Positions 1 to 64,000 of a DNA stretch of 64,000 nucleotides are shown here, one piece after another (position 1 is the stretch's first letter; every line of letters starts with the position of its first letter). The translations under genes and the position numbers were made by a program. Source of the stretch: an uncultured bacterium. Its GTDB lineage: Bacteria > Bacillota_I > Bacilli_A > RF39 > UBA660. The stretch is taken from assembly GCA_946560065.1 (NCBI GenBank), contig CAMNUE010000001.1, positions 62,805 to 126,804 of the forward strand. Direction: 5' to 3'. The notes under the pieces were generated by a model. It did no database searches. It saw only the letters and a list, made by a program, of their open reading frames with translations, and was not told where the DNA came from.

Positions 1-524
1 TAAATACAAGATGGAGCTACTGCAATGTGTGGGAGCCAAAATCTATCAATGGAGGAACACCAAAATACAGCGTGTCATTAATAATTCCAAAAACTGACAC
101 AGTAACAGTTGAGAAGATTAAAAAGGCGATTGAAGTAGCATATAAAGAAGGAGAAAGTAAATTAAAAGGAACAGGAAAAAGTGTACCAGCATTACAAGCA
201 ATTAAGACACCACTTCGTGATGGAGATTTAGAAAGACCAGATGACGAGGCATATAAAGGATGTTACTTTATAAATGCAAATTCTCCAAAAGCACCAGGTA
301 TCGTAGATGCAGCTCTTCAACCTATTTTAGAACGCTCTGAAGTTTATAGTGGAGTGTATGGACGAGCAAGTATAAACCTATATGCTTTTAATTCCAATGG
401 TAATAAAGGTATTGCCTGTGGATTAAATAACTTACAAAAAATAAAAGACGGAGAAAGTCTTGGTGGAAAATCAAGGGCTGAAGACGACTTCGCAACTAGC
501 GATGAAGATGACTTTTTAGAATAG
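1..524 (+). CDS. DUF2815-family phage ssDNA-binding-like protein (5' end outside window)
   Basis: The frame is open back to position 3 (..NTRWSYCNVWEPKS..), so the listed ATG at 27 is internal. Acidic C-terminal tail DDFATSDEDDFLE as in SSB-type proteins. This family typically accompanies phage PolA. Confidence 0.6.
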   Translation, partial: NTRWSYCNVWEPKSINGGTPKYSVSLIIPKTDTVTVEKIKKAIEVAYKEGESKLKGTGKSVPALQAIKTPLRDGDLERPDDEAYKGCYFINANSPKAPGIVDAALQPILERSEVYSGVYGRASINLYAFNSNGNKGIACGLNNLQKIKDGESLGGKSRAEDDFATSDEDDFLE

Positions 525-536
525 GAGGATAAAAAG

Positions 537-725
537 ATGATTAACGTTTTATCAACAATATTCTGTGTAATTGTAGGTATTGAGTTTATTACTCTAATGT
601 TCCTTTTTGTTCTAAGTTCTTTGTTTTCATTATCATCTGATGTAAACACAGAAAAAAGAAGAGCTAAACAAGAAAAAAGAGATGAAGAATACCACAAAGC
701 AAGAATGAGAGAATTTATGAAATAA
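537..725 (+). CDS. Small membrane protein (62 aa), unknown function
   Basis: AGGAGG RBS upstream. One hydrophobic helix followed by a K/R/E-rich tail. A hairpin terminator follows. Confidence 0.5.
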   Translation: MINVLSTIFCVIVGIEFITLMFLFVLSSLFSLSSDVNTEKRRAKQEKRDEEYHKARMREFMK

Positions 726-730
726 GATAA

Positions 731-756
731 GGCGGTAGTAAAGCTACCGCTTTTAT
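731..756 (+). terminator. Rho-independent terminator
   Basis: GCGGTAG-taaag-CTACCGC stem-loop followed by TTTT. Confidence 0.6.
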
Positions 757-775
757 CATAATAGGAGGTAAAGCA

Positions 776-2764
776 ATGAGAGAAATTAAAACAATCTCTA
801 TTGATATAGAAACATTTTCTGACATCGACCTATCGAAGTGTGGTGTCTACAAATACTCTGAATCAGAGAAATTTGAAATACTACTATTTGCATATTCCAT
901 AAATCATGAAGAGGTACAAGTTGTTGATTTAGCTTTAGGAGAAAAGATACCATTAGAAATAATATCGGCACTTGCTGATGATAAAGTAACCAAGTGGGCT
1001 TATAATGCTAACTTTGAAAGAGTGTGTTTATCTCGCTATATTTCAAGATATTACCCTGAATACTTTATATCTTATAGCATTGATGAGGACACAGTTAATG
1101 AGTTTTTAGACCCTAGTTCTTGGAGATGTTCTATGATATGGTCGGCTTATTTAGGACTTCCTTTGTCACTTGCAGGAGTTGGTGCTGTATTAGGATTAGA
1201 AGAACAAAAACTAAAAGAGGGTAAAGATTTAATCAAGTACTTTTGTGTTCCTTGTAATCCAACAAAAACAAATGGAGGTAGAACAAGAAACCTACCAGAG
1301 CATGATATGACTAAATGGGAGCTTTTCAAAAAGTATAATAAGCGAGATGTTGAAGTTGAAGTATCTATCCAGGAAAGATTACAAAGTTATCCTGTGCCAG
1401 AGTTCTTATGGGATGAGTATCACTTGGATCAAGAAATAAATGATAGAGGAATTGGGCTTGATATGGAGCTTGTAGAAAATGCTATAAAGTTTGATGAGAT
1501 AGCAAAGCAAGAAACATCAGAAAAACTACAAACCCTAACCAACATAGAAAATCCAAACTCAGTCATGCAAATGAAAGAATGGCTCAACAATAATGGAGTT
1601 GAGGCAGAGTCACTTGGTAAAAAGCAAGTGGCTGAAATGATAAAAGATGCACCAAAAGAAATAGCTGAAGTTTTAGAACTAAGGCAACAAATATCTAAAT
1701 CTTCAGTAAAGAAATATCTAGCCATGAAGAATGCAGGTTGCTGGTGTAATCGTGCTAGAGGTATGTTTCAATTCTATGGTGCTAATAGAACAGGAAGATG
1801 GGCAGGAAGGATTATACAATTACAAAACCTACCACAAAACCATATAGAAGATTTAAAAGATGCAAGAGAGCTAGTTAAGTATGGCGACTATAATGCTTTT
1901 GAAACTCTATATGATGTTCCAGATACCTTATCTCAACTTATCCGTACAGCATTTGTTCCAAGAAAAGGTATGAAGTTTATAGTAGCAGACTTTTCTGCGA
2001 TTGAAGCTAGAGTTTTATCTTTTCTAGCAAATGAAAAGTGGAGGATGGATGTATTTGCAAACAATGGTGATATCTATTGTCAGTCAGCCTCTGCTATGTT
2101 TAAAGTCCCAGTTGAAAAGCATGGAGTAAATGGACACTTAAGACAAAAAGGAAAAATTGCAGAATTAGCCTGTGGCTATGGTGGTTCTGTTGGAGCTTTG
2201 AAAGCAATGGGAGCCATTGATATGGGACTTCAAGAAGAGGAATTAGAACCTCTTGTTAAATCCTGGAGAGAAGCAAATCCACACATCGTGGAAATGTGGT
2301 GGGCAGTAGATAAAGCAATAAAAACTGCAGTTAGAAATAGAACTAAAACTGAAACTCATGGATTAAAGTTCATTTATAAAAGTGGGATGCTCTTTATTGA
2401 ATTACCAAGTGGTAGAAGACTAGCCTATGTAAAACCTAAGATTGAAATTAATCAATATGGATCAGAAAGTGTAACATATGAAGGTGTAGGTGCTACTAAA
2501 AAGTGGGAACGATTAGAAAGTTACGGTCCAAAGTTTGTAGAAAACATTATACAAGCCATTAGTAGAGACATCTTGTGTTATGCAATGCAAAGGTTATCTT
2601 ATTGTTTTATAGTAGGACACGTCCATGATGAAATGATAATTGAATGTAGTAAAGAGATGTCGCTTGAAAAGGTATGTGAACAAATGGGAGAAACCCCTCC
2701 TTGGATTAAAGGCTTACTTTTAAGAGCTGACGGGTATGAATGTGAATTTTATAAAAAAGATTAA
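776..2764 (+). CDS. Family A DNA polymerase with N-terminal 3'-5' exonuclease domain
   Basis: ISIDIETFS (Exo I DxE), NRTGRWAGR motif typical of this phage PolA clade, VADFSAIEARV and GHVHDEMIIE polymerase motifs. AGGAGG RBS. Confidence 0.85.
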   Translation: MREIKTISIDIETFSDIDLSKCGVYKYSESEKFEILLFAYSINHEEVQVVDLALGEKIPLEIISALADDKVTKWAYNANFERVCLSRYISRYYPEYFISYSIDEDTVNEFLDPSSWRCSMIWSAYLGLPLSLAGVGAVLGLEEQKLKEGKDLIKYFCVPCNPTKTNGGRTRNLPEHDMTKWELFKKYNKRDVEVEVSIQERLQSYPVPEFLWDEYHLDQEINDRGIGLDMELVENAIKFDEIAKQETSEKLQTLTNIENPNSVMQMKEWLNNNGVEAESLGKKQVAEMIKDAPKEIAEVLELRQQISKSSVKKYLAMKNAGCWCNRARGMFQFYGANRTGRWAGRIIQLQNLPQNHIEDLKDARELVKYGDYNAFETLYDVPDTLSQLIRTAFVPRKGMKFIVADFSAIEARVLSFLANEKWRMDVFANNGDIYCQSASAMFKVPVEKHGVNGHLRQKGKIAELACGYGGSVGALKAMGAIDMGLQEEELEPLVKSWREANPHIVEMWWAVDKAIKTAVRNRTKTETHGLKFIYKSGMLFIELPSGRRLAYVKPKIEINQYGSESVTYEGVGATKKWERLESYGPKFVENIIQAISRDILCYAMQRLSYCFIVGHVHDEMIIECSKEMSLEKVCEQMGETPPWIKGLLLRADGYECEFYKKD

Positions 2765-2767
2765 ACG

Positions 2768-2792
2768 AGAGGCTAAAATATAGCCTTTTTTC
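2768..2792 (+). terminator. Rho-independent terminator after polymerase gene
   Basis: AGGCTA-aaata-TAGCCT stem followed by a T6 run. Confidence 0.6.
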
Positions 2793-2850
2793 TTTGACTG
2801 TTATTTAGGAGAAGGTGTTTCTCCAAAACCAAAGAAAGGAGGCAAGAATA

Positions 2851-3246
2851 ATGGCAAGTGACGGAGAGATTCTTGATTATAAAGATTTACTAAACAAATT
2901 CAATCTAACTGATGAGTTCTACCCACTTGTGTATGTATGTTCTCCATATAGAGGAAACATAGAAGAGAATACTCAAAAAGCTAGAGAGTATAGTAGATTC
3001 ACATTTGAAAAGAAAAACATACCAATAACACCACATCTTTTATACCCGCAATTCATAAATGACGATGACCTGTTTGAAAGAAACATTGCGATTCACAAAA
3101 TCAACTATGTTCTTTTAGGGCTTTGTAAAGAAGTGTGGGTTTTTGGTGATGTCATTACAGAAGGAATGAAACGAGAAATATCTGTTGCGAAGAAGAGAAA
3201 AAAGCCAATTAGGTATTTCAATCACGATTTAAAGGAGGAGAGTTAA
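2851..3246 (+). CDS. DUF4406 / nucleoside 2-deoxyribosyltransferase-like protein (tentative)
   Basis: Start moved from GTG 2815 to ATG 2851, which has an AAGGAGG RBS. VYVCSPYRG ... EVWVFGD pattern resembles the DUF4406 family. Confidence 0.45.
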   Translation: MASDGEILDYKDLLNKFNLTDEFYPLVYVCSPYRGNIEENTQKAREYSRFTFEKKNIPITPHLLYPQFINDDDLFERNIAIHKINYVLLGLCKEVWVFGDVITEGMKREISVAKKRKKPIRYFNHDLKEES

Positions 3247-3250
3247 AACT

Positions 3251-5509
3251 ATGTTTACAATTTATTATTCAGATGTTACTGGAGTTCCAAGTAACTGCAG
3301 TTATCCTCATAAGAAACTGGTAACTGATGAGGGTAGCTTAAAAGAGGCTATTAGTCATGATTATGTATGTGCTGAATATAAAAACAGCTATCGTAATGGT
3401 GACAATTTCATAGGAAGTGATTGTCTTCCTGTTGATTGTGATAATGACCACTCTGATAATCCAGAAGATTGGATAACACCAAGTATTATAAGAGAGGCAT
3501 TTCCTGATGTTTCATTTGCTATTCATTATAGTAGGTCAAACAACAAGGAAAAGAACGGAAAAAGTGCTCGTCCAAAGTTCCATGTGTTATTCCCAATTGA
3601 TTATGAAACTGATGCAACTAAATATAAAGACATCAAATTAAGGGTAAATTCTATATTCCCATACTTCGATACAAATGCTCTTGATGCTGCAAGGTTCTTC
3701 TTTGGTACAAAAGAGGCTGAAGTTGAAATCTATCAAGGAAGTATTAATTTAACCGAATACTTAAACTCTGATGAATTTGAAAACATGGAAATGAATAAAA
3801 TGCCAGAGAGTTTGGTAATTAAAGAAGGCAGTCGTAACTCCACATTATCTCATTTTGCTGGTCGAGTTATAAAGAAATATGGAGACACAAAAAAAGCATA
3901 TGAAGTGTTTATGGAAAAAGCTGCTCTTTGTGATCCACCATTAGGAGATGAAGAACTAGTTTCTATTTGGAATAGTGCTAAAAAGTTTTATAAAAAGTTA
4001 TCCAATCAAGAAGGCTATGTTGACCCAGAACAATACAACCAAGATTTCATATTAGAACCATTGGATTATTCAGATGTAGGACAGGCAACTGTACTAGCAA
4101 AAGAGTATGAGAACAAATTAAAGTATTCTCCATCGACAGACTTTCTTGTTTATAACGGAAGTTACTGGGAGGAGTCAAAGTCTAAAGCTCAAGCTATATC
4201 ACAGGAACTAACAACAAGGCAACTTGAAGAAGCGGAAGTAGGAATAAAAAAACTAACTGATGTAATGCTTAAAAATGGTGCTTGGGATATTTTATCTTCT
4301 GTCGGTCCTAAAAAAGCAGTTGGATTATTTAATGAAGAACAAGCTAGAGTTTTCAAAGACTATGAAGATGTAACAGCTTATAGGAAGTATGCAATTAAAA
4401 GAAGAGACTCAAAGTATATCTTTGCATCATTAAAAGAGGCAAGTCCTATGGTTGAAATCAAGCAAGATAGATTAGATAGTGATGAGTTCTTATTGAACAC
4501 ACCAACAGCAACATATGATTTAAGATTTGGTGCTGATAAAAAGCATGAACATTCAGCTGATGATTACATTACAAAACAAACAACACTTGATCCATCTAGT
4601 GAAGGAGAAGAAATATGGAATGATGCTCTAAACACATTCTTCTGTGAGGATAAGGACTTAATAAGATACGTGCAAGAAGTAGCAGGACTTGCTGCAATAG
4701 GTAAAGTGCATCTTGAAGGTCTTATTATTGCTTATGGTGGTGGTAGAAATGGTAAGTCTACATTCTGGAATACAATCTCCAAAATACTAGGTACTTATAG
4801 TGGCAATATGTCAGCTGATACTTTAACTGTTGGATGCAAGAGAAATGTTAAACCAGAGATGGCAGAGATAAAAGGAAAACGACTTGTAATTGCAGCAGAA
4901 CTTGAAGAAGGTATGAGGTTTAATACTTCTAATATAAAGCAGTTGTGTTCTACCGATGAAATCTATGCCGAGAAAAAATATAAAGAACCTTTTAAGTTTG
5001 AACCAACTCATACTTTAGTACTTTATACAAACCATCTACCAAAGGTAGGTGCAATTGATGAAGGAACTTGGAGAAGACTTATAGTAATTCCGTTTAATGC
5101 AGTAATTGATGGTTCATCAGATATAAAGAATTATGCTGACTACTTATATGAAAATGCAGGTGGTGCAATTCTTAAATGGATAATGGAAGGTTCTAAACGA
5201 GTAATTGATAATGAGTATCACTTAACTAAACCAGCAGTAGTTGAAAACGCAATTAATAAGTACAAAGAAAGCAACGATTGGTTTTCACAATTTCTGGATG
5301 AATGTTGTGAAGTTGATAATTCATTTAGTGAAAATTCTGGAGAAGTTTATAGTGCCTATAGGGACTACTGTTCGAGGGTAGGTGACTACATAAGAAGTAC
5401 TACTGATTTTTATACTGCTCTTGAAAGTGCTGGTTTTCAAAGAAGAAAAACAAAAACAGCAAGGCTAATTTATGGCTTAAAACTCAAATCAGAATTTCTA
5501 GAAAATTAA
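3251..5509 (+). CDS. Bifunctional primase-polymerase / D5-P4-family helicase
   Basis: 752 aa. N-terminal prim-pol-like region (KFHVLFPID). C-terminal Walker A GGGRNGKST and Walker B-like LVIAAELEEG, matching the phage/plasmid primase P4-type architecture. Confidence 0.8.
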   Translation: MFTIYYSDVTGVPSNCSYPHKKLVTDEGSLKEAISHDYVCAEYKNSYRNGDNFIGSDCLPVDCDNDHSDNPEDWITPSIIREAFPDVSFAIHYSRSNNKEKNGKSARPKFHVLFPIDYETDATKYKDIKLRVNSIFPYFDTNALDAARFFFGTKEAEVEIYQGSINLTEYLNSDEFENMEMNKMPESLVIKEGSRNSTLSHFAGRVIKKYGDTKKAYEVFMEKAALCDPPLGDEELVSIWNSAKKFYKKLSNQEGYVDPEQYNQDFILEPLDYSDVGQATVLAKEYENKLKYSPSTDFLVYNGSYWEESKSKAQAISQELTTRQLEEAEVGIKKLTDVMLKNGAWDILSSVGPKKAVGLFNEEQARVFKDYEDVTAYRKYAIKRRDSKYIFASLKEASPMVEIKQDRLDSDEFLLNTPTATYDLRFGADKKHEHSADDYITKQTTLDPSSEGEEIWNDALNTFFCEDKDLIRYVQEVAGLAAIGKVHLEGLIIAYGGGRNGKSTFWNTISKILGTYSGNMSADTLTVGCKRNVKPEMAEIKGKRLVIAAELEEGMRFNTSNIKQLCSTDEIYAEKKYKEPFKFEPTHTLVLYTNHLPKVGAIDEGTWRRLIVIPFNAVIDGSSDIKNYADYLYENAGGAILKWIMEGSKRVIDNEYHLTKPAVVENAINKYKESNDWFSQFLDECCEVDNSFSENSGEVYSAYRDYCSRVGDYIRSTTDFYTALESAGFQRRKTKTARLIYGLKLKSEFLEN

Positions 5510-5512
5510 AAA

Positions 5513-5628
5513 GGTGACACTCGGTGACAGTCTTTTCTATAAATATTCTATAGAGTTAAAAAAATTAATATATAAGAAAAGTTATGGAAATGAACGTCAC
5601 CGACCGTCACCATCACTTTAAAAGACTG
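5513..5628. promoter_or_regulatory. Iteron-like GGTGAC repeat set (candidate replication origin or operator)
   Basis: GGTGAC at 5513 and 5523; GTCACC at 5596 and 5606, so each pair is 10 bp apart. A further inverted pair is CAGTCTTTT 5528-5536 / AAAAGACTG 5620-5628. The spacer between them is AT-rich and contains the palindrome TCTATAAATATTCTATAGA. Confidence 0.4.
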
Positions 5629-5644
5629 ATGGGAGTAAGGAAAA

Positions 5645-5926
5645 ATGAGAGAAAAGTATATAGAGCAAAAATTAGTTAGTGAAGTTAAAAAGCGTGGTGG
5701 CATTTGTTTGAAACTTGCATCAACAGGATTAGATGGTATTCCAGATAGACTGGTATTAATGTCAAAAGGTAGGGTTGCTTTTGTAGAGTTGAAAGCACCA
5801 AAACAAAAACCAAGAAAACTCCAACTTGTAAGAATTAAGAAGTTAAAAGAACTAGGATTTAGTGTATATGTGTTAGACACTTTAGAAGATATAGGAGGTG
5901 TAATCGATGATATACAAACCACATAA
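5645..5926 (+). CDS. VRR-NUC domain nuclease
   Basis: 93 aa. GIPDRLVL ... VELK core (PD-(D/E)xK type) characteristic of VRR-NUC. Overlaps the following SNF2 gene. Confidence 0.75.
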   Translation: MREKYIEQKLVSEVKKRGGICLKLASTGLDGIPDRLVLMSKGRVAFVELKAPKQKPRKLQLVRIKKLKELGFSVYVLDTLEDIGGVIDDIQTT

Positions 5927-7289
5927 TTATCAAAAGTATGCAACCGAGTTTATTGAAACTCACAACGAGTCAGCAGTCCTACTTGATATGGGACTTGGAA
6001 AAACATCAATAACACTTACTGCAATAAATGATTTATTATTTGATAGTTTTGAAGTTCACAAGGTTTTAGTAATTGCACCTTTAAGAGTTGCAAGATTTAG
6101 TTGGAAAGCTGAAATAGAAAAATGGGAACACCTACATAACTTGAAATATGAAATTGTAGTAGGTACAGAAAAAGAAAGAATAGCTGCTTTGAGGAACAAT
6201 GCCGATATTTATATTATTAATCGTGACAATGTTAAGTGGCTAGTTGAAAAAATGGGTTCTAAATTTAACTTTGATATGGTTGTAATCGATGAACTATCAT
6301 CTTTTAAGAATTATAACTCACAAAGATTTAGAAGTTTTATGAAAGTGCGACCTAGAGTTAAAAGAATGGTTGGATTAACAGGAACTCCATCAAGTAATGG
6401 ATTAATGGATTTATTTGCTGAATTTAAAGTGCTAGATATGGGAAAAAGGCTAGGAAGATTTATTGGAGAATATAGAAACAACTACTTTGAAGCAGATAAG
6501 CGAAATGGTCAAATAATATTCAGTTATAAACCATTACCAAATGCAGAAGAACAAATATATAAGCAAATATCCGATATTACGATTTCTATGAAATCAACTG
6601 ATTATTTAGAAATGCCAGAATTAATAAAAAGCAACTATTCTGTAACTTTAGATGAAAAGGAATGGAATAAATATCAAGAATTAAAAGAAGATTTAGTACT
6701 GGAACTTCCTGGAGGAGAAATAACAGCAAGTAATGCTGCAGTACTATCAAACAAATTAATACAAATGGCAAATGGAGCCATATATGATGAAAATGGAGAG
6801 TTCGTAGATGTACATAGTAAAAAATTAGAGGCTTTGGAAGATTTAATTGAATCAGCAAATGGAAAACCTGTACTTGTTGCATACTGGTTCAAACATGATC
6901 TTGAAAGAATTGAAAAACACCTAAAAAGTAAAAAGATTGAATTTGCAAGACTTGATAGTGACAAAAGTATCGAAGATTGGAACAATGGAAAAATATCAGT
7001 TGCACTTATTCATCCAGCATCAACAGGACATGGCTTAAATCTTCAAGATGGTGGTTCTACAATTATATGGTTTGGACTTACTTGGTCTTTAGAATTGTAC
7101 GAACAAACAAATGCAAGATTATGGCGTCAAGGTCAAAAGGCAAAAACGGTAGTAATAGAACATATTGTTTCAAAAGGCACTATTGATGAACAAATAATAC
7201 AAGCATTAGAAGGAAAACACAAAGTACAGGATTCATTGATTAGTGCAGTAAAAGTAAATCTTAGTAAATCAGAGTCAATCCGAGGGTAA
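5907..7289 (+). CDS. SNF2/DEAD-like helicase
   Basis: LDMGLGKT (Walker A), VVIDELSS (DExx), LTGTPSSNG, HPASTGHGLNLQ and WRQGQ helicase motifs. Confidence 0.85.
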   Translation: MIYKPHNYQKYATEFIETHNESAVLLDMGLGKTSITLTAINDLLFDSFEVHKVLVIAPLRVARFSWKAEIEKWEHLHNLKYEIVVGTEKERIAALRNNADIYIINRDNVKWLVEKMGSKFNFDMVVIDELSSFKNYNSQRFRSFMKVRPRVKRMVGLTGTPSSNGLMDLFAEFKVLDMGKRLGRFIGEYRNNYFEADKRNGQIIFSYKPLPNAEEQIYKQISDITISMKSTDYLEMPELIKSNYSVTLDEKEWNKYQELKEDLVLELPGGEITASNAAVLSNKLIQMANGAIYDENGEFVDVHSKKLEALEDLIESANGKPVLVAYWFKHDLERIEKHLKSKKIEFARLDSDKSIEDWNNGKISVALIHPASTGHGLNLQDGGSTIIWFGLTWSLELYEQTNARLWRQGQKAKTVVIEHIVSKGTIDEQIIQALEGKHKVQDSLISAVKVNLSKSESIRG

Positions 7290-7313
7290 TCAAAAAGAAT
7301 CGGAGGTTAAAAT

Positions 7314-7721
7314 ATGACAGCAAAAGAATACTTGTTACAGGCTCATTATTTAGATGAACGTATAACATCAAAGACACAACAGATAGCATCCTTAAACGAA
7401 TTAGCAACAAGATGCACGTCTACCATTTCTGATATGCCAAAGAGTCCTAATCGTGGTGGATCAAGAATGGAAGATTGCATTATTAAAATAATTGATTTGG
7501 AAGACAAGCTTAAGGAAGACATAGAAAAGTTAATAAACCTAAAGCAAGAGATAATGGAAGTTATAAGAGCAGTTCCTAACATTGAATACCAAACACTTCT
7601 TGAAAAGAGGTACTTGTGTTTCAACACTTGGGAACAAATATCTGTTGATATGAACTACTCAATACAGCATATACACCGTATGCATAGTTCAGCTTTGAAA
7701 GAAATTGTAGTTCCAAGTTAA
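7314..7721 (+). CDS. ArpU/RinA-like (DUF1492) phage late transcriptional regulator
   Basis: 135 aa. C-terminal sigma region-4-like HTH (YQTLLEKRYLCFNTWEQISVDMNYSIQHIHRMHSSALKE). Lies immediately upstream of the packaging genes. Confidence 0.6.
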   Translation: MTAKEYLLQAHYLDERITSKTQQIASLNELATRCTSTISDMPKSPNRGGSRMEDCIIKIIDLEDKLKEDIEKLINLKQEIMEVIRAVPNIEYQTLLEKRYLCFNTWEQISVDMNYSIQHIHRMHSSALKEIVVPS

Positions 7722-7794
7722 GATGAGAGTAAATGTGATAGTATGAGACTATGGTCTTGTGATATTATTATAATGGAAGAAATTAGAATGATGA

Positions 7795-7828
7795 AAGCCT
7801 TATGGGGAAACCTGTAGGGCTTTTATTA
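7795..7828 (+). terminator. Possible terminator hairpin
   Basis: AAGCCTTA-12 nt loop-TAGGGCTT (one G-U pair) followed by TTATT. Weak. Confidence 0.35.
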
Positions 7829-7849
7829 TGCAAGAAAGGAAAAGGAAAG

Positions 7850-8224
7850 ATGCCGAAGAAACCAAAGCGTCCATGTTCTTACCCAGGATGTCCACGATTA
7901 ACAGACGGTAGGTTTTGTTTAGAACATGAGAAACAAGAAAACAAAAGGTATGAACAATACGATAGAAGTCCAGAAGTAAAGAAAAGGTACGGACGAGTTT
8001 GGAAAAGAATAAGAGATAGCTATGCAAAAGAGCACCCTTTGTGTGAGAAGTGTTTGGAACAAGGTGTGTACAGAGCGATGGAAGAGGTACATCATAGATT
8101 ACCTCTTGCAGAAGGTGGAACACATGACAGAAAGAATTTGATTTCACTTTGTAAATCATGCCATGCAACGATTCATGCTGAACGAGGAGATAGATGGAAA
8201 CCTAAACCAAAATATTATAGGTAG
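7850..8224 (+). CDS. HNH endonuclease (terminase-associated)
   Basis: Start moved to ATG 7850 because the upstream part of the ORF is the hairpin. Motif EVHHRLPLAEGGTHDRKNLISLCKSCHATIH. Sits next to terS, as in cos-type HK97-like phages. Confidence 0.85.
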   Translation: MPKKPKRPCSYPGCPRLTDGRFCLEHEKQENKRYEQYDRSPEVKKRYGRVWKRIRDSYAKEHPLCEKCLEQGVYRAMEEVHHRLPLAEGGTHDRKNLISLCKSCHATIHAERGDRWKPKPKYYR

Positions 8225-8326
8225 GGGGGAGTCAAATCTCTAAAAAGTAAGAGCAGTGCAACGGGCGTGGGGTCTTATGTGTAAAAAAAGCGAATTCAAA
8301 AGGGTATTAAAGGGAGGTGAGATTAA

Positions 8327-8884
8327 ATGCCAACAAAATCAAACAACATCGGTGGTAGAGGTGGTGCAAGAATTGGTGCTGGAAGGAAAAAATCAGCAAT
8401 TAAAGAAAAAGCACAAAATGGAAATCCAGGTGGTAGAACTTTAGAGACTTTGGATATTCCAGAAATCGAAGGAGCAGAGATGCCAAAGCCACACGAGTTC
8501 TTATCTGAAAAGCAACGTGATGGAAATGAACTACAAGCAAAAGAGATATACCAAGAAACATGGAAGTGGCTTAAAAAAGTAGGCTGTGCTCAAAAAATCT
8601 CGCCACAGCTTTTGGAGAGATATTCGATGTGCAGTGCAAGGTGGATACAATGTGAAGAACTAACTAACAAGTTGGGACTTTTATCAAAACATCCCACTAC
8701 TCAAAAACCAATACCATCGCCATTCATAAATATAGGTATCAATTATATGAATCAAGCAGTTAGATTATGGAATGAGATATTCCAAATAGTAAAAGAAAAT
8801 TGCAGTACTTCTTATGAAGATGCTGCACCACAAAATGATTTGATGGAGAGACTATTAAGAGCAAGAGAGGAGAGAAAAAAATGA
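8327..8884 (+). CDS. Terminase small subunit (P27-family-like)
   Basis: Gly/Arg-rich N-terminus GGRGGARIGAGRKKS. Size and position fit a small terminase. GGGAGG RBS. Confidence 0.7.
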   Translation: MPTKSNNIGGRGGARIGAGRKKSAIKEKAQNGNPGGRTLETLDIPEIEGAEMPKPHEFLSEKQRDGNELQAKEIYQETWKWLKKVGCAQKISPQLLERYSMCSARWIQCEELTNKLGLLSKHPTTQKPIPSPFINIGINYMNQAVRLWNEIFQIVKENCSTSYEDAAPQNDLMERLLRAREERKK

Positions 8885-9663
8885 TAGAAAAGGTTAATCC
8901 AAAGCACCCAGATAAAATTGCAGATAGAATTGCAGGTGCAATAGTTGATTTAGGATATAAGTTACAAGACAATCCTAAAATAGCAGTTGAGGTTTTAATA
9001 GGACATGGAGTTTGCTATGTAATTGTTGAAACATCAGTAGATTTTAATAAGGAAGATATAGAAAATATCATCACAAGAATAGCAGGAGATATGACAAAAG
9101 ATATCGTATTAGTTCCACAAGATATACACTTATCTAAAAACCAAGAGAAAGAGATAAGATGTGGAGATAATGGAATATTTAAAGGGACACCTTTAACTGA
9201 CGAGCAAAAGAAGTTATCTGAAATTGCTCGTTTTATTTATGAAAAATATCCAAGCGATGGTAAGTACATTTTAGATAATGAAAAACTAATTATTTGTCAA
9301 AGCAATTGTAAGACAGAGGAATTAAAAGAATTGTATCAAGATGCAACAATCAATCCATTAGGTGATTGGACAGGAGGAACTGATGTTGATACAGGTGCTA
9401 CCAATAGAAAACTTGGTTCTGATATGGCAGATGGTGTAACTGGTGGAGGACTTCATGGTAAGGATCTGTCAAAAGCAGATGTGTCAGTAAATATTTATGC
9501 TTTCTTGAAAGCTCAAGAAACTAATGAAGTTGTGAAGATATCATGTGCTATTGGTGATAAAGAAGTAGATGGAAGACCTTATGAAGAAATAGTAAACATT
9601 GCTAAAGATTACATTGAGTCTATCGGTGGATTTGAGAAATTCGCTGAATGGGGACTTTTTTAG
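8881..9663 (+). CDS. Compact (260 aa) S-adenosylmethionine synthetase (MetK)-like protein
   Basis: Retains MetK signatures: KHPDKIADRIAGAIVD (cf. GHPDKI.DQISDA), CGDNGIF (cf. GDQG), SDGKY (cf. PDAK), GATNRKL (cf. GLTGRK), GGGLHGKDLSKADVS (cf. GGGAFSGKD.SKVDRS). About 130 aa shorter than canonical MetK. ATGA overlap with terS. Confidence 0.6.
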   Translation: MIEKVNPKHPDKIADRIAGAIVDLGYKLQDNPKIAVEVLIGHGVCYVIVETSVDFNKEDIENIITRIAGDMTKDIVLVPQDIHLSKNQEKEIRCGDNGIFKGTPLTDEQKKLSEIARFIYEKYPSDGKYILDNEKLIICQSNCKTEELKELYQDATINPLGDWTGGTDVDTGATNRKLGSDMADGVTGGGLHGKDLSKADVSVNIYAFLKAQETNEVVKISCAIGDKEVDGRPYEEIVNIAKDYIESIGGFEKFAEWGLF

Positions 9664-9675
9664 GAGGTGGATAAA

Positions 9676-10935
9676 ATGTCTAAAACAACAACAGAAATGC
9701 AACTAATATCAATTGATAAATTAGTTCCTTATGTGAATAATGCAAGGACACACTCGGCAGAACAAATATTGAAACTTCGTTCTTCACTTAGAGAGTTTGG
9801 ATTTGTTAATCCAATAATAATTGATAGAGAGTTTAATGTAATTGCTGGTCATGGAAGATTGATGGCAGCTAAAGAAGAAGGAATAGAAGAAGTACCATGT
9901 GTGTTCGTTGACTACTTAACTGATGCTCAAAAGAAAGCATATATTTTAGCAGATAACCGTATGGCAATGGATGCAGGTTGGGATGAAGAATTACTTAAAA
10001 TAGAAATGGAAGAATTACAAAATCTAGGATACGATTTAGAGTTTACTGGATTTGATGAAAAAGAACTAGCTGACTTATTTGGAGTAGATGACAAAGAAGT
10101 AAAAGAGGATGAATTTGATTTAACCGCTGCCCTTGAAAAAGCAAGTTTTGTTGAAAGAGGAGATGTGTGGTTCGTAGGAAAGCATAAGTTGATGTGTGGT
10201 GATGCAACATCAAGTGAGGATGTAGCAAAACTAATGGAAGATAAAAAAGCAAACTTAATCTTAACCGACCCACCTTACAACGTAGCTTTCAAAAGTTCTG
10301 ATGGATTAACAATCCAAAATGACAGTATGGATAATAATGACTTCTATGAGTTCTTATATTTATCCTTTAAAAATATGGCAGACCATTTGGAAAACGGTGG
10401 TGCTGCATATGTATTCCATGCTGATACAGAAGGCTTGAATTTTAGAAAAGCTTTTATAGATGCAGGATTTCATTTAGCAGGTTGTTGCATATGGGTAAAA
10501 GATAGTTTAGTACTTGGTCGTTCAGATTATCAATGGCAACATGAACCTGTTTTATATGGTTTCTTGCAAAATGGAAAACATCCATGGTATTCAGATAGAA
10601 AACAAACTACTATCTGGAACTTTGATAAGCCTAAAAAGAACTCAAATCATCCAACTTCTAAACCGCTTGATTTATTAGCTTATCCAATAAACAATTCAAC
10701 TCAGGCTAATGCAATTGTTATAGACACATTTGGTGGTAGTGGATCAACACTTATGGCTTGTGAGCAAATGAATAGAATTTGCTACACAATGGAACTTGAT
10801 GAAAAATATGCATCAGTTATTTTAAGAAGATATGTTGAAGATACTAACGATAGTGAAAATGTGTATGTAATTAGAGATGGTGTGAAGATATTGTATAAAG
10901 ATTTAGTTAAAGAGGTAGAAGTTGATAATGGATAA
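9676..10935 (+). CDS. ParB-like nuclease domain fused to N6-adenine/N4-cytosine DNA methyltransferase
   Basis: Start at ATG 9676 (AGGAGG RBS). N-terminal ParB-like motif (IIAGHGRL). LILTDPPYN (DPPY catalytic motif) and C-terminal FGGSGST SAM-binding motif. Confidence 0.85.
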   Translation: MSKTTTEMQLISIDKLVPYVNNARTHSAEQILKLRSSLREFGFVNPIIIDREFNVIAGHGRLMAAKEEGIEEVPCVFVDYLTDAQKKAYILADNRMAMDAGWDEELLKIEMEELQNLGYDLEFTGFDEKELADLFGVDDKEVKEDEFDLTAALEKASFVERGDVWFVGKHKLMCGDATSSEDVAKLMEDKKANLILTDPPYNVAFKSSDGLTIQNDSMDNNDFYEFLYLSFKNMADHLENGGAAYVFHADTEGLNFRKAFIDAGFHLAGCCIWVKDSLVLGRSDYQWQHEPVLYGFLQNGKHPWYSDRKQTTIWNFDKPKKNSNHPTSKPLDLLAYPINNSTQANAIVIDTFGGSGSTLMACEQMNRICYTMELDEKYASVILRRYVEDTNDSENVYVIRDGVKILYKDLVKEVEVDNG

Positions 10936-12301
10936 AGAACTGACACTTGCAAGTTTATTTGACGGAAGTGGTGGTTTTCCATTAGGTGGGATGTTAGCAG
11001 GGATTAAACCTGTATGGAGTTCAGAGATAGAGCCATTTGCAATAAGGGTAACAACTAAAAGATTATCCAAAGTAAAGCATTATGGCGATATTACTAAAAT
11101 AAAAGGAAATGAAGTAGAGCCCGTAGATATAATTACCTTTGGAAGTCCATGCCAGGATATGTCGATAGCGGGTAAAAGAGCAGGATTAGACGGAAGCAGG
11201 TCTAATCTTTTTTATGAAGCAATAAGAGTAGTAAAAGAAATGAGGTGTGCAACTAATGGAGAAAAGCCAAGATATATTGTCTGGGAAAATGTCACAGGAG
11301 CCTTCTCTTCAAACAAAGGGGACGACTTCAAAAGTGTCCTTGAAGAAATCTGCAAAGTCAAACATCAAGAATTGTCTATTCCTAAACCTGCAAAGTGGCA
11401 ACAAGCAGGAACGATTATGGGAGATGATTTCTCAATCGCATGGCGAGTATTTGATGCTCAGTTTTGGGGAGTTCCCCAGAGAAGAAATCGTATCTACCTT
11501 GTCGCAGATTTTGGAGGAAACAGTGCCTCAAAAATACTATTTGAGTCAGAGGGCTTGTCAGGGTATTCTAAGGAGAGCTTCAAGTCGTGGCAGGACTCTT
11601 CCAGAAACATTGAAGATAGCATTAGAGAATCAGGCAAGTTAGATTTATTTGAAAATCACTCGCAAGATTTAAGATATAAAGGACCATTGAATGTTGCACC
11701 AACAGTTCTTTCAACTTATGGAACTGGTGGCAACAATCAACCATTTATTGTTCATTCAAAAAACTATGATGTAAGATTAACATCTGAAGGTACAAAGAAT
11801 GCAAGGAATAATGTGTATGAAACAGAAACATCTAGAACTCTTGATACTAATGGAAACTTTCCAAATTCAAATCAAGGTGGAGTAGCAATTGTTTATTCGA
11901 CAAGCAAGAGTTCATTTCATATTAGAGCAAGTGAAAATCTAGCTAATACATTAATTGCAACTGACTATATGGATCCTCCAATAGTGAATGATAAGTTAAG
12001 AGTTAGAAGACTTACACCAAAAGAATGTGCAAGACTTCAAGGTTTTCCTGATTGGTGGTGTTCTAATTTAGAAACAAAAGAACCAACCAAAGAAGATATT
12101 GATTATTGGAGAGAAGTATTTAATGAAAGTTCTAAAGCAGAAGGAAAAAACAAAAAAGAAAAGACAGATAGCCAAATAATTAAATGGCTACAAAATCCTC
12201 ATTCTGATTCAGCTGAATATAAGTTATGGGGGAATGGTGTAGCACTTCCATGTGTTTACTTTGTTCTATCTGGAATCGAGTATTATGCACACATCACTTG
12301 A
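10928..12301 (+). CDS. DNA (cytosine-5)-methyltransferase
   Basis: LFDGSGG (motif I), GSPCQDMSIAG (PC motif IV), WENV (motif VI), QRRNR (motif VIII), C-terminal GNGV (motif X). Confidence 0.9.
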   Translation: MDKELTLASLFDGSGGFPLGGMLAGIKPVWSSEIEPFAIRVTTKRLSKVKHYGDITKIKGNEVEPVDIITFGSPCQDMSIAGKRAGLDGSRSNLFYEAIRVVKEMRCATNGEKPRYIVWENVTGAFSSNKGDDFKSVLEEICKVKHQELSIPKPAKWQQAGTIMGDDFSIAWRVFDAQFWGVPQRRNRIYLVADFGGNSASKILFESEGLSGYSKESFKSWQDSSRNIEDSIRESGKLDLFENHSQDLRYKGPLNVAPTVLSTYGTGGNNQPFIVHSKNYDVRLTSEGTKNARNNVYETETSRTLDTNGNFPNSNQGGVAIVYSTSKSSFHIRASENLANTLIATDYMDPPIVNDKLRVRRLTPKECARLQGFPDWWCSNLETKEPTKEDIDYWREVFNESSKAEGKNKKEKTDSQIIKWLQNPHSDSAEYKLWGNGVALPCVYFVLSGIEYYAHIT

Positions 12302-12331
12302 TAAATATGTGTTTTAGAGTGATATATGTAA
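12296..12331 (+). promoter_or_regulatory. Conserved promoter-like element, copy 1 (upstream of DUF4314 gene)
   Basis: ACTTGATAAATATGTGTTTTAGAGTGATATATGTA: a TTGATA -35-like box plus a TG-extended -10-like TGATATAT. Overlaps the dcm stop codon. Confidence 0.55.
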
Positions 12332-12349
12332 TGCAAGGAGGTAAACAAT

Positions 12350-12568
12350 ATGATGTTTCCAAAAAAAGAAATCGTTGAAAGAATACGAAAAGAATATCCA
12401 AAAGGAACAAGAGTAAGGCTTATAAAGATGGATGATATGCAGGCTCCACCACTTGGAACAGAAGGGACTGTAATTGGTGTAGATGATACTGGATCAATTA
12501 TGGTTGCCTGGGACAATGGTAGTTCTTTAAATGTTATTTACAATGTCGACAAATGTATCAAAATATAG
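12350..12568 (+). CDS. DUF4314 domain protein
   Basis: 72 aa. GTRVRLIKMDD..PPLGTEGTVIGVDDTGSIMVAWDNGSSL matches the DUF4314 pattern common on conjugative elements and phages. GGAGG RBS. Confidence 0.55.
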   Translation: MMFPKKEIVERIRKEYPKGTRVRLIKMDDMQAPPLGTEGTVIGVDDTGSIMVAWDNGSSLNVIYNVDKCIKI

Positions 12569-12598
12569 CAAAAAATATACACTTATTTTGCCTAAATG

Positions 12599-12634
12599 AC
12601 TTGATATATATGCCTTTTAGAGTGATATATATAC
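12599..12634 (+). promoter_or_regulatory. Conserved promoter-like element, copy 2 (upstream of amidoligase)
   Basis: ACTTGATATATATGCCTTTTAGAGTGATATATATA. TGATATATA occurs at 12602 and 12623, exactly 21 bp apart. Confidence 0.55.
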
Positions 12635-12676
12635 ATAACAAAAAGAGGAAATCTTATATAAAGAAAGGTGAGTAAG

Positions 12677-13633
12677 ATGAGTGAAAAAGCAATAAGACAA
12701 TCCGAAAAAATGAAAGAACAAACAATCGGAGTAGAAGTTGAAATGAATAACATAACCAGAGAGAAAGCTGCAAAGATAGCAGCCGAGTTATTTGGAACAG
12801 GCAGATATGAATACACAGATAATAGAAATGGATACTTAACATGGTCTGCCTGGTCAAGTGACGGAAGAGAATGGAAGTTTCAAAGAGATACAAGTATTTC
12901 TGGAGTAGAAAGTAAAAAATGTGAATTGGTAACACCAATATTAAAGTATGACGATATTGAAACATTACAGGAACTAATAAGACTTTTAAGGAAAGCAGGT
13001 GCAAAGAGTGATGCAACAAGAGGATGCGGAGTTCACATCCACATAGGAGCAGATGGACACACACCTCAAACAATGAGAAACCTAGCAAACATTATGGCAA
13101 GTCATGAATTGTTGATAGCAGATGCATTAAAACTTGATTCAATGAGAATGGCTAGATATTGCAGAACAGTTAATCCAGAGTTCTTAAGAGTACTTAATAG
13201 AAAGAAACCAAAGACAATGTCAAAATTCGCAGACATTTGGTATCAAACACAAAATGCTAGTTATTATAGAAATCAGCATTACAACGATAGCAGATACCAT
13301 ATGCTAAACTTCCATGCAACATTTACAAAAGGAACTATTGAATTTAGATTATTTCAATTTGATCCACCAGCAGAAGGAAAACAAAATGGACTTCATGCAG
13401 GACAATTAAAAAGCTACATTCAATTTTGCCTAGCATTAAGTCAAATGGCAAAAGATGTGAAATTTGCATCAGCCAAAAGACAACAAAATGATAATCCAAA
13501 ATATGCAATGAGAACATGGTTATTAAGATTAGGATTCATTGGAGATGAATTTAAAACAGCAAGAGATGTATTAACAAAAAGACTTGAAGGTGACACAGCA
13601 TTTAGACAAAAAAGAGTAAGCTCAAGGAGTTAG
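12677..13633 (+). CDS. Glutamine-synthetase-like amidoligase (Amidoligase_2 family)
   Basis: Start at ATG 12677 (AAAGGTGAG RBS). Motifs IGVEVEM, CGVHIHIG, RYHMLNF and GTIEFRLFQ are typical of the family as I recall it. Confidence 0.65.
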   Translation: MSEKAIRQSEKMKEQTIGVEVEMNNITREKAAKIAAELFGTGRYEYTDNRNGYLTWSAWSSDGREWKFQRDTSISGVESKKCELVTPILKYDDIETLQELIRLLRKAGAKSDATRGCGVHIHIGADGHTPQTMRNLANIMASHELLIADALKLDSMRMARYCRTVNPEFLRVLNRKKPKTMSKFADIWYQTQNASYYRNQHYNDSRYHMLNFHATFTKGTIEFRLFQFDPPAEGKQNGLHAGQLKSYIQFCLALSQMAKDVKFASAKRQQNDNPKYAMRTWLLRLGFIGDEFKTARDVLTKRLEGDTAFRQKRVSSRS

Positions 13634-13716
13634 CCTCCTGGTACTTTAATCGGCAGCATTGACTGCCCTTAAGGTGGTAGAAGGGTAATCCCTTGAAAAA
13701 GAAAGGAGGATATCTT

Positions 13717-14202
13717 ATGGAGAGGAGATATTATATAGCTTACGGTAGTAATTTAAATGTTAGACAGATGAAATACAGATGTCCAACAGCAAGGATTATT
13801 GGAACATCGGTTATTAAGGATTATGAATTATTATTTAAAGGTAGTAAGACAGGTTCTTATTTAACCATTGAAAAAAAGAAAGGCGAACAAGTACCAGTAG
13901 TAATTTGGGAAACAAAAGAAAGTGATGAACTTGCACTTGATAGATATGAAGGATGCCCACAGTTTTATTACAAAACTGAAATGTATCTTCCAATCAAAGG
14001 AATTAAATCAAAAAAGATAAGAATTAGAAAAGCCTATGTTTATATAATGCATGAAGATAGAGAACTTGGAATACCAAGTCAACATTATTTGGGAACTTGC
14101 CTTGAAGGATATTTAAGGTTTGGTTTTAATCCAGATTATTTAGTAGATGCTCTGAATAAAAGTAAAAGTGGGAGGATAGAAGATGAAGAAGGAATTGAAT
14201 AG
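13717..14202 (+). CDS. Gamma-glutamylcyclotransferase (GGCT/AIG2-like)
   Basis: Start at ATG 13717 (AGGAGG RBS). N-terminal YIAYGSNLN..M..RCP motif and downstream ..LDRYEG.. characteristic of the GGCT fold. Confidence 0.7.
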   Translation: MERRYYIAYGSNLNVRQMKYRCPTARIIGTSVIKDYELLFKGSKTGSYLTIEKKKGEQVPVVIWETKESDELALDRYEGCPQFYYKTEMYLPIKGIKSKKIRIRKAYVYIMHEDRELGIPSQHYLGTCLEGYLRFGFNPDYLVDALNKSKSGRIEDEEGIE

Positions 14203-14383
14203 GACAAGAAAATGTCCAAAATGTGGAGCAGAATATCAAGGACATCCTGCAATATCAAGAAGAGATAATAAAACACCAATATGTCCCGATTGTGGAACAA
14301 GGGAGGCACTTGAGTCAATAGGTGTTGATATTAAGGAACAAGAACACATCATTAAAACAATACATAGAACTCAAGAAAAATAA
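14183..14383 (+). CDS. Zinc-ribbon protein (66 aa), unknown function
   Basis: CPKCG ... CPDCG four-Cys ribbon. Overlaps the GGCT 3' end by 20 nt, suggesting translational coupling. Confidence 0.5.
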   Translation: MKKELNRTRKCPKCGAEYQGHPAISRRDNKTPICPDCGTREALESIGVDIKEQEHIIKTIHRTQEK

Positions 14384-14403
14384 AACTAAATAAATATTTT
14401 TTG

Positions 14404-14432
14404 AAAGCACTTCATTTATGGAGTGCTTTTTG
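14404..14432 (+). terminator. Rho-independent terminator closing the accessory cassette
   Basis: AAAGCACT-10 nt loop-AGTGCTTT followed by a T run. Lies inside the 5' extension of the listed terL ORF. Confidence 0.7.
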
Positions 14433-14452
14433 TGTGGAAGGGAGATGATAAA

Positions 14453-16054
14453 TTGAGAAAGTTAAAGAACTATAAGCCAACAAAGTTTATGGCTAAAACA
14501 AGCTACTATGATGAAGATGCAGCAGATTTTGCAGTTGCTTTTATTGAGAGCCTTTGTCATACAAAAGGAACGTGGGCAGGAAAGCACTTTGAATTAATAG
14601 ACTGGCAAGAACAAATCATCAGAGATATCTTTGGTGTACTTAAACCTAATGGATACAGACAATTCAATACTGCTTATATTGAAATTCCTAAAAAGCAAGG
14701 TAAGTCAGAACTTGCAGCGGCAGTAGCACTGTTACTAACTTGTGGTGATGGAGAAGAAAGAGCTGAAGTGTATGGGTGTGCTGCAGATAGAAACCAAGCG
14801 AAAATTGTATTTGATGTTGCAGTAGATATGGTTAAGTTCTGTCCTGCATTATCAAGAAGAGTAAAAATATTAGAGTCGCAGAAAAAACTAATATACAAAC
14901 CAACAAATAGTTCTTATCAAGTGTTATCTGCAGATGTTGCTAATAAACATGGTTTCAATACTCATGGCGTTATATTTGATGAATTACACACACAACCTAA
15001 TAGGAAATTGTATGATGTAATGACTCAAGGTTCTGGTGATGCAAGAATGCAACCTTTGTATTTCTTAATTACAACAGCAGGAAATGATACTAACTCAATT
15101 TGTTATGAAATACATCAAAAGGCAAAAGATATTGAAAAAGGAAATAAAATTGACCCTACATTTTATTCAGTAATTTATGGTGCTGATGAAAGCGAAGATT
15201 GGACTGATCCAAAAGTATGGAGAAAAGCAAATCCGTCACTTGGAATAACAGTTGCTGAGGATAAAGTAAGAGCTGCTTGTGAATCAGCACAACAAAATCC
15301 TGGAGAAGAAAATGCATTCAGGCAATTGCGACTCAACCAATGGGTAAAACAATCAATAAGATGGATGCCTATGGAAAAATGGGATTTGTGTGGTGGAAAA
15401 ATTATAGAAGAAGAATTAGAAGGTCGTGTATGTTATGGAGGATTAGACTTATCATCCACAACAGATATAACGGCTTTTTCTTTAGTCTTTCCACCAATAG
15501 ATGATGAGGAAGAATATATTGTTCTACCTTACTTTTGGATACCAGAAGATACTCTTGATTTGAGAGTTAAAAGGGATCATGTTCCTTATGATGTATGGCA
15601 AAGACAAGGTTTCTTACAAACAACTGAAGGGAATGTAGTTCATTACGGTTATATTGAAAAGTTTATAGAAAAGTTAGGAGAAAAATTTAATATTCGAGAA
15701 ATTGCATTCGATAGATGGGGAGCAGTACAGATGGTTCAAAATTTAGAGAACATGGGATTTACTGTTGTTCCATTTGGACAGGGATTTAAAGACATGAGTC
15801 CACCAACTAAAGAATTAATGAAACTAACACTTGAAAAGAAACTTCGTCATGGAGGTCATCCAATTTTAAGATGGAATATGGACAATGTCTTTATTAAAAC
15901 TGACCCTGCTGGAAATATAAAAGCAGATAAAGAAAAGTCTACTGAAAAAATAGATGGAGTAATTGCAACTATTATGGCACTTGATAGAGCAATTAGATGT
16001 GGTAGCAGTTTAAGTGAAAGTGTCTATGATAACAGAGGAATTTTATTCTTATAG
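14453..16054 (+). CDS. Terminase large subunit
   Basis: Start proposed at TTG 14453 (GAAGGGAG RBS), downstream of the terminator; ATG 14489 is an alternative. Motifs IPKKQGKSELAA (Walker A-like), VIFDELH (Walker B), and nuclease-domain GLDLSSTTD and IDGVIA. Confidence 0.9.
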   Translation: MRKLKNYKPTKFMAKTSYYDEDAADFAVAFIESLCHTKGTWAGKHFELIDWQEQIIRDIFGVLKPNGYRQFNTAYIEIPKKQGKSELAAAVALLLTCGDGEERAEVYGCAADRNQAKIVFDVAVDMVKFCPALSRRVKILESQKKLIYKPTNSSYQVLSADVANKHGFNTHGVIFDELHTQPNRKLYDVMTQGSGDARMQPLYFLITTAGNDTNSICYEIHQKAKDIEKGNKIDPTFYSVIYGADESEDWTDPKVWRKANPSLGITVAEDKVRAACESAQQNPGEENAFRQLRLNQWVKQSIRWMPMEKWDLCGGKIIEEELEGRVCYGGLDLSSTTDITAFSLVFPPIDDEEEYIVLPYFWIPEDTLDLRVKRDHVPYDVWQRQGFLQTTEGNVVHYGYIEKFIEKLGEKFNIREIAFDRWGAVQMVQNLENMGFTVVPFGQGFKDMSPPTKELMKLTLEKKLRHGGHPILRWNMDNVFIKTDPAGNIKADKEKSTEKIDGVIATIMALDRAIRCGSSLSESVYDNRGILFL

Positions 16055-16070
16055 AAGGAGATGATTAGAT

Positions 16071-17420
16071 ATGGGAATTTTTAGTGGCATATTTAGGTCG
16101 AGGGATGCACCTAAAGATAGAACGACAGGAAGTAATTATAGCTTTTTTATGGGAGGAACAACAAGTGGTAAAAGAGTAAATGAGCGTTCAGCAATGCAAA
16201 TGACAGCAGTTTATAGCTGTGTAAGAATTTTGTCAGAAGCGGTAGCAAGTTTGCCTTTGCATTTTTACAAATACGATGAAAACGGAAGTAAGAAAAAAGC
16301 TATAGAACATCCATTATATTTTTTATTGCATGATGAACCTAATCCAGAGATGACATCATTTGTGTTTAGAGAAACACTTATGACTCATCTTTTATTATGG
16401 GGTAATGCTTATGCACAAATCATAAGAAATGGAAAGGGAGAAATCATAGCATTGTATCCACTTATGCCAGATAGGATGACAGTTAATAGAGATGAAAAGG
16501 GAAAACTTTACTACGAATATTTAACAAGCACAGATGATGTTCCAATTAATAAAGAAACAACAGTGAGATTAAGTGAAACTGATGTCTTACATATTCCTGG
16601 ATTAGGGTTTGATGGATTGGTTGGATATTCTCCGATTGCAATGGCTAAAAATGCGATAGGTCTTGCAATTGCAGCAGAAGAATATGGTAGTAAATTTTAT
16701 GCAAATGGAGCAGCACCAAGTGGTGTGTTAGAGCATCCAGGCACATTAAAAGACCCTACTAAAGTAAGAGAAAGTTGGACTGAAACTTTTGGAGGTAGCC
16801 AAAATTCTCACAAAGTAGCTGTACTTGAAGAAGGTATGAAATATACTCCTATTTCTATTTCTCCAAATGAAGCTCAATTTTTAGAAACTCGTAAATTTCA
16901 AATAAATGAGATAGCTCGAATTTTTAGAGTCCCACCACATATGGTTGGTGACCTTGAAAAGTCGAGTTTTTCTAATATAGAGCAACAATCATTGGAGTTT
17001 GTGAAATATACGCTTGACCCTTGGGTTTCAAGATGGGAGCAAACACTTATAAGGTCGTTATTAACTAAAGAAGAAAAGAAAAAATATTTTATTAAGTTTA
17101 ATGTTGATGGCTTACTTCGTGGAGATTATCAAAGCAGAATGAGTGGATATAGCATTGGTATACAAAATGGATTCATGTCACCAAATGATGTTAGAGAACT
17201 TGAAAATCTAGATTTAATTCCAGATGAAGAAGGTGGAAACACATACATGGTAAATGGAAACATGATGCCAATCACTGAAGTAGGTGCAGCATATAGACCT
17301 AAAGGAGAGGAGAAAAAAAATGAAGAAGTTTTGGAATTGGAAGAACAAAACGATAACAAATCAGGAAACCGAAACTCAAAGTCAAGAAAGAATACTGTTT
17401 CTAAATGGAACAATAGCTGA
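16071..17420 (+). CDS. Portal protein (HK97 family)
   Basis: 449 aa. Typical portal pattern (YSCVRILSEAVASLPL, WGNAYA, FSNIEQQ). Position after terL. Confidence 0.85.
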   Translation: MGIFSGIFRSRDAPKDRTTGSNYSFFMGGTTSGKRVNERSAMQMTAVYSCVRILSEAVASLPLHFYKYDENGSKKKAIEHPLYFLLHDEPNPEMTSFVFRETLMTHLLLWGNAYAQIIRNGKGEIIALYPLMPDRMTVNRDEKGKLYYEYLTSTDDVPINKETTVRLSETDVLHIPGLGFDGLVGYSPIAMAKNAIGLAIAAEEYGSKFYANGAAPSGVLEHPGTLKDPTKVRESWTETFGGSQNSHKVAVLEEGMKYTPISISPNEAQFLETRKFQINEIARIFRVPPHMVGDLEKSSFSNIEQQSLEFVKYTLDPWVSRWEQTLIRSLLTKEEKKKYFIKFNVDGLLRGDYQSRMSGYSIGIQNGFMSPNDVRELENLDLIPDEEGGNTYMVNGNMMPITEVGAAYRPKGEEKKNEEVLELEEQNDNKSGNRNSKSRKNTVSKWNNS

Positions 17421-18063
17421 AGAGTCATGGTTCGATGATGAAGTAACACCAGCATTATTTAAAGATGAATTAAATAGTGGTGAGGGAGACATTACCGTAT
17501 GGATTAATTCTCCAGGTGGTGACTGCATTGCAGCGGCTCAAATCTACAATATGCTGATGGATTACAAAGGTAATGTAACAGTAAAAATAGATGGAATTGC
17601 AGCGAGTGCAGCATCAGTAATTGCAATGGCTGGAAACAAAGTAATCGTATCTCCAGTATCAATGATTATGATCCACAATCCTGCAACAATAGCAGCAGGA
17701 GATACAGCTGAAATGCAAAAAGCCATAGCTATGCTTGATGAAGTTAAGGAATCAATCATCAATGCATATGAAATTAAAACAGGCTTATCAAGAGCAAGGT
17801 TATCACATCTTATGGATGCTGAAACATGGATGGACGCTAATAGTGCCATTGAACTTGGATTTGCAGATGAAATAATGCAAAGAAACACAGAAGAGGATGA
17901 GCTTGAAGTTCCTAATGTAAGCATGACGTTTTCTCGTGCATCTGTTACTAACTCATTAATTGAGAAGATGGCAGAAAAGTGCAAGATATCACAGAAAACA
18001 AAAAATGAAATAACATCAGACAGTTTATTAGAACGTCTGGAATTAATAAGAAATTGGAGGTAA
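17320..18063 (+). CDS. ClpP/S49-like prohead maturation protease
   Basis: Start at ATG 17320 (GGAGAGGAG RBS). INSPGGD, AASAASVIAMAG (Ser nucleophile) and MIHNP (His). Overlaps the portal 3' end by 101 nt. Confidence 0.85.
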   Translation: MKKFWNWKNKTITNQETETQSQERILFLNGTIAEESWFDDEVTPALFKDELNSGEGDITVWINSPGGDCIAAAQIYNMLMDYKGNVTVKIDGIAASAASVIAMAGNKVIVSPVSMIMIHNPATIAAGDTAEMQKAIAMLDEVKESIINAYEIKTGLSRARLSHLMDAETWMDANSAIELGFADEIMQRNTEEDELEVPNVSMTFSRASVTNSLIEKMAEKCKISQKTKNEITSDSLLERLELIRNWR

Positions 18064-18068
18064 TAAAA

Positions 18069-19271
18069 ATGACTATTTTAGAATTAAGAGAAGCCAGAAA
18101 TAAAGCTTGGGAAGGTGCTAAAGCCTTTGTAGAAAGTAAAAGAGATAAGGACGGACTTCTTTCAAAAGAAGATGCTGAAACTTATAACTCAATGGAAGAA
18201 AAAATTAAAAACTATAGTAAGGAAATTGAAAGAATGGAGGCAATGGAAAATATGGAGAATGAATTAAATAAACCTGTTAATACTCCTATCGTTACAAGAC
18301 CATCAAAAGTTGATAACGAAGTAAAAACAGGAAGAGCATCAAATGAATATAAAGATGCAATGTTAACTGCATTACGTTCAAACTTTAGACAAGTATCAAA
18401 TGTCTTACAAGAAGGTGTAGATGCAGATGGAGGATATTTAGTACCAGATGAATATGACACTAGATTAATCCAAAAATTAGAAGAAAATAATATTGTTCGT
18501 AGTTTAGCTACAAATATTAAAACAAGTGGAGAACACAAAATAAATATTGCAAGTACTGCACCTGCAGCAGCTTGGATTGAAGAAGGTGACACTTTATCTT
18601 TTGGAGAAGCAGCATTCGACCAAAAAATCCTAGATGCACATAAATTACACGTTGCAGTTAAAGTAACAGAAGAATTATTATATGATAACGCATTCGGTTT
18701 AGAGAATTTCTTGATTGATAGCTTTGGTAAGGCAATCGGAAATGCTGAAGAGAATGCGTTTTTAAATGGAACAGGAGAAGGACAACCTACAGGTATATTT
18801 GCAACAACTGGTGGTGGTACTTATATAACAGCAAAAACAACAGGAGCAGATGCAATTATAGAACTTGTATATAACTTAAAAAGAGCATATAGAAAAAATG
18901 CTGCATTTATTATGAATGACAAAATGATAGCAACGATTAGAACTTACAAAGATGGAAATGGAGCATATATGTGGCAACCATCATTAGTACAAGGAGAACC
19001 AGATAGATTACTTGGTTATCCAGTATATACTTCTCAATATGCACCAGAAGACTCAATTGCATTTGGTGATTTTAGTTATTACAACATTGGTGATAGAGGT
19101 GTAAGATCATTCAAACAATTAACAGAATTATTCGCTGGTAATGGAATGATTGGTTATGTTGCAAAAGAAAGAGTTGATGGAAAATTAGTACTTCCAGAGG
19201 CAGTTCAAATCTTAAAAGTTGTTGCTGAAAAAACAACTACTACAAATACAACAACAACTACTACAAAATAG
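18069..19271 (+). CDS. Major capsid protein (HK97 fold)
   Basis: Start at ATG 18069 (GGAGG RBS). N-terminal coiled-coil delta-like region, then GGYLVPDEY and following core. C-terminal tail EKTTTTNTTTTTTK. Confidence 0.85.
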   Translation: MTILELREARNKAWEGAKAFVESKRDKDGLLSKEDAETYNSMEEKIKNYSKEIERMEAMENMENELNKPVNTPIVTRPSKVDNEVKTGRASNEYKDAMLTALRSNFRQVSNVLQEGVDADGGYLVPDEYDTRLIQKLEENNIVRSLATNIKTSGEHKINIASTAPAAAWIEEGDTLSFGEAAFDQKILDAHKLHVAVKVTEELLYDNAFGLENFLIDSFGKAIGNAEENAFLNGTGEGQPTGIFATTGGGTYITAKTTGADAIIELVYNLKRAYRKNAAFIMNDKMIATIRTYKDGNGAYMWQPSLVQGEPDRLLGYPVYTSQYAPEDSIAFGDFSYYNIGDRGVRSFKQLTELFAGNGMIGYVAKERVDGKLVLPEAVQILKVVAEKTTTTNTTTTTTK

Positions 19272-19290
19272 TGAATGGAGGTAAATAGCA

Positions 19291-19605
19291 GTGATTGAAG
19301 AGTTATTAATTAAAGTAAAACAAAATCTTATATTAGAACATTCAGTAGATGATGAATTACTAAAACAATTCATCACTGCTGCAATCTCTTATGCAGAAAG
19401 CTATCAGCATATAGAAGAAGGATACTATCAAGAACATGAAATGTCAGAAACAACAAAACAAGCAATTATTATGCTTGTAAGTCATTTCTATGAAAGTAGA
19501 GATGGCTCAACTGGTGGTTTCTTTGCTGACAATGTAAATGCATCAAGCCAAGTATGGAACACAGTAAATCTACTATTAAGACTTAATAGAGATTGGAAGG
19601 TGTAG
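19291..19605 (+). CDS. Head-tail connector protein (gp6-like)
   Basis: GTG start with GGAGG RBS. 104 aa. The LKVKQNLILEHSVDDELLKQFITAA pattern is typical of gp6-like connector proteins. Confidence 0.65.
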   Translation: MIEELLIKVKQNLILEHSVDDELLKQFITAAISYAESYQHIEEGYYQEHEMSETTKQAIIMLVSHFYESRDGSTGGFFADNVNASSQVWNTVNLLLRLNRDWKV

Positions 19606-19608
19606 CCC

Positions 19609-19941
19609 ATGAGCTTTGGTAAAATGAATAAATTTATTGAAATAAAAAGTATCCAAAATGTAAAGGATGAAGATGGTTTCTCAACAAAACAAGAAATAAC
19701 AGTTGCAAGAGTTAGAGGATATAGAGAGGGCAGACACGGAAGTGAAAAGTGGGCAAATAGAACTACTTTTACTGAGGCGACTGACCTCTTTATTATTCGT
19801 GCTATTCCAGGAACAAAACTCTCAACTGATATGACTATTTTATGTGATGATGAGAACTTTGAAATTACTTCAATTGAAGATGTTAAAGGAAAAAATATGT
19901 ATATTGAAATTCTAGCAAAGAAGGTGATTCAAAATGGCTAA
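19609..19941 (+). CDS. Head closure / head-tail adaptor protein
   Basis: 110 aa. Position and pattern resemble SPP1 gp16-type head closure proteins. Confidence 0.6.
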   Translation: MSFGKMNKFIEIKSIQNVKDEDGFSTKQEITVARVRGYREGRHGSEKWANRTTFTEATDLFIIRAIPGTKLSTDMTILCDDENFEITSIEDVKGKNMYIEILAKKVIQNG

Positions 19942-20365
19942 GGCTTATGTGCAATTACCTGAAGAATATCTACAAAAATTATCAAAGCTTGGAAATAAGA
20001 CTGATGAAATTTGTGAAAAGATGCTAAAAGCTGGAGGAGAGGTAGTTCTTTCAAAAGTAAAAAGCAATTTAAGTTCAGTAGTGGGGAGTGGTACAAAATA
20101 CAAATCAAGATCCACAGGAGAGCTTGAGGGAGCATTAGGACTATCAGAAGTAAGGCTTGATAGGAATGGAAATTACAATATTAAAGTTGGATTTGCAGAA
20201 ACAAGAAGAGATGGAACTAGCAACGCAAAATTAGCCAATATTATTGAATATGGAAAATCAGGTCAAGTTGCTAAACCATTTATGAAACCTGCAAAAGCAT
20301 CATCAAAAGCAAAATGCATAGAAGTAATGAAATCAACATTTGATAAGGAGGTAAACAACATATGA
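19934..20365 (+). CDS. HK97 gp10-family tail-component protein
   Basis: 143 aa. Overlapping starts and stops with both neighbours. IEYG..G..A.PF motif. Confidence 0.6.
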   Translation: MAKAYVQLPEEYLQKLSKLGNKTDEICEKMLKAGGEVVLSKVKSNLSSVVGSGTKYKSRSTGELEGALGLSEVRLDRNGNYNIKVGFAETRRDGTSNAKLANIIEYGKSGQVAKPFMKPAKASSKAKCIEVMKSTFDKEVNNI

Positions 20366-20706
20366 CAGTATTATCCGAATTAAATACACTTTTGAGTGAT
20401 ATGTCGATACAAACTGAAACAGCTAAATTAAGCGACAAAGCATTAGATGAGTATGTTGTTTTAGTTCCTATATCAGATAACTTTTCATTATTTTGTGATG
20501 ACAAACCAAAGTATGAAACATCAGAAGTAAGACTATCTATTTTTACAAAAGGAAACTATATGCAATTAAAAAAGAAAATCGTAAAGGGCTTATTAAATAA
20601 CAACTTTACGATAACAGATAAACGATATGTTGAATATGAAAACGATACTGGATTTCATCATTACAACATAGACGTAGCAAAATATTATGAAATGGAGGAA
20701 ATGTAA
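20362..20706 (+). CDS. Putative tail terminator / tail completion protein
   Basis: Call is by position only, between the gp10-like gene and the major tail protein. ATGA overlap with the upstream gene. Confidence 0.4.
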   Translation: MTVLSELNTLLSDMSIQTETAKLSDKALDEYVVLVPISDNFSLFCDDKPKYETSEVRLSIFTKGNYMQLKKKIVKGLLNNNFTITDKRYVEYENDTGFHHYNIDVAKYYEMEEM

Positions 20707-21315
20707 ATGGCTACAATAGGTTTAGATAAATTATATTATTCAAAAATTACAGAAGATGCATCTGGTAATGAAACATATGCTACACCAACTGTCCTTGCAA
20801 AAGCTATATCTGCTGAATTATCTGTAGAGCTTGCAGAGGCAACTCTTTATGCTGATGATGTTGCAGCAGAAATAGTAAAGGAATTTAAAAGTGGTACTTT
20901 AACACTAGGTGTTGATGATATTGGAATTAGTGTGGCAGCGGATTTAACAGGAGCTCAAGTAGATAAAAATAATGTTTTGATATCAGGTGGTCAAGATGCT
21001 GGAAGTCCTGTTGCAATTGGATTTAGAGCAAAAAAATCAAATGGTAAATATAAATATTATTGGTTATATAGAGTTAAGTTTGGAATACCTGCAGCAAGTC
21101 TTGCAACAAAAGGTGATTCAATTACATTCTCTACACCATCAATTGAAGGTACAGTATTATGCAGAAATAAACCAGATGCAAATGGAAAACATCCTTGGAA
21201 AGCAGAAGTAACTGAAGGTGATACAGGTGTAACAGCAGCAACTATAAATGATTGGTACAACTCTGTATACGAGCCTACATATGCAACAACAAGTACACAA
21301 ACTAGTGGAAAATAG
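20707..21315 (+). CDS. Major tail (tube) protein
   Basis: 202 aa. The N-terminus MATIGLDKLYYSKITED resembles phi13-family major tail proteins. Position before the chaperone/TMP genes. Confidence 0.7.
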   Translation: MATIGLDKLYYSKITEDASGNETYATPTVLAKAISAELSVELAEATLYADDVAAEIVKEFKSGTLTLGVDDIGISVAADLTGAQVDKNNVLISGGQDAGSPVAIGFRAKKSNGKYKYYWLYRVKFGIPAASLATKGDSITFSTPSIEGTVLCRNKPDANGKHPWKAEVTEGDTGVTAATINDWYNSVYEPTYATTSTQTSGK

Positions 21316-21331
21316 AAACTGGAGGTAAGTA

Positions 21332-21715
21332 ATGGAAACTGATAGAGTAAGTAAAATTAAAGTTGGTGATAAGGAATATGAGCTAATCTTAACAACAAAA
21401 GCAACAAAGGAGATAGCAGGAAGATATGGTGGTTTAGAGAATTTAGGAGATAAACTAATGAAGGCTGAAAACTTTGAAATGGCTCTAGGAGAAATAGTAT
21501 GGCTTATATGTCTTTTAGCAAATCAATCAATTTTAATTCATAACATTAAAAACAAAGATAATCAAAAAGAGTTATTAACTGAAGAAGAAGTTGAAGTCTT
21601 AACAACTCCATTTGATTTAGCTGATTATAAACAAGCGATAACAGATTGTTTATATAAAGGAACAAAAAGAAATATTGAAAGTGAAGAAAATTCAAAAAAC
21701 GTGGAAGTCGAGTAA
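21332..21715 (+). CDS. Tail assembly chaperone (G-like, 0-frame product)
   Basis: 127 aa, acidic C-terminus. Lies immediately upstream of the tape measure gene. Confidence 0.7.
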   Translation: METDRVSKIKVGDKEYELILTTKATKEIAGRYGGLENLGDKLMKAENFEMALGEIVWLICLLANQSILIHNIKNKDNQKELLTEEEVEVLTTPFDLADYKQAITDCLYKGTKRNIESEENSKNVEVE

Positions 21716-21903
21716 GTGATGAAGAATTATTTACTCGACTTTTATATTACGGTTTAGCTCATCTAAATCTATCTTATGACGAAGTATGGCTTATGCCTTT
21801 TGGATTATTACTAGATTTATGGGAATGCCATAGACAATTTAATGGAATAGCTAAACCAAAAAGAGAGGTCTTTATAGACGATATTATTCCAGATGGGATT
21901 TAA
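21332..21903 (+). CDS. Tail assembly chaperone GT-like product via programmed -1 frameshift
   Basis: Slippery heptamer A_AAA_AAC at 21694-21700 in the correct phase (tcA AAA AAC). The -1 frame is open from there to TAA 21901-21903 (..KKRGSRVSDEELFTRLLYYGLAHL..) and has no start codon of its own. Confidence 0.7.
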
Positions 21904-21917
21904 GGAGGTGAGTTATA

Positions 21918-24497
21918 ATGGCAGATAATTTCGGATTGAAGATTGGTGTCGAGGGAGAAAAGGAATTCAAAAGTGCTCTTTATAGTATCAATCAAAGTTT
22001 TAAAGTTCTAGGATCTGAAATGAAGTTAGTTGAATCCCAATTCAGTAAAAACGATACTTCTATACAATCATTAACAGCTAAAAACCAGGTGTTAAATAAG
22101 GAAATAGATACACAAAAACAAAAAATAGAATTATTAAAAAATGCCTTAAATAACTCTTCCGAGTCTTTTGGAGAAAATGATAAAAGAACTCAAGAATGGC
22201 AAATTAAATTAAATAACGCTACTGCTGAATTAAATTCTATGGAAAAAGAGTTGAAAACCAACGAGGCTGCACTTGATAGTGCTGGAACTGAAATGGACGA
22301 TGTATCTAAAAGTGCAGATAAGATGGGAAATGATATAGATGATGCAGGAAATAAAGCTGAAAATAGCAATGGCAAGTTTGAAAAACTAGGTTCAGTCTTA
22401 AAAGGAATAGGTGCAACAATGGGAGCAGTAGCTGTTGCGGCAGGAGCTGCGGCAGTTGCTCTAGCATCTAAAGTTGTATCAGCTTATGCAGAATTTGAAC
22501 AGCTTGAAGGTGGTGTTAAAACTCTATTTGGTACAGAGGCATCTTCGGTTGAAGAGTATGCAGCAAGTGTTGGTAAAAGTGTAGGAGAAGTAGAAGGAAA
22601 ATATAACTCACTTCTTGCAGCACAAAAACAAGTTTTTAATGACGCCAACAATGCTTATAAAACAGCAGGACTTTCTGCAAATGAATATATGAATACAGTT
22701 ACATCTTTTAGTGCTAGTTTAATATCATCATTAAATGGAGATACTGAGGCAGCAGCAAGAGCAGCAAATCAAGCCATAGTTGATATGTCAGATAACGCTA
22801 ATAAGATGGGTACTGATATGTCCTTAATTCAAAGTGCATACCAAGGTTTCGCAAAACAAAACTATACAATGTTGGATAACTTAAAATTAGGATATGGTGG
22901 TACTAAAACTGAAATGGAAAGGTTATTGAAAGATGCCGAGAAAATCAGTGGTGTTAAATATGACATCTCTAACTTAAATGATGTTTATAGTGCAATTCAT
23001 GTTATTCAAACTGAAATGGGAATAACAGGTACTACAGCGGCAGAGGCTGAAAAGACAATATCAGGATCAGCAAATGCTATGAAAAGTGCATTTGAAAATT
23101 TACTAACTGGATTTGGTAATGCTGATGCAGATATGCAAGTTTTGGTTAAAAACCTAGCTGACTCATTAAATACGGTTATTAAAAATATAACTCCAGTTTT
23201 AAATAATATAGTATCAGTTCTACCAACGGTTCTGGATGCTCTTTTAGGTGCAATAGGTCAAATGTTGCCAACCTTATTAGAGGCAGTCACAGAACTTTTT
23301 TCTAGTTTACTTGAAACTATATTGAATTTAATTCCAGAGCTTATTCCAACCGTAGTTACGGCATTAACCACAATAATAGAAACATTGGTGGAAAACCTAC
23401 CACTATTAATGGATGCAATTGTAGTTATATTTACTTCTTTAATAGAAGGAATAGGAGAGTTACTACCTACATTAATACCAACTGCAGTTCAAGCAATTAT
23501 CACAATTGTTAATGGCTTAATTGAAAACCTACCGATGCTTTTGGATGCAGCACTTCAATTGATAATGGGACTAGCACAAGGATTAATCACTGCACTTCCA
23601 ATTCTTATAGCAGCACTTCCAGAAATTATAAATGGTATCGTGACATTTTTATTAAATTCAATACCACAAATAATTCAAACTGGAATAGAACTTCTTACAT
23701 CGTTAATTGGTGCTTTGCCAGACATTATAAAAACAATAGTTGAGGCAATACCACAAATAATTGATGGGTTACTTACTGCTTTGATGGAGTCAATACCTCT
23801 TATTATTCAAGCAGGTATCGATTTACTTATTGCACTTATACAAGCACTTCCTCAAATTATAACAACCATTGTAAATGCTATACCAAAAATAATAACTGGA
23901 ATAGTTAATGCCTTAATTGGGAACATCGATAAAATTATAATGGCAGGAGTTCAGTTATTTGTTGCATTGATTAAGAACTTGCCTACAATCATTGTAGAAA
24001 TAGTAAAAGCAGTACCACAAATCGTATCTGCATTAGTTAATGGATTTAAAAATGGTATAGGGTCATTAGCTGAAGTAGGTAAAAACTTAATTCAAGGTTT
24101 ATGGAATGGTATCAATAATGCTAAAGATTGGGTGCTTGATAAAATCAAAGGTTTTGGTAAGTCAATTCTTAATGGTATTAAAAGTTTCTTTGGTATTCAT
24201 TCTCCATCAAGAGTATTTAGAGACGAGATTGGTTCAAATCTTGCTTTAGGTTTAGGAGAAGGTTTTACTCAAGAAATGAATAATGTTTCTGATATGATGG
24301 AAGATGCAATTCCTACTGACTTCAATGTTGGTATGACTGCTGATGTAGATAATATTGGAATGAATGCTGACTCATATTCAAAAGATAATTTGGTTAGTGC
24401 TTTTCAACAAGCTCTAAATGGTATGAGTATAAGAATATCAGAAGACGTGTTTGGAGAATTAGTAATTGATAATGTAGAAAAGGTGGTGTATGGATAA
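21918..24497 (+). CDS. Tape measure protein
   Basis: 859 aa. Coiled-coil N-terminus and a long hydrophobic tandem-repeat core. Position after the G/GT genes. Confidence 0.9.
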   Translation: MADNFGLKIGVEGEKEFKSALYSINQSFKVLGSEMKLVESQFSKNDTSIQSLTAKNQVLNKEIDTQKQKIELLKNALNNSSESFGENDKRTQEWQIKLNNATAELNSMEKELKTNEAALDSAGTEMDDVSKSADKMGNDIDDAGNKAENSNGKFEKLGSVLKGIGATMGAVAVAAGAAAVALASKVVSAYAEFEQLEGGVKTLFGTEASSVEEYAASVGKSVGEVEGKYNSLLAAQKQVFNDANNAYKTAGLSANEYMNTVTSFSASLISSLNGDTEAAARAANQAIVDMSDNANKMGTDMSLIQSAYQGFAKQNYTMLDNLKLGYGGTKTEMERLLKDAEKISGVKYDISNLNDVYSAIHVIQTEMGITGTTAAEAEKTISGSANAMKSAFENLLTGFGNADADMQVLVKNLADSLNTVIKNITPVLNNIVSVLPTVLDALLGAIGQMLPTLLEAVTELFSSLLETILNLIPELIPTVVTALTTIIETLVENLPLLMDAIVVIFTSLIEGIGELLPTLIPTAVQAIITIVNGLIENLPMLLDAALQLIMGLAQGLITALPILIAALPEIINGIVTFLLNSIPQIIQTGIELLTSLIGALPDIIKTIVEAIPQIIDGLLTALMESIPLIIQAGIDLLIALIQALPQIITTIVNAIPKIITGIVNALIGNIDKIIMAGVQLFVALIKNLPTIIVEIVKAVPQIVSALVNGFKNGIGSLAEVGKNLIQGLWNGINNAKDWVLDKIKGFGKSILNGIKSFFGIHSPSRVFRDEIGSNLALGLGEGFTQEMNNVSDMMEDAIPTDFNVGMTADVDNIGMNADSYSKDNLVSAFQQALNGMSIRISEDVFGELVIDNVEKVVYG
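23190..24050 (+). repeat. Tandem degenerate coding repeats inside the tape measure gene
   Basis: A reiterated unit of roughly 20 aa of the type ..LP.II..IV.AI...I..L... (for example ALPQIITTIVNAIPKIITGIVNAL). Confidence 0.6.
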
Positions 24498-25195
24498 TGG
24501 CAGAAATAACATGGAAAAATAAATCAAGTAAAGAAATAGAAGGACTTATTATCACAAATACGCCACCAATTACTAAACCAAAAATGAAAGTAGATAAAAT
24601 CGAAATCGATGGTAGAGATGGAGATATTATAGAAAAAGTAGGATATGAAAGTTATACAAAAAATGTAGGAATAGGACTAGCTAGAAATTATGATATTGAT
24701 GAAGTAATAAAATACTTCACAGGAGATGGTGAGCTCATATTAAGCGATGAACCAGATAAAGTGTATATTGCTAGTATATTTGATGATGTAGATTATGAAA
24801 GACTGTTACAAATTAGAAAGGCAACAGTTAAATTTCATGTTCAACCATACAAGTATTTAAAAGATGAAAGCAAGGTTAGTTTAAGTATTACTACTCAAAC
24901 ATCAGTTGAAGTTGAAAATAAAGGCTTAGAAGTTTCTAAGCCTATTTTTATGCTTGAAGGTTCTGGAACAATTGAAATAGCAGTTAATGGAATAAACATA
25001 TTTAAATATACATTCCCAAATGGAGAAAACAAAGTAATAGTTGATAGCTTAAAAGAAGAGGCATACTTGGAAGGAGTTTATAAGAATAGAAATATGCTTG
25101 GAGAATTTCCAAAACTAGAAGTAGGAAATAATACTATTTCTTGGACAGGAACTTTAACCAAAATAGAAATTGAACCGAAGTCGAGGTGGTTGTAA
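24497..25195 (+). CDS. Distal tail protein (Dit-like)
   Basis: 232 aa. IDGRDGDI motif. Start overlaps the TMP stop codon. Confidence 0.7.
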   Translation: MAEITWKNKSSKEIEGLIITNTPPITKPKMKVDKIEIDGRDGDIIEKVGYESYTKNVGIGLARNYDIDEVIKYFTGDGELILSDEPDKVYIASIFDDVDYERLLQIRKATVKFHVQPYKYLKDESKVSLSITTQTSVEVENKGLEVSKPIFMLEGSGTIEIAVNGINIFKYTFPNGENKVIVDSLKEEAYLEGVYKNRNMLGEFPKLEVGNNTISWTGTLTKIEIEPKSRWL

Positions 25196-26841
25196 TGATT
25201 AAAGTTTATGATGCAGACGAGAGATTATTTGACCACAATGGATTAAAAATATTACATCCTAATAAAGCAGAAGTCTTTATAGAAGACAATGGCGACTACT
25301 ATATAACTATTGAATCATCAATTGAAGACTTACCATATCTTCAAGAAGGAATGATTATAAGAGCAAAAACAAGATGGGGAGAGCAAGGATTTAGATTAAC
25401 TAATCCAGAAAAGAAAAACACCAAAGTATCTGTAAAAGGATATCATCTTTGGAAAGACTCTCAAAACTATGTAATCCTTAATTCAAATGTCGTTGATAAA
25501 AATTGCAATGATGCATTGGATCATTTAAATAGTGCTTGTGATGTTGGTACACCTTTTACAACAATATCAGATATTACAAGGATTAATTCTACTAGAGTGA
25601 TTAGAAAAAGTTTAGAAGAGGCAATCTCAATCGTTGTTGAAAAATGGGGAGGACACTTATATAGAGATAACTGGGTTATTGGAGTAAAAGAAACAATAGG
25701 AGCTGACAGAGGCATTGTAATTAAGTATGGAAAAAACTCAACTGACATAGAGGTTAAAGAAAACTGGGATAATGTAGTAACAAAAATACTCCCAGTTGGT
25801 TATGATGGAATAACTTTGCCAGAGGTTTATCTTGAATCAGCAATGCAATATTCAATTCCTTATACAAAAGTTATTAAATTTGACCAGGATATAAATCAAG
25901 ATGATTACAAAGATGGAGATGGAAACCTAAAAGAAGATGAGTATAGAGAGGCATTAATATCTGATTTAAGAACTCAAGCAATAGCATACCTTGAGGAAAA
26001 TCAGTACTTCAAATGTAATTATAAAGTAAAAGCTCATATAGAAGGTGTAGTAGATTTAGGAGATGTAATCGTAGTAGAACATGAAAAGCTTGGAATAAAG
26101 ATAACAACAAATGTAATCTCATTAAAATATGATTGTATACGAGATAAATACACAGAGATAGAGTTTGGTAATTTTAAGACTCAATTAAAGGATCTTGTTA
26201 AAACTATAAAAGGAGATACAAAGGAACAAATATCATCAGCAAATGAAGTGGTTAAAGTAACATTAGAAAATGAACTAAATGAGGCAACCTCTAAAATATG
26301 GGGTAAGCTTGGAAACAGCTATGTTATTTATGAAGGCGATAGGATTTTGGTGGTTGATAGTCTACCAAAGGAAAAAGCTACAAACGTAATGATGATTAAC
26401 GCTCAAGGAATAGGATTCTCTAATACAGGAATAAATGGAAGATTTAATTCAGCTTGGTTAATTGATGGAACTTTAGATATGCAAAATATCAATGTTATCA
26501 ATATGACTGCCAATCAAGTAAAAGGTGGTACTTTCAAAGTCGGTGCAAAAATTAATGAGGCTGGTAGAATTGAAATCTATGATGTTTCAAACAGACTAAT
26601 TGGAACATTCGATGAAAATGGAATATGCATTTATGGAAAAGATGGAAGTAGAGTTGTAATCAATCCAGAAGAATTTACTGGGTATGACCATACAGGTGCT
26701 AAAGTTTTCTGGATGAATGGTGATGAGTTCCATATGAAGAAATCAGTAATTGAAGAAGAAATAACATTGTGTGGTCTAGCAAGATGGCTAGGAATACAAA
26801 CAACAGATAATACAGGAATTGGAATAGTTCCATTAACATAG
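25195..26841 (+). CDS. Tail-associated (Tal-like) / prophage tail endopeptidase-family protein
   Basis: Start at ATG 25195 (GAGGTGG RBS). 548 aa. Position after Dit. The N-terminal region resembles phage minor structural proteins. Confidence 0.65.
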   Translation: MIKVYDADERLFDHNGLKILHPNKAEVFIEDNGDYYITIESSIEDLPYLQEGMIIRAKTRWGEQGFRLTNPEKKNTKVSVKGYHLWKDSQNYVILNSNVVDKNCNDALDHLNSACDVGTPFTTISDITRINSTRVIRKSLEEAISIVVEKWGGHLYRDNWVIGVKETIGADRGIVIKYGKNSTDIEVKENWDNVVTKILPVGYDGITLPEVYLESAMQYSIPYTKVIKFDQDINQDDYKDGDGNLKEDEYREALISDLRTQAIAYLEENQYFKCNYKVKAHIEGVVDLGDVIVVEHEKLGIKITTNVISLKYDCIRDKYTEIEFGNFKTQLKDLVKTIKGDTKEQISSANEVVKVTLENELNEATSKIWGKLGNSYVIYEGDRILVVDSLPKEKATNVMMINAQGIGFSNTGINGRFNSAWLIDGTLDMQNINVINMTANQVKGGTFKVGAKINEAGRIEIYDVSNRLIGTFDENGICIYGKDGSRVVINPEEFTGYDHTGAKVFWMNGDEFHMKKSVIEEEITLCGLARWLGIQTTDNTGIGIVPLT

Positions 26842-26852
26842 GAGGTGATTTG

Positions 26853-28274
26853 ATGGCAAGTAGTGGTTCATTTAATACAAGTAGTTATAGTGGCAGGTAT
26901 TTAACATTTAACTGGAGCATAGCTTCACAGGATATAGGAAATAATAGAACAGTAATCAACTGGTCAGTAGTTGGTGCTGGTGGTTCAACGACATCATGGT
27001 ATAAAGCAGGTAACTTTAAAGTTGTTATAAATGGGAGTACTATATATGAAACAGGACAAAACGATAGAATAAGTTTGTATAACGGAACAACGGTAGCAAG
27101 TGGACAAGCAACAATAGGGCATAATTCAGATGGTACTAAATCTTTTAGTGCTAGTGTTGAGGCAGGTATTTATACATATGCTAGAAATGTTAGTGGAAGT
27201 GGATCATGGGCATTAACTAATATTCCAAGACAAGCTAATTTGACATCAGCACCAGACTTTAATGATGAACAAAATCCAACAATTAATTATTCAAACCCAG
27301 CAGGTAATAGTGCAAATAATCTTGATGCTTGTATTTCACTTACTGGTTCAAAAGATGATGTAGGATATAGAGCTATATCAAAAACTGGCTCGTCATACAC
27401 GTTTAATTTAACAGAGGCTGAAAGAAATGTATTAAGAAATGCCTGTACAACAAGTAACAGTAGAAGTGTTACTTTTTTTGTTAGGACAATCATTGGTGGA
27501 AATACATTCTATTCTACAATTACAAAAACTCTTTCAATAGTAAATGGAAATCCTACTTTTTCATCAAGTAATATAAGTTATAAAGATAACAATAGTACAA
27601 CAACAGCAGTTACAGGAAATAATCAACAGCTGGTTCAAAATCTTTCAAAGTTGTTAGTAACAATAACAAGTGCAACTGCAAAGAAAGGTGCTAGTATAAG
27701 TAAATATGAGGCAACTATAAATGGAGTAACAAAAACAATTACTTCAGCAGGAAATATAGACTATGGTGTGATAAATTCAAGTGAAAATTTAACATTAAGT
27801 GTAAAAGTAACTGACAGTAGAGGAAATACAACAACTGCTACTAAAACGGTTACTTTTTTAGCATGGTCATTACCATCAGCAGTAGTTTCATTAAAGAGAA
27901 AAAATAACTATGAAAACGAAACTTATTTAACAGTTAATGCATCGTATTCAAGTGTAAATAGTAAGAACTCAATAACGATTACATATGCATTCAAGAAGTC
28001 TACAGATAGTTCATATGGAAGTGCAACAACCATAAGCAATAATACAAAAGTAACTATGAGTAAGGATAAAAATTATGCGTGGAATTATCAAATAATAATA
28101 AAAGATAAGTTTGGTACGACAACATATAATGTCACACTTGCAAAAGGACAATTTATTTTATTTGTAGATACAAAAAAATTATCAGTTGGAATAAATTGCT
28201 TTCCAACTAATAATGAATCATTAGAAATAAATGGATGTCAAGTATTAGAGTATGATGTTATTTCTACATGGTAG
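26853..28274 (+). CDS. Siphovirus DUF859-like structural protein (putative receptor-binding/baseplate)
   Basis: Start at ATG 26853 (AGGAGG RBS). The N-terminus SGSFNTSSYSGRYLTFNWS..NRTVINWS matches the DUF859 pattern. Ser/Thr/Asn-rich. Confidence 0.55.
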   Translation: MASSGSFNTSSYSGRYLTFNWSIASQDIGNNRTVINWSVVGAGGSTTSWYKAGNFKVVINGSTIYETGQNDRISLYNGTTVASGQATIGHNSDGTKSFSASVEAGIYTYARNVSGSGSWALTNIPRQANLTSAPDFNDEQNPTINYSNPAGNSANNLDACISLTGSKDDVGYRAISKTGSSYTFNLTEAERNVLRNACTTSNSRSVTFFVRTIIGGNTFYSTITKTLSIVNGNPTFSSSNISYKDNNSTTTAVTGNNQQLVQNLSKLLVTITSATAKKGASISKYEATINGVTKTITSAGNIDYGVINSSENLTLSVKVTDSRGNTTTATKTVTFLAWSLPSAVVSLKRKNNYENETYLTVNASYSSVNSKNSITITYAFKKSTDSSYGSATTISNNTKVTMSKDKNYAWNYQIIIKDKFGTTTYNVTLAKGQFILFVDTKKLSVGINCFPTNNESLEINGCQVLEYDVISTW

Positions 28275-28283
28275 GAGGTTGTT

Positions 28284-28700
28284 ATGAGCAAAGCAATACA
28301 GTTTAAGAATAAAAGTGGTGAGAAGATTTATCCATGCCCTTATTATCCAATTGGTAGTGTTTATATATCTGTAAATAGTATAAATCCAGGCACTATCTTT
28401 GGAGGTACATGGGAACAAATAAAAGATAGATTTTTGTTAGCTTGTGGCAATACATATTCAAATGGTAGCACAGGTGGCGAGTCTACTCACAAATTGACAG
28501 TTGATGAAATGCCATCGCATAACCATCAACAGAGAGTTCAAAATACAAGTGGCTATGGTGGTGCAGATGGACAAGAAGCAGGAACTGGATGGGGAGGGTC
28601 ATCGCATTATGCTAACTGGAATCAGAATACTGGTGGGAGTAAGGCTCATAATAATATGCCTCCGTACCTTGCAGTTTATGTTTGGAAGAGGGTGAGCTAA
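28284..28700 (+). CDS. Tail collar fibre-domain protein
   Basis: GGESTHKLTVDEMPSHNH ... AHNNMPPYLAVYVWKR, as in the phage tail collar domain. N-terminus MSKAIQFKN is shared with the next two genes. Confidence 0.7.
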   Translation: MSKAIQFKNKSGEKIYPCPYYPIGSVYISVNSINPGTIFGGTWEQIKDRFLLACGNTYSNGSTGGESTHKLTVDEMPSHNHQQRVQNTSGYGGADGQEAGTGWGGSSHYANWNQNTGGSKAHNNMPPYLAVYVWKRVS

Positions 28701-29230
28701 TGAGTAAAGCTATAAAATTTAAAAATAATACTTATTTAGATAGCAGTTCAGTAGTTCATAATAAAGTTGCATTGAATACGATATTAACTCCAAATTATAT
28801 GATAATTGGAAAAAGCGTAGAACCGTTAAGATGGGCGGATAAAGGGACATGGGCTACGATGGATTTTAAAACAAGACTTGATTCAAATGGAACTAAACTT
28901 ACTCATTCAGGAAATGCAATAAAAATAGGAACTGGAGTATCAAAAATAAGAGTTGTGGCACAAGTTTTATATGATGGTTCAAATGTAGATGCATCAAGTA
29001 ATTATATTTTTATGAGAATAAGTCAAAACAATGTTGGAAAAAGTAAAACCATAAATGGATTTCATAGATGGGGAACATTGCATACAGAAGCAATACTAAA
29101 AGTATCTTCTGGTGATTTAATTAAATGTGATGTTCTAAAAAGTATGAGTAATGAAATAGGTTTTTATGATTATACAGGAAACTTTGGTGCAGGTGTTGGA
29201 TGTTATTTAATGGTTGAAGTTATTGAATAG
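28700..29230 (+). CDS. Fibre/receptor-binding paralogue 1 (unknown fold)
   Basis: Start at ATG 28700, overlapping the previous stop codon. N-terminus MSKAIKFKNNTYLDSSSVVHNK is near-identical to the product of 29241. Confidence 0.5.
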   Translation: MSKAIKFKNNTYLDSSSVVHNKVALNTILTPNYMIIGKSVEPLRWADKGTWATMDFKTRLDSNGTKLTHSGNAIKIGTGVSKIRVVAQVLYDGSNVDASSNYIFMRISQNNVGKSKTINGFHRWGTLHTEAILKVSSGDLIKCDVLKSMSNEIGFYDYTGNFGAGVGCYLMVEVIE

Positions 29231-29240
29231 GAGGAAGTAA

Positions 29241-29621
29241 ATGAGTAAAGCGATAAAATTTAGAAATAATACTTATTTAGACAGTAGTTCAATTACACAT
29301 AATAAAACAACTTTAAAATCAATACTAGATACATATAATGGTCGTAAGTTTTTAGAATGGAAATCAACATCATCTAAAAATTTAAATGATGATGTGTATA
29401 TAACACCAGGGTTATTTACTATTGGTGGATCATATAGTAATTGTTATACTTCTGGAACAATCTATGGAGTGTTAATGGTACTAACCAACGATGGTGGTAA
29501 ATGGAGAAAAACAGATAGCAGTAGTTGGTTGTGGCAAATAATAATAACAACAGGTGGTAGTATTTGGATGAGAAGAGGAATAAATGGTTCAGTACCAGAA
29601 GGCTGGACACAATATCACTAG
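29241..29621 (+). CDS. Fibre/receptor-binding paralogue 2 (unknown fold)
   Basis: N-terminus MSKAIKFRNNTYLDSSSITHNK; the C-terminus is unrelated to paralogue 1. Confidence 0.5.
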   Translation: MSKAIKFRNNTYLDSSSITHNKTTLKSILDTYNGRKFLEWKSTSSKNLNDDVYITPGLFTIGGSYSNCYTSGTIYGVLMVLTNDGGKWRKTDSSSWLWQIIITTGGSIWMRRGINGSVPEGWTQYH

Positions 29622-29633
29622 GAGGAAATATAA

Positions 29634-30029
29634 ATGAAGTCAATTTTTAATTTTATAACAGGTACGGTACTAACAACAGTAGTGTACTTTTTAGGAGGTT
29701 TAGATGTGGCACTAAAGACATTATTAGTTTTCATATTACTCGATTATATTACAGGAGTATGTGAAGCAATAACGAATAAAAGACTAAATAGCATAATAGG
29801 TGCTAAAGGAATAATGAAAAAGATAGGTTACTTGATAATAGTTGCTCTGGCAGTTCAGTTAGATACTATAACTGGAGAAACCGGTGCAATTAGAACTCTT
29901 GTAATCTATTTTTTCGTAGCAAATGAAGGAATATCAATTCTAGAAAATTGGGGGGCTATGGGATTGCCACTACCTAAAAAAATAATTGAAACATTAGAAC
30001 AATTAAAAGATAAGAATGGAGGAGAATAA
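29634..30029 (+). CDS. Holin (phage holin family 4 / TcdE-like)
   Basis: 131 aa with three or four TM helices. LDYITGV motif. Lies directly upstream of the endolysin. Confidence 0.8.
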   Translation: MKSIFNFITGTVLTTVVYFLGGLDVALKTLLVFILLDYITGVCEAITNKRLNSIIGAKGIMKKIGYLIIVALAVQLDTITGETGAIRTLVIYFFVANEGISILENWGAMGLPLPKKIIETLEQLKDKNGGE

Positions 30030-30030
30030 C

Positions 30031-31005
30031 ATGGAAAGAAAAGGATTAGATATATCATCTTATCAAAAAGGAATCAATTTTGATGAAATAAAGTCAAAAG
30101 TTGATTTTTTAATTTTAAGAGCTGGATTCACTGGATGGGGTGGAGATGGTACTAATAAAAATAAGGATAGTTGCTTTGAAAATTTTTATAGCAAATCAAA
30201 AGCGAGAGGAATACCTGTAGGTGCATATTGGTATAGCTGTGCTAATACTTATGAAAAAGGTAAAGCAGAAGCGGAATACTTATATAATAATTGTTTAAAA
30301 GGAAAACAATTTGAATATCCAATTTATATGGATGTTGAAGAAGATAGACACCAACAAGTAGGAAAATCAAGAATGGCAGATGCAATAAAAGGTTTCTGTG
30401 AATATTTAGAAAATAAAGGATACTATGTAGGTATTTATGCTAATAGTAATTACTTTAATAATTTCATAGATACTGCAAAATTATCTATGTATGATAAATG
30501 GCTTGCAGTATGGACTAGCAATAAGCCTTCATTTAAATATGGTGATTATGGTTTGTGGCAAAATTCATCAAGTGGTTATATTTCTGGAATGAGAGTTGAT
30601 ACAGATTATGCATATAAAGATTATCCAACTATAATTAAAAAAGCTGGATTAAATGGTTATTCAAAAGGAATACCAGAAACTCCAAAAGTCGAGCCAACAA
30701 AAAAGAGCAATGATGAAATTGCCACAGAAGTCATTAATGGAAATTGGGGTAATGGTGCTGATAGAAAAAATGCACTTACTAATGCAGGTTATGATTATGC
30801 TGTAATTCAATCAATAGTAAATGCTAGATTAGGAGTTACACCAAAACCATCTGCAAAATATCACACAGTAGTAAAGGGTGATACTTTATGGGCTATTGCT
30901 AAAAAATATTATGGTGATGGAAACAAATATCCAGAGATAGCAAGAGCTAATAATATAGCAAATCCAAACATCATAAGCGTAGGTCAAAAATTATTAATAC
31001 CATAA
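30031..31005 (+). CDS. Endolysin: GH25 muramidase + CW_7-like repeat + LysM
   Basis: Start at ATG 30031 (GGAGGAG RBS). GLDISSYQ GH25 signature, GNWGNGADRKNALTNAGYDY (Cpl-7-like), and C-terminal LysM YHTVVKGDTLWAIAKKY..GQKLLIP. Confidence 0.9.
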   Translation: MERKGLDISSYQKGINFDEIKSKVDFLILRAGFTGWGGDGTNKNKDSCFENFYSKSKARGIPVGAYWYSCANTYEKGKAEAEYLYNNCLKGKQFEYPIYMDVEEDRHQQVGKSRMADAIKGFCEYLENKGYYVGIYANSNYFNNFIDTAKLSMYDKWLAVWTSNKPSFKYGDYGLWQNSSSGYISGMRVDTDYAYKDYPTIIKKAGLNGYSKGIPETPKVEPTKKSNDEIATEVINGNWGNGADRKNALTNAGYDYAVIQSIVNARLGVTPKPSAKYHTVVKGDTLWAIAKKYYGDGNKYPEIARANNIANPNIISVGQKLLIP

Positions 31006-31007
31006 CA

Positions 31008-31040
31008 AAAGGGCAGCTTATTCGCTGTCCTTATTTTTTT
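31008..31040. terminator. Terminator hairpin between convergent genes
   Basis: AAGGGCAGC-ttattc-GCTGTCCTT (one G-U pair) followed by a T run. The downstream arm overlaps the 3' end of the minus-strand gene. Confidence 0.55.
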
Positions 31041-31362
31041 TGCTCATTTTTTCAATGAACTCTCCATACTCGGTATAGTCTTCAAATAATTTTTTGTCTA
31101 ATTCTTCAATGTCTTTTTTTGTGTAGTGAACTTTGTTTTCCCAATCACGATGTAAAGATTTAAAAAGTTTAGGAGGTTCACTTTGTTCTAACTCTGCTAA
31201 AAAATTATGTCTTGATTTAATTTGTTCTTCTAATGCTTTGATGGAAATTTCGGTAAATTTATTATTTTGTATTTCCATTAAATCTAAAAGTTTTTTGTTT
31301 AAATCTTGTGATTCTTTTAGTGCTTCGATTAGCTCTTCTTTAGACAATTTTTCATAGTCCAT
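31018..31362 (-). CDS. Hypothetical coiled-coil protein (114 aa)
   Basis: Start moved to ATG 31362 (AAAGGAGTAA RBS). Sequence MDYEKLSKEELIEALKES... No recognisable domain. Confidence 0.5.
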   Translation of the reverse strand: MDYEKLSKEELIEALKESQDLNKKLLDLMEIQNNKFTEISIKALEEQIKSRHNFLAELEQSEPPKLFKSLHRDWENKVHYTKKDIEELDKKLFEDYTEYGEFIEKMSKKNKDSE

Positions 31363-31485
31363 ACAATTACTCCTTTCCTTTTTTGCTTGATTCATAAATA
31401 GTATACCATAAAAATGGAAATTCGGCACGAAAGGTCACTTATTTTTTGTAAAAAAAATGGAATAATATCTACTAGGGTGATTGAT

Positions 31486-31719
31486 ATGAAAGAATATAAT
31501 TTCAATAAAAACATCAAGTCAGTCATATGCCAAAATATTAAAAAGTATAGAAACGAAAAGAATGTAAGACTGATGGATTTAGCTGAAGCTGTGGATGTAA
31601 CTCCTGATCATTTGAAAAGGATTGAATCTGAAAATGACAGAAACAATATATCATTAACAACCCTATATAAGATATCCATAGTTTTAGATGTCAGTATTGA
31701 AAAATTTTTTGAAGAATAA
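31486..31719 (+). CDS. XRE-family helix-turn-helix protein (77 aa)
   Basis: Start at ATG 31486. IKKYRNEKNVRLMDLAEAVDVTPDHLKRIESE is an HTH_3 pattern. Confidence 0.7.
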   Translation: MKEYNFNKNIKSVICQNIKKYRNEKNVRLMDLAEAVDVTPDHLKRIESENDRNNISLTTLYKISIVLDVSIEKFFEE

Positions 31720-31749
31720 AGAGATATGAAAGCAAAATCATATCTCTTT
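31718..31749. terminator. Bidirectional terminator
   Basis: Perfect 12-bp stem AAAGAGATATGA / TCATATCTCTTT with an 8-nt loop, between convergent genes. Confidence 0.65.
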
Positions 31750-32019
31750 TAATTTTAATGGATTTTCTTCAACTATTTCTAATTTATACTTTTCTTTCAA
31801 TATTTGTTTTATATCAGTGATAACTTTATCAGTATTTTCAAAATAGATATTGAAAACATCTGCTGCCGAATTAAAATGCTGTTTCAATGATGACGTGCCA
31901 AGAACATCTAATGAATAACCTCTTGCCAGATAAAATGCAATATAAGGTGCAGCAACATTTTCTTCAATATAATGTTCACATTCACGCACAAATTTATCTT
32001 GATTTATTTCATCGTACAT
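31738..32019 (-). CDS. Hypothetical protein (93 aa)
   Basis: AGGAGG RBS on the minus strand (ctaggagg). Preceded by promoter-like element copy 4. No recognisable domain. Confidence 0.5.
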   Translation of the reverse strand: MYDEINQDKFVRECEHYIEENVAAPYIAFYLARGYSLDVLGTSSLKQHFNSAADVFNIYFENTDKVITDIKQILKEKYKLEIVEENPLKLKEI

Positions 32020-32040
32020 AAAATTAATCCTCCTAGCTTT

Positions 32041-32078
32041 TATATATCACTCTTTTTTTTTGTAAAAAGTCAAGTGAT
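32041..32078 (-). promoter_or_regulatory. Conserved promoter-like element, copy 4 (looser, minus strand)
   Basis: The reverse complement reads ACTTGAC-TTTTTACAAAAAAAAA-GAGTGATATATA. It shares ACTTGA and GAGTGATATATA with copies 1-3, but the spacer is 2 nt longer. Confidence 0.45.
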
Positions 32079-32156
32079 AATAAAAGCTATTTTTTTTTGT
32101 TTATAGGTTAAAAATCGCATACTAATTTTTGACTGTTATTTAGGAGGTAATAGTCA

Positions 32157-32585
32157 ATGGATGAAATACAAAGACAAAAAATTAGAAAGCTAAGAAGTCA
32201 AGGTTATGGATATTTAAGAATATCATCCTTGTTAGAGATTTCTCCTAATACAATAAGATCCTTTTGCAAAAAAGAAAATATAGCAGGATACATTAAAACT
32301 GGAGAGCAATTAAGGGGAAAAGATAACCTTCAAGTGTGCAAACAATGTGGAAAGAAGTTCTATCAAATAGCAGGAAGAAAAAATAAAACTTTTTGTTCAG
32401 ATAGTTGTTGTAAGGTTTATTGGACTCTTCATAAAGATAAGCAACGTAGGTTAGTTCCACAAAAGTATAACTGCATTATTTGTAATAAAGAATACTTTGA
32501 ATACCCATCAAGGAATAGAAAGTATTGTTCTAGGGAGTGCTATTACATTAGCAAACGTAAGGTGGTGGGATCAAATGAAACTTAA
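32157..32585 (+). CDS. HTH protein with two CxxC...FCSxxC (TRASH/FCS-like) zinc fingers; candidate recombination directionality or regulatory factor
   Basis: N-terminal HTH (GYGYLRISSLLEISPNTIRSF). Fingers CKQCGKKF...FCSDSCC and CIICNKEY...YCSRECY. Lies directly upstream of the recombinase genes. Confidence 0.55.
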   Translation: MDEIQRQKIRKLRSQGYGYLRISSLLEISPNTIRSFCKKENIAGYIKTGEQLRGKDNLQVCKQCGKKFYQIAGRKNKTFCSDSCCKVYWTLHKDKQRRLVPQKYNCIICNKEYFEYPSRNRKYCSRECYYISKRKVVGSNET

Positions 32586-32739
32586 AAATGAAATAACCTA
32601 TCAAATTACAATGAGTCATTTAAAAGATATGTTAGATAAAAAGATTATTTCAATTGAAGAATACAATCAAATGATGGCTGAATTTAAAGAGAAATATACG
32701 CCAAAAATAAGCAGTTTATTCTTTGAAATAGCCCAATAA
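32575..32739 (+). CDS. Small SHOCT-like protein (54 aa)
   Basis: Start at ATG 32575 (GGTGG RBS), 11-nt overlap with the upstream gene. LDKKIISIEEYNQMMAEFKEKY resembles SHOCT-type helices often found upstream of Firmicute serine recombinases. Confidence 0.45.
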   Translation: MKLKNEITYQITMSHLKDMLDKKIISIEEYNQMMAEFKEKYTPKISSLFFEIAQ

Positions 32740-32740
32740 G

Positions 32741-32776
32741 ACTTGATATATACATCATTTAGAGTGATATATAGTA
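32741..32776 (+). promoter_or_regulatory. Conserved promoter-like element, copy 3 (upstream of serine recombinase 1)
   Basis: ACTTGATATATACATCATTTAGAGTGATATATAGTA. TGATATATA occurs at 32744 and 32765, 21 bp apart. Confidence 0.55.
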
Positions 32777-32798
32777 ATGATAAAAATGGAGGTGTAAG

Positions 32799-34160
32799 AT
32801 GCGAAAAATAACAAAATTAGAAACAAAAAACATAGAGCTTCCTAAACTTAAAAGAGTAGCTGCTTATGCAAGAGTATCAGTTGAAAGAGGCAGAACACTA
32901 CATTCTTATTCTGCTCAAGTTAGTTACTACAATGAATTAATACAAAAAAATCCAGAGTGGGAATTTGCAGGAGTTTATTCTGATTTAGGTATAAGTGGTA
33001 CAGGAATTGAAAAACGTAATGACTTTAAAAGGTTATTACAAGATTGTGAGGAAGGCAAGATTGATATTATTCTTACAAAATCTATTTCAAGATTTGCTAG
33101 AAATACAGTTGACCTTTTAAATGTAGTAAGGCACTTAAAAGAATTAGGTATTGAAGTTAGATTTGAAAAAGAAGGCATCAGTTCCTTAACAGGGGATGGA
33201 GAACTTATGCTTTCAATACTAGCTTCATTTGCTCAAGAAGAGGTTATATCAACAAGTAACAATATTAAATGGGCTATAAAAAAGAAATTTGAAAGTGGGA
33301 AACCTCAATGCAGATATAAGATATATGGGTATCGTTGGGATAGTGATAATTTAGTAATAGAACCTGAAGAGGCAAAAATAGTAAAGCTCATATTTGAAAT
33401 GTATTTAAATAAAGTATCAGCAGAAAGAATGGAGATAGAACTTAAAAAGATGGGTGTGATTGCAACTAATGGAGGATATTTTAATATTGGAACTATTAGA
33501 GATATGCTATTAAATATAACTTATACTGGAAATTTATTATTACAAAAATCCTATACACCAAATCCCTTGGTAAGAAGAAAACAAAAAAATAATGGACAAC
33601 TTCCAAAATACTATGTCGAGAATAACCACGAAGCCATAATTCCTATGGAGATGTTTATGCAAGTTCAAGAAGAAAGGAAAAGAAGAAAGGCAGAAGGTCA
33701 AAGAGCTAATTTTGGTAAAAATATAACCTGCTTTTCTTGCAGAGTTAAGTGTCCGATATGTGGCAAAAACTATATGAGAAATTCAAGGTCTAGAAGGTCT
33801 AATGGCATAAAGGCTCATATATGGACTTGTGGCACTAGATTAACTGGTGGATCAAAAGCTTGTCCAGCAAAAACTATAAATGAAATCGCACTAAAAAGGG
33901 TATCTACTAAAGTTCTTGGATTAGATGAATTTGACTCAAATGCATTTGATGAACAAATAGAAAAAGTAATTGTAATTGGTGATGATGTTTTAGAATTTCA
34001 TTTTAATGATGGAAGGATAATAAGTGAAAAATGGGAATTTAATGGTAGGAAGGAATATTGGACAGAGGAAAGAAGAAAAGAGCGAGGAGAAAAGCTAAAA
34101 AAGATTTGGAGGGAAAAAAATGTCAAAAAAAGTAACGACAATACCAGCGTTATTAAATAA
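32799..34160 (+). CDS. Large serine recombinase 1
   Basis: Resolvase catalytic domain VAAYARVSVERG..SYSAQ, ILTKSISRFARNT, recombinase domain and a Cys-rich zinc ribbon (CFSCRVKCPICG). 453 aa. Confidence 0.9.
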   Translation: MRKITKLETKNIELPKLKRVAAYARVSVERGRTLHSYSAQVSYYNELIQKNPEWEFAGVYSDLGISGTGIEKRNDFKRLLQDCEEGKIDIILTKSISRFARNTVDLLNVVRHLKELGIEVRFEKEGISSLTGDGELMLSILASFAQEEVISTSNNIKWAIKKKFESGKPQCRYKIYGYRWDSDNLVIEPEEAKIVKLIFEMYLNKVSAERMEIELKKMGVIATNGGYFNIGTIRDMLLNITYTGNLLLQKSYTPNPLVRRKQKNNGQLPKYYVENNHEAIIPMEMFMQVQEERKRRKAEGQRANFGKNITCFSCRVKCPICGKNYMRNSRSRRSNGIKAHIWTCGTRLTGGSKACPAKTINEIALKRVSTKVLGLDEFDSNAFDEQIEKVIVIGDDVLEFHFNDGRIISEKWEFNGRKEYWTEERRKERGEKLKKIWREKNVKKSNDNTSVIK

Positions 34161-35697
34161 GCAATCTACAAATCAGGCTGGGGCAATAAAAAAGAGGAGA
34201 GTTGCTGCTTATGCCAGAGTTTCAACCGACCAAGAAGAACAATTAACAAGTTATGAGGCACAGGTTGATTATTATACAAATTATATTAAATCAAGAGATG
34301 ATTGGGAATTTGTCGACGTTTATACTGATGAAGGTATAAGTGGTACATCTACCAAGCATCGTGAAGGATTTAACAAAATGGTTAAATCTGCATTAGATGG
34401 TAACATCGATTTAATCATTACAAAGTCTGTTTCAAGGTTTGCTAGAAATACAGTAGATAGTTTAACAACTATAAGAAAACTAAAAGATATAGGATGTGAA
34501 TGCTATTTTGAAAAAGAAAACATCTGGACATTTGATGGTAAGGGTGAGTTGCTGCTTACAATAATGAGTTCATTAGCACAAGAGGAAAGTAGATCCATAT
34601 CAGAGAATGTTAAATGGGGACACAGAAAAAGATTTGCAGATGGTAAGGTATCAGTGCCATTTAATAATTTCCTAGGATATAAAAAAGGAGAAGATGGAAA
34701 TCTTGTTATTGATGAAGAACAAGCAATAATAGTAAAAAGAATATATCGTGAATTTTTATCAGGGTCATCATCTGTTGCTATTGCAAAGGGACTAACAAAT
34801 GATGGAATAGAGACTCCAGGACATAAACAAAAATGGTATGCTACAACTGTTAGGAGTATTCTTACCAACGAAAAATATAAAGGAGATGCCTTACTTCAAA
34901 AGCATTATACCGTTGATTTCTTAACTAAAAAGCAAAAAATAAATGAAGGAGAGGTACAACAATACTATGTTGAAAATAACCATCCTGCGATTATAGAACC
35001 AGATGTATTCGAGATGGTAAGATTAGAAATTGATAGACGATTAATGCTTAAGGGTAAGTATAGTGGAACTGATATTTTGACAGCGAAGATTAGATGTGGG
35101 GAATGTGGTGGTAGCTATGGAGCTAAAGTATGGCATTCAAATGATAAGTATAGAAGGGTAATGTATCAATGCAATAGTAAATACTCTGGAAAAGAGAAAT
35201 GTAAAACACCCGCAATAAGGTCTGAAGATATTGAAAGCAGATTTGTAAACGTAGTTAATATATTAATTGAAAGTAAAGATGAGATAATTTCAAATTTAGA
35301 AAAAGTACTTGATAAGATATGTAATAAAAAAGAACTATCAAAAGAAAAAGAAAAACTAGAGAATAGCCTAACAGAGCAAGTAGAAAAAATACAAGAACTT
35401 ATTGATATGAATTCAAGAGTAGCACAAAACCAAGAAAAATATAAAAAAGAATATGATGCCATGATAAAAACTTATGATGAAACAAAGTTTAAGTATGAAC
35501 AGTTAGAAATTGAATCATCACAACAAGCAGCAAAGCATCAGATGATAAAAGACTACATTAATACTTTAAAGAAACAAAATAAACCTTTGACAAAGTTTGA
35601 TGGATTAATGTGGGGGAGCTTACTAGAAAGTGCAACAATTAAAGATAAAGATACCATAGTATTTAAATTTAAAGATGGAACAGAAATAAATGGATAA
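34120..35697 (+). CDS. Large serine recombinase 2
   Basis: VAAYARVSTDQEEQLTSYEAQ, IITKSVSRFARNT, zinc ribbon CGECGG and a C-terminal coiled coil. 525 aa. Overlaps recombinase 1 by 41 nt. Confidence 0.9.
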   Translation: MSKKVTTIPALLNKQSTNQAGAIKKRRVAAYARVSTDQEEQLTSYEAQVDYYTNYIKSRDDWEFVDVYTDEGISGTSTKHREGFNKMVKSALDGNIDLIITKSVSRFARNTVDSLTTIRKLKDIGCECYFEKENIWTFDGKGELLLTIMSSLAQEESRSISENVKWGHRKRFADGKVSVPFNNFLGYKKGEDGNLVIDEEQAIIVKRIYREFLSGSSSVAIAKGLTNDGIETPGHKQKWYATTVRSILTNEKYKGDALLQKHYTVDFLTKKQKINEGEVQQYYVENNHPAIIEPDVFEMVRLEIDRRLMLKGKYSGTDILTAKIRCGECGGSYGAKVWHSNDKYRRVMYQCNSKYSGKEKCKTPAIRSEDIESRFVNVVNILIESKDEIISNLEKVLDKICNKKELSKEKEKLENSLTEQVEKIQELIDMNSRVAQNQEKYKKEYDAMIKTYDETKFKYEQLEIESSQQAAKHQMIKDYINTLKKQNKPLTKFDGLMWGSLLESATIKDKDTIVFKFKDGTEING

Positions 35698-35715
35698 AAA
35701 ATATAAAAAAATTTT

Positions 35716-35751
35716 GAGCAAATGTAAAAGTTTGCTTTTTTGTGTTATAAT
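35716..35751 (+). terminator. Terminator after recombinase 2, followed immediately by an extended -10 promoter
   Basis: AGCAAA-tgtaaaag-TTTGCT plus a T run, then TGtTATAAT at 35743-35751. Confidence 0.55.
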
Positions 35752-35790
35752 ATGGTTACAGATAAATAGTAATTTGTAGAGGAGATATTT

Positions 35791-36042
35791 ATGGAAGATA
35801 AACAAGTATTATTTAATAATATAGATAAAGTTCACACTACCGAAATGGGTATTGATAGAATTAAGAAAAATCTTAAATTAGATACTGATGATGTTGTTGA
35901 GTATTGTAAGAATAAAGTTTTAGATAAAAATTGTAACATCTATAAACAGGGTAAAAATTGGTATTGTGAAATTGATAATATAAAAATAACAATCAATTCA
36001 TATAGTTATACAATTATAACAGCACACAAATTAAAGAGGTAA
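35791..36042 (+). CDS. DUF3781 domain protein
   Basis: HTTEMGIDRIKKNL ... GKNWYCE...ITINSYSYTIITAHK matches the DUF3781 pattern. Confidence 0.7.
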   Translation: MEDKQVLFNNIDKVHTTEMGIDRIKKNLKLDTDDVVEYCKNKVLDKNCNIYKQGKNWYCEIDNIKITINSYSYTIITAHKLKR

Positions 36043-36047
36043 AATAG

Positions 36048-36512
36048 ATGGATTATCAAATAATAGAATTAGAAGAATTTAATGTAATAGGAATAAGGTA
36101 TGAATTATCAAAATCATTAAGTAATAATGTAAAATTAGCACAAAACCATTGGAAAATATTTAATAGTAAATTAAGAAATAATAAGTTATATTTAGGAAGT
36201 AATTGGTGTAAATATGCTTTTATTGAAAAAATAGAAAATAAGATATTTTATTATATATCTATTCCTAAAAAAGATTTTGTACCAAATGATTTTACAGAAA
36301 AGATAATTTTGAAAAGTAAATATTTAAGGGTAGAACATATTGGTAATATGAATAAACTAAAAGATACTATCAATTATGTTTATAAAGAAATAATACCTAA
36401 AAATAATATTTTAGTAGAAAATAGGCAATTTGTTTATTTTGAAAAATATGATTATAAATTTCATTGGAATAGAGAAGATTCTGTTATTGAGATCTATATT
36501 CCGATTAAATAA
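36048..36512 (+). CDS. GyrI-like small-molecule-binding domain protein
   Basis: 154 aa. Begins ..IIELEEFNVIGIRYE.. and ends ..IEIYIPIK, typical of AraC-effector/GyrI-like domains. Confidence 0.6.
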   Translation: MDYQIIELEEFNVIGIRYELSKSLSNNVKLAQNHWKIFNSKLRNNKLYLGSNWCKYAFIEKIENKIFYYISIPKKDFVPNDFTEKIILKSKYLRVEHIGNMNKLKDTINYVYKEIIPKNNILVENRQFVYFEKYDYKFHWNREDSVIEIYIPIK

Positions 36513-36542
36513 CAAATTACAATATGGAAGTGAGATGAGTTA

Positions 36543-37019
36543 ATGAATATTCACTTTGGATTTTCATATATAGGTTTAATATTTTTACTAATGTTGATGT
36601 TACCAAATATTATATGGAGTAAAAATAAGCCTAAAGGCTATGATAAATATGTAAAAAATGAAAATAAAGTATTACTACTATTGGAGTGGCTTGGAGAAAT
36701 GCTAGTAACCTGTCTGTCATTGATATTTAGTGATTTTAATATAAATAAAATATCAAACTGGTCTAGTATATTGTTAATTGCCTTTATTATAATGATTTTA
36801 TACGAAATATATTGGATAAGATATTTTAAAAGTAATAAAACAATGAAAGATATGTATAGTAGCTTGTTAGGAATACCAGTTGCAGGAGCTACTTTGCCAG
36901 TAGTTGCATTTCTGTTACTAGGTATATATGGTAGAAATATATTTCTTATTATATCAACAATAGTATTAGGAATAGGACATATAGGAATACACTTAAATCA
37001 TAAAAAAGAATTAGAATAA
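36543..37019 (+). CDS. Integral membrane protein (158 aa)
   Basis: Four or five predicted TM helices. No recognised family. Confidence 0.55.
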   Translation: MNIHFGFSYIGLIFLLMLMLPNIIWSKNKPKGYDKYVKNENKVLLLLEWLGEMLVTCLSLIFSDFNINKISNWSSILLIAFIIMILYEIYWIRYFKSNKTMKDMYSSLLGIPVAGATLPVVAFLLLGIYGRNIFLIISTIVLGIGHIGIHLNHKKELE

Positions 37020-37064
37020 GAAATTACAATTTTATAGTTATTGATTTATAGTAATTTACCGAAA

Positions 37065-37146
37065 AGATTGTCAGTAATGACAGTCTTTTTTGTACGACAA
37101 GCAGTTATACAAATAGATTAGTTCAGTGCAACTAATCTATTTTTTA
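37065..37146 (+). terminator. Two tandem rho-independent terminators
   Basis: First: AGATTGTCA-gtaa-TGACAGTCT plus T5 (37065-37091). Second: a perfect 10-bp stem ATAGATTAGT-tcagtgca-ACTAATCTAT plus T5 (37113-37146). Confidence 0.75.
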
Positions 37147-37191
37147 TAAGAATTATAAACGAATTAAATGCAATTATTTTTTTATTATTTA

Positions 37192-37241
37192 TTGACATTT
37201 AATTATAACTACTATATAATATAGTAGTATAGTTTGTAGTA
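37192..37241 (+). promoter_or_regulatory. Consensus sigma-A promoter with overlapping palindromic operator (probable PadR site)
   Basis: TTGACA (37192-37197), a 17-nt spacer, then TATAAT (37215-37220). A perfect inverted repeat ACTACTATAT-a-ATATAGTAGT (37208-37228) is centred on the -10. An extra GTAGTA lies at 37236-37241. Confidence 0.75.
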
Positions 37242-37260
37242 GAAAGAAGGGCTTAAATAT

Positions 37261-37611
37261 ATGAAAAATTATGACAACTATTTTCTTCCTGTAGATAATA
37301 TGGAAGAAGCAAAAAGATATTATGAGGAAATATTGGGGTTAAAAAAGAAATTTGATTTTTCTGATAAGGGAATGGTTGCTTATAATATTGGAAATGAAGA
37401 ACCTGCAATAATTTTAAAAGACAAAAATAAATTTGAGAATTTAAAGCCTACAATATGGTTTGAAGTAGAAGATGTTGCAATCTTCTATAAAGAAATGTTG
37501 AATAATGGTATAAAATTTTTGAGTGAGCCTTTTAAAATTGGAACTGGTAATGCAGTCGAGTTTGAAGATCCATTTGGAAATAGACTTGGCGTTACAGATT
37601 ATATTAAGTAA
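37261..37611 (+). CDS. VOC/glyoxalase-bleomycin resistance family protein
   Basis: 116 aa. Pattern ..A..YYEEILGLKKKFD... and C-terminal ..FEDPFGNRLGV.. is typical of glyoxalase-fold proteins. Confidence 0.7.
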   Translation: MKNYDNYFLPVDNMEEAKRYYEEILGLKKKFDFSDKGMVAYNIGNEEPAIILKDKNKFENLKPTIWFEVEDVAIFYKEMLNNGIKFLSEPFKIGTGNAVEFEDPFGNRLGVTDYIK

Positions 37612-37623
37612 GGAGTAGAGATT

Positions 37624-38151
37624 ATGTCAAATATAGATTTGGTATTATTAGGACTTATTAAACAAAAATCACAAAGTGCTTATGATATTAAAAAAAATAT
37701 AGAATATCGTAATATACCAAGATGGGTAAGAATTAGTGAACAGTCTATTTATAAGAAAGTATTACAATTAGAATCAAAAGAATATATTGTTAGCCATAAA
37801 GAGAAAGAGGGAAATATGCCAGATAAAGCAGTATATACTATTACTGACAAAGGTAATGATTATTTTAATAGACTTATGAATGATATTTCAAATTATGATG
37901 TTAGTCTATATTTGGATTTTAATATTATTATTACGAATTTAGATTTAGTAGATGATGAACAAAAAAAGATTCTTGTTTCTAATATAAAATCAAAGATATT
38001 AGAATTAAAAGAATTGCTAAATGAAAGACAATCTCATAGACAACATATTCCTAATGTTGGAAAACAAATGTTCAAACAACAATTAGCATTAGTAGAAACA
38101 TTAGAAAAGTGGATAATTGATTTTGAGAATAGTTTAAAAGGACAAAATTAG
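37624..38151 (+). CDS. PadR-family transcriptional regulator
   Basis: LVLLGLIKQKSQSAYDIKKNIE...SIYKKVLQLESKEYI...KAVYTITDKG winged-HTH pattern of PadR. Confidence 0.8.
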   Translation: MSNIDLVLLGLIKQKSQSAYDIKKNIEYRNIPRWVRISEQSIYKKVLQLESKEYIVSHKEKEGNMPDKAVYTITDKGNDYFNRLMNDISNYDVSLYLDFNIIITNLDLVDDEQKKILVSNIKSKILELKELLNERQSHRQHIPNVGKQMFKQQLALVETLEKWIIDFENSLKGQN

Positions 38152-38200
38152 CAAATATTGATTTTAAGTTAAAAGATAAATTTGTAGGGAGGGAAATTAC

Positions 38201-40123
38201 ATGAAAATAATCAACATTGGTATTCTTGCTCATGTAGATGCAGGAAAGACGACTTTAACGGAAAGTCTGCTTTATACAAGTGGAGCGATTTTAGAATTAG
38301 GCAGTGTAGATAAGGGAACAACAAGGACAGATACTATGTTTTTAGAACGTCAGCGTGGAATCACAATTCAGGCAGCAGTTACTTCTTTTAATTGGAATGA
38401 CTACAAAATCAATATTGTAGATACTCCTGGACATACAGATTTTATAACAGAAGTGTATCGTTCCTTATCTGTTCTTGATGGAGCTATTTTAGTAATTTCT
38501 GCTAAAGATGGTGTACAAGCACAAACAAGAATACTATTCCATGCACTTCAAAAAATGAATATACCAACAATTATTTTTATAAATAAAATAGATCAGTATG
38601 GAATTAACTTAAATAATATTTATCAAAATATCAAAGAAAAACTTTCAAATGATATTATTGTTATGCAAAATGTAACATTAACTCCAGAAATATCAATTAA
38701 AAATATCATTGATTTAGATGAATGGGATCCTGTAATTTCCAAAAATGATAAACTTTTAGAAAAATATATTGCAGGAGAAAAATTGACTATACAGGAATTA
38801 ACGTATGAAGAATATAGGTGTGTTAAAAAAGGTTCGTTGTTTCCTATATACCATGGAAGTGCTAAAAATAATATAGGAACTCAACAACTCATTGAAGCTA
38901 TTTCAAATCTTTTTTGTCCTGAAATGAATAAGAATTATTCAGAACTATGTGGAAGAGTTTTTAAAATTGAATATACAGACCATAAGCAAAGATTAGTTTA
39001 TTTGCGTCTTTACAGTGGAACATTACACTTACGAGATACAATTGTATTGTCAGAAAAAAAGAAAGTGAAACTTACAGAAATATATATTCCTTCAAATGGA
39101 GAAATGATACAGACAGAAATAGTTTGTTCTGGAGATATTTTTATAATACCTAACAATACATTAAGATTGAACGATATTATAGGAAATGAAAAGATTTTGC
39201 CATGCAATGTATGGAATGACAAGCCTGTACCAATGCTACGAACAAGAATTGAACCGATAAAAATAGAAGAGAGAGAAAAATTATTGGATGCTCTTACAGA
39301 AATTGCAGATACTGATCCTCTTTTACGTTATTATGTTGATACGATAACACATGAAATCATCATTTCTTTTTTAGGAACAGTGCAGTTAGAAGTTATCTGT
39401 TCTCTGTTGATTGAAAAATATCACATAAACATAAGAATCGAAGATCCAACCGTAATTTATTTGGAAAAGCCATTACAAAAGGCAGATTATACTATTCATA
39501 TTGAAGTACCACCAAATCCATTTTGGGCATCAATTGGATTATCAATAACTCCACTTCCAATTGGCAGTGGAATACAGTACGAAAGCAAAGTTTCACTCGG
39601 TTATTTAAATCAAAGTTTCCAAAATGCAGTAAGAGAAGGTATTAATTATGGACTGGAGCAAGGTTTGTATGGCTGGGAAGTAACAGATTGTAAAATATGT
39701 TTTGAATATGGTGTTTATTATAGCCCTGTTAGTACTCCCTCGGATTTTCGTTTTCTTGCCCCAATTGTACTTGAACAAACATTGAAAAAAGCGGGAACGC
39801 AATTATTAGAGCCATATCTTTCGTTTATACTTTTTACACCACAGGGATACCTTTCTCGTGCATATAATGATGCACAAAAACATTGTGCAATAATTGAAAC
39901 TAGTCAATCAAAAAATGATGAAATTATTTTTACAGGACATATTCCTGTACGTTGTATTAATGAATATCGTAATACTTTAACTCTATATACAAATGGGCAA
40001 GCAGTTTTTTTGACAGAATTAAAAGATTATCAAATTGCTACTTGTGAACCAGTTATTCAATCACGTAGACCAAATAATCGAATAGATAAAGTACGCCATA
40101 TGTTTAATAAAAAAGAAAATTAA
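38201..40123 (+). CDS. tet: Tetracycline resistance ribosomal protection protein (Tet(M)/Tet(O)-family; possibly the tet(44) class)
   Basis: 640 aa. [25 protein letters not shown].., DTPGH.DF, FINKID GTPase motifs. Colinear with Tet(M) through to ..RRPN.RIDKVR.MF. Class assignment needs a database comparison. Confidence 0.95.
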
Positions 40124-40162
40124 GTTACTATTCGCTAAATTACAATTTATAGAGTAGATGTA

Positions 40163-40190
40163 ATAAGAGCCGAAAGGCTCTTATTTTTAT
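40163..40190 (+). terminator. Rho-independent terminator after tet
   Basis: ATAAGAGCC-gaaa-GGCTCTTAT followed by TTTTT. Confidence 0.8.
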
Positions 40191-40194
40191 GCCT

Positions 40195-40257
40195 TTAAAT
40201 CCTATTCACTTACAAAACTTTTCTTATTATGTAAGTTAAATCCTGTTCACTTACAAA
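40195..40257 (+). repeat. 22-bp direct repeat pair at the element/comEC junction
   Basis: TTAAATCCTATTCACTTACAAA (40195-40216) and TTAAATCCTGTTCACTTACAAA (40236-40257), 21/22 identical. Between them, TTATGTAAGT is the inverted partner of ACTTACAAAA. Confidence 0.7.
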
Positions 40258-41032
40258 GGTTTGTTGTATTAAGAATGGTGTCGTGATAGATATTGGACAA
40301 GGAGACTCTATTTTGATTCATTCTCATAATAAAAATATTTTGATTGATACAGGAGGAGTTACAAATTATGGTTCTCAAAATACAGATGGAGAGATTTATC
40401 ACAATACAATAAGTCCTTGTTTTAAAAGTTTAGGAATTTCTAAATTAGACTATTTAATTCTCACTCATGGGGATAAAGACCATTTAGGAGAAGCCAACAC
40501 TATTATCGAAAACATTCCTGTAAACAAAATAATTATTAATAGTAACAAAATAAACTATTATGAGAAATCTCTAATCAAAGAAAATACAATTATTGGCAAA
40601 CAGAACTTATCTTTTAAAGTAAATGACTTGATTTTCACCCAGTTAAACGAAAACTTAGATGATGAAAACGATAGTAGTCAAATATATCTTTTGAACTACA
40701 ACAACCTAAAAATATTACTAACGGGAGATGCTTCTATAAAAAGTGAAGAAAAACTATTAGAAAATTATGAACTTGGTCATATTGATATTTTAAAAGTAGG
40801 GCATCATGGTTCAAAAACAAGTACAAGTGAAAAGCTACTAGAAACACTAAAACCCAAAGTAGCCTTAATTTCATCAGGTAGAGAAAATAAGTTTAATCAT
40901 CCCCATCAAGAAATAATAAAAAGACTAAAAAAATACAATCTAAAAATATATAATACTCAAGATAGCGGAACAGTTACAGTTGACCTAGATAGAAAGGTAA
41001 TATCTGAGACAAAAAATAGCCATAAAAAATAA
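40235..41032 (+). pseudogene. comEC: comEC 3' fragment (metallo-beta-lactamase domain only); 5' part displaced by the inserted element
   Basis: The sequence begins at the ComEC MBL signature ..VIDIGQGDSILI.., followed by THGDKDHLG and VGHHGSKTS. There is no convincing RBS. The frame is open only back to the TAA at 40232. The competence/TM domain (>400 aa in full-length ComEC) is absent. Confidence 0.6.
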
Positions 41033-41117
41033 TTATATTTTTATCTGTAAAAAAGCAGTCAAGTAACTAGACTTTTAAGAATATTTTAGATAAAATCAAA
41101 TTAATGGTGGTGGTTAA

Positions 41118-42020
41118 ATGACAAAAATTACAGATATCTACAAAACTGATTTAACTGCCTTAACTCATTCTTATCAAGATGCTTGTGCCAACAAAGAATT
41201 TCACAAATTTGTTACCGGTTTAAATGTCAAAGATGACACATTAATGAAGTATACTTCAAGTTTAGAAGAAGCTTTTTCTGAACACAAGAATTGCCAAAAA
41301 TGCAAAGGCTTAACTGCTTGTAAAAATAAAGTTTCAGGTTACTGCTACACACCAGTACCAGCAGAAAATGTAATTACATTCTCTTATGATGCCTGTGGCT
41401 ACCTACAAGAAGAATTAGAAAGAAATGCCTACAAAGATAATTTGGACTTATTTGATATGCCGAAAGAAATTAAAAATGCCTCTTTTAAAGAGATTTATAA
41501 AGATGACAAAGCAAGAGTTCCAATTATCAAATATTTTAAAGAATTTATGGACAATTATCAAAATGAGAAGAAACCAAAAGGTATTTATCTTAATGGTTCT
41601 TTTGGTTCCGGAAAAACATACCTTATTGCTTCATTATTCAATGAAATGGCTAAGAAAGGCGAAAAAAGCATCTTAATTTATTACCCAGAATTTCTAAGAA
41701 GTTTAAAAGCTTCTTTTCAAACAAATTATACAGAACAATTTAATTATATAAAAAAAATCCCATTATTATTACTAGATGATATTGGCGCCGAAAATTGTAG
41801 TAACTGGTCAAGAGATGAAGTACTAGGACCAATACTTCAATATAGGATGGAAAATTGCCTACCAACTTTTTTTACCTCAAATTTAAATCTTGAAGAATTA
41901 GAAAAACATCTAGGAATAACCTCATCAGGAGTAGATAAAGTAAAGGCAAGACGGATAATTGAGAGAATCAAACAATTAACTATATACCAAGAATTAATAA
42001 GCAAAAACAGAAGGGATTGA
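41118..42020 (+). CDS. dnaI: Primosomal helicase loader DnaI
   Basis: N-terminal zinc motif CQKCKGLTAC and AAA+ motifs NGSFGSGKTYL (Walker A) and LLLDDIG (Walker B). Confidence 0.8.
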   Translation: MTKITDIYKTDLTALTHSYQDACANKEFHKFVTGLNVKDDTLMKYTSSLEEAFSEHKNCQKCKGLTACKNKVSGYCYTPVPAENVITFSYDACGYLQEELERNAYKDNLDLFDMPKEIKNASFKEIYKDDKARVPIIKYFKEFMDNYQNEKKPKGIYLNGSFGSGKTYLIASLFNEMAKKGEKSILIYYPEFLRSLKASFQTNYTEQFNYIKKIPLLLLDDIGAENCSNWSRDEVLGPILQYRMENCLPTFFTSNLNLEELEKHLGITSSGVDKVKARRIIERIKQLTIYQELISKNRRD

Positions 42021-42024
42021 TAAA

Positions 42025-43968
42025 ATGAAGAATATTGAAAAAGCTTTACAAAAATTCGCAGAAGGAAAAGGACCAAGAGTTGGATATAAAATTTTATGTG
42101 AGAACAAAAGTAAAACGTCCAACGAGCTTATCAATATTCTTGCTAAATTAGTAAGTGAAGATTTAGATAAATTTACAGGAGAAAACTCACTAGATAAAAG
42201 TATTGATTTACTAAAAAGCATGACTGTAATTATCGAAAACTGTGATGATATAAATAGAAAAATAGTCACAAGAAAACTTCATAAACTATATGAAAAAATA
42301 GAAAGAATTACAGAACAAAAGAAAAAGACTCTAGTAAACTTGGAAGAAGCTAGTATAGAGCTTGATACATTAAAACAAAATATCGAAAGTGTTCAAGACT
42401 CAATCCAAAACATGGAGCCAAAAAAATACGACTTTTTAAGATACTTAATAACAGGTACCCAAAATACAGATTATTTAGAATATTCATTTACCAGAATGCC
42501 AGAATTAGTAAATGCCAAAGATAAATATGGTGATCATATATTAGTGAAAGTAACTCAAAAGTATTTAGGATTTATCTTAGCTAATGATGAAAAACAAATC
42601 TTTCACTACAGTAATATTATTTCACTTATTCTTCGCCAAAATACTTTAGAACTTTCTCCAAAAGAGCAAAGGAAGATAACAGACGAAATCTACACTACCA
42701 TAGATAAACTAAGTGTTAGTAAAAAGATTGCTAAACAAAATAAAGATAAGATTAACTGGTTAAATAATCTAATAAAAACTATTAAAAATATGGATATTGA
42801 AGAAAAAGACATCGAAGAGATTGCAGCAAAATACAAAATACCTGTCAACTTTGATGAAATATTAAAAGAAACAGCAAAATTAACTAAAGTGCCGCAAATA
42901 GGAGAAGATAATAGATATTTTGTAGATGATTATGTTATAACTATCGATAAGAGAAAAGCAGATGAGATTGATGATGCTTTATCATGTAAAAAACTGCCTA
43001 ATGGAAATTATTTACTTGGAGTACATATAGCATCTGTATTAAGTTATTATCCATATGATTCTTTAATGATTGATACAGCTATATCTAGAACCCAGACAAT
43101 CTACTTACCTAGAATGTATTGCAACGAAGATAAAGAACAATGCAAAATTATTCCAATCTTTCCATTTGAATTTTCAACCAATAGAGCTTCATTATTACCA
43201 AACCAACCACGTTATACAAGAAGTTACTATTACGAAATTGATAATGAAGGAAATGTTGTAAATGAAAAATACATAAAATCAATCATCAAAAGTAATAAGA
43301 AAACAACTTATGAAGAAGTTAATAAAGTGCTTGAACATGGAACATCAGACACAGAATTTGAAGAAACTGTTTTGAATCTTCAGGCAGTAACAGAATTATT
43401 AGATAAAAAATATAAACCTTCCGAGTTTTATGAAAAAATAAAAGAAAGTAATGATGATTATTCTGACTTAAGAGTTAAAAGAGTAGGATCCGAAAAGATT
43501 GTTTATCAAGCAATGCTTTTAACGGGAAATAGAGTAGCCAATTACTTTGCCAATTCTAAAGAAGGTTATCCCTGCTTATATAGAGTTCATGAAACTAATG
43601 AAAATAACAATAAAAAATTAGAAGCTATGATTGAAAATCTAACAGTAACTTATGGTGGAGATCAATATCGTAAATTGTATCAACTATTAGAAGGAATATA
43701 TCCAAAAGGTTGGTATGGAATTGAAGGAAAACATAATGGCTTAGGTCTTGACCATTATTGTCATTGTACTTCAGCATTAAGAAGAGGACCAGACATTGTT
43801 GTAGAACATGCTCTTGAAGTTTGCTATGATAATACTCCAACTGATAAAGAAATAGCTAAGTTAGAAGCTGAAATCAAAAGAAGAGTAACTGAGATAAATT
43901 CAAAGTTAGATCCAATAGAATGGTTTGCCAAAGAATGTAAAAAATCCTATCAGAAAAAGCGAAAGTAA
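42025..43968 (+). CDS. Divergent RNB-domain (RNase II/R-like) protein with long N-terminal coiled coil
   Basis: ITIDKRKADEIDDALS, HIASVLSYY and HCTSALRRGPDIVVEHAL correspond to RNB motifs. No cold-shock or S1 domains are evident. Confidence 0.6.
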   Translation: MKNIEKALQKFAEGKGPRVGYKILCENKSKTSNELINILAKLVSEDLDKFTGENSLDKSIDLLKSMTVIIENCDDINRKIVTRKLHKLYEKIERITEQKKKTLVNLEEASIELDTLKQNIESVQDSIQNMEPKKYDFLRYLITGTQNTDYLEYSFTRMPELVNAKDKYGDHILVKVTQKYLGFILANDEKQIFHYSNIISLILRQNTLELSPKEQRKITDEIYTTIDKLSVSKKIAKQNKDKINWLNNLIKTIKNMDIEEKDIEEIAAKYKIPVNFDEILKETAKLTKVPQIGEDNRYFVDDYVITIDKRKADEIDDALSCKKLPNGNYLLGVHIASVLSYYPYDSLMIDTAISRTQTIYLPRMYCNEDKEQCKIIPIFPFEFSTNRASLLPNQPRYTRSYYYEIDNEGNVVNEKYIKSIIKSNKKTTYEEVNKVLEHGTSDTEFEETVLNLQAVTELLDKKYKPSEFYEKIKESNDDYSDLRVKRVGSEKIVYQAMLLTGNRVANYFANSKEGYPCLYRVHETNENNNKKLEAMIENLTVTYGGDQYRKLYQLLEGIYPKGWYGIEGKHNGLGLDHYCHCTSALRRGPDIVVEHALEVCYDNTPTDKEIAKLEAEIKRRVTEINSKLDPIEWFAKECKKSYQKKRK

Positions 43969-44020
43969 ATTATAATATTTACTTTCTTTTTATCATTTAC
44001 TAAGCAAATTACTTCTAAAA

Positions 44021-44049
44021 TTGACAATAACACTAAATTATAGTATAAT
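44021..44049 (+). promoter_or_regulatory. Consensus sigma-A promoter for the M23 peptidase gene
   Basis: TTGACA (44021-44026), a 17-nt spacer, TATAAT (44044-44049). The listed TTG start at 44021 is this -35 box. Confidence 0.7.
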
Positions 44050-44077
44050 AGCCCTGATTTTCAGGGGAAGTGGTTAT

Positions 44078-44881
44078 GTGAAAACCAAAAGATTAAATAT
44101 CAGAAAAAAAATTATTATAACTATGGCTATCTCCTTATTAACAATTTCAGTCGGAATGGAATCAAGTGAATTATTTGTAAAAGCTGAAAACTATGAGATA
44201 AACTATGAATATGTAAACATCAAAGATATGGCTCAAGCAAAAGTTAGTAATAAACAGAAAAAACAAAGTGTTTTAGATCCTTTATTGATAAATGTTGAAA
44301 AGGTTGAACAAATTGTTCCAGTAGATTTACCAACTAGTGAAAGTGTTCAAGAAGTGCAGTTGCCAGTAATGGAAAATACAGAAGCAACAATGGTTACACC
44401 AAGAAGAATTTGGTACTTACCAACAGAAATGGGATATGTAACTCAAAATCCTCATTATGGACATGTTGCCTTAGATATTGGTAGTCCAAGAGGTTCATCA
44501 GAAAATATCTTTCCAGTAGCTAATGGTGTGATCTCAGGAATTTATACAGATAGCGCTGGAGCTAAAATAGTAACGGTTCTTCATAATATTGATGGTAAAA
44601 AATATACATCACAATACGTCCATTTATCAGCCTATGCTAGTAATATTTATGTAGGTAAAGAAGTTACTATAAATGATAGTTTAGGACTTATGGGAACAAC
44701 AGGTCGTTCAACTGGTGTTCATCTTCATCTAGCAGTAGTTGATTGTGCATTATTTGATCCAAATGATCCATACTGTAGTAATTTAAATGGTTTCTTTAGA
44801 TATGCAGACACAAGACTAGCCCAAGGACACATTGGCTTAGGAACAATGATGACAGTTCCCGGAGAATGGTATAGCAGATAA
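44078..44881 (+). CDS. M23 family metallopeptidase (secreted/membrane-anchored)
   Basis: GTG start at 44078 after a GGGGAAGTGG RBS. N-terminal TM/signal sequence. HYGHVALDIG and GTTGRSTGVHLHLAV (HxH) motifs. Confidence 0.85.
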   Translation: MKTKRLNIRKKIIITMAISLLTISVGMESSELFVKAENYEINYEYVNIKDMAQAKVSNKQKKQSVLDPLLINVEKVEQIVPVDLPTSESVQEVQLPVMENTEATMVTPRRIWYLPTEMGYVTQNPHYGHVALDIGSPRGSSENIFPVANGVISGIYTDSAGAKIVTVLHNIDGKKYTSQYVHLSAYASNIYVGKEVTINDSLGLMGTTGRSTGVHLHLAVVDCALFDPNDPYCSNLNGFFRYADTRLAQGHIGLGTMMTVPGEWYSR

Positions 44882-44906
44882 AATTAAATTAGAAAAGAGG
44901 AAAAAG

Positions 44907-45770
44907 ATGGAGGCTGAATTAGAACATAAAATTGATAAAGATGTTTATAAAGCTTGGTACTTATCAAAGGGATTAGAACGCTCTCAAAAATACTCTAAAG
45001 TATACCTTAATAGTAACGAAAATCTTGAAGAACTATTTAATCAAATAACTGTAAGAGATAAAGATGTTTTAACAGTCTTATCATCGAGTGATCAATACTT
45101 TAGATGTCTACATAATGGAGCAAGAAATGTTGATACCTATGATGTGAGCATTTTTCCTCCATATTATTACTATGTTCGTAAATGGTATATGGAAATTAAT
45201 AAACAATATGCAATAAACAGACGGACAGTAGAAAAAGATGATGAGTGGTTTCATGAGTTACTACCAAAAGTCAAATGTGAAAGTATAGAAGAAGAGGTTG
45301 CCTATAAATTTTGGAAAAAATATGTAGATGTATATAAGGGCAAATTAGGAGAAAATTTATTTAGAATAGTTGAAGGAGACTTCACCTTTGATAGAGCAGT
45401 AGAACCTCTTTGTGAAATAATGAAAAAAAGACCACTGAATTATACAAATTATGATATTTGCGAAGAGCAAAAAACATCAAAAACATATGACGTAATAATT
45501 CTTTCTAATATTTTAGAATGGTATTTATTTGAACCTAAAAAAATAGAAAAATGTCGAGATAATTTAAAAAATATCCTAAAAGATGATGGGAAAATAATCT
45601 GTTCATGTATAATGGATTATGATATTAATGAAAAAGAACTAGAAATTTTTCAAGACGACTTTACCTATGAACGAATCTTTGATCAAAGTTTTATAAAACC
45701 TCAAGATGTAATAATAGGCTATTCATATCAAAAGAAAAAAACAATGTCAGAAAATTCTAAGAAATATTGA
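44907..45770 (+). CDS. Hypothetical protein, weakly SAM-methyltransferase/DUF3419-like
   Basis: VLTVLSSSDQ and YDVIILSNILEWY resemble class I MTase motifs I and post-II. Low certainty. Confidence 0.3.
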   Translation: MEAELEHKIDKDVYKAWYLSKGLERSQKYSKVYLNSNENLEELFNQITVRDKDVLTVLSSSDQYFRCLHNGARNVDTYDVSIFPPYYYYVRKWYMEINKQYAINRRTVEKDDEWFHELLPKVKCESIEEEVAYKFWKKYVDVYKGKLGENLFRIVEGDFTFDRAVEPLCEIMKKRPLNYTNYDICEEQKTSKTYDVIILSNILEWYLFEPKKIEKCRDNLKNILKDDGKIICSCIMDYDINEKELEIFQDDFTYERIFDQSFIKPQDVIIGYSYQKKKTMSENSKKY

Positions 45771-46012
45771 AAAAATAAAAATAAAGTGTTATATTAACAA
45801 TATCGATTAAATACATTGACGAAGGACACGATAAATTATCTAAGTCTTCAAGAGAACTCATGGTTGGTGAAAATGAGTAGACATTTAATTTATTACTACC
45901 TTTCGAGTAGAATTATAGAAAGTAATTCCGGTAAAGCCGTTAAACATAAGAGTTAAATAAAGGATGGTACCGTGCCAAAGCACTCCTAGGTATCATTCTT
46001 TTTATTTTTAAG
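45767..46012 (+). promoter_or_regulatory. Promoter plus threonine-specific T-box leader
   Basis: TTGAAA-17 nt-TATATT with a TGn extension (45767-45795). AGAGA and GGTGAAA stem I elements (45851-45872). Thr codons ACU and ACC at 45895-45900. T-box AAAGGATGGTACCGTG (45958-45974). Hairpin plus T-rich tract ends ~46009. Confidence 0.8.
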
Positions 46013-46022
46013 GAGGATTAAT

Positions 46023-46625
46023 ATGAAAATAGAAGTACTAAATCATGCATCAATCAAATTATCAGAAAATGATATTATCTACTTTGATCCATACGATATA
46101 AAAGAAAAATATCACGATGCAGATTACATCTTCATTACTCATGACCATTATGATCACTATGATGAAGAATCAATTGCAAATATAAAAAAGCTAACTACTA
46201 AAATAATTGTTCCTAAATGCTTAGAAAGTAGACAAAATGATTTAGTAGTAGAACCAAATAAAAAATATCAGATTGATAATATTGAGTTTGAAACAATTCC
46301 TTCCTATAACAATAATAAAGAATTCCATCCCAAAGAAAAAGAATATGTTGGATATAATATTCTTTTGAATGGCTTATATTATTATGTTATGGGAGACACT
46401 GATCGAACCTATGAAGCAGATAATGTAAAAACAGATATTTGTTTTGTACCAATAGGTGGAAAGTTCACTATGGATTTAGATGAAGCAATCTCCTATATAA
46501 ATGATTTAAAACCAATAAAGGCTATTCCAATTCACTATGGGAAAATAATTGGAGATAGAACTTTAGGACAAGAATTTAAAAATAATATAAAAAATGATAT
46601 AGAAGTTGAAGTACATATCAACTAA
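46023..46625 (+). CDS. MBL-fold metallo-hydrolase
   Basis: ITHDHYDHYD (HxHxDH) motif. 200 aa. Confidence 0.8.
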   Translation: MKIEVLNHASIKLSENDIIYFDPYDIKEKYHDADYIFITHDHYDHYDEESIANIKKLTTKIIVPKCLESRQNDLVVEPNKKYQIDNIEFETIPSYNNNKEFHPKEKEYVGYNILLNGLYYYVMGDTDRTYEADNVKTDICFVPIGGKFTMDLDEAISYINDLKPIKAIPIHYGKIIGDRTLGQEFKNNIKNDIEVEVHIN

Positions 46626-46637
46626 GGAGGAATAATT

Positions 46638-48401
46638 ATGATAAATATTAAAGAAAATGAACAATTAAGTATAAAAAACCACTCATGTGCTCACTTGCTT
46701 GCCCAAGCAGTAAAGCACTTATATCCAGATGCTAAGTTTTGGGTAGGACCAGTAATCGAAGAAGGATTCTATTACGATATTGATTTAGGTGATTACAAAT
46801 TAACTGATGAAGATATACCAAAAATCGAAAAAGAAATGAAAAAAATTGCTAAAGACGGTAAAAGAATTGTTCGTCAGGAACTTTCTAAAGAAGAAGCTTT
46901 AGAAAAATTTAAAGATGATGAATATAAAATTGATTTAATTTCTCGTATGGACGAAGAAGATACTGTAATTAGTTGCTACTCTCAAGGAGACTTTACTGAC
47001 CTTTGTCGTGGACCACATGTAGAAACTGTAAAAGAATTAAAATATTTTAAACTTTTAAAATTCAGTGGTGCTTACTGGAAAGGTGACGCTAATAATAAGA
47101 TGCTTCAAAGAATCTATGGTATCTGTTTTGATACAGAAGAAGAATTAGAAGCTCATCTTCAAGAGTTAGAAGAAGCAAAACAAAGAGACCATAGAAAAAT
47201 TGGAAAAGAGCAAGAATTATTTATGTCTCATGAACTTGTTGGCTCAGGAATGCCTTTATGGTTACCAAATGGAGCAATCATTCGTAAAGAATTAGAAAAC
47301 TATATCTATGCTAAAGAAAGAAATATGGGCTATAATCATGTCTACACTCCATGTGTTGGAACTACTGATTTATATAAAACTTCTGGCCACTGGGATCACT
47401 ATCAAGAAAATATGTTCCCAACTATGAAAGTTGATGATGAAGAATTCGTTCTTCGTCCAATGAATTGTCCACATCATATGTTAGTTTATAAAAATAAAAT
47501 GCACTCATATAGAGACTTACCAGTAAGAATAGGTGAGTTTGCAACAGACTTTCGTTATGAAGCAAGTGGTGCAGTTAAAGGGCTTGAAAGAGTACGTTGT
47601 ATGTGTCAAAATGATGCTCATCTTTTTGTGAGACCAGATCAAATAGGAGAAGAATTCAAAAAAGTTGTTAGCTTGATTCTTGATGTTTATAAAGACTTCG
47701 GAATCGAAAACTATAAATTCAGATTATCATTAAGAGATAAAGAAGATAAAGAAAAATACTTTGATGATGACGAAATGTGGGATAGTGCTGAAAATAAATT
47801 AAGAGAAGTCCTAAATGATCTAGGTGTAGAATACTTTGAAGCAGAAGGTGAAGCAGCTTTCTACGGACCAAAATTAGATGTAGAAGTAAAACCAGCCGTA
47901 GGACCAGAAGTAACTTTATCCACATGCCAATTAGATTTCTTATTACCAAGAAGATTTGAACTTAACTATATTGATAGTAATGGAGAAAAACAAATACCTG
48001 TTGTATTACATAGAGCAATATTCGGAACTTTCGACAGATTTACAGCTTTCATTATTGAAGAAACAAAAGGAAACTTCCCAACTTGGTTAGCACCAGTTCA
48101 AGTTAAAACTATTCCAGTAAATCCTGAATATCAAGGAGATTATGCTAAAGAAATAAATGATTTATTAATAGCAAATGGAATTCGCGCTGAATTAGATGAC
48201 CGAAATGAAAAGTTAGGTTATCGTCTACGTGAAGCTCAAACTACTAAAGTTCCATATACTTTAATATTAGGAGATGCTGAAAAAGAAAATCAAACAATTA
48301 GTTATCGTCTTCATGGAGAAAAAGATACAACGACATTATCAAAAGAGGAGTTCGTTGAATTAATCAAAAATGAAATTGCAAGTCGTGGATTAAGAAAATA
48401 A
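46638..48401 (+). CDS. thrS: Threonine--tRNA ligase (lacks N-terminal TGS domain)
   Basis: HSCAHLLAQAVK editing-domain start, RDHRKIG, and class II motifs (FRYE.SGA, GFYGPK-like). 587 aa compared with about 640 in Bacillus. Confidence 0.95.
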   Translation: MINIKENEQLSIKNHSCAHLLAQAVKHLYPDAKFWVGPVIEEGFYYDIDLGDYKLTDEDIPKIEKEMKKIAKDGKRIVRQELSKEEALEKFKDDEYKIDLISRMDEEDTVISCYSQGDFTDLCRGPHVETVKELKYFKLLKFSGAYWKGDANNKMLQRIYGICFDTEEELEAHLQELEEAKQRDHRKIGKEQELFMSHELVGSGMPLWLPNGAIIRKELENYIYAKERNMGYNHVYTPCVGTTDLYKTSGHWDHYQENMFPTMKVDDEEFVLRPMNCPHHMLVYKNKMHSYRDLPVRIGEFATDFRYEASGAVKGLERVRCMCQNDAHLFVRPDQIGEEFKKVVSLILDVYKDFGIENYKFRLSLRDKEDKEKYFDDDEMWDSAENKLREVLNDLGVEYFEAEGEAAFYGPKLDVEVKPAVGPEVTLSTCQLDFLLPRRFELNYIDSNGEKQIPVVLHRAIFGTFDRFTAFIIEETKGNFPTWLAPVQVKTIPVNPEYQGDYAKEINDLLIANGIRAELDDRNEKLGYRLREAQTTKVPYTLILGDAEKENQTISYRLHGEKDTTTLSKEEFVELIKNEIASRGLRK

Positions 48402-48420
48402 TGAAAAAATAGTAAAAACA

Positions 48421-48457
48421 AAATTCGTTTCTAAAAATAGAAACGAATTTTTTTATG
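48421..48457 (+). terminator. Rho-independent terminator after thrS
   Basis: AATTCGTTTCT-aaaat-AGAAACGAATT (11-bp stem) plus T7. Confidence 0.85.
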
Positions 48458-48558
48458 ATTAAAGTTAAAAGTAATGATTAATAAATTGAAAAAAAATAGT
48501 CAAAAATTTTTTTCTATGGTAAAATATATATATATAATAGAGTAATGGAGTTTATAAA

Positions 48559-51456
48559 ATGAGAGAAGTAAAATATAAAAAAAATAATAAGATGAGTAAG
48601 GGTTTTACTCTGGTTGAATTAATAGTAACAATTATAATATTAGGAATTGTAACCGCAATGACATTTCCTTTAATTAGAAAAATTGCTAGTGACGGAGAAA
48701 ATAAAAAGTACACTATTTACAAAGATAATGTAGCTTCAAGCGCAAAATTATACACTGATTCATACAACGAAGATATGTTTGGACACAATAAATCAGGTTG
48801 TGCTTATATTCCATACAAGAAATTAGAAGAAAAAAAACTTATTAAAGATATCCAAGTTGATGAAATGACATGTGATACAGAAGAAACATATGTTAAAGTC
48901 ATTAAAGTAAATAATCGATATAGTTATAATACTTATGTCGGTTGCGGAAAAGAGACATCTCCATATTCAAAGGTCAAAATAATTAAAAGACTTCCCGCAA
49001 CTATTCCAGAAATGGTCGAGGAAAACTGTGAGATTGGAAAGTCAACAATTTCTATTGAAGCCAGTCCTGCATCTTCTAAAGTTCCAGAAAAACAACAAAT
49101 GACTGTCAAAGTTACTTTAAAGAGTAGTACAGGTATTGATACTAATTCAAACATACATTATGGATGGTCTAAATCTAATAATTATACTGGAGTAACAAGC
49201 TGGAGTAAGCTTTCCATTTCAATTCCATCAAAAGAAGAACAGAATAAAACAATATTCGAAAATCTTAAAGATGTTGAAACATCTACTAATGTAACAACAC
49301 CAAACGGATTAAATGGAGATTACTATTTGTTTATTAAAGTTGACAGATTGACGGATTTAGTTGGAGCACCATATGATGGAAATATGAAAATGTTTGGAAG
49401 TTATAGATTAGATAATATAGCACCAAATCTAAATGATTCAACTATTATTTCAAACAACAAAAATTATAATACTTTAGAGCCTAAACTAAACTTAAAAGCA
49501 ACAGATAATTATACTCCAACAGGCAGTCTTAAAATGTGTATTTCATATGAAAAGGATAACTGTAAAAAAACTTCAACAGATATATCTAAATACAGCAACT
49601 ACGCTTCATCAGAAGTTCTATCTAAGATATCTAACAAATATGATGGTTCAAAACATAAAGTTTACATAACAATTGCTGATAGAGCTGGAAATCATACCAC
49701 TAAGGTGTTTAATTATGATATTTCTAAAACTTACACACTTAAATATAACTCTAATGGTGGAAGTTCATGTGCTTCTCAAGCAGCATCAATAAATGGTACA
49801 TGGGGAACACTATGTGTACCAAAACGTACAGGCTATACGTTTAGAAGTTGGAATACTAAAAAAGATGGAACCGGAACAACAATAACAGCTAACGATATTG
49901 CTAAATCAGACCTAACTGTTTATGCTCAATGGAGTTTAACAACGTACACAATTTCTTATAATTTGAATGGTGGTACAGTTAGTGGAAATCCAACAACATA
50001 TACTATAAATACCAATACATTTACATTAAAAAATCCAACAAAAACAGGTGACAAATTTAGCGGTTGGTCAGGAACAGGACTAAAAAGTAATACAAGGAGT
50101 GTTACAATAAAGAAAGGTTCAACAGGAAATAGAGTATACACAGCTAATTGGAATAGTACAATTTACGTTTTAACATTCAATTCTGATGGAGGAACAACTT
50201 GTAGTCCAACATCAATAAGTAAAAAATACAATGCAACTTGGGGAACATTATGTACACCAACTAAGTCAGGATATAACTTTGGAGGTTGGTATACAAAACA
50301 AAATGGTGGAGGTACCAACATAAAAAGTTCATCTAAAGCAACATCAAATTTAACAGTTTATGCTAAGTGGACAGCTAATACAAAAAATTATAAATTAACA
50401 TACAATTCAGCTGGTGGAACAACTTGTAGCCCAAGCTCAATAAGTAGAAGTCAGAATACAGCTTGGGGAACACTATGTACACCAAATAAATCAGGATATA
50501 CTTTTGGAGGTTGGTATACTAAAGCAAATGGACAAGGCAGTAATATAACAGCATCATCATTGGCTACTTCAAACATAACGGTTTACGCCAAATGGAATCC
50601 ACATAAACCAACATGTAGTATATCAATACCAGATACTAAAGGAGAAAATGGCTGGTACAAGAAAAATGTAACAGTAAACATGACAACAAATGGAGTTGTC
50701 TCAAAATATGGATTAGCAACAACAGTAAATTCAACAAATGGAAAAAAATCAGTCTCTGCAACAGCCGAAGGAACAACAACATACTACGGGTATGTATCTA
50801 ATGCATCAGGATCTAACACATGTCAAATAACAGTTAAGATTGACAAAACAGCACCAACATGTACCCACTCTGGATGGTCAAAAACATGGCAGAAAGAAAA
50901 AAGGGAAATAAAATGGGGATGTAGTGATTCAACAAGTAAATGTAATTCTAGTTATAATGGTGGAAGTAAGACATTTAATGCATCAACTAAGACTGCAAAG
51001 ATAAGTGCATATACAATAAAAGATAATGCTGGAAATACTACAAAATGTCCAGCGAAAACAGCCAATGTTTATGTTGATAAAACACCACCAGAAGATATAT
51101 ATCACGATACATCACATAAAACTTCATGCTTCAGCTACAGTCATTGTGGTAAAAATCAAGAAAACTGTGTCATTTCAAAGAAAACTGCCTGTGGAGGGAC
51201 AAAAGTAATAAAAAAAGATGCACACAGTGGAATTGATTATGCTTTATACAAGAGTACAGGAACTGATTGTAAACATGGTGGTTATACATCCAGTACAGCA
51301 ACAACAGGAGATTGGAAGAGATACTCAGAATGGCAAGCTGTATATTACAAGCTAAACACATGCAAAAAGACAACAATAAAACAGAAAACTGTAGATAATG
51401 TTGGAAATGTCAGTTCAGTTTACACATATAAATTTAATAACTTATGGATAAAATAA
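48559..51456 (+). CDS. 965-aa modular type IV pilin-like protein (prepilin N-terminus + Listeria-Bacteroides-type repeats + Cys-rich C-terminal region)
   Basis: Class III signal ..MSKG/FTLVELIVTIIILGIVTAM. Four repeats of ~70 aa of the type Y.L.YNSNGG....GTLC.P.K.GY.F.GW.T...G.G......LTVYA.W. Cys-rich tail. Confidence 0.8.
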   Translation: MREVKYKKNNKMSKGFTLVELIVTIIILGIVTAMTFPLIRKIASDGENKKYTIYKDNVASSAKLYTDSYNEDMFGHNKSGCAYIPYKKLEEKKLIKDIQVDEMTCDTEETYVKVIKVNNRYSYNTYVGCGKETSPYSKVKIIKRLPATIPEMVEENCEIGKSTISIEASPASSKVPEKQQMTVKVTLKSSTGIDTNSNIHYGWSKSNNYTGVTSWSKLSISIPSKEEQNKTIFENLKDVETSTNVTTPNGLNGDYYLFIKVDRLTDLVGAPYDGNMKMFGSYRLDNIAPNLNDSTIISNNKNYNTLEPKLNLKATDNYTPTGSLKMCISYEKDNCKKTSTDISKYSNYASSEVLSKISNKYDGSKHKVYITIADRAGNHTTKVFNYDISKTYTLKYNSNGGSSCASQAASINGTWGTLCVPKRTGYTFRSWNTKKDGTGTTITANDIAKSDLTVYAQWSLTTYTISYNLNGGTVSGNPTTYTINTNTFTLKNPTKTGDKFSGWSGTGLKSNTRSVTIKKGSTGNRVYTANWNSTIYVLTFNSDGGTTCSPTSISKKYNATWGTLCTPTKSGYNFGGWYTKQNGGGTNIKSSSKATSNLTVYAKWTANTKNYKLTYNSAGGTTCSPSSISRSQNTAWGTLCTPNKSGYTFGGWYTKANGQGSNITASSLATSNITVYAKWNPHKPTCSISIPDTKGENGWYKKNVTVNMTTNGVVSKYGLATTVNSTNGKKSVSATAEGTTTYYGYVSNASGSNTCQITVKIDKTAPTCTHSGWSKTWQKEKREIKWGCSDSTSKCNSSYNGGSKTFNASTKTAKISAYTIKDNAGNTTKCPAKTANVYVDKTPPEDIYHDTSHKTSCFSYSHCGKNQENCVISKKTACGGTKVIKKDAHSGIDYALYKSTGTDCKHGGYTSSTATTGDWKRYSEWQAVYYKLNTCKKTTIKQKTVDNVGNVSSVYTYKFNNLWIK
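49732..50595 (+). repeat. Four tandem ~70-aa coding repeats (Flg_new / Listeria-Bacteroides repeat type)
   Basis: Repeats begin YTLKYNSNGG, YTISYNLNGG, YVLTFNSDGG and YKLTYNSAGG, and each ends ..VYA(Q/K)W or ..YTANW. Confidence 0.75.
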
Positions 51457-51527
51457 CCTGTCATAGTATCATATAATAAGTACTAATATTCAAAATTATA
51501 GACAAAAAGTTAAAAAATATTAAGACT

Positions 51528-51569
51528 AGAGCAGTTTAAGATTGAATAATCTATAAATTGCTCTTTTTA
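51528..51569 (+). terminator. Rho-independent terminator after the pilin-like gene
   Basis: AGAGCAGTTTA ... TAAATTGCTCT (10 of 11 positions pair) plus TTTTT. Confidence 0.6.
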
Positions 51570-51659
51570 AATTAAAATAAAAGTAATATTAATTTCGATA
51601 TAGATTATTGACTAACTAACCTTAATTTTGTAATATAATCTGCAAAGAAGGTGTAATCA

Positions 51660-52205
51660 ATGAAAAGAGTAGAAGATATAGAAAAAGAATATGAAGAATA
51701 TAAACTAAAAAGTAACTATGTAATATCAGCAGAAGACTTTGCTGCTTTTATTGAAATTGGTATTGATGAAATAGATGAACAGACAGCCGCTATTTTAAAT
51801 GAAATAAAAATTAATTGTAAAGATGAAAGAAATGCCAAAATAAGAAACTTATTCTTTGGACTTTTTCGAATTGAAGAGGAAGATTATTATGGAGAAGACA
51901 ATAAGATATTAGAAGAATTACTAGATTTTATTTCAAAATATAAAGAATATTATCGTAAATTAAGTAGCATAGTAACTAAAGAAAACTTTCAAGAATTAAC
52001 AAGATTAGTTGATTTTGCCTGCGAATATTACAATAAGCACATTGACTATTTTGAATATAAAAGAGATATTCTAGAATACTCCTATAAGGGTATTATGTAC
52101 TCTGAAAACAGAGTGAATCTCATTAAAGAATTTGACGAATTCTTTACTAAAAAAATAGCTCAGTATGAGTCAGGTAAAGAAGTAGTCAAAAATAAAAAAA
52201 TATGA
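51660..52205 (+). CDS. Hypothetical protein (181 aa)
   Basis: ORF with acidic, helical composition. No recognised domain. Confidence 0.5.
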   Translation: MKRVEDIEKEYEEYKLKSNYVISAEDFAAFIEIGIDEIDEQTAAILNEIKINCKDERNAKIRNLFFGLFRIEEEDYYGEDNKILEELLDFISKYKEYYRKLSSIVTKENFQELTRLVDFACEYYNKHIDYFEYKRDILEYSYKGIMYSENRVNLIKEFDEFFTKKIAQYESGKEVVKNKKI

Positions 52206-52240
52206 TAAAATAAAGATTGTTTATAGAGGTGGTGGTATCG

Positions 52241-53965
52241 ATGAATAATGATTTAGCAAATACTATTCGCAGTAAAGTAGATATAGTCGATATCATAGGA
52301 GAAAGAATCCCATTAACTGCCAGAGGTAAAAACTTTTTTGGAGTTTGTCCCTTTCATGATGACTCAAATCCTTCAATGAGTGTTTCACGTGAAAAACAAA
52401 TTTACACATGCTTCTCTTGTCATGCAACAGGAAATGTCTATACCTTTTTAATGAATTATGAACACATTGAATTTAGAGAAGCGCTGAAGTACCTAGGAGA
52501 AAGAGTAGGAATAGATACAGGTAATATTCATATAGCCAAGAAAGTAACAAAGTATGATAAATTATATGAAGCCTATAACTTCTCTTTAAAATACTTTCAA
52601 AATAATCTGAATAGTAATGTTGGAAAAATAGCTAAAGCATACCTATTAGATAGAAAAATAGATGATTCATTAATTAAAGAATTTGAAATAGGCTTATCTT
52701 TAGAAAGCAGAGATGACTTAACCAAATTACTTACAAATAAAGAATATGATTTAGTAACTCTAAATCGTATAGGATTATCAAGTGATAACCATGATATATA
52801 TAATGACAGAATAATGTTTCCTCTTTACGATGTCTCAGGAAAAGTAGTAGGTTTTAGTGGAAGAATTTATAAAGATAGTGGTCAAAATAAATATTTAAAT
52901 ACCAAAGAAACAGACATTTTCAAAAAAGGAGAATTATTATACCACTATCATATTGCTAAAGAAGAATGTCGAATAAAGAAATCTGTTATAGTTATGGAAG
53001 GCTTCATGGATGTTATCAGAGCTAGTTCAATTGGAATAAAAAACACTATAGCTCTTATGGGAACAGCCTTAACAAAAGAACAAATAAACCTTATAAAAAG
53101 ATTATCCAACAATATAATTCTTTGTCTAGATGGAGATGACCCTGGGCAGCATGCAACTTTAAATATTGGAAACATGCTTTTTGATTTAGGCATTGAAGTC
53201 AAGGTAGTTAAATTACCAAATCCGGATGACCCTGACAGTTTCATTCTAAAAAATGGTAAAGACAGATTTATTGGTTTAATAGATTCAGCAATTAATTTTT
53301 CAGATTACAAAATGCAAAGCCTTCGTGAAAATGTCGATTTCCGAAGTGACGAAGAAAAAGCCAACTATATCAATAGGGTAGTCGAAGAAACTTCCAAACT
53401 TGATGACCCAATTAGAAGAGAAGTAGTATTAAAAAGACTTGCAAAAGAATTCGATATAGGTTATAATACACTGGAAATGCGTATAAATAGTCTATTAAAG
53501 GACGAAAAGAAACATGAAGCGATATTTATACCTAAAAAAGTAGTAGAAAAGAAAGATAAGTATAGCAAAGCCTTTGAACAAATAATATACCTTATGCTCA
53601 ACAATGACTGGGTAATTACTCAAGTGGAGAGAGAACATCTAATCTTTCCAACTGAAGTGATGCGCCAAATTACCAGTGAAATAATTTATTATTATAAAAA
53701 GTATGGGAATATCAATGTTGCGGACTTTTATACTTATGTCCAAGAAAAAGAGAATATTCTAACATTTTTAAATAAAATCTTAGCTGGAAACTATATTGAG
53801 ACTACTAGTAAAGACGAGTTATTTCTATATTTCAAAGTTGTAAGAGAGTATAGCTTAACACAAGAAATAAAAAGACTCACAAATTTAATGAAGAAAGAAG
53901 TAGATCCATTAGAACAAGCTAAGATAGGTGAAAAGATTAGAAAGCTTAGGTTAGGAGATAGTTAG
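52241..53965 (+). CDS. dnaG: DNA primase
   Basis: Start at ATG 52241 (AGAGGTGGTGG RBS). Zinc finger CPFHDD..PSM.V......CFSCH. TOPRIM motifs MEGFMDV and LDGDDPG. Confidence 0.95.
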
Positions 53966-53966
53966 T

Positions 53967-55058
53967 ATGGTTGAAGAAATAAAAACTCTTGATGAAAGAA
54001 AAAACAAATTATTAACACTAGGAAAAAAACAAGGATATGTTACTTATGAACAATTAGCAGGAGAATTAAAGGGACTAGAAGTTGACAGTGATACACTTGA
54101 TGAATTATATAATTTTTTAGTTGAAAATGAAATAGATATTGTTTCAGAAGATGGTAGTGATGATGCAAGCGGTGAAGAAATCACACAAGATATGTCAGTT
54201 GAAAATTTAACATTATCAAAAGATGTAAAAATAAACGATCCGGTTAGAATGTATCTAAAAGAAATAGGACGTATCAACTTACTTACATCAGATGAAGAAT
54301 TTGAGTATGCTAAACGTGCTGAAGAAGGGGATGAAGAAGCTAAAAGACTTCTAGCAGAATCTAACCTTCGTTTAGTTGTTAGTATTGCTAAGCGTTATGT
54401 AGGCCGTGGAATGCTATTCCTAGATTTAATTCAAGAAGGAAACATTGGTTTAATGAAAGCAGTTGATAAGTTTGATCCAACAAAAGGTTATAAATTCTCA
54501 ACTTATGCAACATGGTGGATAAGACAAGCAATAACAAGAGCAATCGCTGATCAAGCAAGAACTATCCGTGTACCAGTTCACATGGTCGAAACAATCAATA
54601 AATTAGCAAGAGTTCAAAGACAATTAACTCAGGAATTAAATCGTGAGCCAACAGATGAAGAAATTGCTAAGAAATTAGGAATTACAGTAGAAAAAGTTCG
54701 TGAAGTTTACAAGATTAGTCAAGACCCTGTATCTTTAGAAACTCCAATTGGTGAAGAAGATGATTCTCACCTAGGAGATTTCATCAGAGATGAAAGAACA
54801 ATGGGACCAGAAGAATATGCAACAGTTGAAATGCTAAAAGAAGAATTACGTGGTGTTTTAGCAACTCTTACAGAACGTGAAGAAAAAGTTCTAAGACTAA
54901 GATTTGGTTTAGATGATGGACAATGTAGAACATTAGAAGAAGTAGGCCAAATCTTTGGCGTAACACGTGAAAGAATTCGTCAAATAGAAGCAAAAGCTCT
55001 TCGAAAATTGAGACATCCATCTAGATCTCGCAAATTGAAAGATTTCCTAACAGACTAA
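53967..55058 (+). CDS. rpoD: RNA polymerase primary sigma factor
   Basis: Region 2 [33 protein letters not shown]. Region 4 [28 protein letters not shown]. Confidence 0.95.
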
Positions 55059-55726
55059 TGAAAATAAATGCAAGATTAAAGAAGATAGGGGATTTAGTGG
55101 AAGCTAATTCCTCTTGTTTAGATGTTGGGTGTGATCATGCCTTATTAGATATCTATTTAGTAAGACAAAATAAAAATATAAGAGCAGTTGCTAGTGATAT
55201 TGCTGAAGGACCAGTAGAACAAGCAAAAAGAAATATTAAACGTGAAAGATTAGAAGAAGAGATAGATGTAAGAATCGGTGAAGGGCTTTCAACCTATACA
55301 AAAGATATTAACACGGTAATAATTTCTGGAATGGGTGGAAGAAGTACCGTTGCAATTTGTAAAAACAATATGAAAATATTTAGAAAAATCGATACCTACA
55401 TCATCAGTCCTAATAATTACCAAGAAGAAGTAAAAAGATTTTTTACAAAAAATGGTTACTATATTGCTAATGAAGAATTTGTAAGAGATAAAAGATTTAT
55501 CTATCAAATAATTATCTTTAAAAAAGGGAAGAAGAAATATACAAAGAAAGAATACTTCTTTGGACCAGTATTTTTAATGAAAAAGGGTCCTTTATTCAGA
55601 GAATACTACGAAAAAGAAATGAAATCACGTGAAATATTAATTTCACTACTACCAAATAGCTTTCGCTATAAAAAATATAAAACTAAAAAAGAAATTAAAA
55701 TGATTAAAAATGAAATAGAAGACTAG
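55058..55726 (+). CDS. trmK: tRNA (adenine(22)-N(1))-methyltransferase
   Basis: RL..I..LV......LDVGCDHA.L..YLV pattern. Conserved position after rpoD, as in Bacillus. Confidence 0.8.
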   Translation: MKINARLKKIGDLVEANSSCLDVGCDHALLDIYLVRQNKNIRAVASDIAEGPVEQAKRNIKRERLEEEIDVRIGEGLSTYTKDINTVIISGMGGRSTVAICKNNMKIFRKIDTYIISPNNYQEEVKRFFTKNGYYIANEEFVRDKRFIYQIIIFKKGKKKYTKKEYFFGPVFLMKKGPLFREYYEKEMKSREILISLLPNSFRYKKYKTKKEIKMIKNEIED

Positions 55727-55775
55727 TAATTAGTCTTTTTTTGTTTTATAATTAAATTATTTAGAGGTGTAAATA

Positions 55776-57146
55776 ATGAAAAGATTGTATATATCTATCC
55801 TAATTATTGTTACAATATTTTTATCTACATATAACGTAAATGCTAAGGATACATTATATTCTATAAATAAATACAAAGAAGAAAACCTTGATTTTATTGA
55901 ACAAAGCTACAATAAAAAGGGAAAAGAAGATGGCTATGTAGTAGCAGGAGAATTTTTAAAAGATGAGATAGCTGAATCTCCTGAAGAAAAAAAAGAATAT
56001 CATCCTATTCTAATAAAATACGATAAAGAGGGAAAGAAAATCTGGGAATTTTCCTCAAAAGAAATTCTTGAAAATAATATTGATTACTTAACATATTCTT
56101 ATGATGAAACTGGAAATATTAATGGCTATTTAATTATTACTAACAAAAAAATTATAGAGACAAACGAAGAAAGTGGTGAAGAAACCACAAGAAATGTCAG
56201 CTTATTCACAAATGTAAATCTAGATGGTAAACAAACTTGGGAAAAAGAAATATCTATAGAAAACTATTCTAGTATCAACAAAATACTCGCATGTTACAAT
56301 GATAGTTCTAGTTTCGATGGATATATCCTAATCGCAACTCTTCAAACCAATCAAAATAAAAGCGCAACACTAATTCGTCTAGATAAAGAATTAAATATTA
56401 GTTGGCAAAAAGATCAAATTACTGAAGAAGGAAAAGATACTCTCTATCAAGATATAACTAATATCTGGGAAGAAAATAAAATAATTGGTTATGCTGCAAT
56501 AGAAACAGTAACTCAAAATTCTAAACCAGTAAGTAAATTAGTAAGATTTGATAAAGAAGGAAACAAAGAAGTTATATTAGAATCATTAGAAGAGTACTAT
56601 TCATGTAATTTATCTGAAGCAAACAATGGTTTTATTCTTTATGGATTAACTTCAAATGTTAAAGTAAATGCTGGCAAATATAGTTACTATCTAGTTAATT
56701 ATGATTCTGCAAACAACGAAGTTTGGGAATCAATTGGAGACATAGGAATATCAAACAAAGAAAAAATAAAACTTCTTCCAATCAGAGAAAAAGATAATAT
56801 AACTAAATATCTATTTTTATATCAAAATTCTAAAGATCTAAGTAAGGAAGTAATAGAACTAGATTTAGACGGACTATTAAAAAAGAAAATAAAAAAGATA
56901 AGTAATGACTACTATCATATTAATGAATTCACTTCAAATGGAGAAATTTTATACTTCGTTGGCTACATAACTTGTCCAGAAGAAGATAACTGTAATTATG
57001 ATACTCATTCTTTATTTCTTATAAGTGACGAAGACAAAGTTATTGAAGTAGAACCAAAAACTGCCAATGGAATTTCGATGGTTACTCTTGGTATCGTTTG
57101 TCTAATAATTCTAATAGTATTTATCAAAAAGAAAAAGAGAGATTAA
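55776..57146 (+). CDS. Secreted protein with C-terminal membrane anchor (456 aa), unknown function
   Basis: N-terminal signal peptide and C-terminal TM helix plus KKKKRD. Repetitive beta-rich composition. Confidence 0.55.
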   Translation: MKRLYISILIIVTIFLSTYNVNAKDTLYSINKYKEENLDFIEQSYNKKGKEDGYVVAGEFLKDEIAESPEEKKEYHPILIKYDKEGKKIWEFSSKEILENNIDYLTYSYDETGNINGYLIITNKKIIETNEESGEETTRNVSLFTNVNLDGKQTWEKEISIENYSSINKILACYNDSSSFDGYILIATLQTNQNKSATLIRLDKELNISWQKDQITEEGKDTLYQDITNIWEENKIIGYAAIETVTQNSKPVSKLVRFDKEGNKEVILESLEEYYSCNLSEANNGFILYGLTSNVKVNAGKYSYYLVNYDSANNEVWESIGDIGISNKEKIKLLPIREKDNITKYLFLYQNSKDLSKEVIELDLDGLLKKKIKKISNDYYHINEFTSNGEILYFVGYITCPEEDNCNYDTHSLFLISDEDKVIEVEPKTANGISMVTLGIVCLIILIVFIKKKKRD

Positions 57147-57502
57147 TCTCTTTTTTTACTTATACCAACCATACTTCCAAGAATTGCTGTCACTAATATA
57201 ATGAAATAGTAAATAAATATTCTAATATTAAATTTTGAAAAAATAATTGTTGGTACCAAAAAAAGTATAATGACTATTCCACCAAATTTAGTTCCTTCAA
57301 TATAACCTTTTTTGTTAGTTGATTTTCCTAATAAAAAACTATTAATAAAAATATTTATTATGACTGTTAAAAGTTCTAAAAAATTAAATACTCCGTCTCC
57401 AATTAAATTAAAATAATAAAAAGTAGTTAATAATATAGAAACCCCAACAATCCCTACCAAAGAATATCCAATTCTTATTCCATATCTAGTTAAGTAAGTC
57501 AT
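57143..57502 (-). CDS. Small integral membrane protein
   Basis: Start moved to ATG 57502 (GAGGTGGAAC RBS). Four TM helices. Confidence 0.55.
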   Translation of the reverse strand: MTYLTRYGIRIGYSLVGIVGVSILLTTFYYFNLIGDGVFNFLELLTVIINIFINSFLLGKSTNKKGYIEGTKFGGIVIILFLVPTIIFSKFNIRIFIYYFIILVTAILGSMVGISKKRD

Positions 57503-57574
57503 GTTCCACCTCAATAAATAATATGTTATGTATAAAAAAATATTCATCAGTTCATTATATTATTAGGTGATTAT

Positions 57575-58219
57575 ATGAAATATTTTACAGTTTTTTATCG
57601 AAGTGTTTTCTTTTATTTATTAATAACTTTTCTTTACCGAATAATGGGTAAAAGAGAAATGGGAGAACTGACTATCATGGATTTTATAGTCTCTATTTTT
57701 ATTGCTGAAATGGTGGCAATTTCTATAGAAAATTATAAAAGTGACATATTACTCTCAATCATTCCAATTGTATCTTTAGTAGCGCTCCAAATAGGCTTTT
57801 CTATTGTTTCACTAAAAAATCAAAAAGCTAGAAATGTTGTTGACGGAGAACCATCTGTAATAATCAATAGAGGTAAGATTAATTTCAAAGAAATGTTAAA
57901 ACAAAGATACAATCTGGATGACTTACTAACTCAACTACGAGGACAATCCATTAAATCTATTGAAGAAGTAGATTATGCTATTTTAGAAACCAGTGGAAAA
58001 CTATCAATCTTTAAAAAATCTGACGATAAAAAGTCAACATATCCACTAGCACTAATACTAGATGGTGTACTAAACGAAGATGTTTTACTACAAATTAGAA
58101 AAACAAAAATTTGGCTTAATAAAGAATTAGAAAAAGAAAAAATAAGTCTAGATAATATCTTCTATGCCTTTTACAAGAATAACAAACTTTATATAATTGA
58201 AAAAAATAAGATAAAATGA
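57575..58219 (+). CDS. DUF421 (YetF-like) membrane protein
   Basis: R.MGKREMGELT..DF.V.I pattern at the N-terminus. Confidence 0.7.
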   Translation: MKYFTVFYRSVFFYLLITFLYRIMGKREMGELTIMDFIVSIFIAEMVAISIENYKSDILLSIIPIVSLVALQIGFSIVSLKNQKARNVVDGEPSVIINRGKINFKEMLKQRYNLDDLLTQLRGQSIKSIEEVDYAILETSGKLSIFKKSDDKKSTYPLALILDGVLNEDVLLQIRKTKIWLNKELEKEKISLDNIFYAFYKNNKLYIIEKNKIK

Positions 58220-58264
58220 CATTTTTTTAGCTATCACATCACTAAAATATAATAAGGTGATAAT

Positions 58265-59419
58265 ATGAAAAAAATAATAGTTCTTCTAATAACTCTAGGA
58301 ATATTTTTCTCTAATATTGATTTTTCAGAAGCCAAGAAAACTACTACTGAAGAAACACGTGCCATATTCGTAAGTTACATGGAATTAAATAAATATGTAA
58401 AAAATGAAAATCAAGAAATAAGTAAGAAAAATATTAATAAAATAATCAGTAATATAAAAAAAATGAACTTCAATACAATAATTCTTCAAGTTAGATCTGC
58501 CTCAGATGCTATTTATAAATCAAAACTTTTTCCAACAAGTGCCTATATTGCAAGTAAAGAAGGAGAAGACTACTATGACGTATTAGATTACTTCCTAAGA
58601 CAAAGTCATAAAAATAATATTAAATTATTTGCTTGGATAAATCCTTATCGCATTAGAACAACTGAAGATGTAGAATCTATTACTGACAAAAATCCGGCCT
58701 ATAAATATCTCGAGACAGACACTGTTTACATAAATAATGGTATTTACTATAATCCATCAAAAGAAGAAGTTCAAGCATTAATAGTAAAAGGAGTAAAAGA
58801 AGTTTTAAACTACAAAGTTGACGCCATTCTTTTTGATGATTATTTTTATCCAGCAGATGAAATAGATGAAAAGGATTACCAAGATTATCTCAGTGAACAT
58901 GAATATATCGATAGTAAAAGTTATCGTCTAAATCAAGTCAATAAAATGATAGAGAAAGTTCATTTAGAATGCAAAAAGAAAAAAATACCATTTGGAGTAT
59001 CACCGGATGGAAACATTGATAATAATTATAATAAAAATTATGCTGATGTTAAACTATGGATGAAATCAAATAAATATATAGACTTCATTATGCCACAAGT
59101 ATATTATGGTTTTTACAATAGCAGTAGAGCATACATCGATGTAATAGAAGAATGGGAATCACTTCTAATAAATAAAAAAATAGATTTATACATTGCACTA
59201 GCTTTTTATAAAGTAGGGACAGAAGATAAATATGCTAAAGATGGAATGTATGAATGGCTAAACAATAATGATATTATTATGCGTGAGATTATTCTCTCAA
59301 GAAATCTAAAAAATTATAAAGGATTTGCTTTATTTAGATATGACAATATTTTTGATGTCAGTAATTATACCTCAAACAGTTTAAAGGAAATAGAAAATAT
59401 GAAGAAAATATTAAAATAG
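58265..59419 (+). CDS. Glycoside hydrolase-like 10 (DUF187/YngK-like) lipoprotein
   Basis: Signal peptide. RAIFVSY..., QVR..SDA.Y.S.L.P and DDYFYP motifs recalled from the family. Confidence 0.6.
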   Translation: MKKIIVLLITLGIFFSNIDFSEAKKTTTEETRAIFVSYMELNKYVKNENQEISKKNINKIISNIKKMNFNTIILQVRSASDAIYKSKLFPTSAYIASKEGEDYYDVLDYFLRQSHKNNIKLFAWINPYRIRTTEDVESITDKNPAYKYLETDTVYINNGIYYNPSKEEVQALIVKGVKEVLNYKVDAILFDDYFYPADEIDEKDYQDYLSEHEYIDSKSYRLNQVNKMIEKVHLECKKKKIPFGVSPDGNIDNNYNKNYADVKLWMKSNKYIDFIMPQVYYGFYNSSRAYIDVIEEWESLLINKKIDLYIALAFYKVGTEDKYAKDGMYEWLNNNDIIMREIILSRNLKNYKGFALFRYDNIFDVSNYTSNSLKEIENMKKILK

Positions 59420-59472
59420 TTTTAATATTTTTTTAAATTTGGTATAATCAATTAGAAAGTAGGTGCTTTAAA

Positions 59473-60042
59473 ATGAATAGAAAAGGTTTCACATTAGTTG
59501 AATTACTTGCTATGCTTGTAGTTTTAGGAGTACTAATGGCTGTAACGATTCCAAATATTAGTGGTATTTTAAATCAATCAAAAAATAATATCATCAAAGA
59601 TGATGTTGCTAAACTAGTTGATACTGCTAAGATGAGAATTAGCAGTGTTGAAGAAATTAAAAAACCTAAAAATGGCCAATGCCTAGTCTTTACTTTAAAT
59701 TTCTTAAACACAAATGATGACTTTGAAAAAGGACCAAATGGAGGAGAATATGACATCAATAATTCCTTTGTCATAGTTAAAAGAGAAGGCCAAAAATATG
59801 AATATTATGTTACACTTCTTGAAAAAACTAAAGGTAAACTTTATGGAGTCGAAAATATTAAGTTTGCTGATTTCGAAAAAAATGAGGCATCATGTTCTGG
59901 TAAGTCATGTATAAAAATAATTACTAATACTGGTAACAATTCTAATTTAGCTTCGGGAGCAACAAAAGACCAAGCAATTACAAATAAAAATATATCTGTC
60001 AGATGTACAAGTACCAGTAACATAATTGGTTTTTATAACTAG
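59473..60042 (+). CDS. Prepilin-type N-terminal cleavage/methylation domain protein (189 aa)
   Basis: MNRKG/FTLVELLAMLVVLGVLMAV class III signal. Confidence 0.8.
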   Translation: MNRKGFTLVELLAMLVVLGVLMAVTIPNISGILNQSKNNIIKDDVAKLVDTAKMRISSVEEIKKPKNGQCLVFTLNFLNTNDDFEKGPNGGEYDINNSFVIVKREGQKYEYYVTLLEKTKGKLYGVENIKFADFEKNEASCSGKSCIKIITNTGNNSNLASGATKDQAITNKNISVRCTSTSNIIGFYN

Positions 60043-60143
60043 ATGTAAATTGTTGTCAATTTATAAAAAACTATTGTAAATAAATTTTAGATATGTTAAA
60101 CTAAAATGGAAGATAAATAATGAGAAAGAGAGTGAACATTAAG

Positions 60144-60740
60144 ATGAAAAAAATTAATATTAATGAAAAAGGTTTTACTTTAATCGAGTTACTTGCCGTT
60201 ATTACAATTATGGGAATTTTGATGATGGTTGCAATACCAGCAGTTACTAGAATAATTGAAAATTCAAGAAGAGACTCATTTGTAAATATATCAAAAGAGT
60301 ATATCAATACTGTTAGAAATGCTGTGTTGGCAGATAACATAAAATGTATCTTAGACCCTACACATGCAGATAATCTGACAATAGTATCAGCTGTACCAGA
60401 TGGTACATACTACTTTAGTATTGATACAGAAAATCAAGCAACAAAAGATTTAATGGAATCAGGAGGAAAATCTCCTTTCGGTAATGCCGAAATGAAGGGC
60501 TATATAAAATGGCAAAAAAAGACTGAGAATAGAGCCAGTGGTGAAACAGTAACAAAAACAAATTATAGTATTCTTATGACAGATACGGGAAATCATGGTA
60601 TACAAACAGAAACATCAGAAACAAATCTTGCAAGAAGCAAGGTTGAAATGAAAACTACTGCAACCCCTCCTACACAACCACCTGCCGAAACAGTAGAAGG
60701 AGTGGGGCCAGTCACTCCAAAGCAATGTGTATTAGCATAA
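60144..60740 (+). CDS. Prepilin-type N-terminal cleavage/methylation domain protein (198 aa)
   Basis: MKKININEKG/FTLIELLAVITIMGILMMVAIP. The alternative upstream ATG at 60120 is in frame. Confidence 0.8.
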   Translation: MKKININEKGFTLIELLAVITIMGILMMVAIPAVTRIIENSRRDSFVNISKEYINTVRNAVLADNIKCILDPTHADNLTIVSAVPDGTYYFSIDTENQATKDLMESGGKSPFGNAEMKGYIKWQKKTENRASGETVTKTNYSILMTDTGNHGIQTETSETNLARSKVEMKTTATPPTQPPAETVEGVGPVTPKQCVLA

Positions 60741-60817
60741 TTAGAAAATAAAGGACTTAGTTTTAAGCCTTTTTCTTTTGTCCTAATTCTGTTATACTAA
60801 AAAAGGAGGTAAAAAAT

Positions 60818-61705
60818 ATGTTAATAATCGGAAGTCACGTTGGTTTTAATAAAAAAACACAACTTTTAGGAAGTCTTAAAGAGGCCTTATCCTATGGAGC
60901 AAACACCTTTATGTTTTATACAGGAGCACCACAAAATACTGCAAGAAGTCCAATTGAAGATGGTTTAACCCTAGAAGCTTTAAGTTTAATGAAAGAAAAT
61001 AATATTGACTATTCCAAAGTAATAGTTCATGCACCATACATTATAAATCTATGTAATGAAGAAAAATTTGAATTTTCTGTTAACTTCTTAACTGAAGAAC
61101 TAAATAGATGTAACCAATTAGGAGTAAAATATTTAGTACTTCATCCAGGAAGTCATGTTGGATTAGGAACTGAAAAAGGAATAGAAAATATAGCTAAAGG
61201 ATTAAATATGGTCCTAACAAATGTAAAAGACACAAACAATGTCATTATCCTTTTAGAAACAATGGCCGGAAAAGGAACAGAAATCGGTTCTAAACTAGAA
61301 GAAATAAAAACAATAATCGAGAAAATTGAAGATAAAGATCACATAGGAGTTTGTCTTGATACCTGCCATTTAAGTGATGGAGGATATGATATCATTAAGT
61401 TTGATAATTTCTTAGATAATTTTGATGAGATGATTGGTCTTAATAAAATAGGTTGCATCCACATAAATGATTCTAAAAATATAAAAGAATCACATAAAGA
61501 TAGACATGAGAATTTTGGCTTTGGTAATATCGGATTTGATCCTTTAATAAACATAATTTATAATTCGCGTTTAGAAAATATTCCCAAGATATTAGAAACA
61601 CCATATGTTGATAAGGAATATGCCCCTTACAAATATGAAATAGAAATGATTAAGAATAAAAAATTTGACCCTAATTTAATAGAAAAGATAAAGAAGCAAA
61701 ACTGA
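60818..61705 (+). CDS. nfo: Deoxyribonuclease IV (endonuclease IV)
   Basis: IGSHV.., HAPYIINL, LHPGSH, CLDTCH and HINDSK metal-ligand motifs. Confidence 0.9.
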   Translation: MLIIGSHVGFNKKTQLLGSLKEALSYGANTFMFYTGAPQNTARSPIEDGLTLEALSLMKENNIDYSKVIVHAPYIINLCNEEKFEFSVNFLTEELNRCNQLGVKYLVLHPGSHVGLGTEKGIENIAKGLNMVLTNVKDTNNVIILLETMAGKGTEIGSKLEEIKTIIEKIEDKDHIGVCLDTCHLSDGGYDIIKFDNFLDNFDEMIGLNKIGCIHINDSKNIKESHKDRHENFGFGNIGFDPLINIIYNSRLENIPKILETPYVDKEYAPYKYEIEMIKNKKFDPNLIEKIKKQN

Positions 61706-61716
61706 TGCTTCTTTTA

Positions 61717-61977
61717 CTATAAATATTTTTGTTTATATTCAACATATAAATTAAGTAATTTCTTATAAAGTTCTGGACTAATCTTATCCCTAATTTTTAA
61801 AAAGACATTAATATTTTCATCCAATAATTCATTATAATTATTTAGAATAAAATTATAAACAACAATAAGTTCATCCTTTGTATAATTGATATTATTCATT
61901 CTAGCAAATTTTTCTAAATCTCTAATTGATAATTTATTAATATATTTCTTTACTAATTCTTTATAAATAAAAATCAC
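61717..61977 (-). CDS. DUF2624-like small protein
   Basis: 86 aa. Pattern ..IRDLEKFA....I.YTKDEL... Conserved neighbour of nfo in Bacilli as I recall. Confidence 0.5.
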   Translation of the reverse strand: MIFIYKELVKKYINKLSIRDLEKFARMNNINYTKDELIVVYNFILNNYNELLDENINVFLKIRDKISPELYKKLLNLYVEYKQKYL

Positions 61978-62043
61978 CTCTTAAAAAAATATATGAATTA
62001 TCTTTCAATTTATGTGATAAACTAATATTAGGTGAACAAATAA

Positions 62044-64000
62044 ATGAAAAAACTTAATAAACCAAAAAGAAAGATTAATTATGATAAAATAGAAAACAAC
62101 AGATTTATTATTTTTTTCGTTGTTATTTTATTTCTCTTTGGACTAGTCACAATCAGAATAATAAATGTTATGCTAGTAAATGAAGAGAAGTTTTCAGAAC
62201 AACTTTCTGTTTTAACATATACAGAAGTATCCGGAGCAAGTAGTCCAAGAGGAAGAATTTATGATCGTAACTATAATATTTTAGTTGATAATAAATCATT
62301 AAAGACAATCACTTATCAAAAGAAAAAAGGAACAACTAATTTAGACATGATTGAATCAGCAACTCAAATAGCTACTCACTTAGAAATAGATTATAGCAAA
62401 CTAACAGAACGAGCAAAACGTGAATTTTATTTTGCAAAGAATAAAGAAGAATGTGATAAATTAGTAACAAAAGAAGAACAAGAAAAGGTAAAACAACATA
62501 AACTTTCACAAAGAGAATTAGAAGAATTGAAATTAACGAGAATTCCTTCAGAAAAGCTAAATTTTAGTGAAGAAGAACAAAAAATTGCCTATATATATTA
62601 CTTAATGAACAAAGGATACACATATGAAGAAAAAATAATCAAAAGCGATGCCAATGACAAAGAATATGCCTATGTATCAGAAAATAATAGTATCTTAAAT
62701 GGATTTAATACCAAAATAGATTGGGAAAGAGTTTACCCTTATGGAGAAACATTTAAAAGTATGCTTGGAAAAGTATCATCATCTACTCAAGGAATACCAG
62801 CAGAACTAAAAGATTATTATTTAGAAAAAGGGTATAGTCTTAATGATCGAGTTGGATTAAGTTACATTGAAAAGCAATATGAAGAATATCTTCGAGGAGA
62901 AAAGTCACTTTACAAAGTAGTCAATTCTCACGAAACAAAATTATTGAAAGAGGGAAGTAGAGGAAAGGATATTGTTCTAAGTATCGACATTAACCTTCAA
63001 CAAGAAGTTGAAAGAATACTAGGAGAGCAAATAAAACATGCTAAAAGTGAAGCCAATACTGAGTTTTATGATCATTCAAGTGTTATTATTCAAGAACCTA
63101 ACACAGGAGAAATACTTGCAATGGCTGGGAAAAGAATTGTTAATGGTGAAATAGTAGATAATACAACAAGTCTATTAATTTCTCCAATAACACCAGGTTC
63201 AGTAGTAAAAGGAGCTTCAATGTTAGTTGGTTATAATGAAGGAGCAGTAAAGATTGGAGAAAAAATGCTTGATGAATGTGTAAAAGTTGCTGGTGTCTCA
63301 GAAAAATGTTCTTCTGTAAATAATCTTGGTGTAATAAATGATATTACAGCCTTAGCAAAAAGTAGTAATGTATATCAATTTAAAATAGCTATTCGTGTTA
63401 ATGGTCAAGAATATCGTCGTGGAATGAAGTTGAATTTTAATCAGAAATCATTTGATACCTATAGAGACATGTATCATTCATTCGGATTAGGAGTTAAAAC
63501 AGAAATAGATTTACCTGTTGAGAGTAATGGATATGGTGCAAAAAAAGACAAAGCTTCTGGAAATTTATTAGACTTTGTCATGGGTCAATATGAAGCCTAT
63601 ACCCCAATTCAATTATCTCAATATATCTCGACAATTGCCAATGGAGGAGAAAGACTAGCGCCACACCTCCTAAAAGAAGTTCATTCATCAAGTAGCACAG
63701 ATGAAATTGGTAAACTAGAAACAACAGTAGAAAGAAAAGTATTAAATAAGATAAATACAACAGAAGAATATATGAAAAGAGTAAAAGAAGGCTTCATCGC
63801 AGTTTTAAATAGCCAAGGTGGATATGGAGTAGGATATATGGATAAAAACATGAAACCAGCCGGAAAAACAGGAACTTCTCAAAGTTTTATTGACACTAAT
63901 AATGATGATGTAATAGATACAGAAACAATTACAAGTTCATTTATAGGTTATGCCCCATACGATAATCCAAAAATGAGTATTATTGTTACTTCACCAGATT
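62044..64000 (+). CDS. Class B penicillin-binding protein (3' end outside window)
   Basis: Not in the ORF track because no stop codon occurs before the window edge. N-terminal TM helix, SPRGRIYDRN, SxxK motif GSVVKG, KTG motif GKTGTSQ, and terminal ..GYAPYDNPKMSIIVTSPD. Confidence 0.85.
   Translation, partial: MKKLNKPKRKINYDKIENNRFIIFFVVILFLFGLVTIRIINVMLVNEEKFSEQLSVLTYTEVSGASSPRGRIYDRNYNILVDNKSLKTITYQKKKGTTNLDMIESATQIATHLEIDYSKLTERAKREFYFAKNKEECDKLVTKEEQEKVKQHKLSQRELEELKLTRIPSEKLNFSEEEQKIAYIYYLMNKGYTYEEKIIKSDANDKEYAYVSENNSILNGFNTKIDWERVYPYGETFKSMLGKVSSSTQGIPAELKDYYLEKGYSLNDRVGLSYIEKQYEEYLRGEKSLYKVVNSHETKLLKEGSRGKDIVLSIDINLQQEVERILGEQIKHAKSEANTEFYDHSSVIIQEPNTGEILAMAGKRIVNGEIVDNTTSLLISPITPGSVVKGASMLVGYNEGAVKIGEKMLDECVKVAGVSEKCSSVNNLGVINDITALAKSSNVYQFKIAIRVNGQEYRRGMKLNFNQKSFDTYRDMYHSFGLGVKTEIDLPVESNGYGAKKDKASGNLLDFVMGQYEAYTPIQLSQYISTIANGGERLAPHLLKEVHSSSSTDEIGKLETTVERKVLNKINTTEEYMKRVKEGFIAVLNSQGGYGVGYMDKNMKPAGKTGTSQSFIDTNNDDVIDTETITSSFIGYAPYDNPKMSIIVTSPD

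Follow-up and report, generated by a model that had tools for sequence, protein, structure and literature searches.

According to the available part of their description (de Jonge et al., PMC11283538), Candidatus Heliusvirales are widespread temperate gut siphophages of Firmicutes, which often encode a C5 cytosine methyltransferase (67% of genomes) and an S-adenosylmethionine (SAM) synthetase (58.9%), with a DNA methyltransferase and a serine recombinase/invertase among their other common genes; the methyltransferase and SAM-synthetase genes are treated there as auxiliary metabolic genes. In a prophage of Bacillus cereus ATCC 10987, the gene order VRR-NUC, Int, HNH, TerS, ParB-methyltransferase, C5 methyltransferase ... 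TerL has been reported, and the available part of that work describes the experimental characterisation of the two methyltransferases encoded at this position, of which the ParB-fused enzyme nicks DNA and the C5 enzyme is multispecific (Xu and Gupta, PMC3592412). Ltr proteins are activators of a promoter with direct repeats located 5′ of terS, and DUF1492 proteins constitute their family III, LtrB (PMC3753634).

In the window, i.e. the whole 64,000-nt stretch of DNA analysed here, seven genes with approx. 5.5 kb separate terS from terL, in the order mini-MetK, ParB-N6/N4 methyltransferase, C5 methyltransferase, DUF4314, amidoligase, GGCT/AIG2 and Zn ribbon (Table 1). The initial annotation had recognised these seven genes, and Pfam and PHROGs matches confirm their identities. 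It had also regarded terS and terL as normally adjacent, which does not hold in this lineage: in a sample of 52 GTDB prophage loci picked by terL alone, spanning only the 81–98% terL-identity shell, the two genes lie 3.2–8.7 kb apart (median 5.8 kb) in 47 of the 49 loci with terS found. The split, with its DNA-methylation and amidoligase genes, is the standard layout of widespread heliusvirus-like prophages of gut Firmicutes. The ParB-methyltransferase (49/52) and DUF4314 form its fixed backbone, and mini-MetK (28 loci), the C5 methyltransferase (24), the amidoligase (20), GGCT (19) and the Zn ribbon (20) are optional. An amidoligase-family gene of any kind is present in 49/52 loci, with a short paralogue in 46 and DUF4314 directly 3′ of it in 43, and the full eight-gene pattern of the window, found in 8/52 loci, is among the three commonest. 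The same order is evident in 80 IMG/VR contigs and in phages TPDSL_ph1 (Terrisporobacter), Javan105 (Streptococcus), vB_Gva_AB1 (Gardnerella) and phi1605 (Erysipelothrix). Phage TPDSL_ph1 also encodes a sigma factor, and at the position matching the DUF7768 gene found upstream of the interval in the window (2815–3246) it carries a gene annotated as “nucleoside 2-deoxyribosyltransferase”.

Table 1. Features of the terS–terL interval and associated elements in the window.
Feature	Position	Strand	Evidence and remarks
LtrB-type late transcriptional activator (DUF1492)	7314..7721	+	Pfam DUF1492 E 4e-6; phrog_36 transcriptional regulator E 9e-28
Late-promoter-like region	7723..7774	+	direct repeats ATGAGAGTA (7723-7731) and ATGAGACTA (7743-7751), then TGTGATATTAT-TATAAT (-10 at 7769-7774)
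Leader hairpin	7795..7830	+	AAGCCTTATGGG-GAAA-CCTGTAGGGCTT + TTATTATG; between promoter-like region and HNH
HNH endonuclease	7850..8224	+	Pfam HNH E 5.5e-12; ORF from 7802, probable start ATG 7850
terS, P27/Terminase_4 type	8327..8884	+	Pfam Terminase_4 E 7e-6; phrog_83 “terminase small subunit” E 1.3e-36, full length
mini-MetK, compacted SAM-synthetase homologue, 260 aa	8881..9663	+	Pfam S-AdoMet_synt_N only
ParB_N-fused N6/N4 DNA methyltransferase	9667..10935	+	Pfam ParB_N + N6_N4_Mtase; phrog_498 E 2e-181
C5 cytosine DNA methyltransferase	10922..12301	+	Pfam C-5 DNA_methylase; orphan methyltransferase model E 1.5e-152
Cassette promoter motif, copy 1	12296..12330	+	TTGATA ... TTTAGAGTGATATAT; 5′ of DUF4314
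DUF4314 small SH3-like protein	12350..12568	+	Pfam E 1.6e-31; in 50/52 terL-seeded loci
Cassette promoter motif, copy 2	12599..12633	+	5′ of amidoligase
Amidoligase_2, glutamine-synthetase-like carboxylate-amine ligase	12668..13633	+	Pfam E 1e-54; phrog_2443 E 8e-111; likely start ATG 12677
Conserved structured intercistronic RNA	13615..13717	+	core hairpin 13625-13693; amidoligase stop to GGCT ribosome-binding site
Gamma-glutamyl cyclotransferase/AIG2-like (GGCT)	13693..14202	+	Pfam GGACT E 4.7e-11; phrog_2520 E 1.4e-49; likely start ATG 13717
Zn-ribbon protein, 66 aa	14183..14383	+	phrog_2945
Intrinsic-terminator-like hairpin + U-tract	14403..14435	+	20 nt before terL
terL	14453..16054	+	TerL_ATPase + TerL_nuclease
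Cassette promoter 12-mer, copy 4	32042..32053	-	upstream of minus-strand ORF 31738-32019
Cassette promoter motif, copy 3	32741..32775	+	5′ of two tandem large serine recombinase genes (32799-35697)

A recently acquired, strain-specific island that split a normally contiguous terS–terL pair would be compatible with one relative of 84% terL identity (L116), in which HNH, terS and terL are adjacent and the terS homologue ends 11 nt from terL. Single cassettes are also gained or lost among near-identical phages, as in L013, which has neighbouring genes 92–95% identical yet lacks the C5 methyltransferase, and in L090 (98% terL identity), where an IS-like ORF separates GGCT from the Zn ribbon. However, this explanation is largely refuted by the survey and we consider it very improbable: besides the prevalence of the split itself, the backbone genes occur in approx. 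95% of loci, the amidoligase (75–80% identity) and mini-MetK (66–77%) are conserved about as strongly as terL, and the interval is uniform in GC content (0.33–0.37). The notion of an accessory hotspot thus stands as far as insertions and losses go, including a gap between the Zn ribbon and terL that varies from 68 to 1702 nt, but not as an island peculiar to this phage, since these genes are largely a fixed core among relatives. At 62–70% terL identity (phi1207.3, L002), a canonical terS adjoins terL, and both genes lie 3′ of the module.

We propose, as a rather probable explanation, that the interval represents the “split packaging operon” typical of the lineage of temperate, heliusvirus-like siphophages of Firmicutes, made up of two halves. 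The first half (8881–12301), with mini-MetK and the two methyltransferases, would be translationally chained to terS and would owe its transcription to the late promoter of LtrB type that lies 5′ of HNH and terS. The tight coupling noted in the initial annotation is borne out: the terS stop and the mini-MetK start overlap as ATGA (8881–8884), the ParB-methyltransferase starts at ATG 9676 or, less probably, at GTG 9667, shortly after the mini-MetK stop at 9663, and its own stop (TAA, 10933–10935) overlaps the start of the C5 methyltransferase, the proposed 14-nt overlap applying to a start at TTG 10922 and one of 8 nt to the likely start at ATG 10928. In the C5 methyltransferase a long insert separates the conserved blocks. 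Progeny DNA may in this way be methylated just before packaging and survive restriction in the next host, with the compact MetK as a potential local source of SAM. Homologues of mini-MetK form at least 8000 protein clusters and are exactly 260 aa long in 109 of the 120 best listed. A profile alignment covers residues 13–339 of full-length phage MetK, with HPDK, GDNG, DGK, DxGxTxRK and GGGxxGKDxSKxD as invariant columns, and the full set of catalytic motifs is kept. Activity of mini-MetK is nevertheless putative, because its score against the metK equivalog model (45.8 bits) is far under the cut-off of 309 and its AlphaFold2 model is poor (pLDDT 59.5).

The second half (12296–14435) would consist of moron-like cassettes, each under the same extended -10 motif (TTGMTA ... 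TTTAGAGTGATATAT): in the window, DUF4314 on the one hand, and amidoligase, structured RNA, GGCT and Zn ribbon on the other. The motif was apparent as a 35-nt repeat (12296–12330 and 12599–12633; 0 matches in 100 shuffles), and AGAGTGATATAT is conserved at the head of cassettes and integrase genes. Two of its four copies in the window lie beside integrase genes, an association also present in unrelated samples. Its 12-mer has 161 exact copies in 2.63 Mb of related loci (L001–L168; approx. 0.3 expected by chance), all in the direction of the genes, with no copy on the opposite strand, and all 120 fully positionable copies map between the ParB-methyltransferase and terL. The ORFs 3′ of the motif in motif-seeded IMG/VR loci encode short amidoligases (31), long amidoligases (24), serine recombinases (20), DUF4314 (3) and other, mostly small, products (55). 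Promoter-like elements had initially been assigned to the last four genes of the interval; this holds for DUF4314 and the amidoligase but not for GGCT and the Zn ribbon, which follow the amidoligase via the structured spacer and, between GGCT and the Zn ribbon, a 20-nt overlap. Late expression of these genes, as first suggested, is doubtful: because the promoter is common to serine-integrase genes, the second half is probably expressed as part of a non-late class. The TTTAGAG beside the -10 element is more exact than host sigma-A should need, however; these promoters may be recognised by a dedicated factor of the phage, in which case they could be middle or late.

Amidoligase, GGCT and DUF4314 could instead be lysogenic-conversion or superinfection-exclusion morons, which would be expressed from the prophage, would act on host proteins, small amines or the cell wall, and would serve no function in the virion or its DNA. 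With a sigma-A-like promoter (extended -10) of their own and a terminator at the end, they follow classical moron design, the promoter is common to the integrase and many small unknown ORFs, and in PHROGs the category of the GGCT family is “moron, auxiliary metabolic gene and host takeover”; a role of phage amidoligase as receptor or cell-wall modifier is also suggested in the available part of PMC11318856, citing Iyer et al. 2009. This is possible, if rather unlikely, as the amidoligase is as conserved as core virion genes, and near-universal presence of an amidoligase-family gene and of DUF4314 would be unusual for optional morons.

The RNA element 3′ of the amidoligase has a covarying structure conserved among relatives, and a search of Rfam with it gave no match. 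To our knowledge, no Amidoligase_2 protein has a known substrate. In the split-operon explanation, amidoligase and GGCT might install and remove an amide bond of gamma-glutamyl type on an unspecified amine. It is tempting to speculate that the two enzymes instead act on DNA bases, and that the whole interval forms one DNA-hypermodification pathway, with glutamyl-type adducts, for example, added alongside methylation and SAM supply. The grouping of all these genes beside the packaging genes would fit such a pathway, as would the upstream DUF7768 gene with its TPDSL_ph1 counterpart and the joint occurrence, in viral metagenomes, of amidoligase and amidotransferase Pfam domains and thymidine-hypermodification clusters (PMC8989533). 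We nevertheless regard this as improbable: the scanned ORFs revealed no gene for a 5-hmU kinase, aGPT-Pplase, dUMP hydroxymethylase or TET/JBP protein, amidoligase-GGCT is optional (approx. 38% of loci) whereas the methyltransferase is near-universal, and the amidoligase cassette has a different class of promoter, in common with the integrase.

The region just 3′ of the LtrB-type gene has the architecture of Ltr repeats and promoter, which suggests a late-promoter function; relatives feature 3–4 direct repeats at the same site, then TGTGATAT..TATAAT. The leader hairpin, approx. 20–40 nt 3′ of the -10-like element, is kept in 76/79 distinct related loci. The terminator-like hairpin that had been placed 20 nt before terL is also upheld. 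Its stem-loop (14403–14430), followed by UUUUUGUG, has a centroid energy of -14.4 kcal/mol (z = -3.2), and terminator-like sites occur 5′ of terL in 71/84 loci (approx. 84%), compared with 8% of random 80-nt windows and only 0–13% for positions 5′ of genes inside the interval. A consensus terminator scanner missed this hairpin, probably because its A/U stem ends absorb part of the T-run. Across relatives its position is kept and its stem sequence differs, and its loops are often GNRA or UUCG. Such conservation with compensatory stem changes makes the question of read-through or antitermination, raised initially, a real one. Between the hairpin and the ribosome-binding site of terL there is no room for a promoter. 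The TTG start of terL lines up with ATG, GTG or TTG starts and a GGAGGTG ribosome-binding site in approx. 80 relatives.

In the split-operon explanation, this terminator would close the second half and keep transcription from cassette promoters out of terL and of the genes for structure and lysis, and late transcription would cross it via antitermination or partial read-through. With a good terminator, late transcripts starting upstream of HNH would give more expression of terS and methyltransferases than of terL and capsid genes, an inverted balance unless there is antitermination. Conceivably, the late genes are under processive antitermination akin to that of lambda PR′-tR′/Q, in which a phage factor (LtrB or other) would make RNA polymerase terminator-resistant; the hairpins in the leader between LtrB and HNH, before terL and, in about half of loci, before portal would be efficient terminators, and the cassettes tolerated morons. 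This is possible, if rather unlikely. It is consistent with the conservation of two in-line hairpins with varying stems, the promoter-proximal position of the first, the lack of promoter space before terL, and terminator-like sites 5′ of portal (51% of loci) and the major capsid gene (26%), where extra genes are inserted. However, the role characterised for Ltr proteins is that of activators rather than antiterminators (PMC3753634), neither a Q-like nor an N-like gene was identified, and the hairpins could be weak terminators or elements of RNA stability or processing.

Among known systems, heliusviruses resemble the window in terL (80–87% identity to deposited genomes), in replication and structural gene order, and in an interval layout as in L002–L004, the L002 type having a canonical terS beside terL. 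Neither the terS/terL split nor the amidoligase-GGCT cassette is mentioned in the available part of PMC11283538, and the same applies to the promoter motif, the RNA element and the terminator before terL. The B. cereus prophage, as far as its described order goes, features the same HNH-terS-ParB-methyltransferase-C5-methyltransferase succession with TerL six genes later (TerS Bce_0390, TerL Bce_0397), but MetK-like and amidoligase genes are unmentioned in the available part of PMC3592412. Streptococcal phage Phi1207.3 and L002-type heliusviruses carry SAM synthetase, HNH, ParB-methyltransferase, C5 methyltransferase and a DUF4314 homologue upstream of the packaging genes; unlike in the window, a strong Terminase_4 terS (E ~1e-30) abuts terL and the module precedes both, and the Phi1207.3 MetK has three domains and 353 aa. 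Morons of lambdoid and HK97-like phages are reported to be genes with their own promoter and terminator, inserted between late genes (Juhala/Hendrix 2000). The second half resembles them in its own promoters, a closing terminator between late genes and variable content, but differs in reusing one conserved motif for many cassettes and the integrase, and in the nearly universal rather than sporadic occurrence of its amidoligase-family and DUF4314 genes. Amidoligase_2 (PF12224) genes of Firmicutes reportedly have an AIG2/GGCT neighbour; the AIG2/GGACT gene directly 3′ of the amidoligase in the window matches this pair, which is annotated in other prophages as well. A literature search, with Iyer et al. 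2009 outside its scope, found no earlier description of the RNA element or of the DUF4314 link, and the promoter motif, pre-terL terminator, leader hairpin and structured RNA appear to be conserved signals without earlier description. As in the Ltr (RinA/ArpU/LtrA-C) control of Gram-positive siphophages, a DUF1492 gene ends the replication block, with repeats and promoter just 3′ of it and before the packaging genes; in the described systems the promoter is preceded by a terminator and directly followed by terS and terL (PMC3753634), whereas in the window a conserved hairpin follows the promoter-like element, and approx. 5.5 kb of DNA and a second terminator-like hairpin lie between terS and terL.

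From position 27 up to about 35.7 kb, the genes are all on the plus strand and are those of a temperate siphophage. A first block holds the replication genes (Enc34-type ssDNA-binding protein, family-A DNA polymerase, DUF7768, D5-like primase/helicase, VRR-NUC and SNF2 helicase), and the interval between the small (terS) and large (terL) terminase genes is followed by terL, portal, protease, major capsid and tail genes and a GH25 endolysin, with two tandem large serine recombinases at the phage end of the gene order. GC content is even across the phage (0.30-0.37) and lies at 0.22-0.28 past 36 kb. It is 0.22-0.24 at 36-38 kb, directly past the recombinases, and this drop probably marks the prophage/host junction. 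The DUF7768 gene is situated between the DNA polymerase and primase/helicase genes, and the gene in the equivalent position of Terrisporobacter phage TPDSL_ph1 is annotated as 'nucleoside 2-deoxyribosyltransferase', which may be one more connection with nucleotide modification.

Coordinates of features of the phage region in the window
Feature	Position	Strand	Remark
DUF7768 gene	2815-3246	+	
ltrB (DUF1492)	7314-7721	+	late transcriptional activator
LtrB-type repeats, extended -10 and leader hairpin	7723-7830		
Leader hairpin	7795-7830		12 bp, U-rich tail
HNH gene	7850-8224	+	
terS	8327-8884	+	
mini-MetK gene	8881-9663	+	260 aa
Hairpin and T-run	11182-11209	+	within C5 MTase coding region
35-nt direct repeat, first copy	12296		start
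Exact AGAGTGATATAT copy	12316-12327	+	before DUF4314
35-nt direct repeat, second copy	12599		start
Exact AGAGTGATATAT copy	12619-12630	+	before amidoligase
Structured RNA	13615-13717		between amidoligase stop and GGCT ribosome-binding site
Core hairpin of structured RNA	13625-13693		
Pre-terL hairpin	14403-14430		
terL	14453-16054	+	TTG start
ORF of 93 aa	31738-32019	-	
Exact AGAGTGATATAT copy	32042-32053	-	before 93-aa ORF
Exact AGAGTGATATAT copy	32761-32772	+	before tandem serine recombinases
Two tandem large serine recombinases	32799-35697	+	phage end of gene order

Profile searches bore out the presence of seven genes between terS and terL, with the identities first called: a compact S-adenosylmethionine-synthetase homologue (mini-MetK), a ParB-fused methyltransferase (MTase), a C5 MTase, DUF4314, an amidoligase, GGCT and a zinc ribbon. 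The small subunit matches PF05119 (Terminase_4) at 26.8 bits against a cut-off of 24.7 and, over its full length (residues 1-184), the phrog_83 family 'terminase small subunit' (E 1.3e-36); its gene follows the HNH gene after 103 nt and lies 5.5 kb from terL, and its homologue in one related locus (L116) abuts terL. Both TerL domains were found in the large subunit. Its start is in register with start codons and GGAGGTG ribosome-binding sites in about 80 relatives. A separate 'real' terS beside terL was ruled out for the window, given the full-length phrog_83 match and the presence of only the 66-aa zinc ribbon in that place.

Megablast and tblastn searches recovered the order LtrB, HNH, terS, 260-aa protein, ParB-MTase, (C5 MTase), ..., terL in deposited phages, namely Terrisporobacter TPDSL_ph1, several 'Ca. 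Heliusvirales' genomes, Streptococcus Javan105, Gardnerella vB_Gva_AB1 and Erysipelothrix phi1605. Its frequency was assessed in 80 loci chosen by terL alone (one genome per GTDB species, terL identity 81-98%), onto which the window proteins were mapped by tblastn, with counts taken from the 52 loci in which 9 kb or more of sequence precedes terL. A terS gene was detected in 49 of these and ends 3.2-8.7 kb before terL in 47 (median 5.8 kb); the exceptions are L116, the only one of the 49 in which the two genes are adjacent, and L139, with a 2-kb gap devoid of module genes. The initial annotation had described a 5.5-kb accessory island splitting two normally adjacent genes. The split itself is real and confirmed as an observation; the comparison speaks against both an island peculiar to this phage and the normal adjacency, and the first interpretation is partly supported. 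Since a distance of several kilobases from terS to terL is routine for this lineage, their adjacency is an unsafe assumption in annotation, and the split should not be read as evidence of a chimeric assembly. These considerations bear on a widespread group, as heliusvirus-like prophages are among the most prevalent human gut phages.

Gene frequencies in the 52 loci indicate a slot with a fixed backbone and optional cassettes. The ParB-MTase (49 loci) and DUF4314 (50) belong to the backbone, mini-MetK (28) and the C5 MTase (24) are optional, and the amidoligase (20), GGCT (19) and zinc ribbon (20; about 38%) nearly always occur together. In 46 loci there is also a shorter paralogue of the amidoligase (216-243 aa, phrog_2443), called 'virulence-related protein' in older records and lacking in the window; in 43 loci DUF4314 comes directly after it. 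An amidoligase-family gene and DUF4314 are present in about 95% of loci. The window's pattern, with all genes present, recurs in 8 of the 52 loci and is among the three commonest. Changes between close relatives are seen as well: L013 lacks the C5 MTase, and the nearest relative, L090 (an Erysipelotrichaceae MAG, terL identity 98%), carries a 512-aa IS/transposase-like ORF (8019-9557, minus strand) between the GGCT and zinc-ribbon genes. The gap between zinc ribbon and terL ranges from 68 to 1702 nt across loci. The interval is not random cargo: it combines a near-universal backbone (ParB-MTase, amidoligase-family gene, DUF4314) with optional cassettes, one shared promoter-like motif and a closing terminator-like hairpin.

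A further slot for insertions, seen in about half of the loci chosen by terL, is the junction between terL and portal (e.g. L085 11680-12405, L087 11711-12205), with cargo such as a MerR regulator in Javan105 and an aminoglycoside nucleotidyltransferase in phi1605; in the window this gap is only 16 nt. Contigs with this Firmicutes-type prophage also occur in MAGs labelled Spirochaetaceae, Akkermansia muciniphila and Bacteroidales (L089, L115 and L118), labels that are probably binning errors rather than true hosts.

From terS through mini-MetK to the two MTases, successive genes overlap or stand no more than 12 nt apart. The ATGA overlap at 8881-8884 is present in the sequence as first reported, the overlap at the junction of the ParB-MTase and C5 MTase genes is real and amounts to 8 or 14 nt depending on the start, and no terminator-like sites were found between any of these four genes. 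Further along, the GGCT and zinc-ribbon genes overlap by 20 nt. A terminator-like hairpin with T-run within the C5 MTase coding region may be a chance match. The first three genes are probably expressed late and would act on DNA about to be packaged, as was first proposed.

In E. coli MetK, the catalytic and substrate-binding motifs are HPDK, GAGDQG, PDxK, DxGxTGRK and GGGAFSGKDxxKVDRS. The 260-aa mini-MetK matches only S-AdoMet_synt_N in Pfam, and the three-domain architecture of about 380-400 aa with an equivalog score was not found in it (TIGR01034, 45.8 bits against a cut-off of 309.4). Its hhalign alignment with the full-length MetK of phage phi1605 covers MetK residues 13-339 with internal deletions, and HPDK, GDNG, DGK, DTGATNRK and GGGLHGKDLSKAD are invariant across 23 family members, the forms retained family-wide including DxGxTxRK and GGGxxGKDxSKxD. 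The span of this alignment and the invariance of the motifs make mini-MetK a compacted MetK with its catalytic constellation intact, and we infer that it would be enzymatically active. All the catalytic motifs are kept despite the loss of about 130 residues. The family comprises at least 8000 clusters at 90% identity, and 109 of the best 120 listed are exactly 260 aa long. An AlphaFold2 model of mini-MetK (pLDDT 59.5, shallow alignment) was too poor to use.

The ParB-MTase carries an N6_N4_Mtase domain (E 1e-25) and the C5 MTase a DNA_methylase domain (E 4e-49). No restriction endonuclease genes were found among the neighbours of the MTases, which classes these as orphan phage enzymes, of the kind that may serve in self-protection; the best PADLOC model for the C5 MTase is likewise 'orphan methyltransferase'. 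PADLOC returned generic MTase models only, with no match for mini-MetK, DUF4314, amidoligase, GGCT or zinc ribbon.

Amidoligase_2 proteins are glutamine-synthetase-like carboxylate-amine ligases, and GGCT/AIG2 enzymes cleave gamma-glutamyl-amine bonds. In the window, a PF12224 amidoligase (E 1e-54) stands beside a GGACT/AIG2 protein (Pfam, E 4.7e-11) on the same strand, and of the 20 terL-seeded loci that carry the long amidoligase, 19 have GGCT as well; the two form the gene pair that Iyer et al. reportedly recognised in 2009. The economical guess is that they write and erase a gamma-glutamyl-type amide, with DUF4314, the near-constant neighbour, perhaps as partner or substrate. The pair might, with lower probability, take part in DNA hypermodification, a reading against which it counts that neither a 5-hmU kinase nor related genes were found among the scanned ORFs. 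A PDB sequence search with the amidoligase retrieved no relative.

A consensus promoter/terminator scanner reported fewer promoter-like sites than in shuffled sequence and missed the hairpin before terL, and purpose-written scans with controls were used in its place. The last four genes of the interval had been credited with promoter-like elements of their own; this holds for DUF4314 and the amidoligase, each headed by a copy of a 35-nt direct repeat, and fails for the other two. Across the related loci L001-L168, 2.63 Mb in all, there are 161 copies of AGAGTGATATAT, the 12-mer at the core of the repeat, against about 0.3 copies expected by chance according to our own calculation. Every copy is on the gene strand and none on the opposite strand, and all 120 fully positionable copies fall between ParB-MTase and terL. 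The consensus nACTTGCTATTnnnGnCnTTTAGAGTGATATATGTAnnnACCAAAAG, about 40 nt long with a start codon 42-55 nt beyond, looks like a -35 element (TTGMTA) and an extended -10 (TGnTATAT), with conservation at additional bases, and transcription is predicted to start about 7-10 nt after TGATATAT at every copy. In an IMG/VR scan seeded with the motif only, at least 119 stretches were recovered, in which the motif is followed by ORFs for short amidoligase (31), long amidoligase (24), serine recombinase (20) or DUF4314 (3); the remaining 55 ORFs encode mostly small uncharacterised proteins. That this putative promoter is common to integrase genes argues against placing the second half of the interval, from DUF4314 onwards, in the late class. 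In TPDSL_ph1, a sigma factor gene lies upstream of the point matching the window start.

The DUF1492 protein encoded upstream of HNH belongs to the LtrB family of late activators, which bind direct repeats ahead of packaging genes (PMC3753634). Downstream of ltrB in the window are two ATGAGAsTA direct repeats and then an extended -10, TGTGATATTAT-TATAAT; relatives have three or four repeats and an identical extended -10 in this place. By sequence, this layout qualifies as that of a putative Ltr-controlled late operon. Between this promoter-like element and HNH lies a leader hairpin, AAGCCUU..GGG-loop-CC..AGGGCUU followed by UUCUUAUG, which is found in 76 of 79 distinct related loci.

The terminator-like element first described before terL is indeed present, as a hairpin of -14.4 kcal/mol (z = -3.2) followed by UUUUUGUG and ending 20 nt short of terL. 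With stems of at least 5 bp including at least three G-C pairs, loops of 3-8 nt and at least five T in the next eight bases, the terminator scan detected a hairpin with T-run ending 20-53 nt upstream of terL in 71 of 84 loci, compared with 8.3% of random 80-nt windows and 0-13% upstream of genes within the interval. Because the stems vary (more than 10 different sequences) and GNRA and UUCG loops are frequent, the element is taken to be an RNA hairpin. A cos site was ruled out, since compensating stem changes, such loops and a trailing T-run are traits of an RNA terminator and not of a conserved protein-binding palindrome. The TPDSL_ph1 record begins at base 1 of terL, which looks like a re-orientation of the record and not a physical genome end. 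Portal, too, has terminator-like sites ahead of it in 51% of loci, at a point with inserted extra genes. Most relatives among L092-L168 show a further element, GAGCC-loop-GGCTC-TGTATCTCGTAYA, about 40-95 nt upstream of terL and just before the pre-terL hairpin (e.g. L111 9905-10000); the window lacks it. Often, TTTT(n)TTATGCC comes after each of the two hairpins.

A promoter has no room in the stretch from the pre-terL hairpin to the ribosome-binding site of terL, so late transcription must cross these hairpins. The question of read-through or antitermination that the initial annotation raised is a real one. Late transcription that resists terminators would be about as likely as leaky terminators or hairpins serving in stability or processing, and insulation of terL from the cassette promoters by the pre-terL hairpin fits either reading. 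We consider it rather unlikely that processive antitermination governs the late operon, with the leader, pre-terL and often pre-portal terminators crossed only after a phage factor modifies RNA polymerase. Such a system would let a reusable cassette promoter plug morons, including amidoligase-GGCT with its new structured RNA, between essential packaging genes. If it holds, Gram-positive phages would have Q-like antiterminators in their Ltr-type regulators or in a partner protein. As to moron traits, the second half of the interval has a conserved promoter-like motif upstream and a conserved terminator-like hairpin downstream, both predicted; amidoligase-GGCT-zinc ribbon is present in about 38% of loci and the genes after the motif are diverse, but the combination of amidoligase-family gene and DUF4314 is present in about 95%.

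The structured RNA occupies a spacer of 60-100 nt that runs from the stop codon of the amidoligase gene to the ribosome-binding site of GGCT. This spacer is conserved at the nucleotide level among relatives (...CCACCUUA-(GACCGC UUCG GCGGUC)-UUAAGGUGGUAGAAGGGUnnnCCCUU...) and folds in the window at -29.4 kcal/mol (z = -3.7). From 31 diverse copies aligned with MAFFT, RNAalifold predicted 18 pairs, with compensatory changes in 8; pairing is possible in 94.9% of cells, against 87.2% in shuffled alignments (0 of 500 shuffles reaching the observed value) and 37-52% with partners slid. A covariance model of the spacer has exactly one match in the window and one strong plus-strand match per locus in 32 related loci, in every checked locus directly after the long amidoligase or, at cut contigs, just before GGCT; five loci show, within that stretch, a much weaker extra match to the other strand, and no other site was matched. 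A small ORF or a read-through extension was ruled out, as by our reading stops occur in all frames of the aligned spacers at positions that vary among relatives. Scanned with Rfam 15 covariance models, the window has nothing that reaches gathering score, nothing at 13600-13720 at E <= 10 and no match for any of the non-coding elements. An internal loop contains the invariant GGUAGAAGG; of the two arms, the 5' one resembles an anti-Shine-Dalgarno sequence and the 3' one a Shine-Dalgarno sequence. As candidate roles, the RNA may bind a protein, act as a sensor, or form a target of RNase III or a stability element.

What is added here is the quantified synteny and four conserved cis-elements (the putative cassette promoter and pre-terL terminator, the hairpin in the leader and the amidoligase RNA), which together make the question of terL expression directly testable. 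They offer a handle on how temperate Gram-positive phages separate moron and integrase expression from late genes, and on how late transcription passes terminators. The 260-aa MetK family and the structured RNA after the amidoligase are cheap and very widespread targets for biochemistry.

The architecture itself is already known: it is visible in published genomes, its MTase part has been characterised in Bacillus cereus, and the window is a typical member. The prophage of B. cereus strain ATCC 10987 has been listed with the order HNH, TerS, ParB-MTase, C5-MTase ... TerL, and its ParB-MTase nicks DNA while its C5 MTase is multispecific (PMC3592412). For Heliusvirales genomes, a published survey gives a C5 MTase in 67% and a SAM synthetase in 58.9% (PMC11283538). 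In the more distant Phi1207.3 and L002 (terL identity 62-70%), by contrast, terL directly follows a canonical Terminase_4 terS, which has the module on its upstream side; what has shifted in evolution is where HNH-terS stands with respect to the module.

Follow-up and report, generated by a model that had tools for sequence, protein, structure and literature searches.

Results

Gene content and order of the locus

The window (the whole stretch of 64,000 nucleotides analysed here) contains a prophage in which an amidoligase/cyclotransferase cassette is placed between terS and terL, the two DNA-packaging genes. According to profile matches, TerS (8327–8884) is followed by a MetK-like gene (8881–9663), a ParB-N6/N4 methylase (9667–10935) and a C5 methylase (10922–12301). 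Further downstream, all on the + strand, are the genes for a DUF4314 small β-barrel protein of 72 residues (12350–12568; PF14192, E 1.6e-31; phrog_3782), a predicted ATP-dependent carboxylate-amine ligase of 318 residues (12677–13633), a predicted γ-glutamyl cyclotransferase of 161 residues (13717–14202) and a zinc-ribbon protein of 66 residues (14183–14383). TerL probably starts with a TTG codon at 14453, 3' of a terminator-like hairpin. The first-pass annotation had located the cassette between terS and terL, beside the methylases and the MetK-like gene, which is borne out by the profile matches, and all eight features that it named (upstream element, genes, spacer, terminator, context and DUF4314) were recovered in place.

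Across some 160 related loci of prophages and viruses, the genes come in the order TerS, MetK-like protein, ParB-methylase, (C5-methylase), DUF4314, ligase, cyclotransferase, zinc ribbon and TerL. The carriers are temperate HK97-like siphoviruses that infect gut Firmicutes and form a very large lineage. The GC content of the cassette is uniform and equal to that of the neighbouring genes, which rules out a recent acquisition and therefore speaks for long residence. As judged from its sequence, the cassette is most likely a long-resident accessory operon, equipped with a conserved upstream element and a terminator of its own.

Upstream element and putative terminator

A promoter-like element had been noted at 12599–12634. 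It is real and repeated: a position weight matrix (PWM) of the element gave only three matches in the window, all on the + strand. Copy 1 (12289–12343; PWM score 40.7; repeat family D3) lies directly 5' of the DUF4314 gene, copy 2 (12592–12646; score 60.4) ends 30 nt 5' of the ligase start codon, and copy 3 (32734–32788; score 29.9) precedes the first of two tandem large serine recombinases (integrase; 32799–34160). Related loci contributed 127 distinct instances, all of them on the coding strand and 5' of start codons, with the consensus CTTG[C/A]TAT-N9-TTTAGAGTGATATATGTA and a spacing of 19 nt from TTG[A/C]TA to TGnTATAT.

The promoter role is predicted, with a transcription start expected about 7 nt 3' of TGATATAT. 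A scan with the sigma-70 consensus did not detect the element, and we therefore only infer that it is a promoter; together with the 19-nt spacing, this result does not support a standard sigma-70 promoter. Terrisporobacter phage TPDSL_ph1 encodes a sigma factor, yet has the element only twice, both copies being within the amidoligase module, which makes it unlikely, too, that a phage sigma factor uses the element as its general promoter.

At the other end, a putative terminator (14403–14437, + strand) lies between the zinc-ribbon stop codon and the probable TerL start. It consists of a hairpin (14403–14430; 12-bp stem, 4-nt loop, −14.4 kcal/mol, z −2.8) followed by a U-run, UUUUUGUG. Originally described as a strong terminator, the hairpin is indeed present, but its strength is moderate and a terminator consensus scan missed it. 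Relatives show non-homologous hairpins at the equivalent site, just 5' of TerL.

The amidoligase

The open reading frame (12668/12677–13633) offers an alternative GTG start at 12668; a 100% identical database protein (P0001) begins with the ATG at 12677. The product matches Amidoligase_2 (PF12224), a family of the glutamine synthetase (GS)/γ-GCS fold, with an E-value of 1e-54 and 186.5 bits (cut-off 22) over profile positions 1–244 of 245, and phrog_2443 with an E-value of 7e-111. An AF2 model (pLDDT 80.6, pTM 0.83) was submitted to Foldseek. The best full-length matches were the γ-GCS domain of GshF (E 9e-5, probability 1.0), the γ-glutamylmethylamide synthetase GmaS, GS and the E. coli γ-GCS GshA, although the similarity to these GS/γ-GCS structures is weak (TM 0.35–0.47). 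AdoMetDC (aligned over about 130 columns) and RnlA also appeared among the Foldseek results, as short partial matches.

Profile and fold thus confirm the initial assignment to the amidoligase family, and the motifs on which it was based (IGVEVEM, GVHIHIG, GTIEFRLF) contain the near-invariant residues E20/E22, H120/H122 and E222/R224. These residues and E83 are at least 90% conserved among 30 sequences reaching down to 36% identity. The ExE, E, HxH and ExR residues would bind metal and ATP, and we infer their mapping onto the catalytic positions of GS. Searches of the PDB with the single sequence and with a profile returned no GS or GCL match; in view of this and of the weak structural match to GS/γ-GCS, glutamate as the carboxylate substrate is an extrapolation. 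A marginal match to AcrIF9 in the PDB search (E 0.036) was taken as noise. Outside PF12224, the ligase carries a conserved C-terminal module, common to a second phage protein, that could be a docking motif.

The cyclotransferase

The second enzyme had been called GGCT/AIG2-like on account of its YIAYGSNLN motif, and this holds at the level of profile, fold and residues. It matches PF06094 (E 4e-11, 43.9 bits, cut-off 22.8), PF13772 (E 2e-6, 28.6 bits, cut-off 27) and phrog_2520 (E 1e-49). With its AF2 model (pLDDT 87.6), Foldseek returned human GGCT at a TM of 0.75 (E 6e-11), followed by YkqA (0.72), ChaC2 (0.61) and GGACT (0.52). In the alignment with human GGCT, residues Y9-G10-S11-N12-L13 correspond to the YGSNL motif and E78 to the catalytic Glu98, the residue mutated in 3cry. 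All six residues are invariant in 26 homologues. According to the model, the protein is structurally of the dipeptide-specific GGCT type and not of the γ-glutamyl-amine/lysine GGACT type.

A structured RNA at the junction of the two genes

The 83-nt spacer between the two genes (13634–13716), already suspected to be structured, folds at −28.2 kcal/mol (z −2.95). It is part of a conserved structured RNA (13620–13725, + strand) which covers the ligase stop codon, the spacer and the cyclotransferase ribosome-binding site, with the core CUUAAGGUGGUAGAAGGG. RNAalifold applied to a MAFFT alignment returned the inner hairpin only; the remaining helices were specified by hand and their pairing was counted. 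The helices are 90–98% paired and show compensatory changes, the outer helix P0 being weak (64% paired). A covariance model scored 68.9 bits (E 2e-13) at this site, its sole match in the window, and of 112 viral contigs with the 18-mer core, 111 have it directly 3' of a ligase gene. Rfam models gave nothing at the gathering score in the 64 kb and noise only (E ≥1) for the 201-nt region. The junction sequence is thus predicted to form a conserved, previously uncatalogued RNA, in which alternative helices would involve the ribosome-binding site of the cyclotransferase.

Conservation and spread of the pair

The cyclotransferase gene directly follows the ligase gene in 144 of 160 loci (90%) and in 10 of 12 loci of divergent clades. 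In these clades, the junction is a TAATG overlap or has a spacing of 11 nt. About 10% of the loci (such as L073, L079 and L017) have kept ligase and RNA and have no cyclotransferase. A ligase-GGCT fusion protein was also found (P0279), its cyclotransferase domain being devoid of the YGS motif and of the Glu. In Bacillus phage 031MP004 the two genes are 1.1 kb apart, and in Arthrobacter cluster AL phages a GGACT gene adjoins the ligase gene, which in turn adjoins a GATase gene (PMC5513430). Both families are also carried by Pseudomonas LUZ24-like phages (PMC3890496). Co-occurrence of the two genes is far more frequent than chance would allow and is not confined to this phage lineage. Family searches yielded at least 8,000 candidates for the ligase and 5,618 matches for the cyclotransferase. 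Distant relatives in viral contigs were found with single divergent queries; the alignment query gave the best 80.

The pairing had also been attributed to conjugative elements. For this clade, only 6 of 72,556 plasmid records gave matches, all weak and all in records typed as non-mobilizable. Conjugative plasmids were therefore dismissed as carriers and, the clade being nearly absent from plasmids, we regard the pair as a feature of prophages rather than of conjugative elements.

Zinc ribbon and DUF4314

The zinc-ribbon protein (phrog_2945, E 4e-24) has a CxxC..CxxC arrangement and a conserved EQExILxTIHR helix, and its gene overlaps that of the cyclotransferase by 20 nt. Of 160 loci, 143 encode it, compared with none of the 12 divergent-clade loci, and the Arthrobacter and Bacillus phage versions of the pair are without it. 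The DUF4314 gene lies 5' of the ligase gene in 137 of 165 loci and in 3 of the 12 divergent loci. The three genes of the cassette had been proposed to form a unit. This is not the case: the divergent clades retain the enzyme pair (10/12) where the zinc ribbon is missing throughout and DUF4314 is absent from 9 of 12 loci. Hence, the functional core is two enzymes, ligase and cyclotransferase, and not three proteins; zinc ribbon and DUF4314 are accessories restricted to certain lineages and may act as regulators or adaptors.

The zinc ribbon had been considered a candidate substrate or adaptor. In LysW- or Pup-type systems, the small partner protein is ligated at a conserved C-terminal Glu or Gln. 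Among about 130 homologues of the zinc ribbon, the C-termini are variable and have no conserved terminal Glu or Gln, and the match to LysW is not significant (E 0.12). A LysW- or Pup-like carrier role was therefore rejected. DUF4314 ends in ...CIKI.

Discussion

Relation to known systems

The pairing of ligase and cyclotransferase on phages is already known from comparative genomics, and the window is another member of this group. Iyer, Abhiman, Burroughs and Aravind reportedly described in 2009 (Mol Biosyst) a conserved neighbourhood of Amidoligase_2 (PF12224) and AIG2/GGCT in Firmicutes phages. In comparison with a neighbourhood of that type there is no essential difference; the two families are likewise adjacent on phage DNA. 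The same pair is annotated in prophages of C. clostridioforme LM41 and in Terrisporobacter phage TPDSL_ph1. Module B of C. difficile Tn6164, with its SAM-synthetase-like protein, N4/N6 methylase, 'virulence-related protein', amidoligase, AIG2/GGCT protein and terminase, has a gene order identical to that of the cassette described here (PMC3485107). What is added to the published neighbourhood is the scale of conservation, the non-core status of zinc ribbon and DUF4314, the junction RNA and the stereotyped upstream element. The literature searched contained no experimental characterisation of the pairing, in line with the earlier remark that it has no experimentally established role, and no biochemical data on any family member.

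The Pseudomonas LUZ24-like, phiEco32 and Arthrobacter cluster AL gene clusters have Amidoligase_2 in common with the window, and the LUZ24-like and AL clusters also a GGCT-fold protein. There, the genes lie among early or replication genes, together with a GATase and often with an ATP-grasp ligase, whereas the Firmicutes version has neither GATase nor ATP-grasp ligase and resides within the packaging region.

Outside phages, the best structural matches for both proteins come from the γ-glutamyl cycle (GshA or the N-terminal domain of GshF, and human GGCT, C7orf24). The cycle comprises the same two-step loop, in which glutamate, an amino acid and ATP give a γ-glutamyl-amino acid that is then converted into 5-oxoproline and the free amino acid. 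The phage ligase differs in being a minimal protein of 318 residues with no detectable sequence similarity to GshA and with no glutathione synthetase partner. Another precedent is butirosin synthesis, where the ATP-dependent γ-glutamyl ligase BtrJ and the GGCT-fold enzyme BtrG, which removes the γ-glutamyl protecting group, likewise put a γ-glutamyl group on and take it off within one pathway. However, BtrJ is an ATP-grasp and not a GS-like enzyme, the butirosin pathway has a carrier protein, and the window is without biosynthetic partners.

A proposed coupled two-step module

With moderate confidence, based on sequence and models, we propose that the cassette is a coupled two-step γ-glutamyl ligation and cyclisation module, organised as an autonomous accessory operon. 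In the first step, as suggested by the fold and the retained ExE, E, HxH and ExR residues, the ligase would use ATP to activate a glutamate-type carboxylate as the acyl-phosphate and join it to an amine. In the second, as suggested by the fold, the YGSNL motif and the catalytic Glu, the cyclotransferase would attack the γ-glutamyl amide via the free α-amine, releasing 5-oxoproline and regenerating the amine. Since the cyclotransferase resembles the dipeptide-specific human GGCT, the intermediate is most likely a small γ-glutamyl-amino acid or γ-glutamyl-amine; a GGCT-type rather than GGACT-type fold points to such a small molecule and not to a protein adduct. The pair may either drive an ATP-fuelled cycle from glutamate to 5-oxoproline or use the γ-glutamyl moiety as a transient protecting or activating group, as BtrJ and BtrG do. 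Both enzymes would be made in coupled amounts, here by means of the junction RNA and elsewhere through a stop/start overlap. A point against the two-step cycle is that merely burning ATP and glutamate has no obvious benefit for the phage.

That some 90% of the lineage have the cassette at this fixed position, beside the DNA methylases and the MetK-like gene, speaks for a role in phage fitness or counter-defence during infection rather than for variable defence cargo.

Alternative explanations

The cassette had initially been read as a writer/eraser pair. In the protein version of this idea, the ligase would put glutamate or another group on a lysine, an N-terminus or a carboxylate of a protein from phage or host (candidates being DUF4314, the zinc ribbon, virion proteins and defence proteins), and the cyclotransferase would remove it. 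The Pup ligase PafA and the depupylase Dop belong to the same superfamily as the amidoligase, in pupylation and LysW systems, as here, a small protein partners a ligase that is ATP-dependent or of the GS superfamily, and in this clade two small proteins are co-encoded. The ligase module shared with a second phage protein could serve in docking, and the zinc ribbon has its LysW-like, albeit non-significant, match. However, the C-terminal Glu/Gln of the known carriers is absent from zinc ribbon and DUF4314, both of which are missing in divergent clades that retain the enzymes, and the fold of the 'eraser' differs from that of the pupylation and LysW systems. Moreover, the cyclotransferase is nearest to dipeptide-specific GGCT and not to GGACT, and known enzymes of this fold use free γ-glutamyl compounds with a free α-amine, not proteins. 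Writer and eraser would be antagonists acting at different times, and coupled synthesis of both is odd for an on/off mark; instead, the pair is co-transcribed and tightly coupled at its junction, to which consecutive steps are a better fit. We therefore consider a protein mark unlikely.

Improbable, too, is a role in host conversion or exclusion, as proposed earlier for phiEco32-type clusters, by which the prophage would alter a cell-wall or metabolite pool of the lysogen (for instance the γ-D-Glu-containing peptidoglycan stem peptide) and so block superinfection or change host physiology. The secondary literature traces the cell-wall proposal back to Iyer et al. 2009. In its architecture the cassette resembles a moron, carrying an upstream element and a terminator of its own, and the element also precedes the integrase gene and may therefore be active outside the late programme. 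On the other hand, the cassette differs from variable defence cargo in that it keeps a fixed position and occurs in some 90% of a huge lineage, and its GC content equals that of its neighbours. The sequences of both enzymes lack a hydrophobic signal at the N-terminus, so that both are probably cytoplasmic. Among the defence-system models of PADLOC-DB 2.0 there was no match for ligase, cyclotransferase, DUF4314 or the MetK-like protein, and the zinc ribbon gave two weak matches only (E 0.0016 and 0.0036).

Hypermodification of phage DNA before packaging, with the enzymes appending or trimming an amino-acid-type group alongside the neighbouring methylases, is very improbable: the cassette does follow immediately on the MetK-like gene and both DNA methylases and lies just 5' of TerL, a Porphyromonas phage amidoligase likewise adjoins a methyltransferase, and amidoligase and amidotransferase genes with unassigned role occur in thymidine-hypermodification clusters (Lee et al., PMC8989533), but the scanned phage genes of the window (the left end of the prophage lying outside) include no 5-hmU kinase, aGPT-pyrophosphorylase, dUMP hydroxymethylase or TET/JBP gene, and the annotation of the complete relative TPDSL_ph1 lists none either. 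DNA in its unmodified state has no carboxylate, its amines are poor nucleophiles, and a GGCT-type enzyme requires a γ-glutamyl group with a free α-amino function.

Implications

A bolder form of the two-step module, which we hold to be distinctly improbable, is that the phage runs an ATP-driven γ-glutamyl cycle as a weapon or counter-defence, with the junction RNA as a new cis-regulatory element. If true, the pair would drain or convert a glutamate- or amine-type metabolite of the host early in infection or, alternatively, would at that stage transiently γ-glutamylate an amine that the phage must protect. The junction RNA, possibly ligand-sensing, would then adjust how much ligase is made relative to cyclotransferase, in response to the amount of the γ-glutamyl intermediate.

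The ligase family is extremely common in prophages of gut Firmicutes and was predicted fifteen years ago. The question of its role is now narrowed to a two-enzyme core with a dipeptide-type cyclotransferase, a proposed stoichiometric coupling and its own putative control elements, including an RNA absent from Rfam. Its answer could uncover a novel form of metabolic manipulation or counter-defence by phages of the human gut microbiome.

Organisation of the locus

The prophage part of the window extends to ~35.7 kb and is closed by two tandem large serine recombinases, with host genes beyond. The gene order is HNH (7802–8224), TerS (8327–8884), a short MetK-like protein (8881–9663), ParB-N6/N4 methylase, C5 methylase, cassette, TerL and portal, and the cassette has the same GC content as its neighbours. 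The ORF map and the sequence place four co-directional plus-strand genes after the C5 methylase. These encode a DUF4314 protein (12350–12568; PF14192, E 1.6e-31), the amidoligase (12677–13633; PF12224, E 1e-54; phrog_2443, E 7e-111), the cyclotransferase (13717–14202; PF06094, E 4e-11; PF13772, E 2e-6; phrog_2520, E 1e-49) and a 66-residue CxxC..CxxC zinc ribbon (14183–14383; phrog_2945, E 4e-24) overlapping the cyclotransferase gene by 20 nt. The ligase ATG at 12677 (alternative GTG, 12668) is also the start in the 100% identical database protein P0001. All features listed for the cassette in the first-pass annotation were found in the sequence.

The MetK-like protein (260 residues) matches the N-terminal domain only, scoring 45.8 bits where the cut-off for a true MetK is 309; homologues from more divergent clades have ~400 residues. 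Judged from its sequence, SAM synthesis by the short protein is doubtful. DUF4314 resembles designed half double-psi beta-barrel proteins in its N-terminal half (7du6, E 1.9e-5) and gives weak SH3/MIB-like matches in its C-terminal half; it may dimerise into a small barrel. Elsewhere in the window, two adjacent small late genes with 76%-identical 5′ segments (28699–28798 and 29240–29339) are paralogues, and a pilin-like protein of the host part (48559–51456) carries tandem Listeria-Bacteroides repeats, visible as 225-nt DNA repeats at 49801–50596.

Conservation and definition of the core

The sample comprised 80 genome loci and the closest 80 viral contigs listed (ligase identity 73–100%), with Lachnospiraceae, Oscillospiraceae, Erysipelotrichaceae, Peptostreptococcaceae and others as hosts. 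Gene order was near-invariant: HNH, TerS, (MetK-like), ParB-methylase, (C5 methylase), a ~245-residue gene, DUF4314, ligase, cyclotransferase, zinc ribbon, a variable 0.1–4 kb, TerL and portal. With iterated profiles, the cyclotransferase was found downstream of the ligase in 144/160 loci, the zinc ribbon in 143/160, and DUF4314 upstream in 137/165. The very same order has been published for C. difficile Tn6164 module B, the C. clostridioforme LM41 prophages and the complete Terrisporobacter phage TPDSL_ph1.

In divergent clades, where the ligase is only ~40% identical, the pair of ligase and cyclotransferase is retained in 10 of 12 loci, again between TerS and TerL and adjoining MetK-like and ParB-methylase genes, but the zinc ribbon occurs in none and DUF4314 in three. 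The three genes had been proposed to form a unit; this did not hold. The trio is a lineage feature, and gene content points to the enzyme pair as its functional core. Outside the lineage the pair occurs in Bacillus phage 031MP004, in Pseudomonas LUZ24-like phages (PMC3890496) and, as GGACT (E 2e-18) with ligase and GATase, in Arthrobacter cluster AL phages (PMC5513430). In one representative protein, P0279, the ligase is fused to a GGCT domain that has lost its catalytic residues. The ligase clade is almost absent from plasmids and from PADLOC. Iyer et al. (2009) reportedly predicted a ligase/AIG2 neighbourhood, and our literature search found no experimental function for the amidoligase/GGCT pair; the cassette belongs to a known, uncharacterised kind.

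The two enzymes

The AlphaFold model of the ligase (pLDDT 80.6, pTM 0.83) best matched the gamma-glutamylcysteine-synthetase domain of GshF (E 9e-5), followed by gamma-glutamylmethylamide synthetase, glutamine synthetases and E. coli GshA. TM-scores were low (0.35–0.47) because the ligase is a 318-residue minimal version of a 440–500-residue fold; a PDB sequence search with it detected no relative. Every one of the best full-length matches is to an enzyme that activates the glutamate gamma-carboxylate. Among relatives as distant as 36% identity, residues E20, E22, E83, H120, H122, E222 and R224 are conserved at 90% or more.

The C-terminal ~70 residues of the ligase (KYAMRTWLLRLGFIGDEFKTARD..L.G..AFR; ~245–313, window 13400–13633) lie outside PF12224. 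They recur, at 40% identity over 73 residues, in the separate ~245-residue ‘virulence-related’ protein (4898–5641 in the related locus L008), whose gene is absent from the window but in most relatives separates the C5 methylase from DUF4314. The common segment may serve for docking or oligomerisation. The ligase-family profile also gave a marginal match (E 0.036) between the N-terminal ~60 residues (12677–12860) and all 68 residues of AcrIF9 (6w1x_I); this is probably chance, although AcrIF9 could be a fragment of the ligase fold.

The cyclotransferase model (pLDDT 87.6) resembles human GGCT (TM 0.75, E 6e-11) more than B. subtilis YkqA (0.72), ChaC2 (0.61) or GGACT (0.52). Its YGSNL and E78, invariant among the homologues compared, align with the human GGCT motif and catalytic Glu98. 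The enzyme is therefore assigned, on its model, to the gamma-glutamyl-amino-acid type and not to the gamma-glutamyl-amine/lysine type.

A structured RNA at the junction

The 83-nt spacer between the two genes (13634–13716) folds at −28.2 kcal/mol (z −2.95). Its inner GC hairpin is 98% paired with compensatory changes, and helix P1 (CCACCUUA / UAAGGUGG) and hairpin P3 (GAAGGG / CCCUUC) are each 90% paired; P3 adjoins the cyclotransferase Shine-Dalgarno sequence GGAAAGGA. At each locus a covariance model found exactly one copy, on the plus strand at the 3′ end of the ligase gene, and no further copy in the window, nor any in TPDSL_ph1 (1–48000) or the divergent clades; Rfam gave no match. The exception, viral locus L137, has two copies (2574–2673 and 3000–3099, ~430 nt apart) beside a ligase gene with an interrupted tblastn match. 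The 18-mer core CTTAAGGTGGTAGAAGGG lies directly 3′ of the ligase gene in 111/112 viral contigs; of 104 next genes, 99 are the cyclotransferase and four DUF4314.

Two pairing registers are possible for the strands, each excluding the other. In the minimum-free-energy fold of the window, CCUCCU right after the ligase stop pairs with the AGGAGG ribosome-binding site. In divergent clades the two genes overlap at TAATG or stand 11 nt apart, and are coupled in this way. From conservation, position, exclusive registers and this coupling we infer a putative translational-coupling or ratio-setting device.

Upstream element and putative terminator

The promoter-like element noted in the first-pass annotation is present and conserved, without fitting the sigma-70 consensus in our scan. 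The window holds three copies, before DUF4314, the ligase and the first serine recombinase. All 127 distinct instances among relatives (consensus CTTG[C/A]TAT-N9-TTTAGAGTGATATATGTA..ACCAAAAG) lie on the coding strand just 5′ of the ~245-residue gene, the ligase, or further genes inserted 3′ of the zinc ribbon. TPDSL_ph1, which encodes a sigma factor, has it only twice, both within the amidoligase module. The element is a candidate module-specific promoter or operator. It was not found before HNH, TerS or TerL, so the cassette appears to lie outside the late regulon. A DUF1492/phrog_36 ArpU-type regulator (7314–7721), a putative late activator, lies immediately 5′ of HNH-TerS. Copy 3 (32734–32788), directly 5′ of the partly overlapping recombinases (32799–35697) at the prophage end, suggests co-regulation of integrase and module.

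The terminator described as strong is a hairpin of moderate strength (14403–14430; 12 bp, −14.4 kcal/mol, z −2.8) followed by UUUUUGUG. The longest TerL ORF begins within it (GTG 14423). TerL of relatives begins MRKLKKYKPTK, and by this homology the real start is probably TTG 14453, preceded by the ribosome-binding site GGAAGGGAG, which makes the hairpin intergenic. Where TerL follows directly in relatives, terminator-like hairpins of unrelated sequence occupy the same place.

Proposed role of the pair

The data show the families, predicted folds and catalytic residues of the pair, its linkage and its coupling. The ligase would spend ATP to form a gamma-glutamyl amide, which the cyclotransferase would then resolve to 5-oxoproline and the amine. 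Because the cyclotransferase fold is of the GGCT type, a small molecule is the probable intermediate, and the pair would then run a cycle or use transient protecting-group chemistry; the rival reading of a protein writer/eraser would place the modification on a protein instead. A second possible rival is host conversion or exclusion, and a third, the weakest, DNA hypermodification. Elsewhere in the phage, only a DUF7768 protein of the replication module (2815–3246), annotated in TPDSL_ph1 as a nucleoside 2-deoxyribosyltransferase, hints at nucleotide or base chemistry.

This analysis adds a definition of the core, the assignment of the cyclotransferase to the GGCT type, the RNA at the junction and the stereotyped upstream element. 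The fixed, lineage-wide position of the pair beside DNA methylases argues for a role in phage fitness or counter-defence, and not for variable defence cargo.

Follow-up and report, generated by a model that had tools for sequence, protein, structure and literature searches.

A temperate phage carrying a tetracycline-resistance module, probably placed by serine recombinases, interrupts comEC in an uncultured gut Bacilli bacterium

In an uncultured gut 'Bacilli bacterium', the gene comEC is interrupted by a prophage, the larger, right part of which lies in the stretch of DNA analysed here (64,000 nucleotides in total, referred to as the window). It is highly probable that this temperate phage was placed in comEC by serine recombinases and that comEC is a recurrent site chosen by its sequence, not a co-evolved switch. 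From the sequences compared, a dedicated competence switch appears unlikely. This kind of element is known from streptococcal phages; the attachment site within comEC and the host lineage are new. Prophages which target comEC, carry resistance genes and encode serine recombinases, so far streptococcal, are thereby extended to an uncultured human-gut lineage, and a second attachment site in comEC is defined to the base pair.

The two halves of comEC

The ORF at 40283–41032 (+ strand), which begins with GTG and encodes 249 aa, corresponds to the C-terminal metallo-beta-lactamase (MBL) part of ComEC (Pfam Lactamase_B) and covers positions 445–663 of the 663 positions of the NCBIfam profile TIGR00361 (ComEC_Rec2). 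Both profiles agree with the original prediction, according to which only this domain of 249 codons is present in the window. Its further readings, namely that a TAA at 40232 ends the frame of the fragment and that no credible ribosome-binding site precedes it, held as well: the stop codon occupies 40232–40234 and closes the frame upstream, and no convincing ribosome-binding site could be recognised by eye in front of the ORF. The residues upstream of 40283 (..KSCSLTKVCCIKNGV) are phage-derived and do not belong to ComEC. The fragment proper is severed from its own promoter and 5′ part and is followed by host genes:

40291–41032, + strand: comEC 3′ fragment, codons 437–682, MBL nuclease domain (NCBIfam ComEC_Rec2; identity to contigs L097–L100)
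41118–43968, + strand: host dnaI and a gene for an RNB-domain exoribonuclease, downstream of comEC (gene order as in empty-site genomes)

Relatives without the prophage carry an intact gene. In the nearest species-level relative of the genome collection (L001, 61% identity), comEA, a comEC of 678 aa, dnaI and RNB are arranged in the order of the window. Over residues 434–682, a 682-aa protein from a 'Bacilli bacterium' MAG (P0182) shares 99.2% identity with the window fragment. Four contigs encode this protein (L097–L100); from window position 40284 onward they match the window at 99.93–99.97% identity across 6.7 kb, and their comEA-comEC-dnaI locus is uninterrupted. The species thus includes strains whose site is empty and whose comEC is full-length. 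A comparison with element-free strains had been proposed along with the original prediction, and the close relatives indeed carry the full-length gene and not a stand-alone MBL gene. A query with the N-terminal part of ComEC returned mostly full-length proteins of 656–696 aa.

The missing 5′ part of comEC (433 codons) is located 49.9 kb to the left of the 3′ part. A 460-aa protein (P0268), which falls into the cluster of P0182, consists of ComEC residues 1–433 and 27 foreign residues. On the contigs encoding it (L103–L107), comEA is followed by comEC codons 1–433 and then by the left end of the phage, with genes for a C5 methylase, an HTH protein, a 919-aa helicase, a sigma-like protein, a DUF2800 protein and an ssDNA-binding protein. 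The final 443 nt of L103 (20941–21383) match window positions 1–443 exactly, and another segment of that contig (L081) is 100% identical to window 1–12764. As the end of L103 coincides with the head of the window, the prophage extends from L103 11304, where the attL core is located (11304–11307), to window position 40290:

1–40290, + strand: right 40.3 kb of the prophage of 49,923 bp, the left 9.6 kb and attL lying outside the window, on L103 (L103 overlap, L081 identity, computed length)

An insertion of the element in comEC, with the 5′ fragment at the left end of the prophage, had been expected from the window. The fragment was found on L103, both halves flank the prophage, and the empty-site genomes are intact. 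Within the species, intact comEC alleles of 682 aa occur on about 37 contigs and the window-type attL on 13–15 contigs, while attR was found in four separate sequencing runs (L087–L090).

Crossover site and restoration of the reading frame

Homology to the empty comEC begins at window positions 40284–40287. Comparison of the junctions yielded the following core and attachment sites:

40287–40290, + strand: crossover core TAGA, the sole sequence common to attB, attL, attR and attP (four-way comparison)
attB: ..TTATTTAAAAATGT TAGA TATTGGACAAGGAGAC.. (junction comparison)
attL: ..TTATTTAAAAATGT TAGA CCAAACTTGTCCGATT.. (junction comparison)
attR: ..AATGGTGTCGTGA TAGA TATTGGACAAGGAGAC.. (junction comparison)
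attP of the relative L102, whose recombinase is 86% identical: ..AATGGTGTCGTGA TAGA CCAAACAACTCCAAAT.. (junction comparison)

There is no target duplication beyond 4 bp. As TAGA alone is common to the four sites, the junctions carry the signature of a serine recombinase and not that of a tyrosine integrase or a transposase. The attP sequence was taken from a related phage contig (L102) and not from the window phage, whose own attP had no match in the JGI metagenome contigs. A 20-mer across the reconstructed attP matched two high-GC viral contigs which share nothing else, and these matches were treated as unexplained or due to chance. The dinucleotide at which the strands are exchanged is likely GA (40289–40290), judging from the precedent of Phi1207.3 (PMC4260502) and from the symmetry of the arms. 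When the reconstructed attP is centred on GA, 14 of 36 arm positions are symmetric and TATGTT is found at positions 20–25 of both arms, which is weak evidence of symmetry.

Joining the sequence left of attL with that right of attR in silico, a check suggested with the original prediction, restored a continuous ORF of 2049 nt, i.e., 682 codons with no internal stop. The joined gene differs from the empty allele by 5 nt and 3 aa. The crossover lies where ComEC reads ..KML-D|IGQGD.., which is the first motif for metal binding in its MBL nuclease domain. As no bases are gained or lost in serine recombination, comEC would be restored exactly by excision, as it is in silico.

The conserved right end of the phage

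40137–40290, + strand: conserved 154-nt phage right end, comprising a linker (AAATTACAATTTATAG), a hairpin with T run (40162–40188), two direct repeats and the P arm (alignment)
40195–40216, + strand: direct repeat, copy 1 (conserved in all relatives)
40236–40257, + strand: direct repeat, copy 2 (21 of 22 positions agree with copy 1)
40259–40290, + strand: P arm of attR, GTTTGTTGTATTAAGAATGGTGTCGTGATAGA (invariant in alignment A1; joined to the P′ arm in L102)

The right end is 86–93% identical in six contigs (L087, L101, L102, L112, L137 and L147), and across its final 32 nt alignment A1 shows no variation. The distance of the P-arm motif TTGTATTAA from GA is identical in the window phage and in the comEC phage of Streptococcus suis. 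The hairpin at 40162–40188 was read by eye and is not reported by the terminator scan; the promoter and terminator scans made no call in 40137–40290, with promoter counts equal to the shuffled expectation. A search of the whole window against Rfam gave no match.

A 22-bp repeat occurring twice, 41 bp apart, had been noticed at this place before. The 22-mer TTAAATCCT(A/G)TTCACTTACAAA is indeed found in exactly two copies and nowhere else in the window, and a match appeared in 0 of 100 shuffles. The right ends of the relatives also contain two copies at the same spacing of 41 nt, which agree with each other at 15–17 of 22 positions; the near-perfect agreement of 21/22 in the window is thus a local peculiarity. 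Further copies of the motif in the phage do not exceed chance, so that the repeat is not a dispersed operator. Both copies lie on the phage side, 33–54 and 74–95 bp from the crossover and just outside the invariant arm. The dyad described together with the repeat (ACTTACAAAA / TTATGTAAGT) is present, with 9 of 10 positions being complementary as read from the sequence. It is, however, degraded in relatives with the same phage end (TTATATAAGT, TTATATATGT and TTATATAGGA) and is not the recombination site. The idea that repeat and dyad form the junction had to be abandoned, as both are inside the phage arm, 30–95 bp from the TAGA core. The conservation of the 22-bp repeats suggests that they are functional, and as a guess they might be the site of an accessory or directionality protein. 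Recombination directionality factors have no common sequence signature.

Gene content and cargo of the prophage

27–7289, + strand: replication module with Enc34-type ssDNA-binding protein, family A DNA polymerase, D5_N primase and SNF2 helicase (Pfam)
14423–31005, + strand: packaging, head, tail and lysis genes, i.e., large terminase, portal, major head protein, tape measure, tail proteins, holin and endolysin (PHROGs)
32799–34160, + strand: large serine recombinase 1, 453 aa, AAYARVS catalytic motif (Pfam Resolvase, Recombinase and Zn_ribbon_recom)
34120–35697, + strand: large serine recombinase 2, 525 aa, AAYARVS catalytic motif (Pfam Resolvase, Recombinase and Zn-ribbon)
35698–40136, + strand: variable slot for cargo, flanked by the recombinase genes and the phage end (divergence of relatives; L102; Pfam, NCBIfam)
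35791–36042: DUF3781 (cargo; Pfam/NCBIfam)
36048–36512: Cass2/GyrI-like protein (cargo; Pfam/NCBIfam)
36543–37019: membrane protein (cargo)
37261–37611: glyoxalase-like protein (cargo; Pfam/NCBIfam)
37624–38151: PadR (cargo; Pfam/NCBIfam)
38201–40123: ribosomal-protection protein of the TetM/W/O/S family, 640 aa (cargo; NCBIfam)

By its gene content the prophage appears lytically complete. Its backbone resembles that of 'Ca. Heliusvirales' phages from the gut and of Javan phages from streptococci, the DNA polymerases being 65–73% identical. A megablast of window 30000–40300 against GenBank phages gave no match, and a 16-mer scan of viral contigs yielded mostly chance matches, with 6 of 64 being real.

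Relatives are collinear with the window up to approximately 35790–35806, beyond which either the contig ends or different genes follow. In L102 the phage end is reached 318 nt past the recombinase gene, without any cargo. Both observations mark 35698–40136 as a cargo slot. This slot would serve as an expression site for interchangeable cargo and here contains a PadR-tet ribosomal-protection module. The tet protein scores 1240 bits against a cut-off of 1100 for the TetM/W/O/S family and stays under the cut-off specific for Tet(M); its gene shares about 71% nt identity with plasmid-borne tet(M), tet(O), tet(S) and tet(O/32/O). The tet module (window ~37021/37139 to 40136) was found at an identity of at least 98% in 17 of the 43 metagenome loci whose sequence extends 1 kb or more beyond the P arm in the upstream direction. 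This phage-borne resistance module hence recurs nearly unchanged in many genomic contexts. Some loci contain an insertion ahead of the 154-nt end, which is either an ant(6) or a methyltransferase cassette.

Recombinases and related comEC phages

Serine-type recombination had been proposed from the junction, and two genes for large serine recombinases, assigned by Pfam, are present. They overlap by 41 nt. Recombinases of the SCC type (Ccr) were considered and rejected, the best NCBIfam score for CcrA/CcrB/CcrC being 140 bits against a cut-off of 900. Recombinase 2 shares 86% identity with the L102 recombinase adjoining attP.

In Streptococcus pyogenes, a GA dinucleotide within comEC is the integration site of the prophages Phi1207.3 (formerly Tn1207.3) and Phi10394.4, which encode two overlapping serine recombinases at their right end, followed by cargo. 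Tn1207.1, a defective 7-kb derivative bearing resistance genes, is found in pneumococcal celB/comEC (PMC4260502). In size (about 50 kb), location inside comEC and possession of antibiotic-resistance genes, the window phage resembles the published description of Phi1207.3 and Phi10394.4 (PMC4260502). It also shares with the Phi1207.3 type the two overlapping recombinase genes at the right end with adjoining cargo and, probably, a GA target without longer duplication, GA being contained in the shared TAGA. The two differ in their hosts (an uncultured gut Bacilli species versus Streptococcus) and in their cargo, which is tet at the right end in the window phage and mef(A)/msr(D) at the left end in Phi1207.3. 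Unlike in Phi1207.3, no third recombinase was seen in the window phage.

The recombinase pair is orthologous to that of the S. suis phages phi-SsuSH0918_comEC and phi-SsuHCJ31_comEC (MN270274, MN270268). Recombinase 2 exhibits 51% aa identity to the 'integrase' of these comEC phages and recombinase 1 exhibits 44% to the first recombinase of phi-SsuSH0918_comEC. The arrangement (comEA, comEC′, phage, ′comEC) and a core ending in GA are likewise shared. The junctions of the S. suis phages (LTHT|EV.. and ..STN|TDADH) lie within the HxHxDH motif, and their attB (LTHT|DADH) leaves a fragment of 193 aa, whereas the window site (MLD|IGQGD) is located 61 codons upstream, within the motif that precedes HxHxDH, and leaves 246 codons. 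The right end of the S. suis phages does not contain the two 22-bp repeats of the window phage.

Targets of the recombinase lineage

The exact 25-nt P arm was found at 77 metagenome loci with 57 distinct downstream 20-mers. The targets joined to it include:

Motif I of ComEC (D[VI]GQGD): 8 distinct sequences
Motif I of N6-DNA or other SAM methyltransferases (D-P-x-C-G-x-G): 25 distinct sequences
comEA: 2 distinct sequences
Receiver-like ORF: 8 loci

In the methyltransferase targets the match starts at position 50 of the Pfam N6_Mtase profile, and the comEA targets contain SLBB and HHH_3 domains (Pfam). As the P arm is joined to many genes, comEC is a recurrent but not an exclusive target. The downstream half-sites share the consensus T[CG]C[AT]G[CG]T[TC][GA]TGG, with G at +11 in 40 of 54 and at +12 in 46 of 54, and this consensus resembles the P′ arm of the phage itself (CCAAACTTGTCC). 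From these sequences, targeting looks sequence-driven. Where a recombinase gene is visible at P-arm loci, its product is 86–95% identical to that of the window. The identity is 93–95% at comEC-type junctions (n = 2) versus 86% at methyltransferase-type junctions (n = 2), which suggests that sub-lineages are perhaps more site-specific than the pooled data indicate. Phim46.1 in the rum methyltransferase gene was considered as a parallel for the motif-I targets and dismissed, as the core shown in the paper is 18 bp long and located at the 3′ end of rum.

This natural set of attB sites (comEC, comEA and methyltransferase motif I) raises the question whether phages disable DNA uptake or restriction by their choice of integration site. 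It also offers material on how large serine recombinases with multiple targets, enzymes of interest for genome engineering, select their sites.

Other elements interrupt comEC as well. In the same species a different prophage, which encodes just one serine recombinase (472 aa), resides at comEC codon 152 (P0269, P0270, L173), and an interruption at HGDKDH was observed in the same species (P0001) and in a relative (P0007).

Mechanism and competing explanations

In the proposed mechanism, a temperate tailed phage of 49.9 kb would integrate within comEC of the uncultured gut 'Bacilli bacterium' by a conservative exchange between attP and attB, carried out by one or both of its large serine recombinases at TAGA, probably at GA. 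The acting enzyme or enzymes would be the pair encoded by the overlapping right-end genes. The site in comEC is probably chosen by its sequence, a run of codons for hydrophobic residues and Asp followed by glycine codons. Insertion parts the ComEC channel (433 codons plus 27 phage-derived ones, then the hairpin) from the nuclease, for which 246 codons remain with neither promoter nor convincing ribosome-binding site. With channel and nuclease separated, the lysogen should be non-transformable.

Several elements interrupt genes in a way that serves as a switch, namely phi10403S in comK of Listeria, SPbeta in spsM of Bacillus subtilis and the skin element in sigK, of which the two Bacillus elements use serine recombinases. 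A prophage acting as a regulatory switch is expected to be a stable, conserved feature of its locus, a criterion of our own, and the window prophage is polymorphic. The window phage resembles these switch elements in that a coding sequence is interrupted and precise excision rebuilds the gene. Under active lysogeny, for which comK provides a precedent (PMC7397523), the prophage would excise without lysis under competence conditions, restore comEC and subsequently reintegrate. The exact restoration of the ORF in silico, the scar-free and reversible nature of serine recombination, the comK, sigK and spsM cases and the finding of related phages in circular or attP form (L102) are all in favor of this idea. 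Yet the window phage is accessory within its species and not fixed, it contains complete lytic modules, unrelated elements interrupt comEC at other positions, and the phage arm of the same recombinase lineage is joined to many other genes. These four observations fit better with a targeting driven by sequence or by the interest of the parasite than with a co-evolved switch, and active lysogeny at this locus is considered quite improbable. The literature searched ties comEC to active lysogeny in passing mentions only and holds no report of a comEC-prophage switch. The comK, sigK and spsM elements, named as precedent in the original prediction, are also not the nearest ones, since the streptococcal comEC prophages Phi1207.3 and Phi10394.4 are closer (PMC4260502).

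The junction could also belong to a small element made up of the tet module and the 154-nt end, i.e., a remnant of the Tn1207.1 type or a cassette that is mobilised in trans and merely adjoins the prophage. The recurrence of the module in 17 of 43 loci is in line with this, as several of these loci show no recombinase gene within 5–8 kb upstream and the module of L246 and L229 is placed between a truncated hsdR and a truncated hsdM. However, the cargo-free L102 has the same end directly after its recombinase gene, so that the 154-nt end belongs to the phage. Moreover, the partner junction that restores comEC is at the far left of the 50-kb phage and not beside the tet module, and the left edges of the module, which vary across loci from 36508 to 37178, resemble end points of deletion or recombination and not a defined att site. 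A separate tet element is hence very improbable. The loci with varying left edges fit with decayed prophages which kept their resistance end, and their relation to the window phage would be like that of Tn1207.1 to Phi1207.3. In the window it is the entire 50-kb phage that forms the unit of recombination. A comEC that is naturally split, with a stand-alone MBL gene, might have been suspected from the query with the fragment, for which most of the best database matches are MBL-only proteins of about 245–250 aa. The two long-contig cases that were inspected turned out to be artefacts: one contig begins inside comEC with the reading frame open up to the contig edge (L091), and the other has a scaffold gap at the comEC break point (L092). 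Nearly all of the 120 best relatives listed have 656–696 aa, and the shorter ones inspected stop at contig edges. With intact genomes in the same species, an exact restoration in silico and, against a chimeric assembly, junctions that recur across independent assemblies, a split gene or an assembly artefact is extremely improbable. Integration of a phage into comEC by its serine recombinases therefore remains the preferred reading.

Relation to the disruption of competence genes

Mobile elements are known to insert into the competence genes comYC/comGC, comFA, comEC, comM and ssbB (Croucher 2016, PMC4774983; reviewed in PMC12378983), which is usually read as self-protection of the element from removal by transformation, termed 'chromosomal curing' (PMC4774983, PMC12378983). 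The window shares with these cases the disruption of a competence gene and the presence of several independent elements in one gene. The published reports concern pathogens, mostly streptococci and Gram-negative bacteria, whereas the window stems from an uncultured gut lineage. It appears doubtful, though conceivable, that the recombinase lineage has evolved to land in genes concerned with the entry of foreign DNA (comEC, comEA and the restriction-modification methyltransferase gene hsdM), knocking them out in a reversible manner. If this were true, the recognised site would be DNA encoding the motif 'hydrophobic-Asp, then Gly-x-Gly', integration would be an adaptive, reversible knock-out of transformation or restriction that guards the phage from curing, and the integration into comEC could also act as a competence switch depending on excision. 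Beyond the cases of 'chromosomal curing' described so far, the arm of the window phage also occurs in comEA and in restriction-modification methyltransferase genes.

Junction Partners of the Phage and Interruptions of comEC

The exact 25-nt P arm (window 40266-40290), the phage-side half of attR at the prophage's right end, was found joined to 57 different downstream sequences in the metagenome loci L179-L255. The commonest partner was motif I of N6-DNA/SAM methyltransferases with 25 distinct sequences, and motif I of ComEC accounted for eight distinct ones. A receiver-like ORF served as target in eight loci, comEA in two (L202 and L234) and a tet gene in one (L247). At all P-arm junctions in these loci, GTG ATA GA from the phage is in frame with the Asp codon of the target. 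Three loci (L180, L188 and L215) contain two copies of the P arm each, which are in direct orientation, lie 1.8 kb apart and both precede the same sequence beginning with TGCAGCTTGTGGATCTG. These pairs could represent a tandem or duplicated junction. The exact 20-mer GGTGTCGTGATAGACCAAAC, the reconstructed attP core, is also present in two related high-GC viral contigs from IMG/VR (L176 and L177), which exhibit no similarity apart from this 20-mer; the match may be due to chance or may be a distant attP.

On the attL side, at the left end of the prophage (L103, 11308-11425), the reading frame of the truncated comEC extends through 27 phage-derived codons and then runs into a strong hairpin plus T run (ATAGCCTTTTCTAAAT..ATTTAGAGAAGGCTATTTTTTT). 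Therefore, a channel-only ComEC of 460 aa could still be produced.

In the species of the window and its relatives, comEC is also interrupted by other elements at other positions (L173/L174 from the same species; protein entries P0269, P0270, P0001, P0007 and P0002). Codon 152, directly after DPYLH, is occupied by a different prophage with a single serine recombinase of 472 aa, and in a 68%-identical relative a junction lies between GQGD and SIL. Interruption also occurs in the HGDKDH motif, which houses the streptococcal comEC site as well.

Variable Regions of the Phage

Directly 3′ of the second recombinase gene, window 35700-35800 comprises a hairpin, its T run, and TGTGTTATAAT, which resembles an extended -10 element, followed by a ribosome-binding site. 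This segment is kept in relatives as far as the point at which the cargo diverges, and probably serves to express the cargo in the lysogen. The linker AAATTACAATTT(T)ATAG, with a hairpin and then a T run behind it, occurs at two places within the window (37021-37037 and 40137-40152), lying 3′ of the membrane-protein gene and 3′ of tet, and also forms the left edge of the shared tet module in L252 and L243. Another short repeat, ATAGTAATTT (window ~35777 and 37048), coincides with other edges. The linker and this repeat alike have the look of points at which cassettes are exchanged by recombination.

The module at window 37021-40136, which encodes a glyoxalase-like protein, PadR and a tet ribosomal-protection protein, recurs with at least 98% identity in many unrelated contexts, sometimes with a cassette for either the streptomycin adenylyltransferase ant(6) or a methyltransferase 3′ of it. 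Compared with plasmid-borne tet(M), tet(O), tet(S) and tet(O/32/O), its tet gene shares only ~71% DNA identity.

A second variable region is the phage's left end (contigs L081-L086 and L103; outside the window), which, depending on the relative, contains a C5 methylase, D12/N4-N6 methylases or a complete type I restriction-modification system. Within window 8881-12301, for which Pfam assignments were taken from the identical contig L081, an S-adenosylmethionine synthetase-like protein adjoins a ParB-N6/N4 methylase and a C5 methylase.
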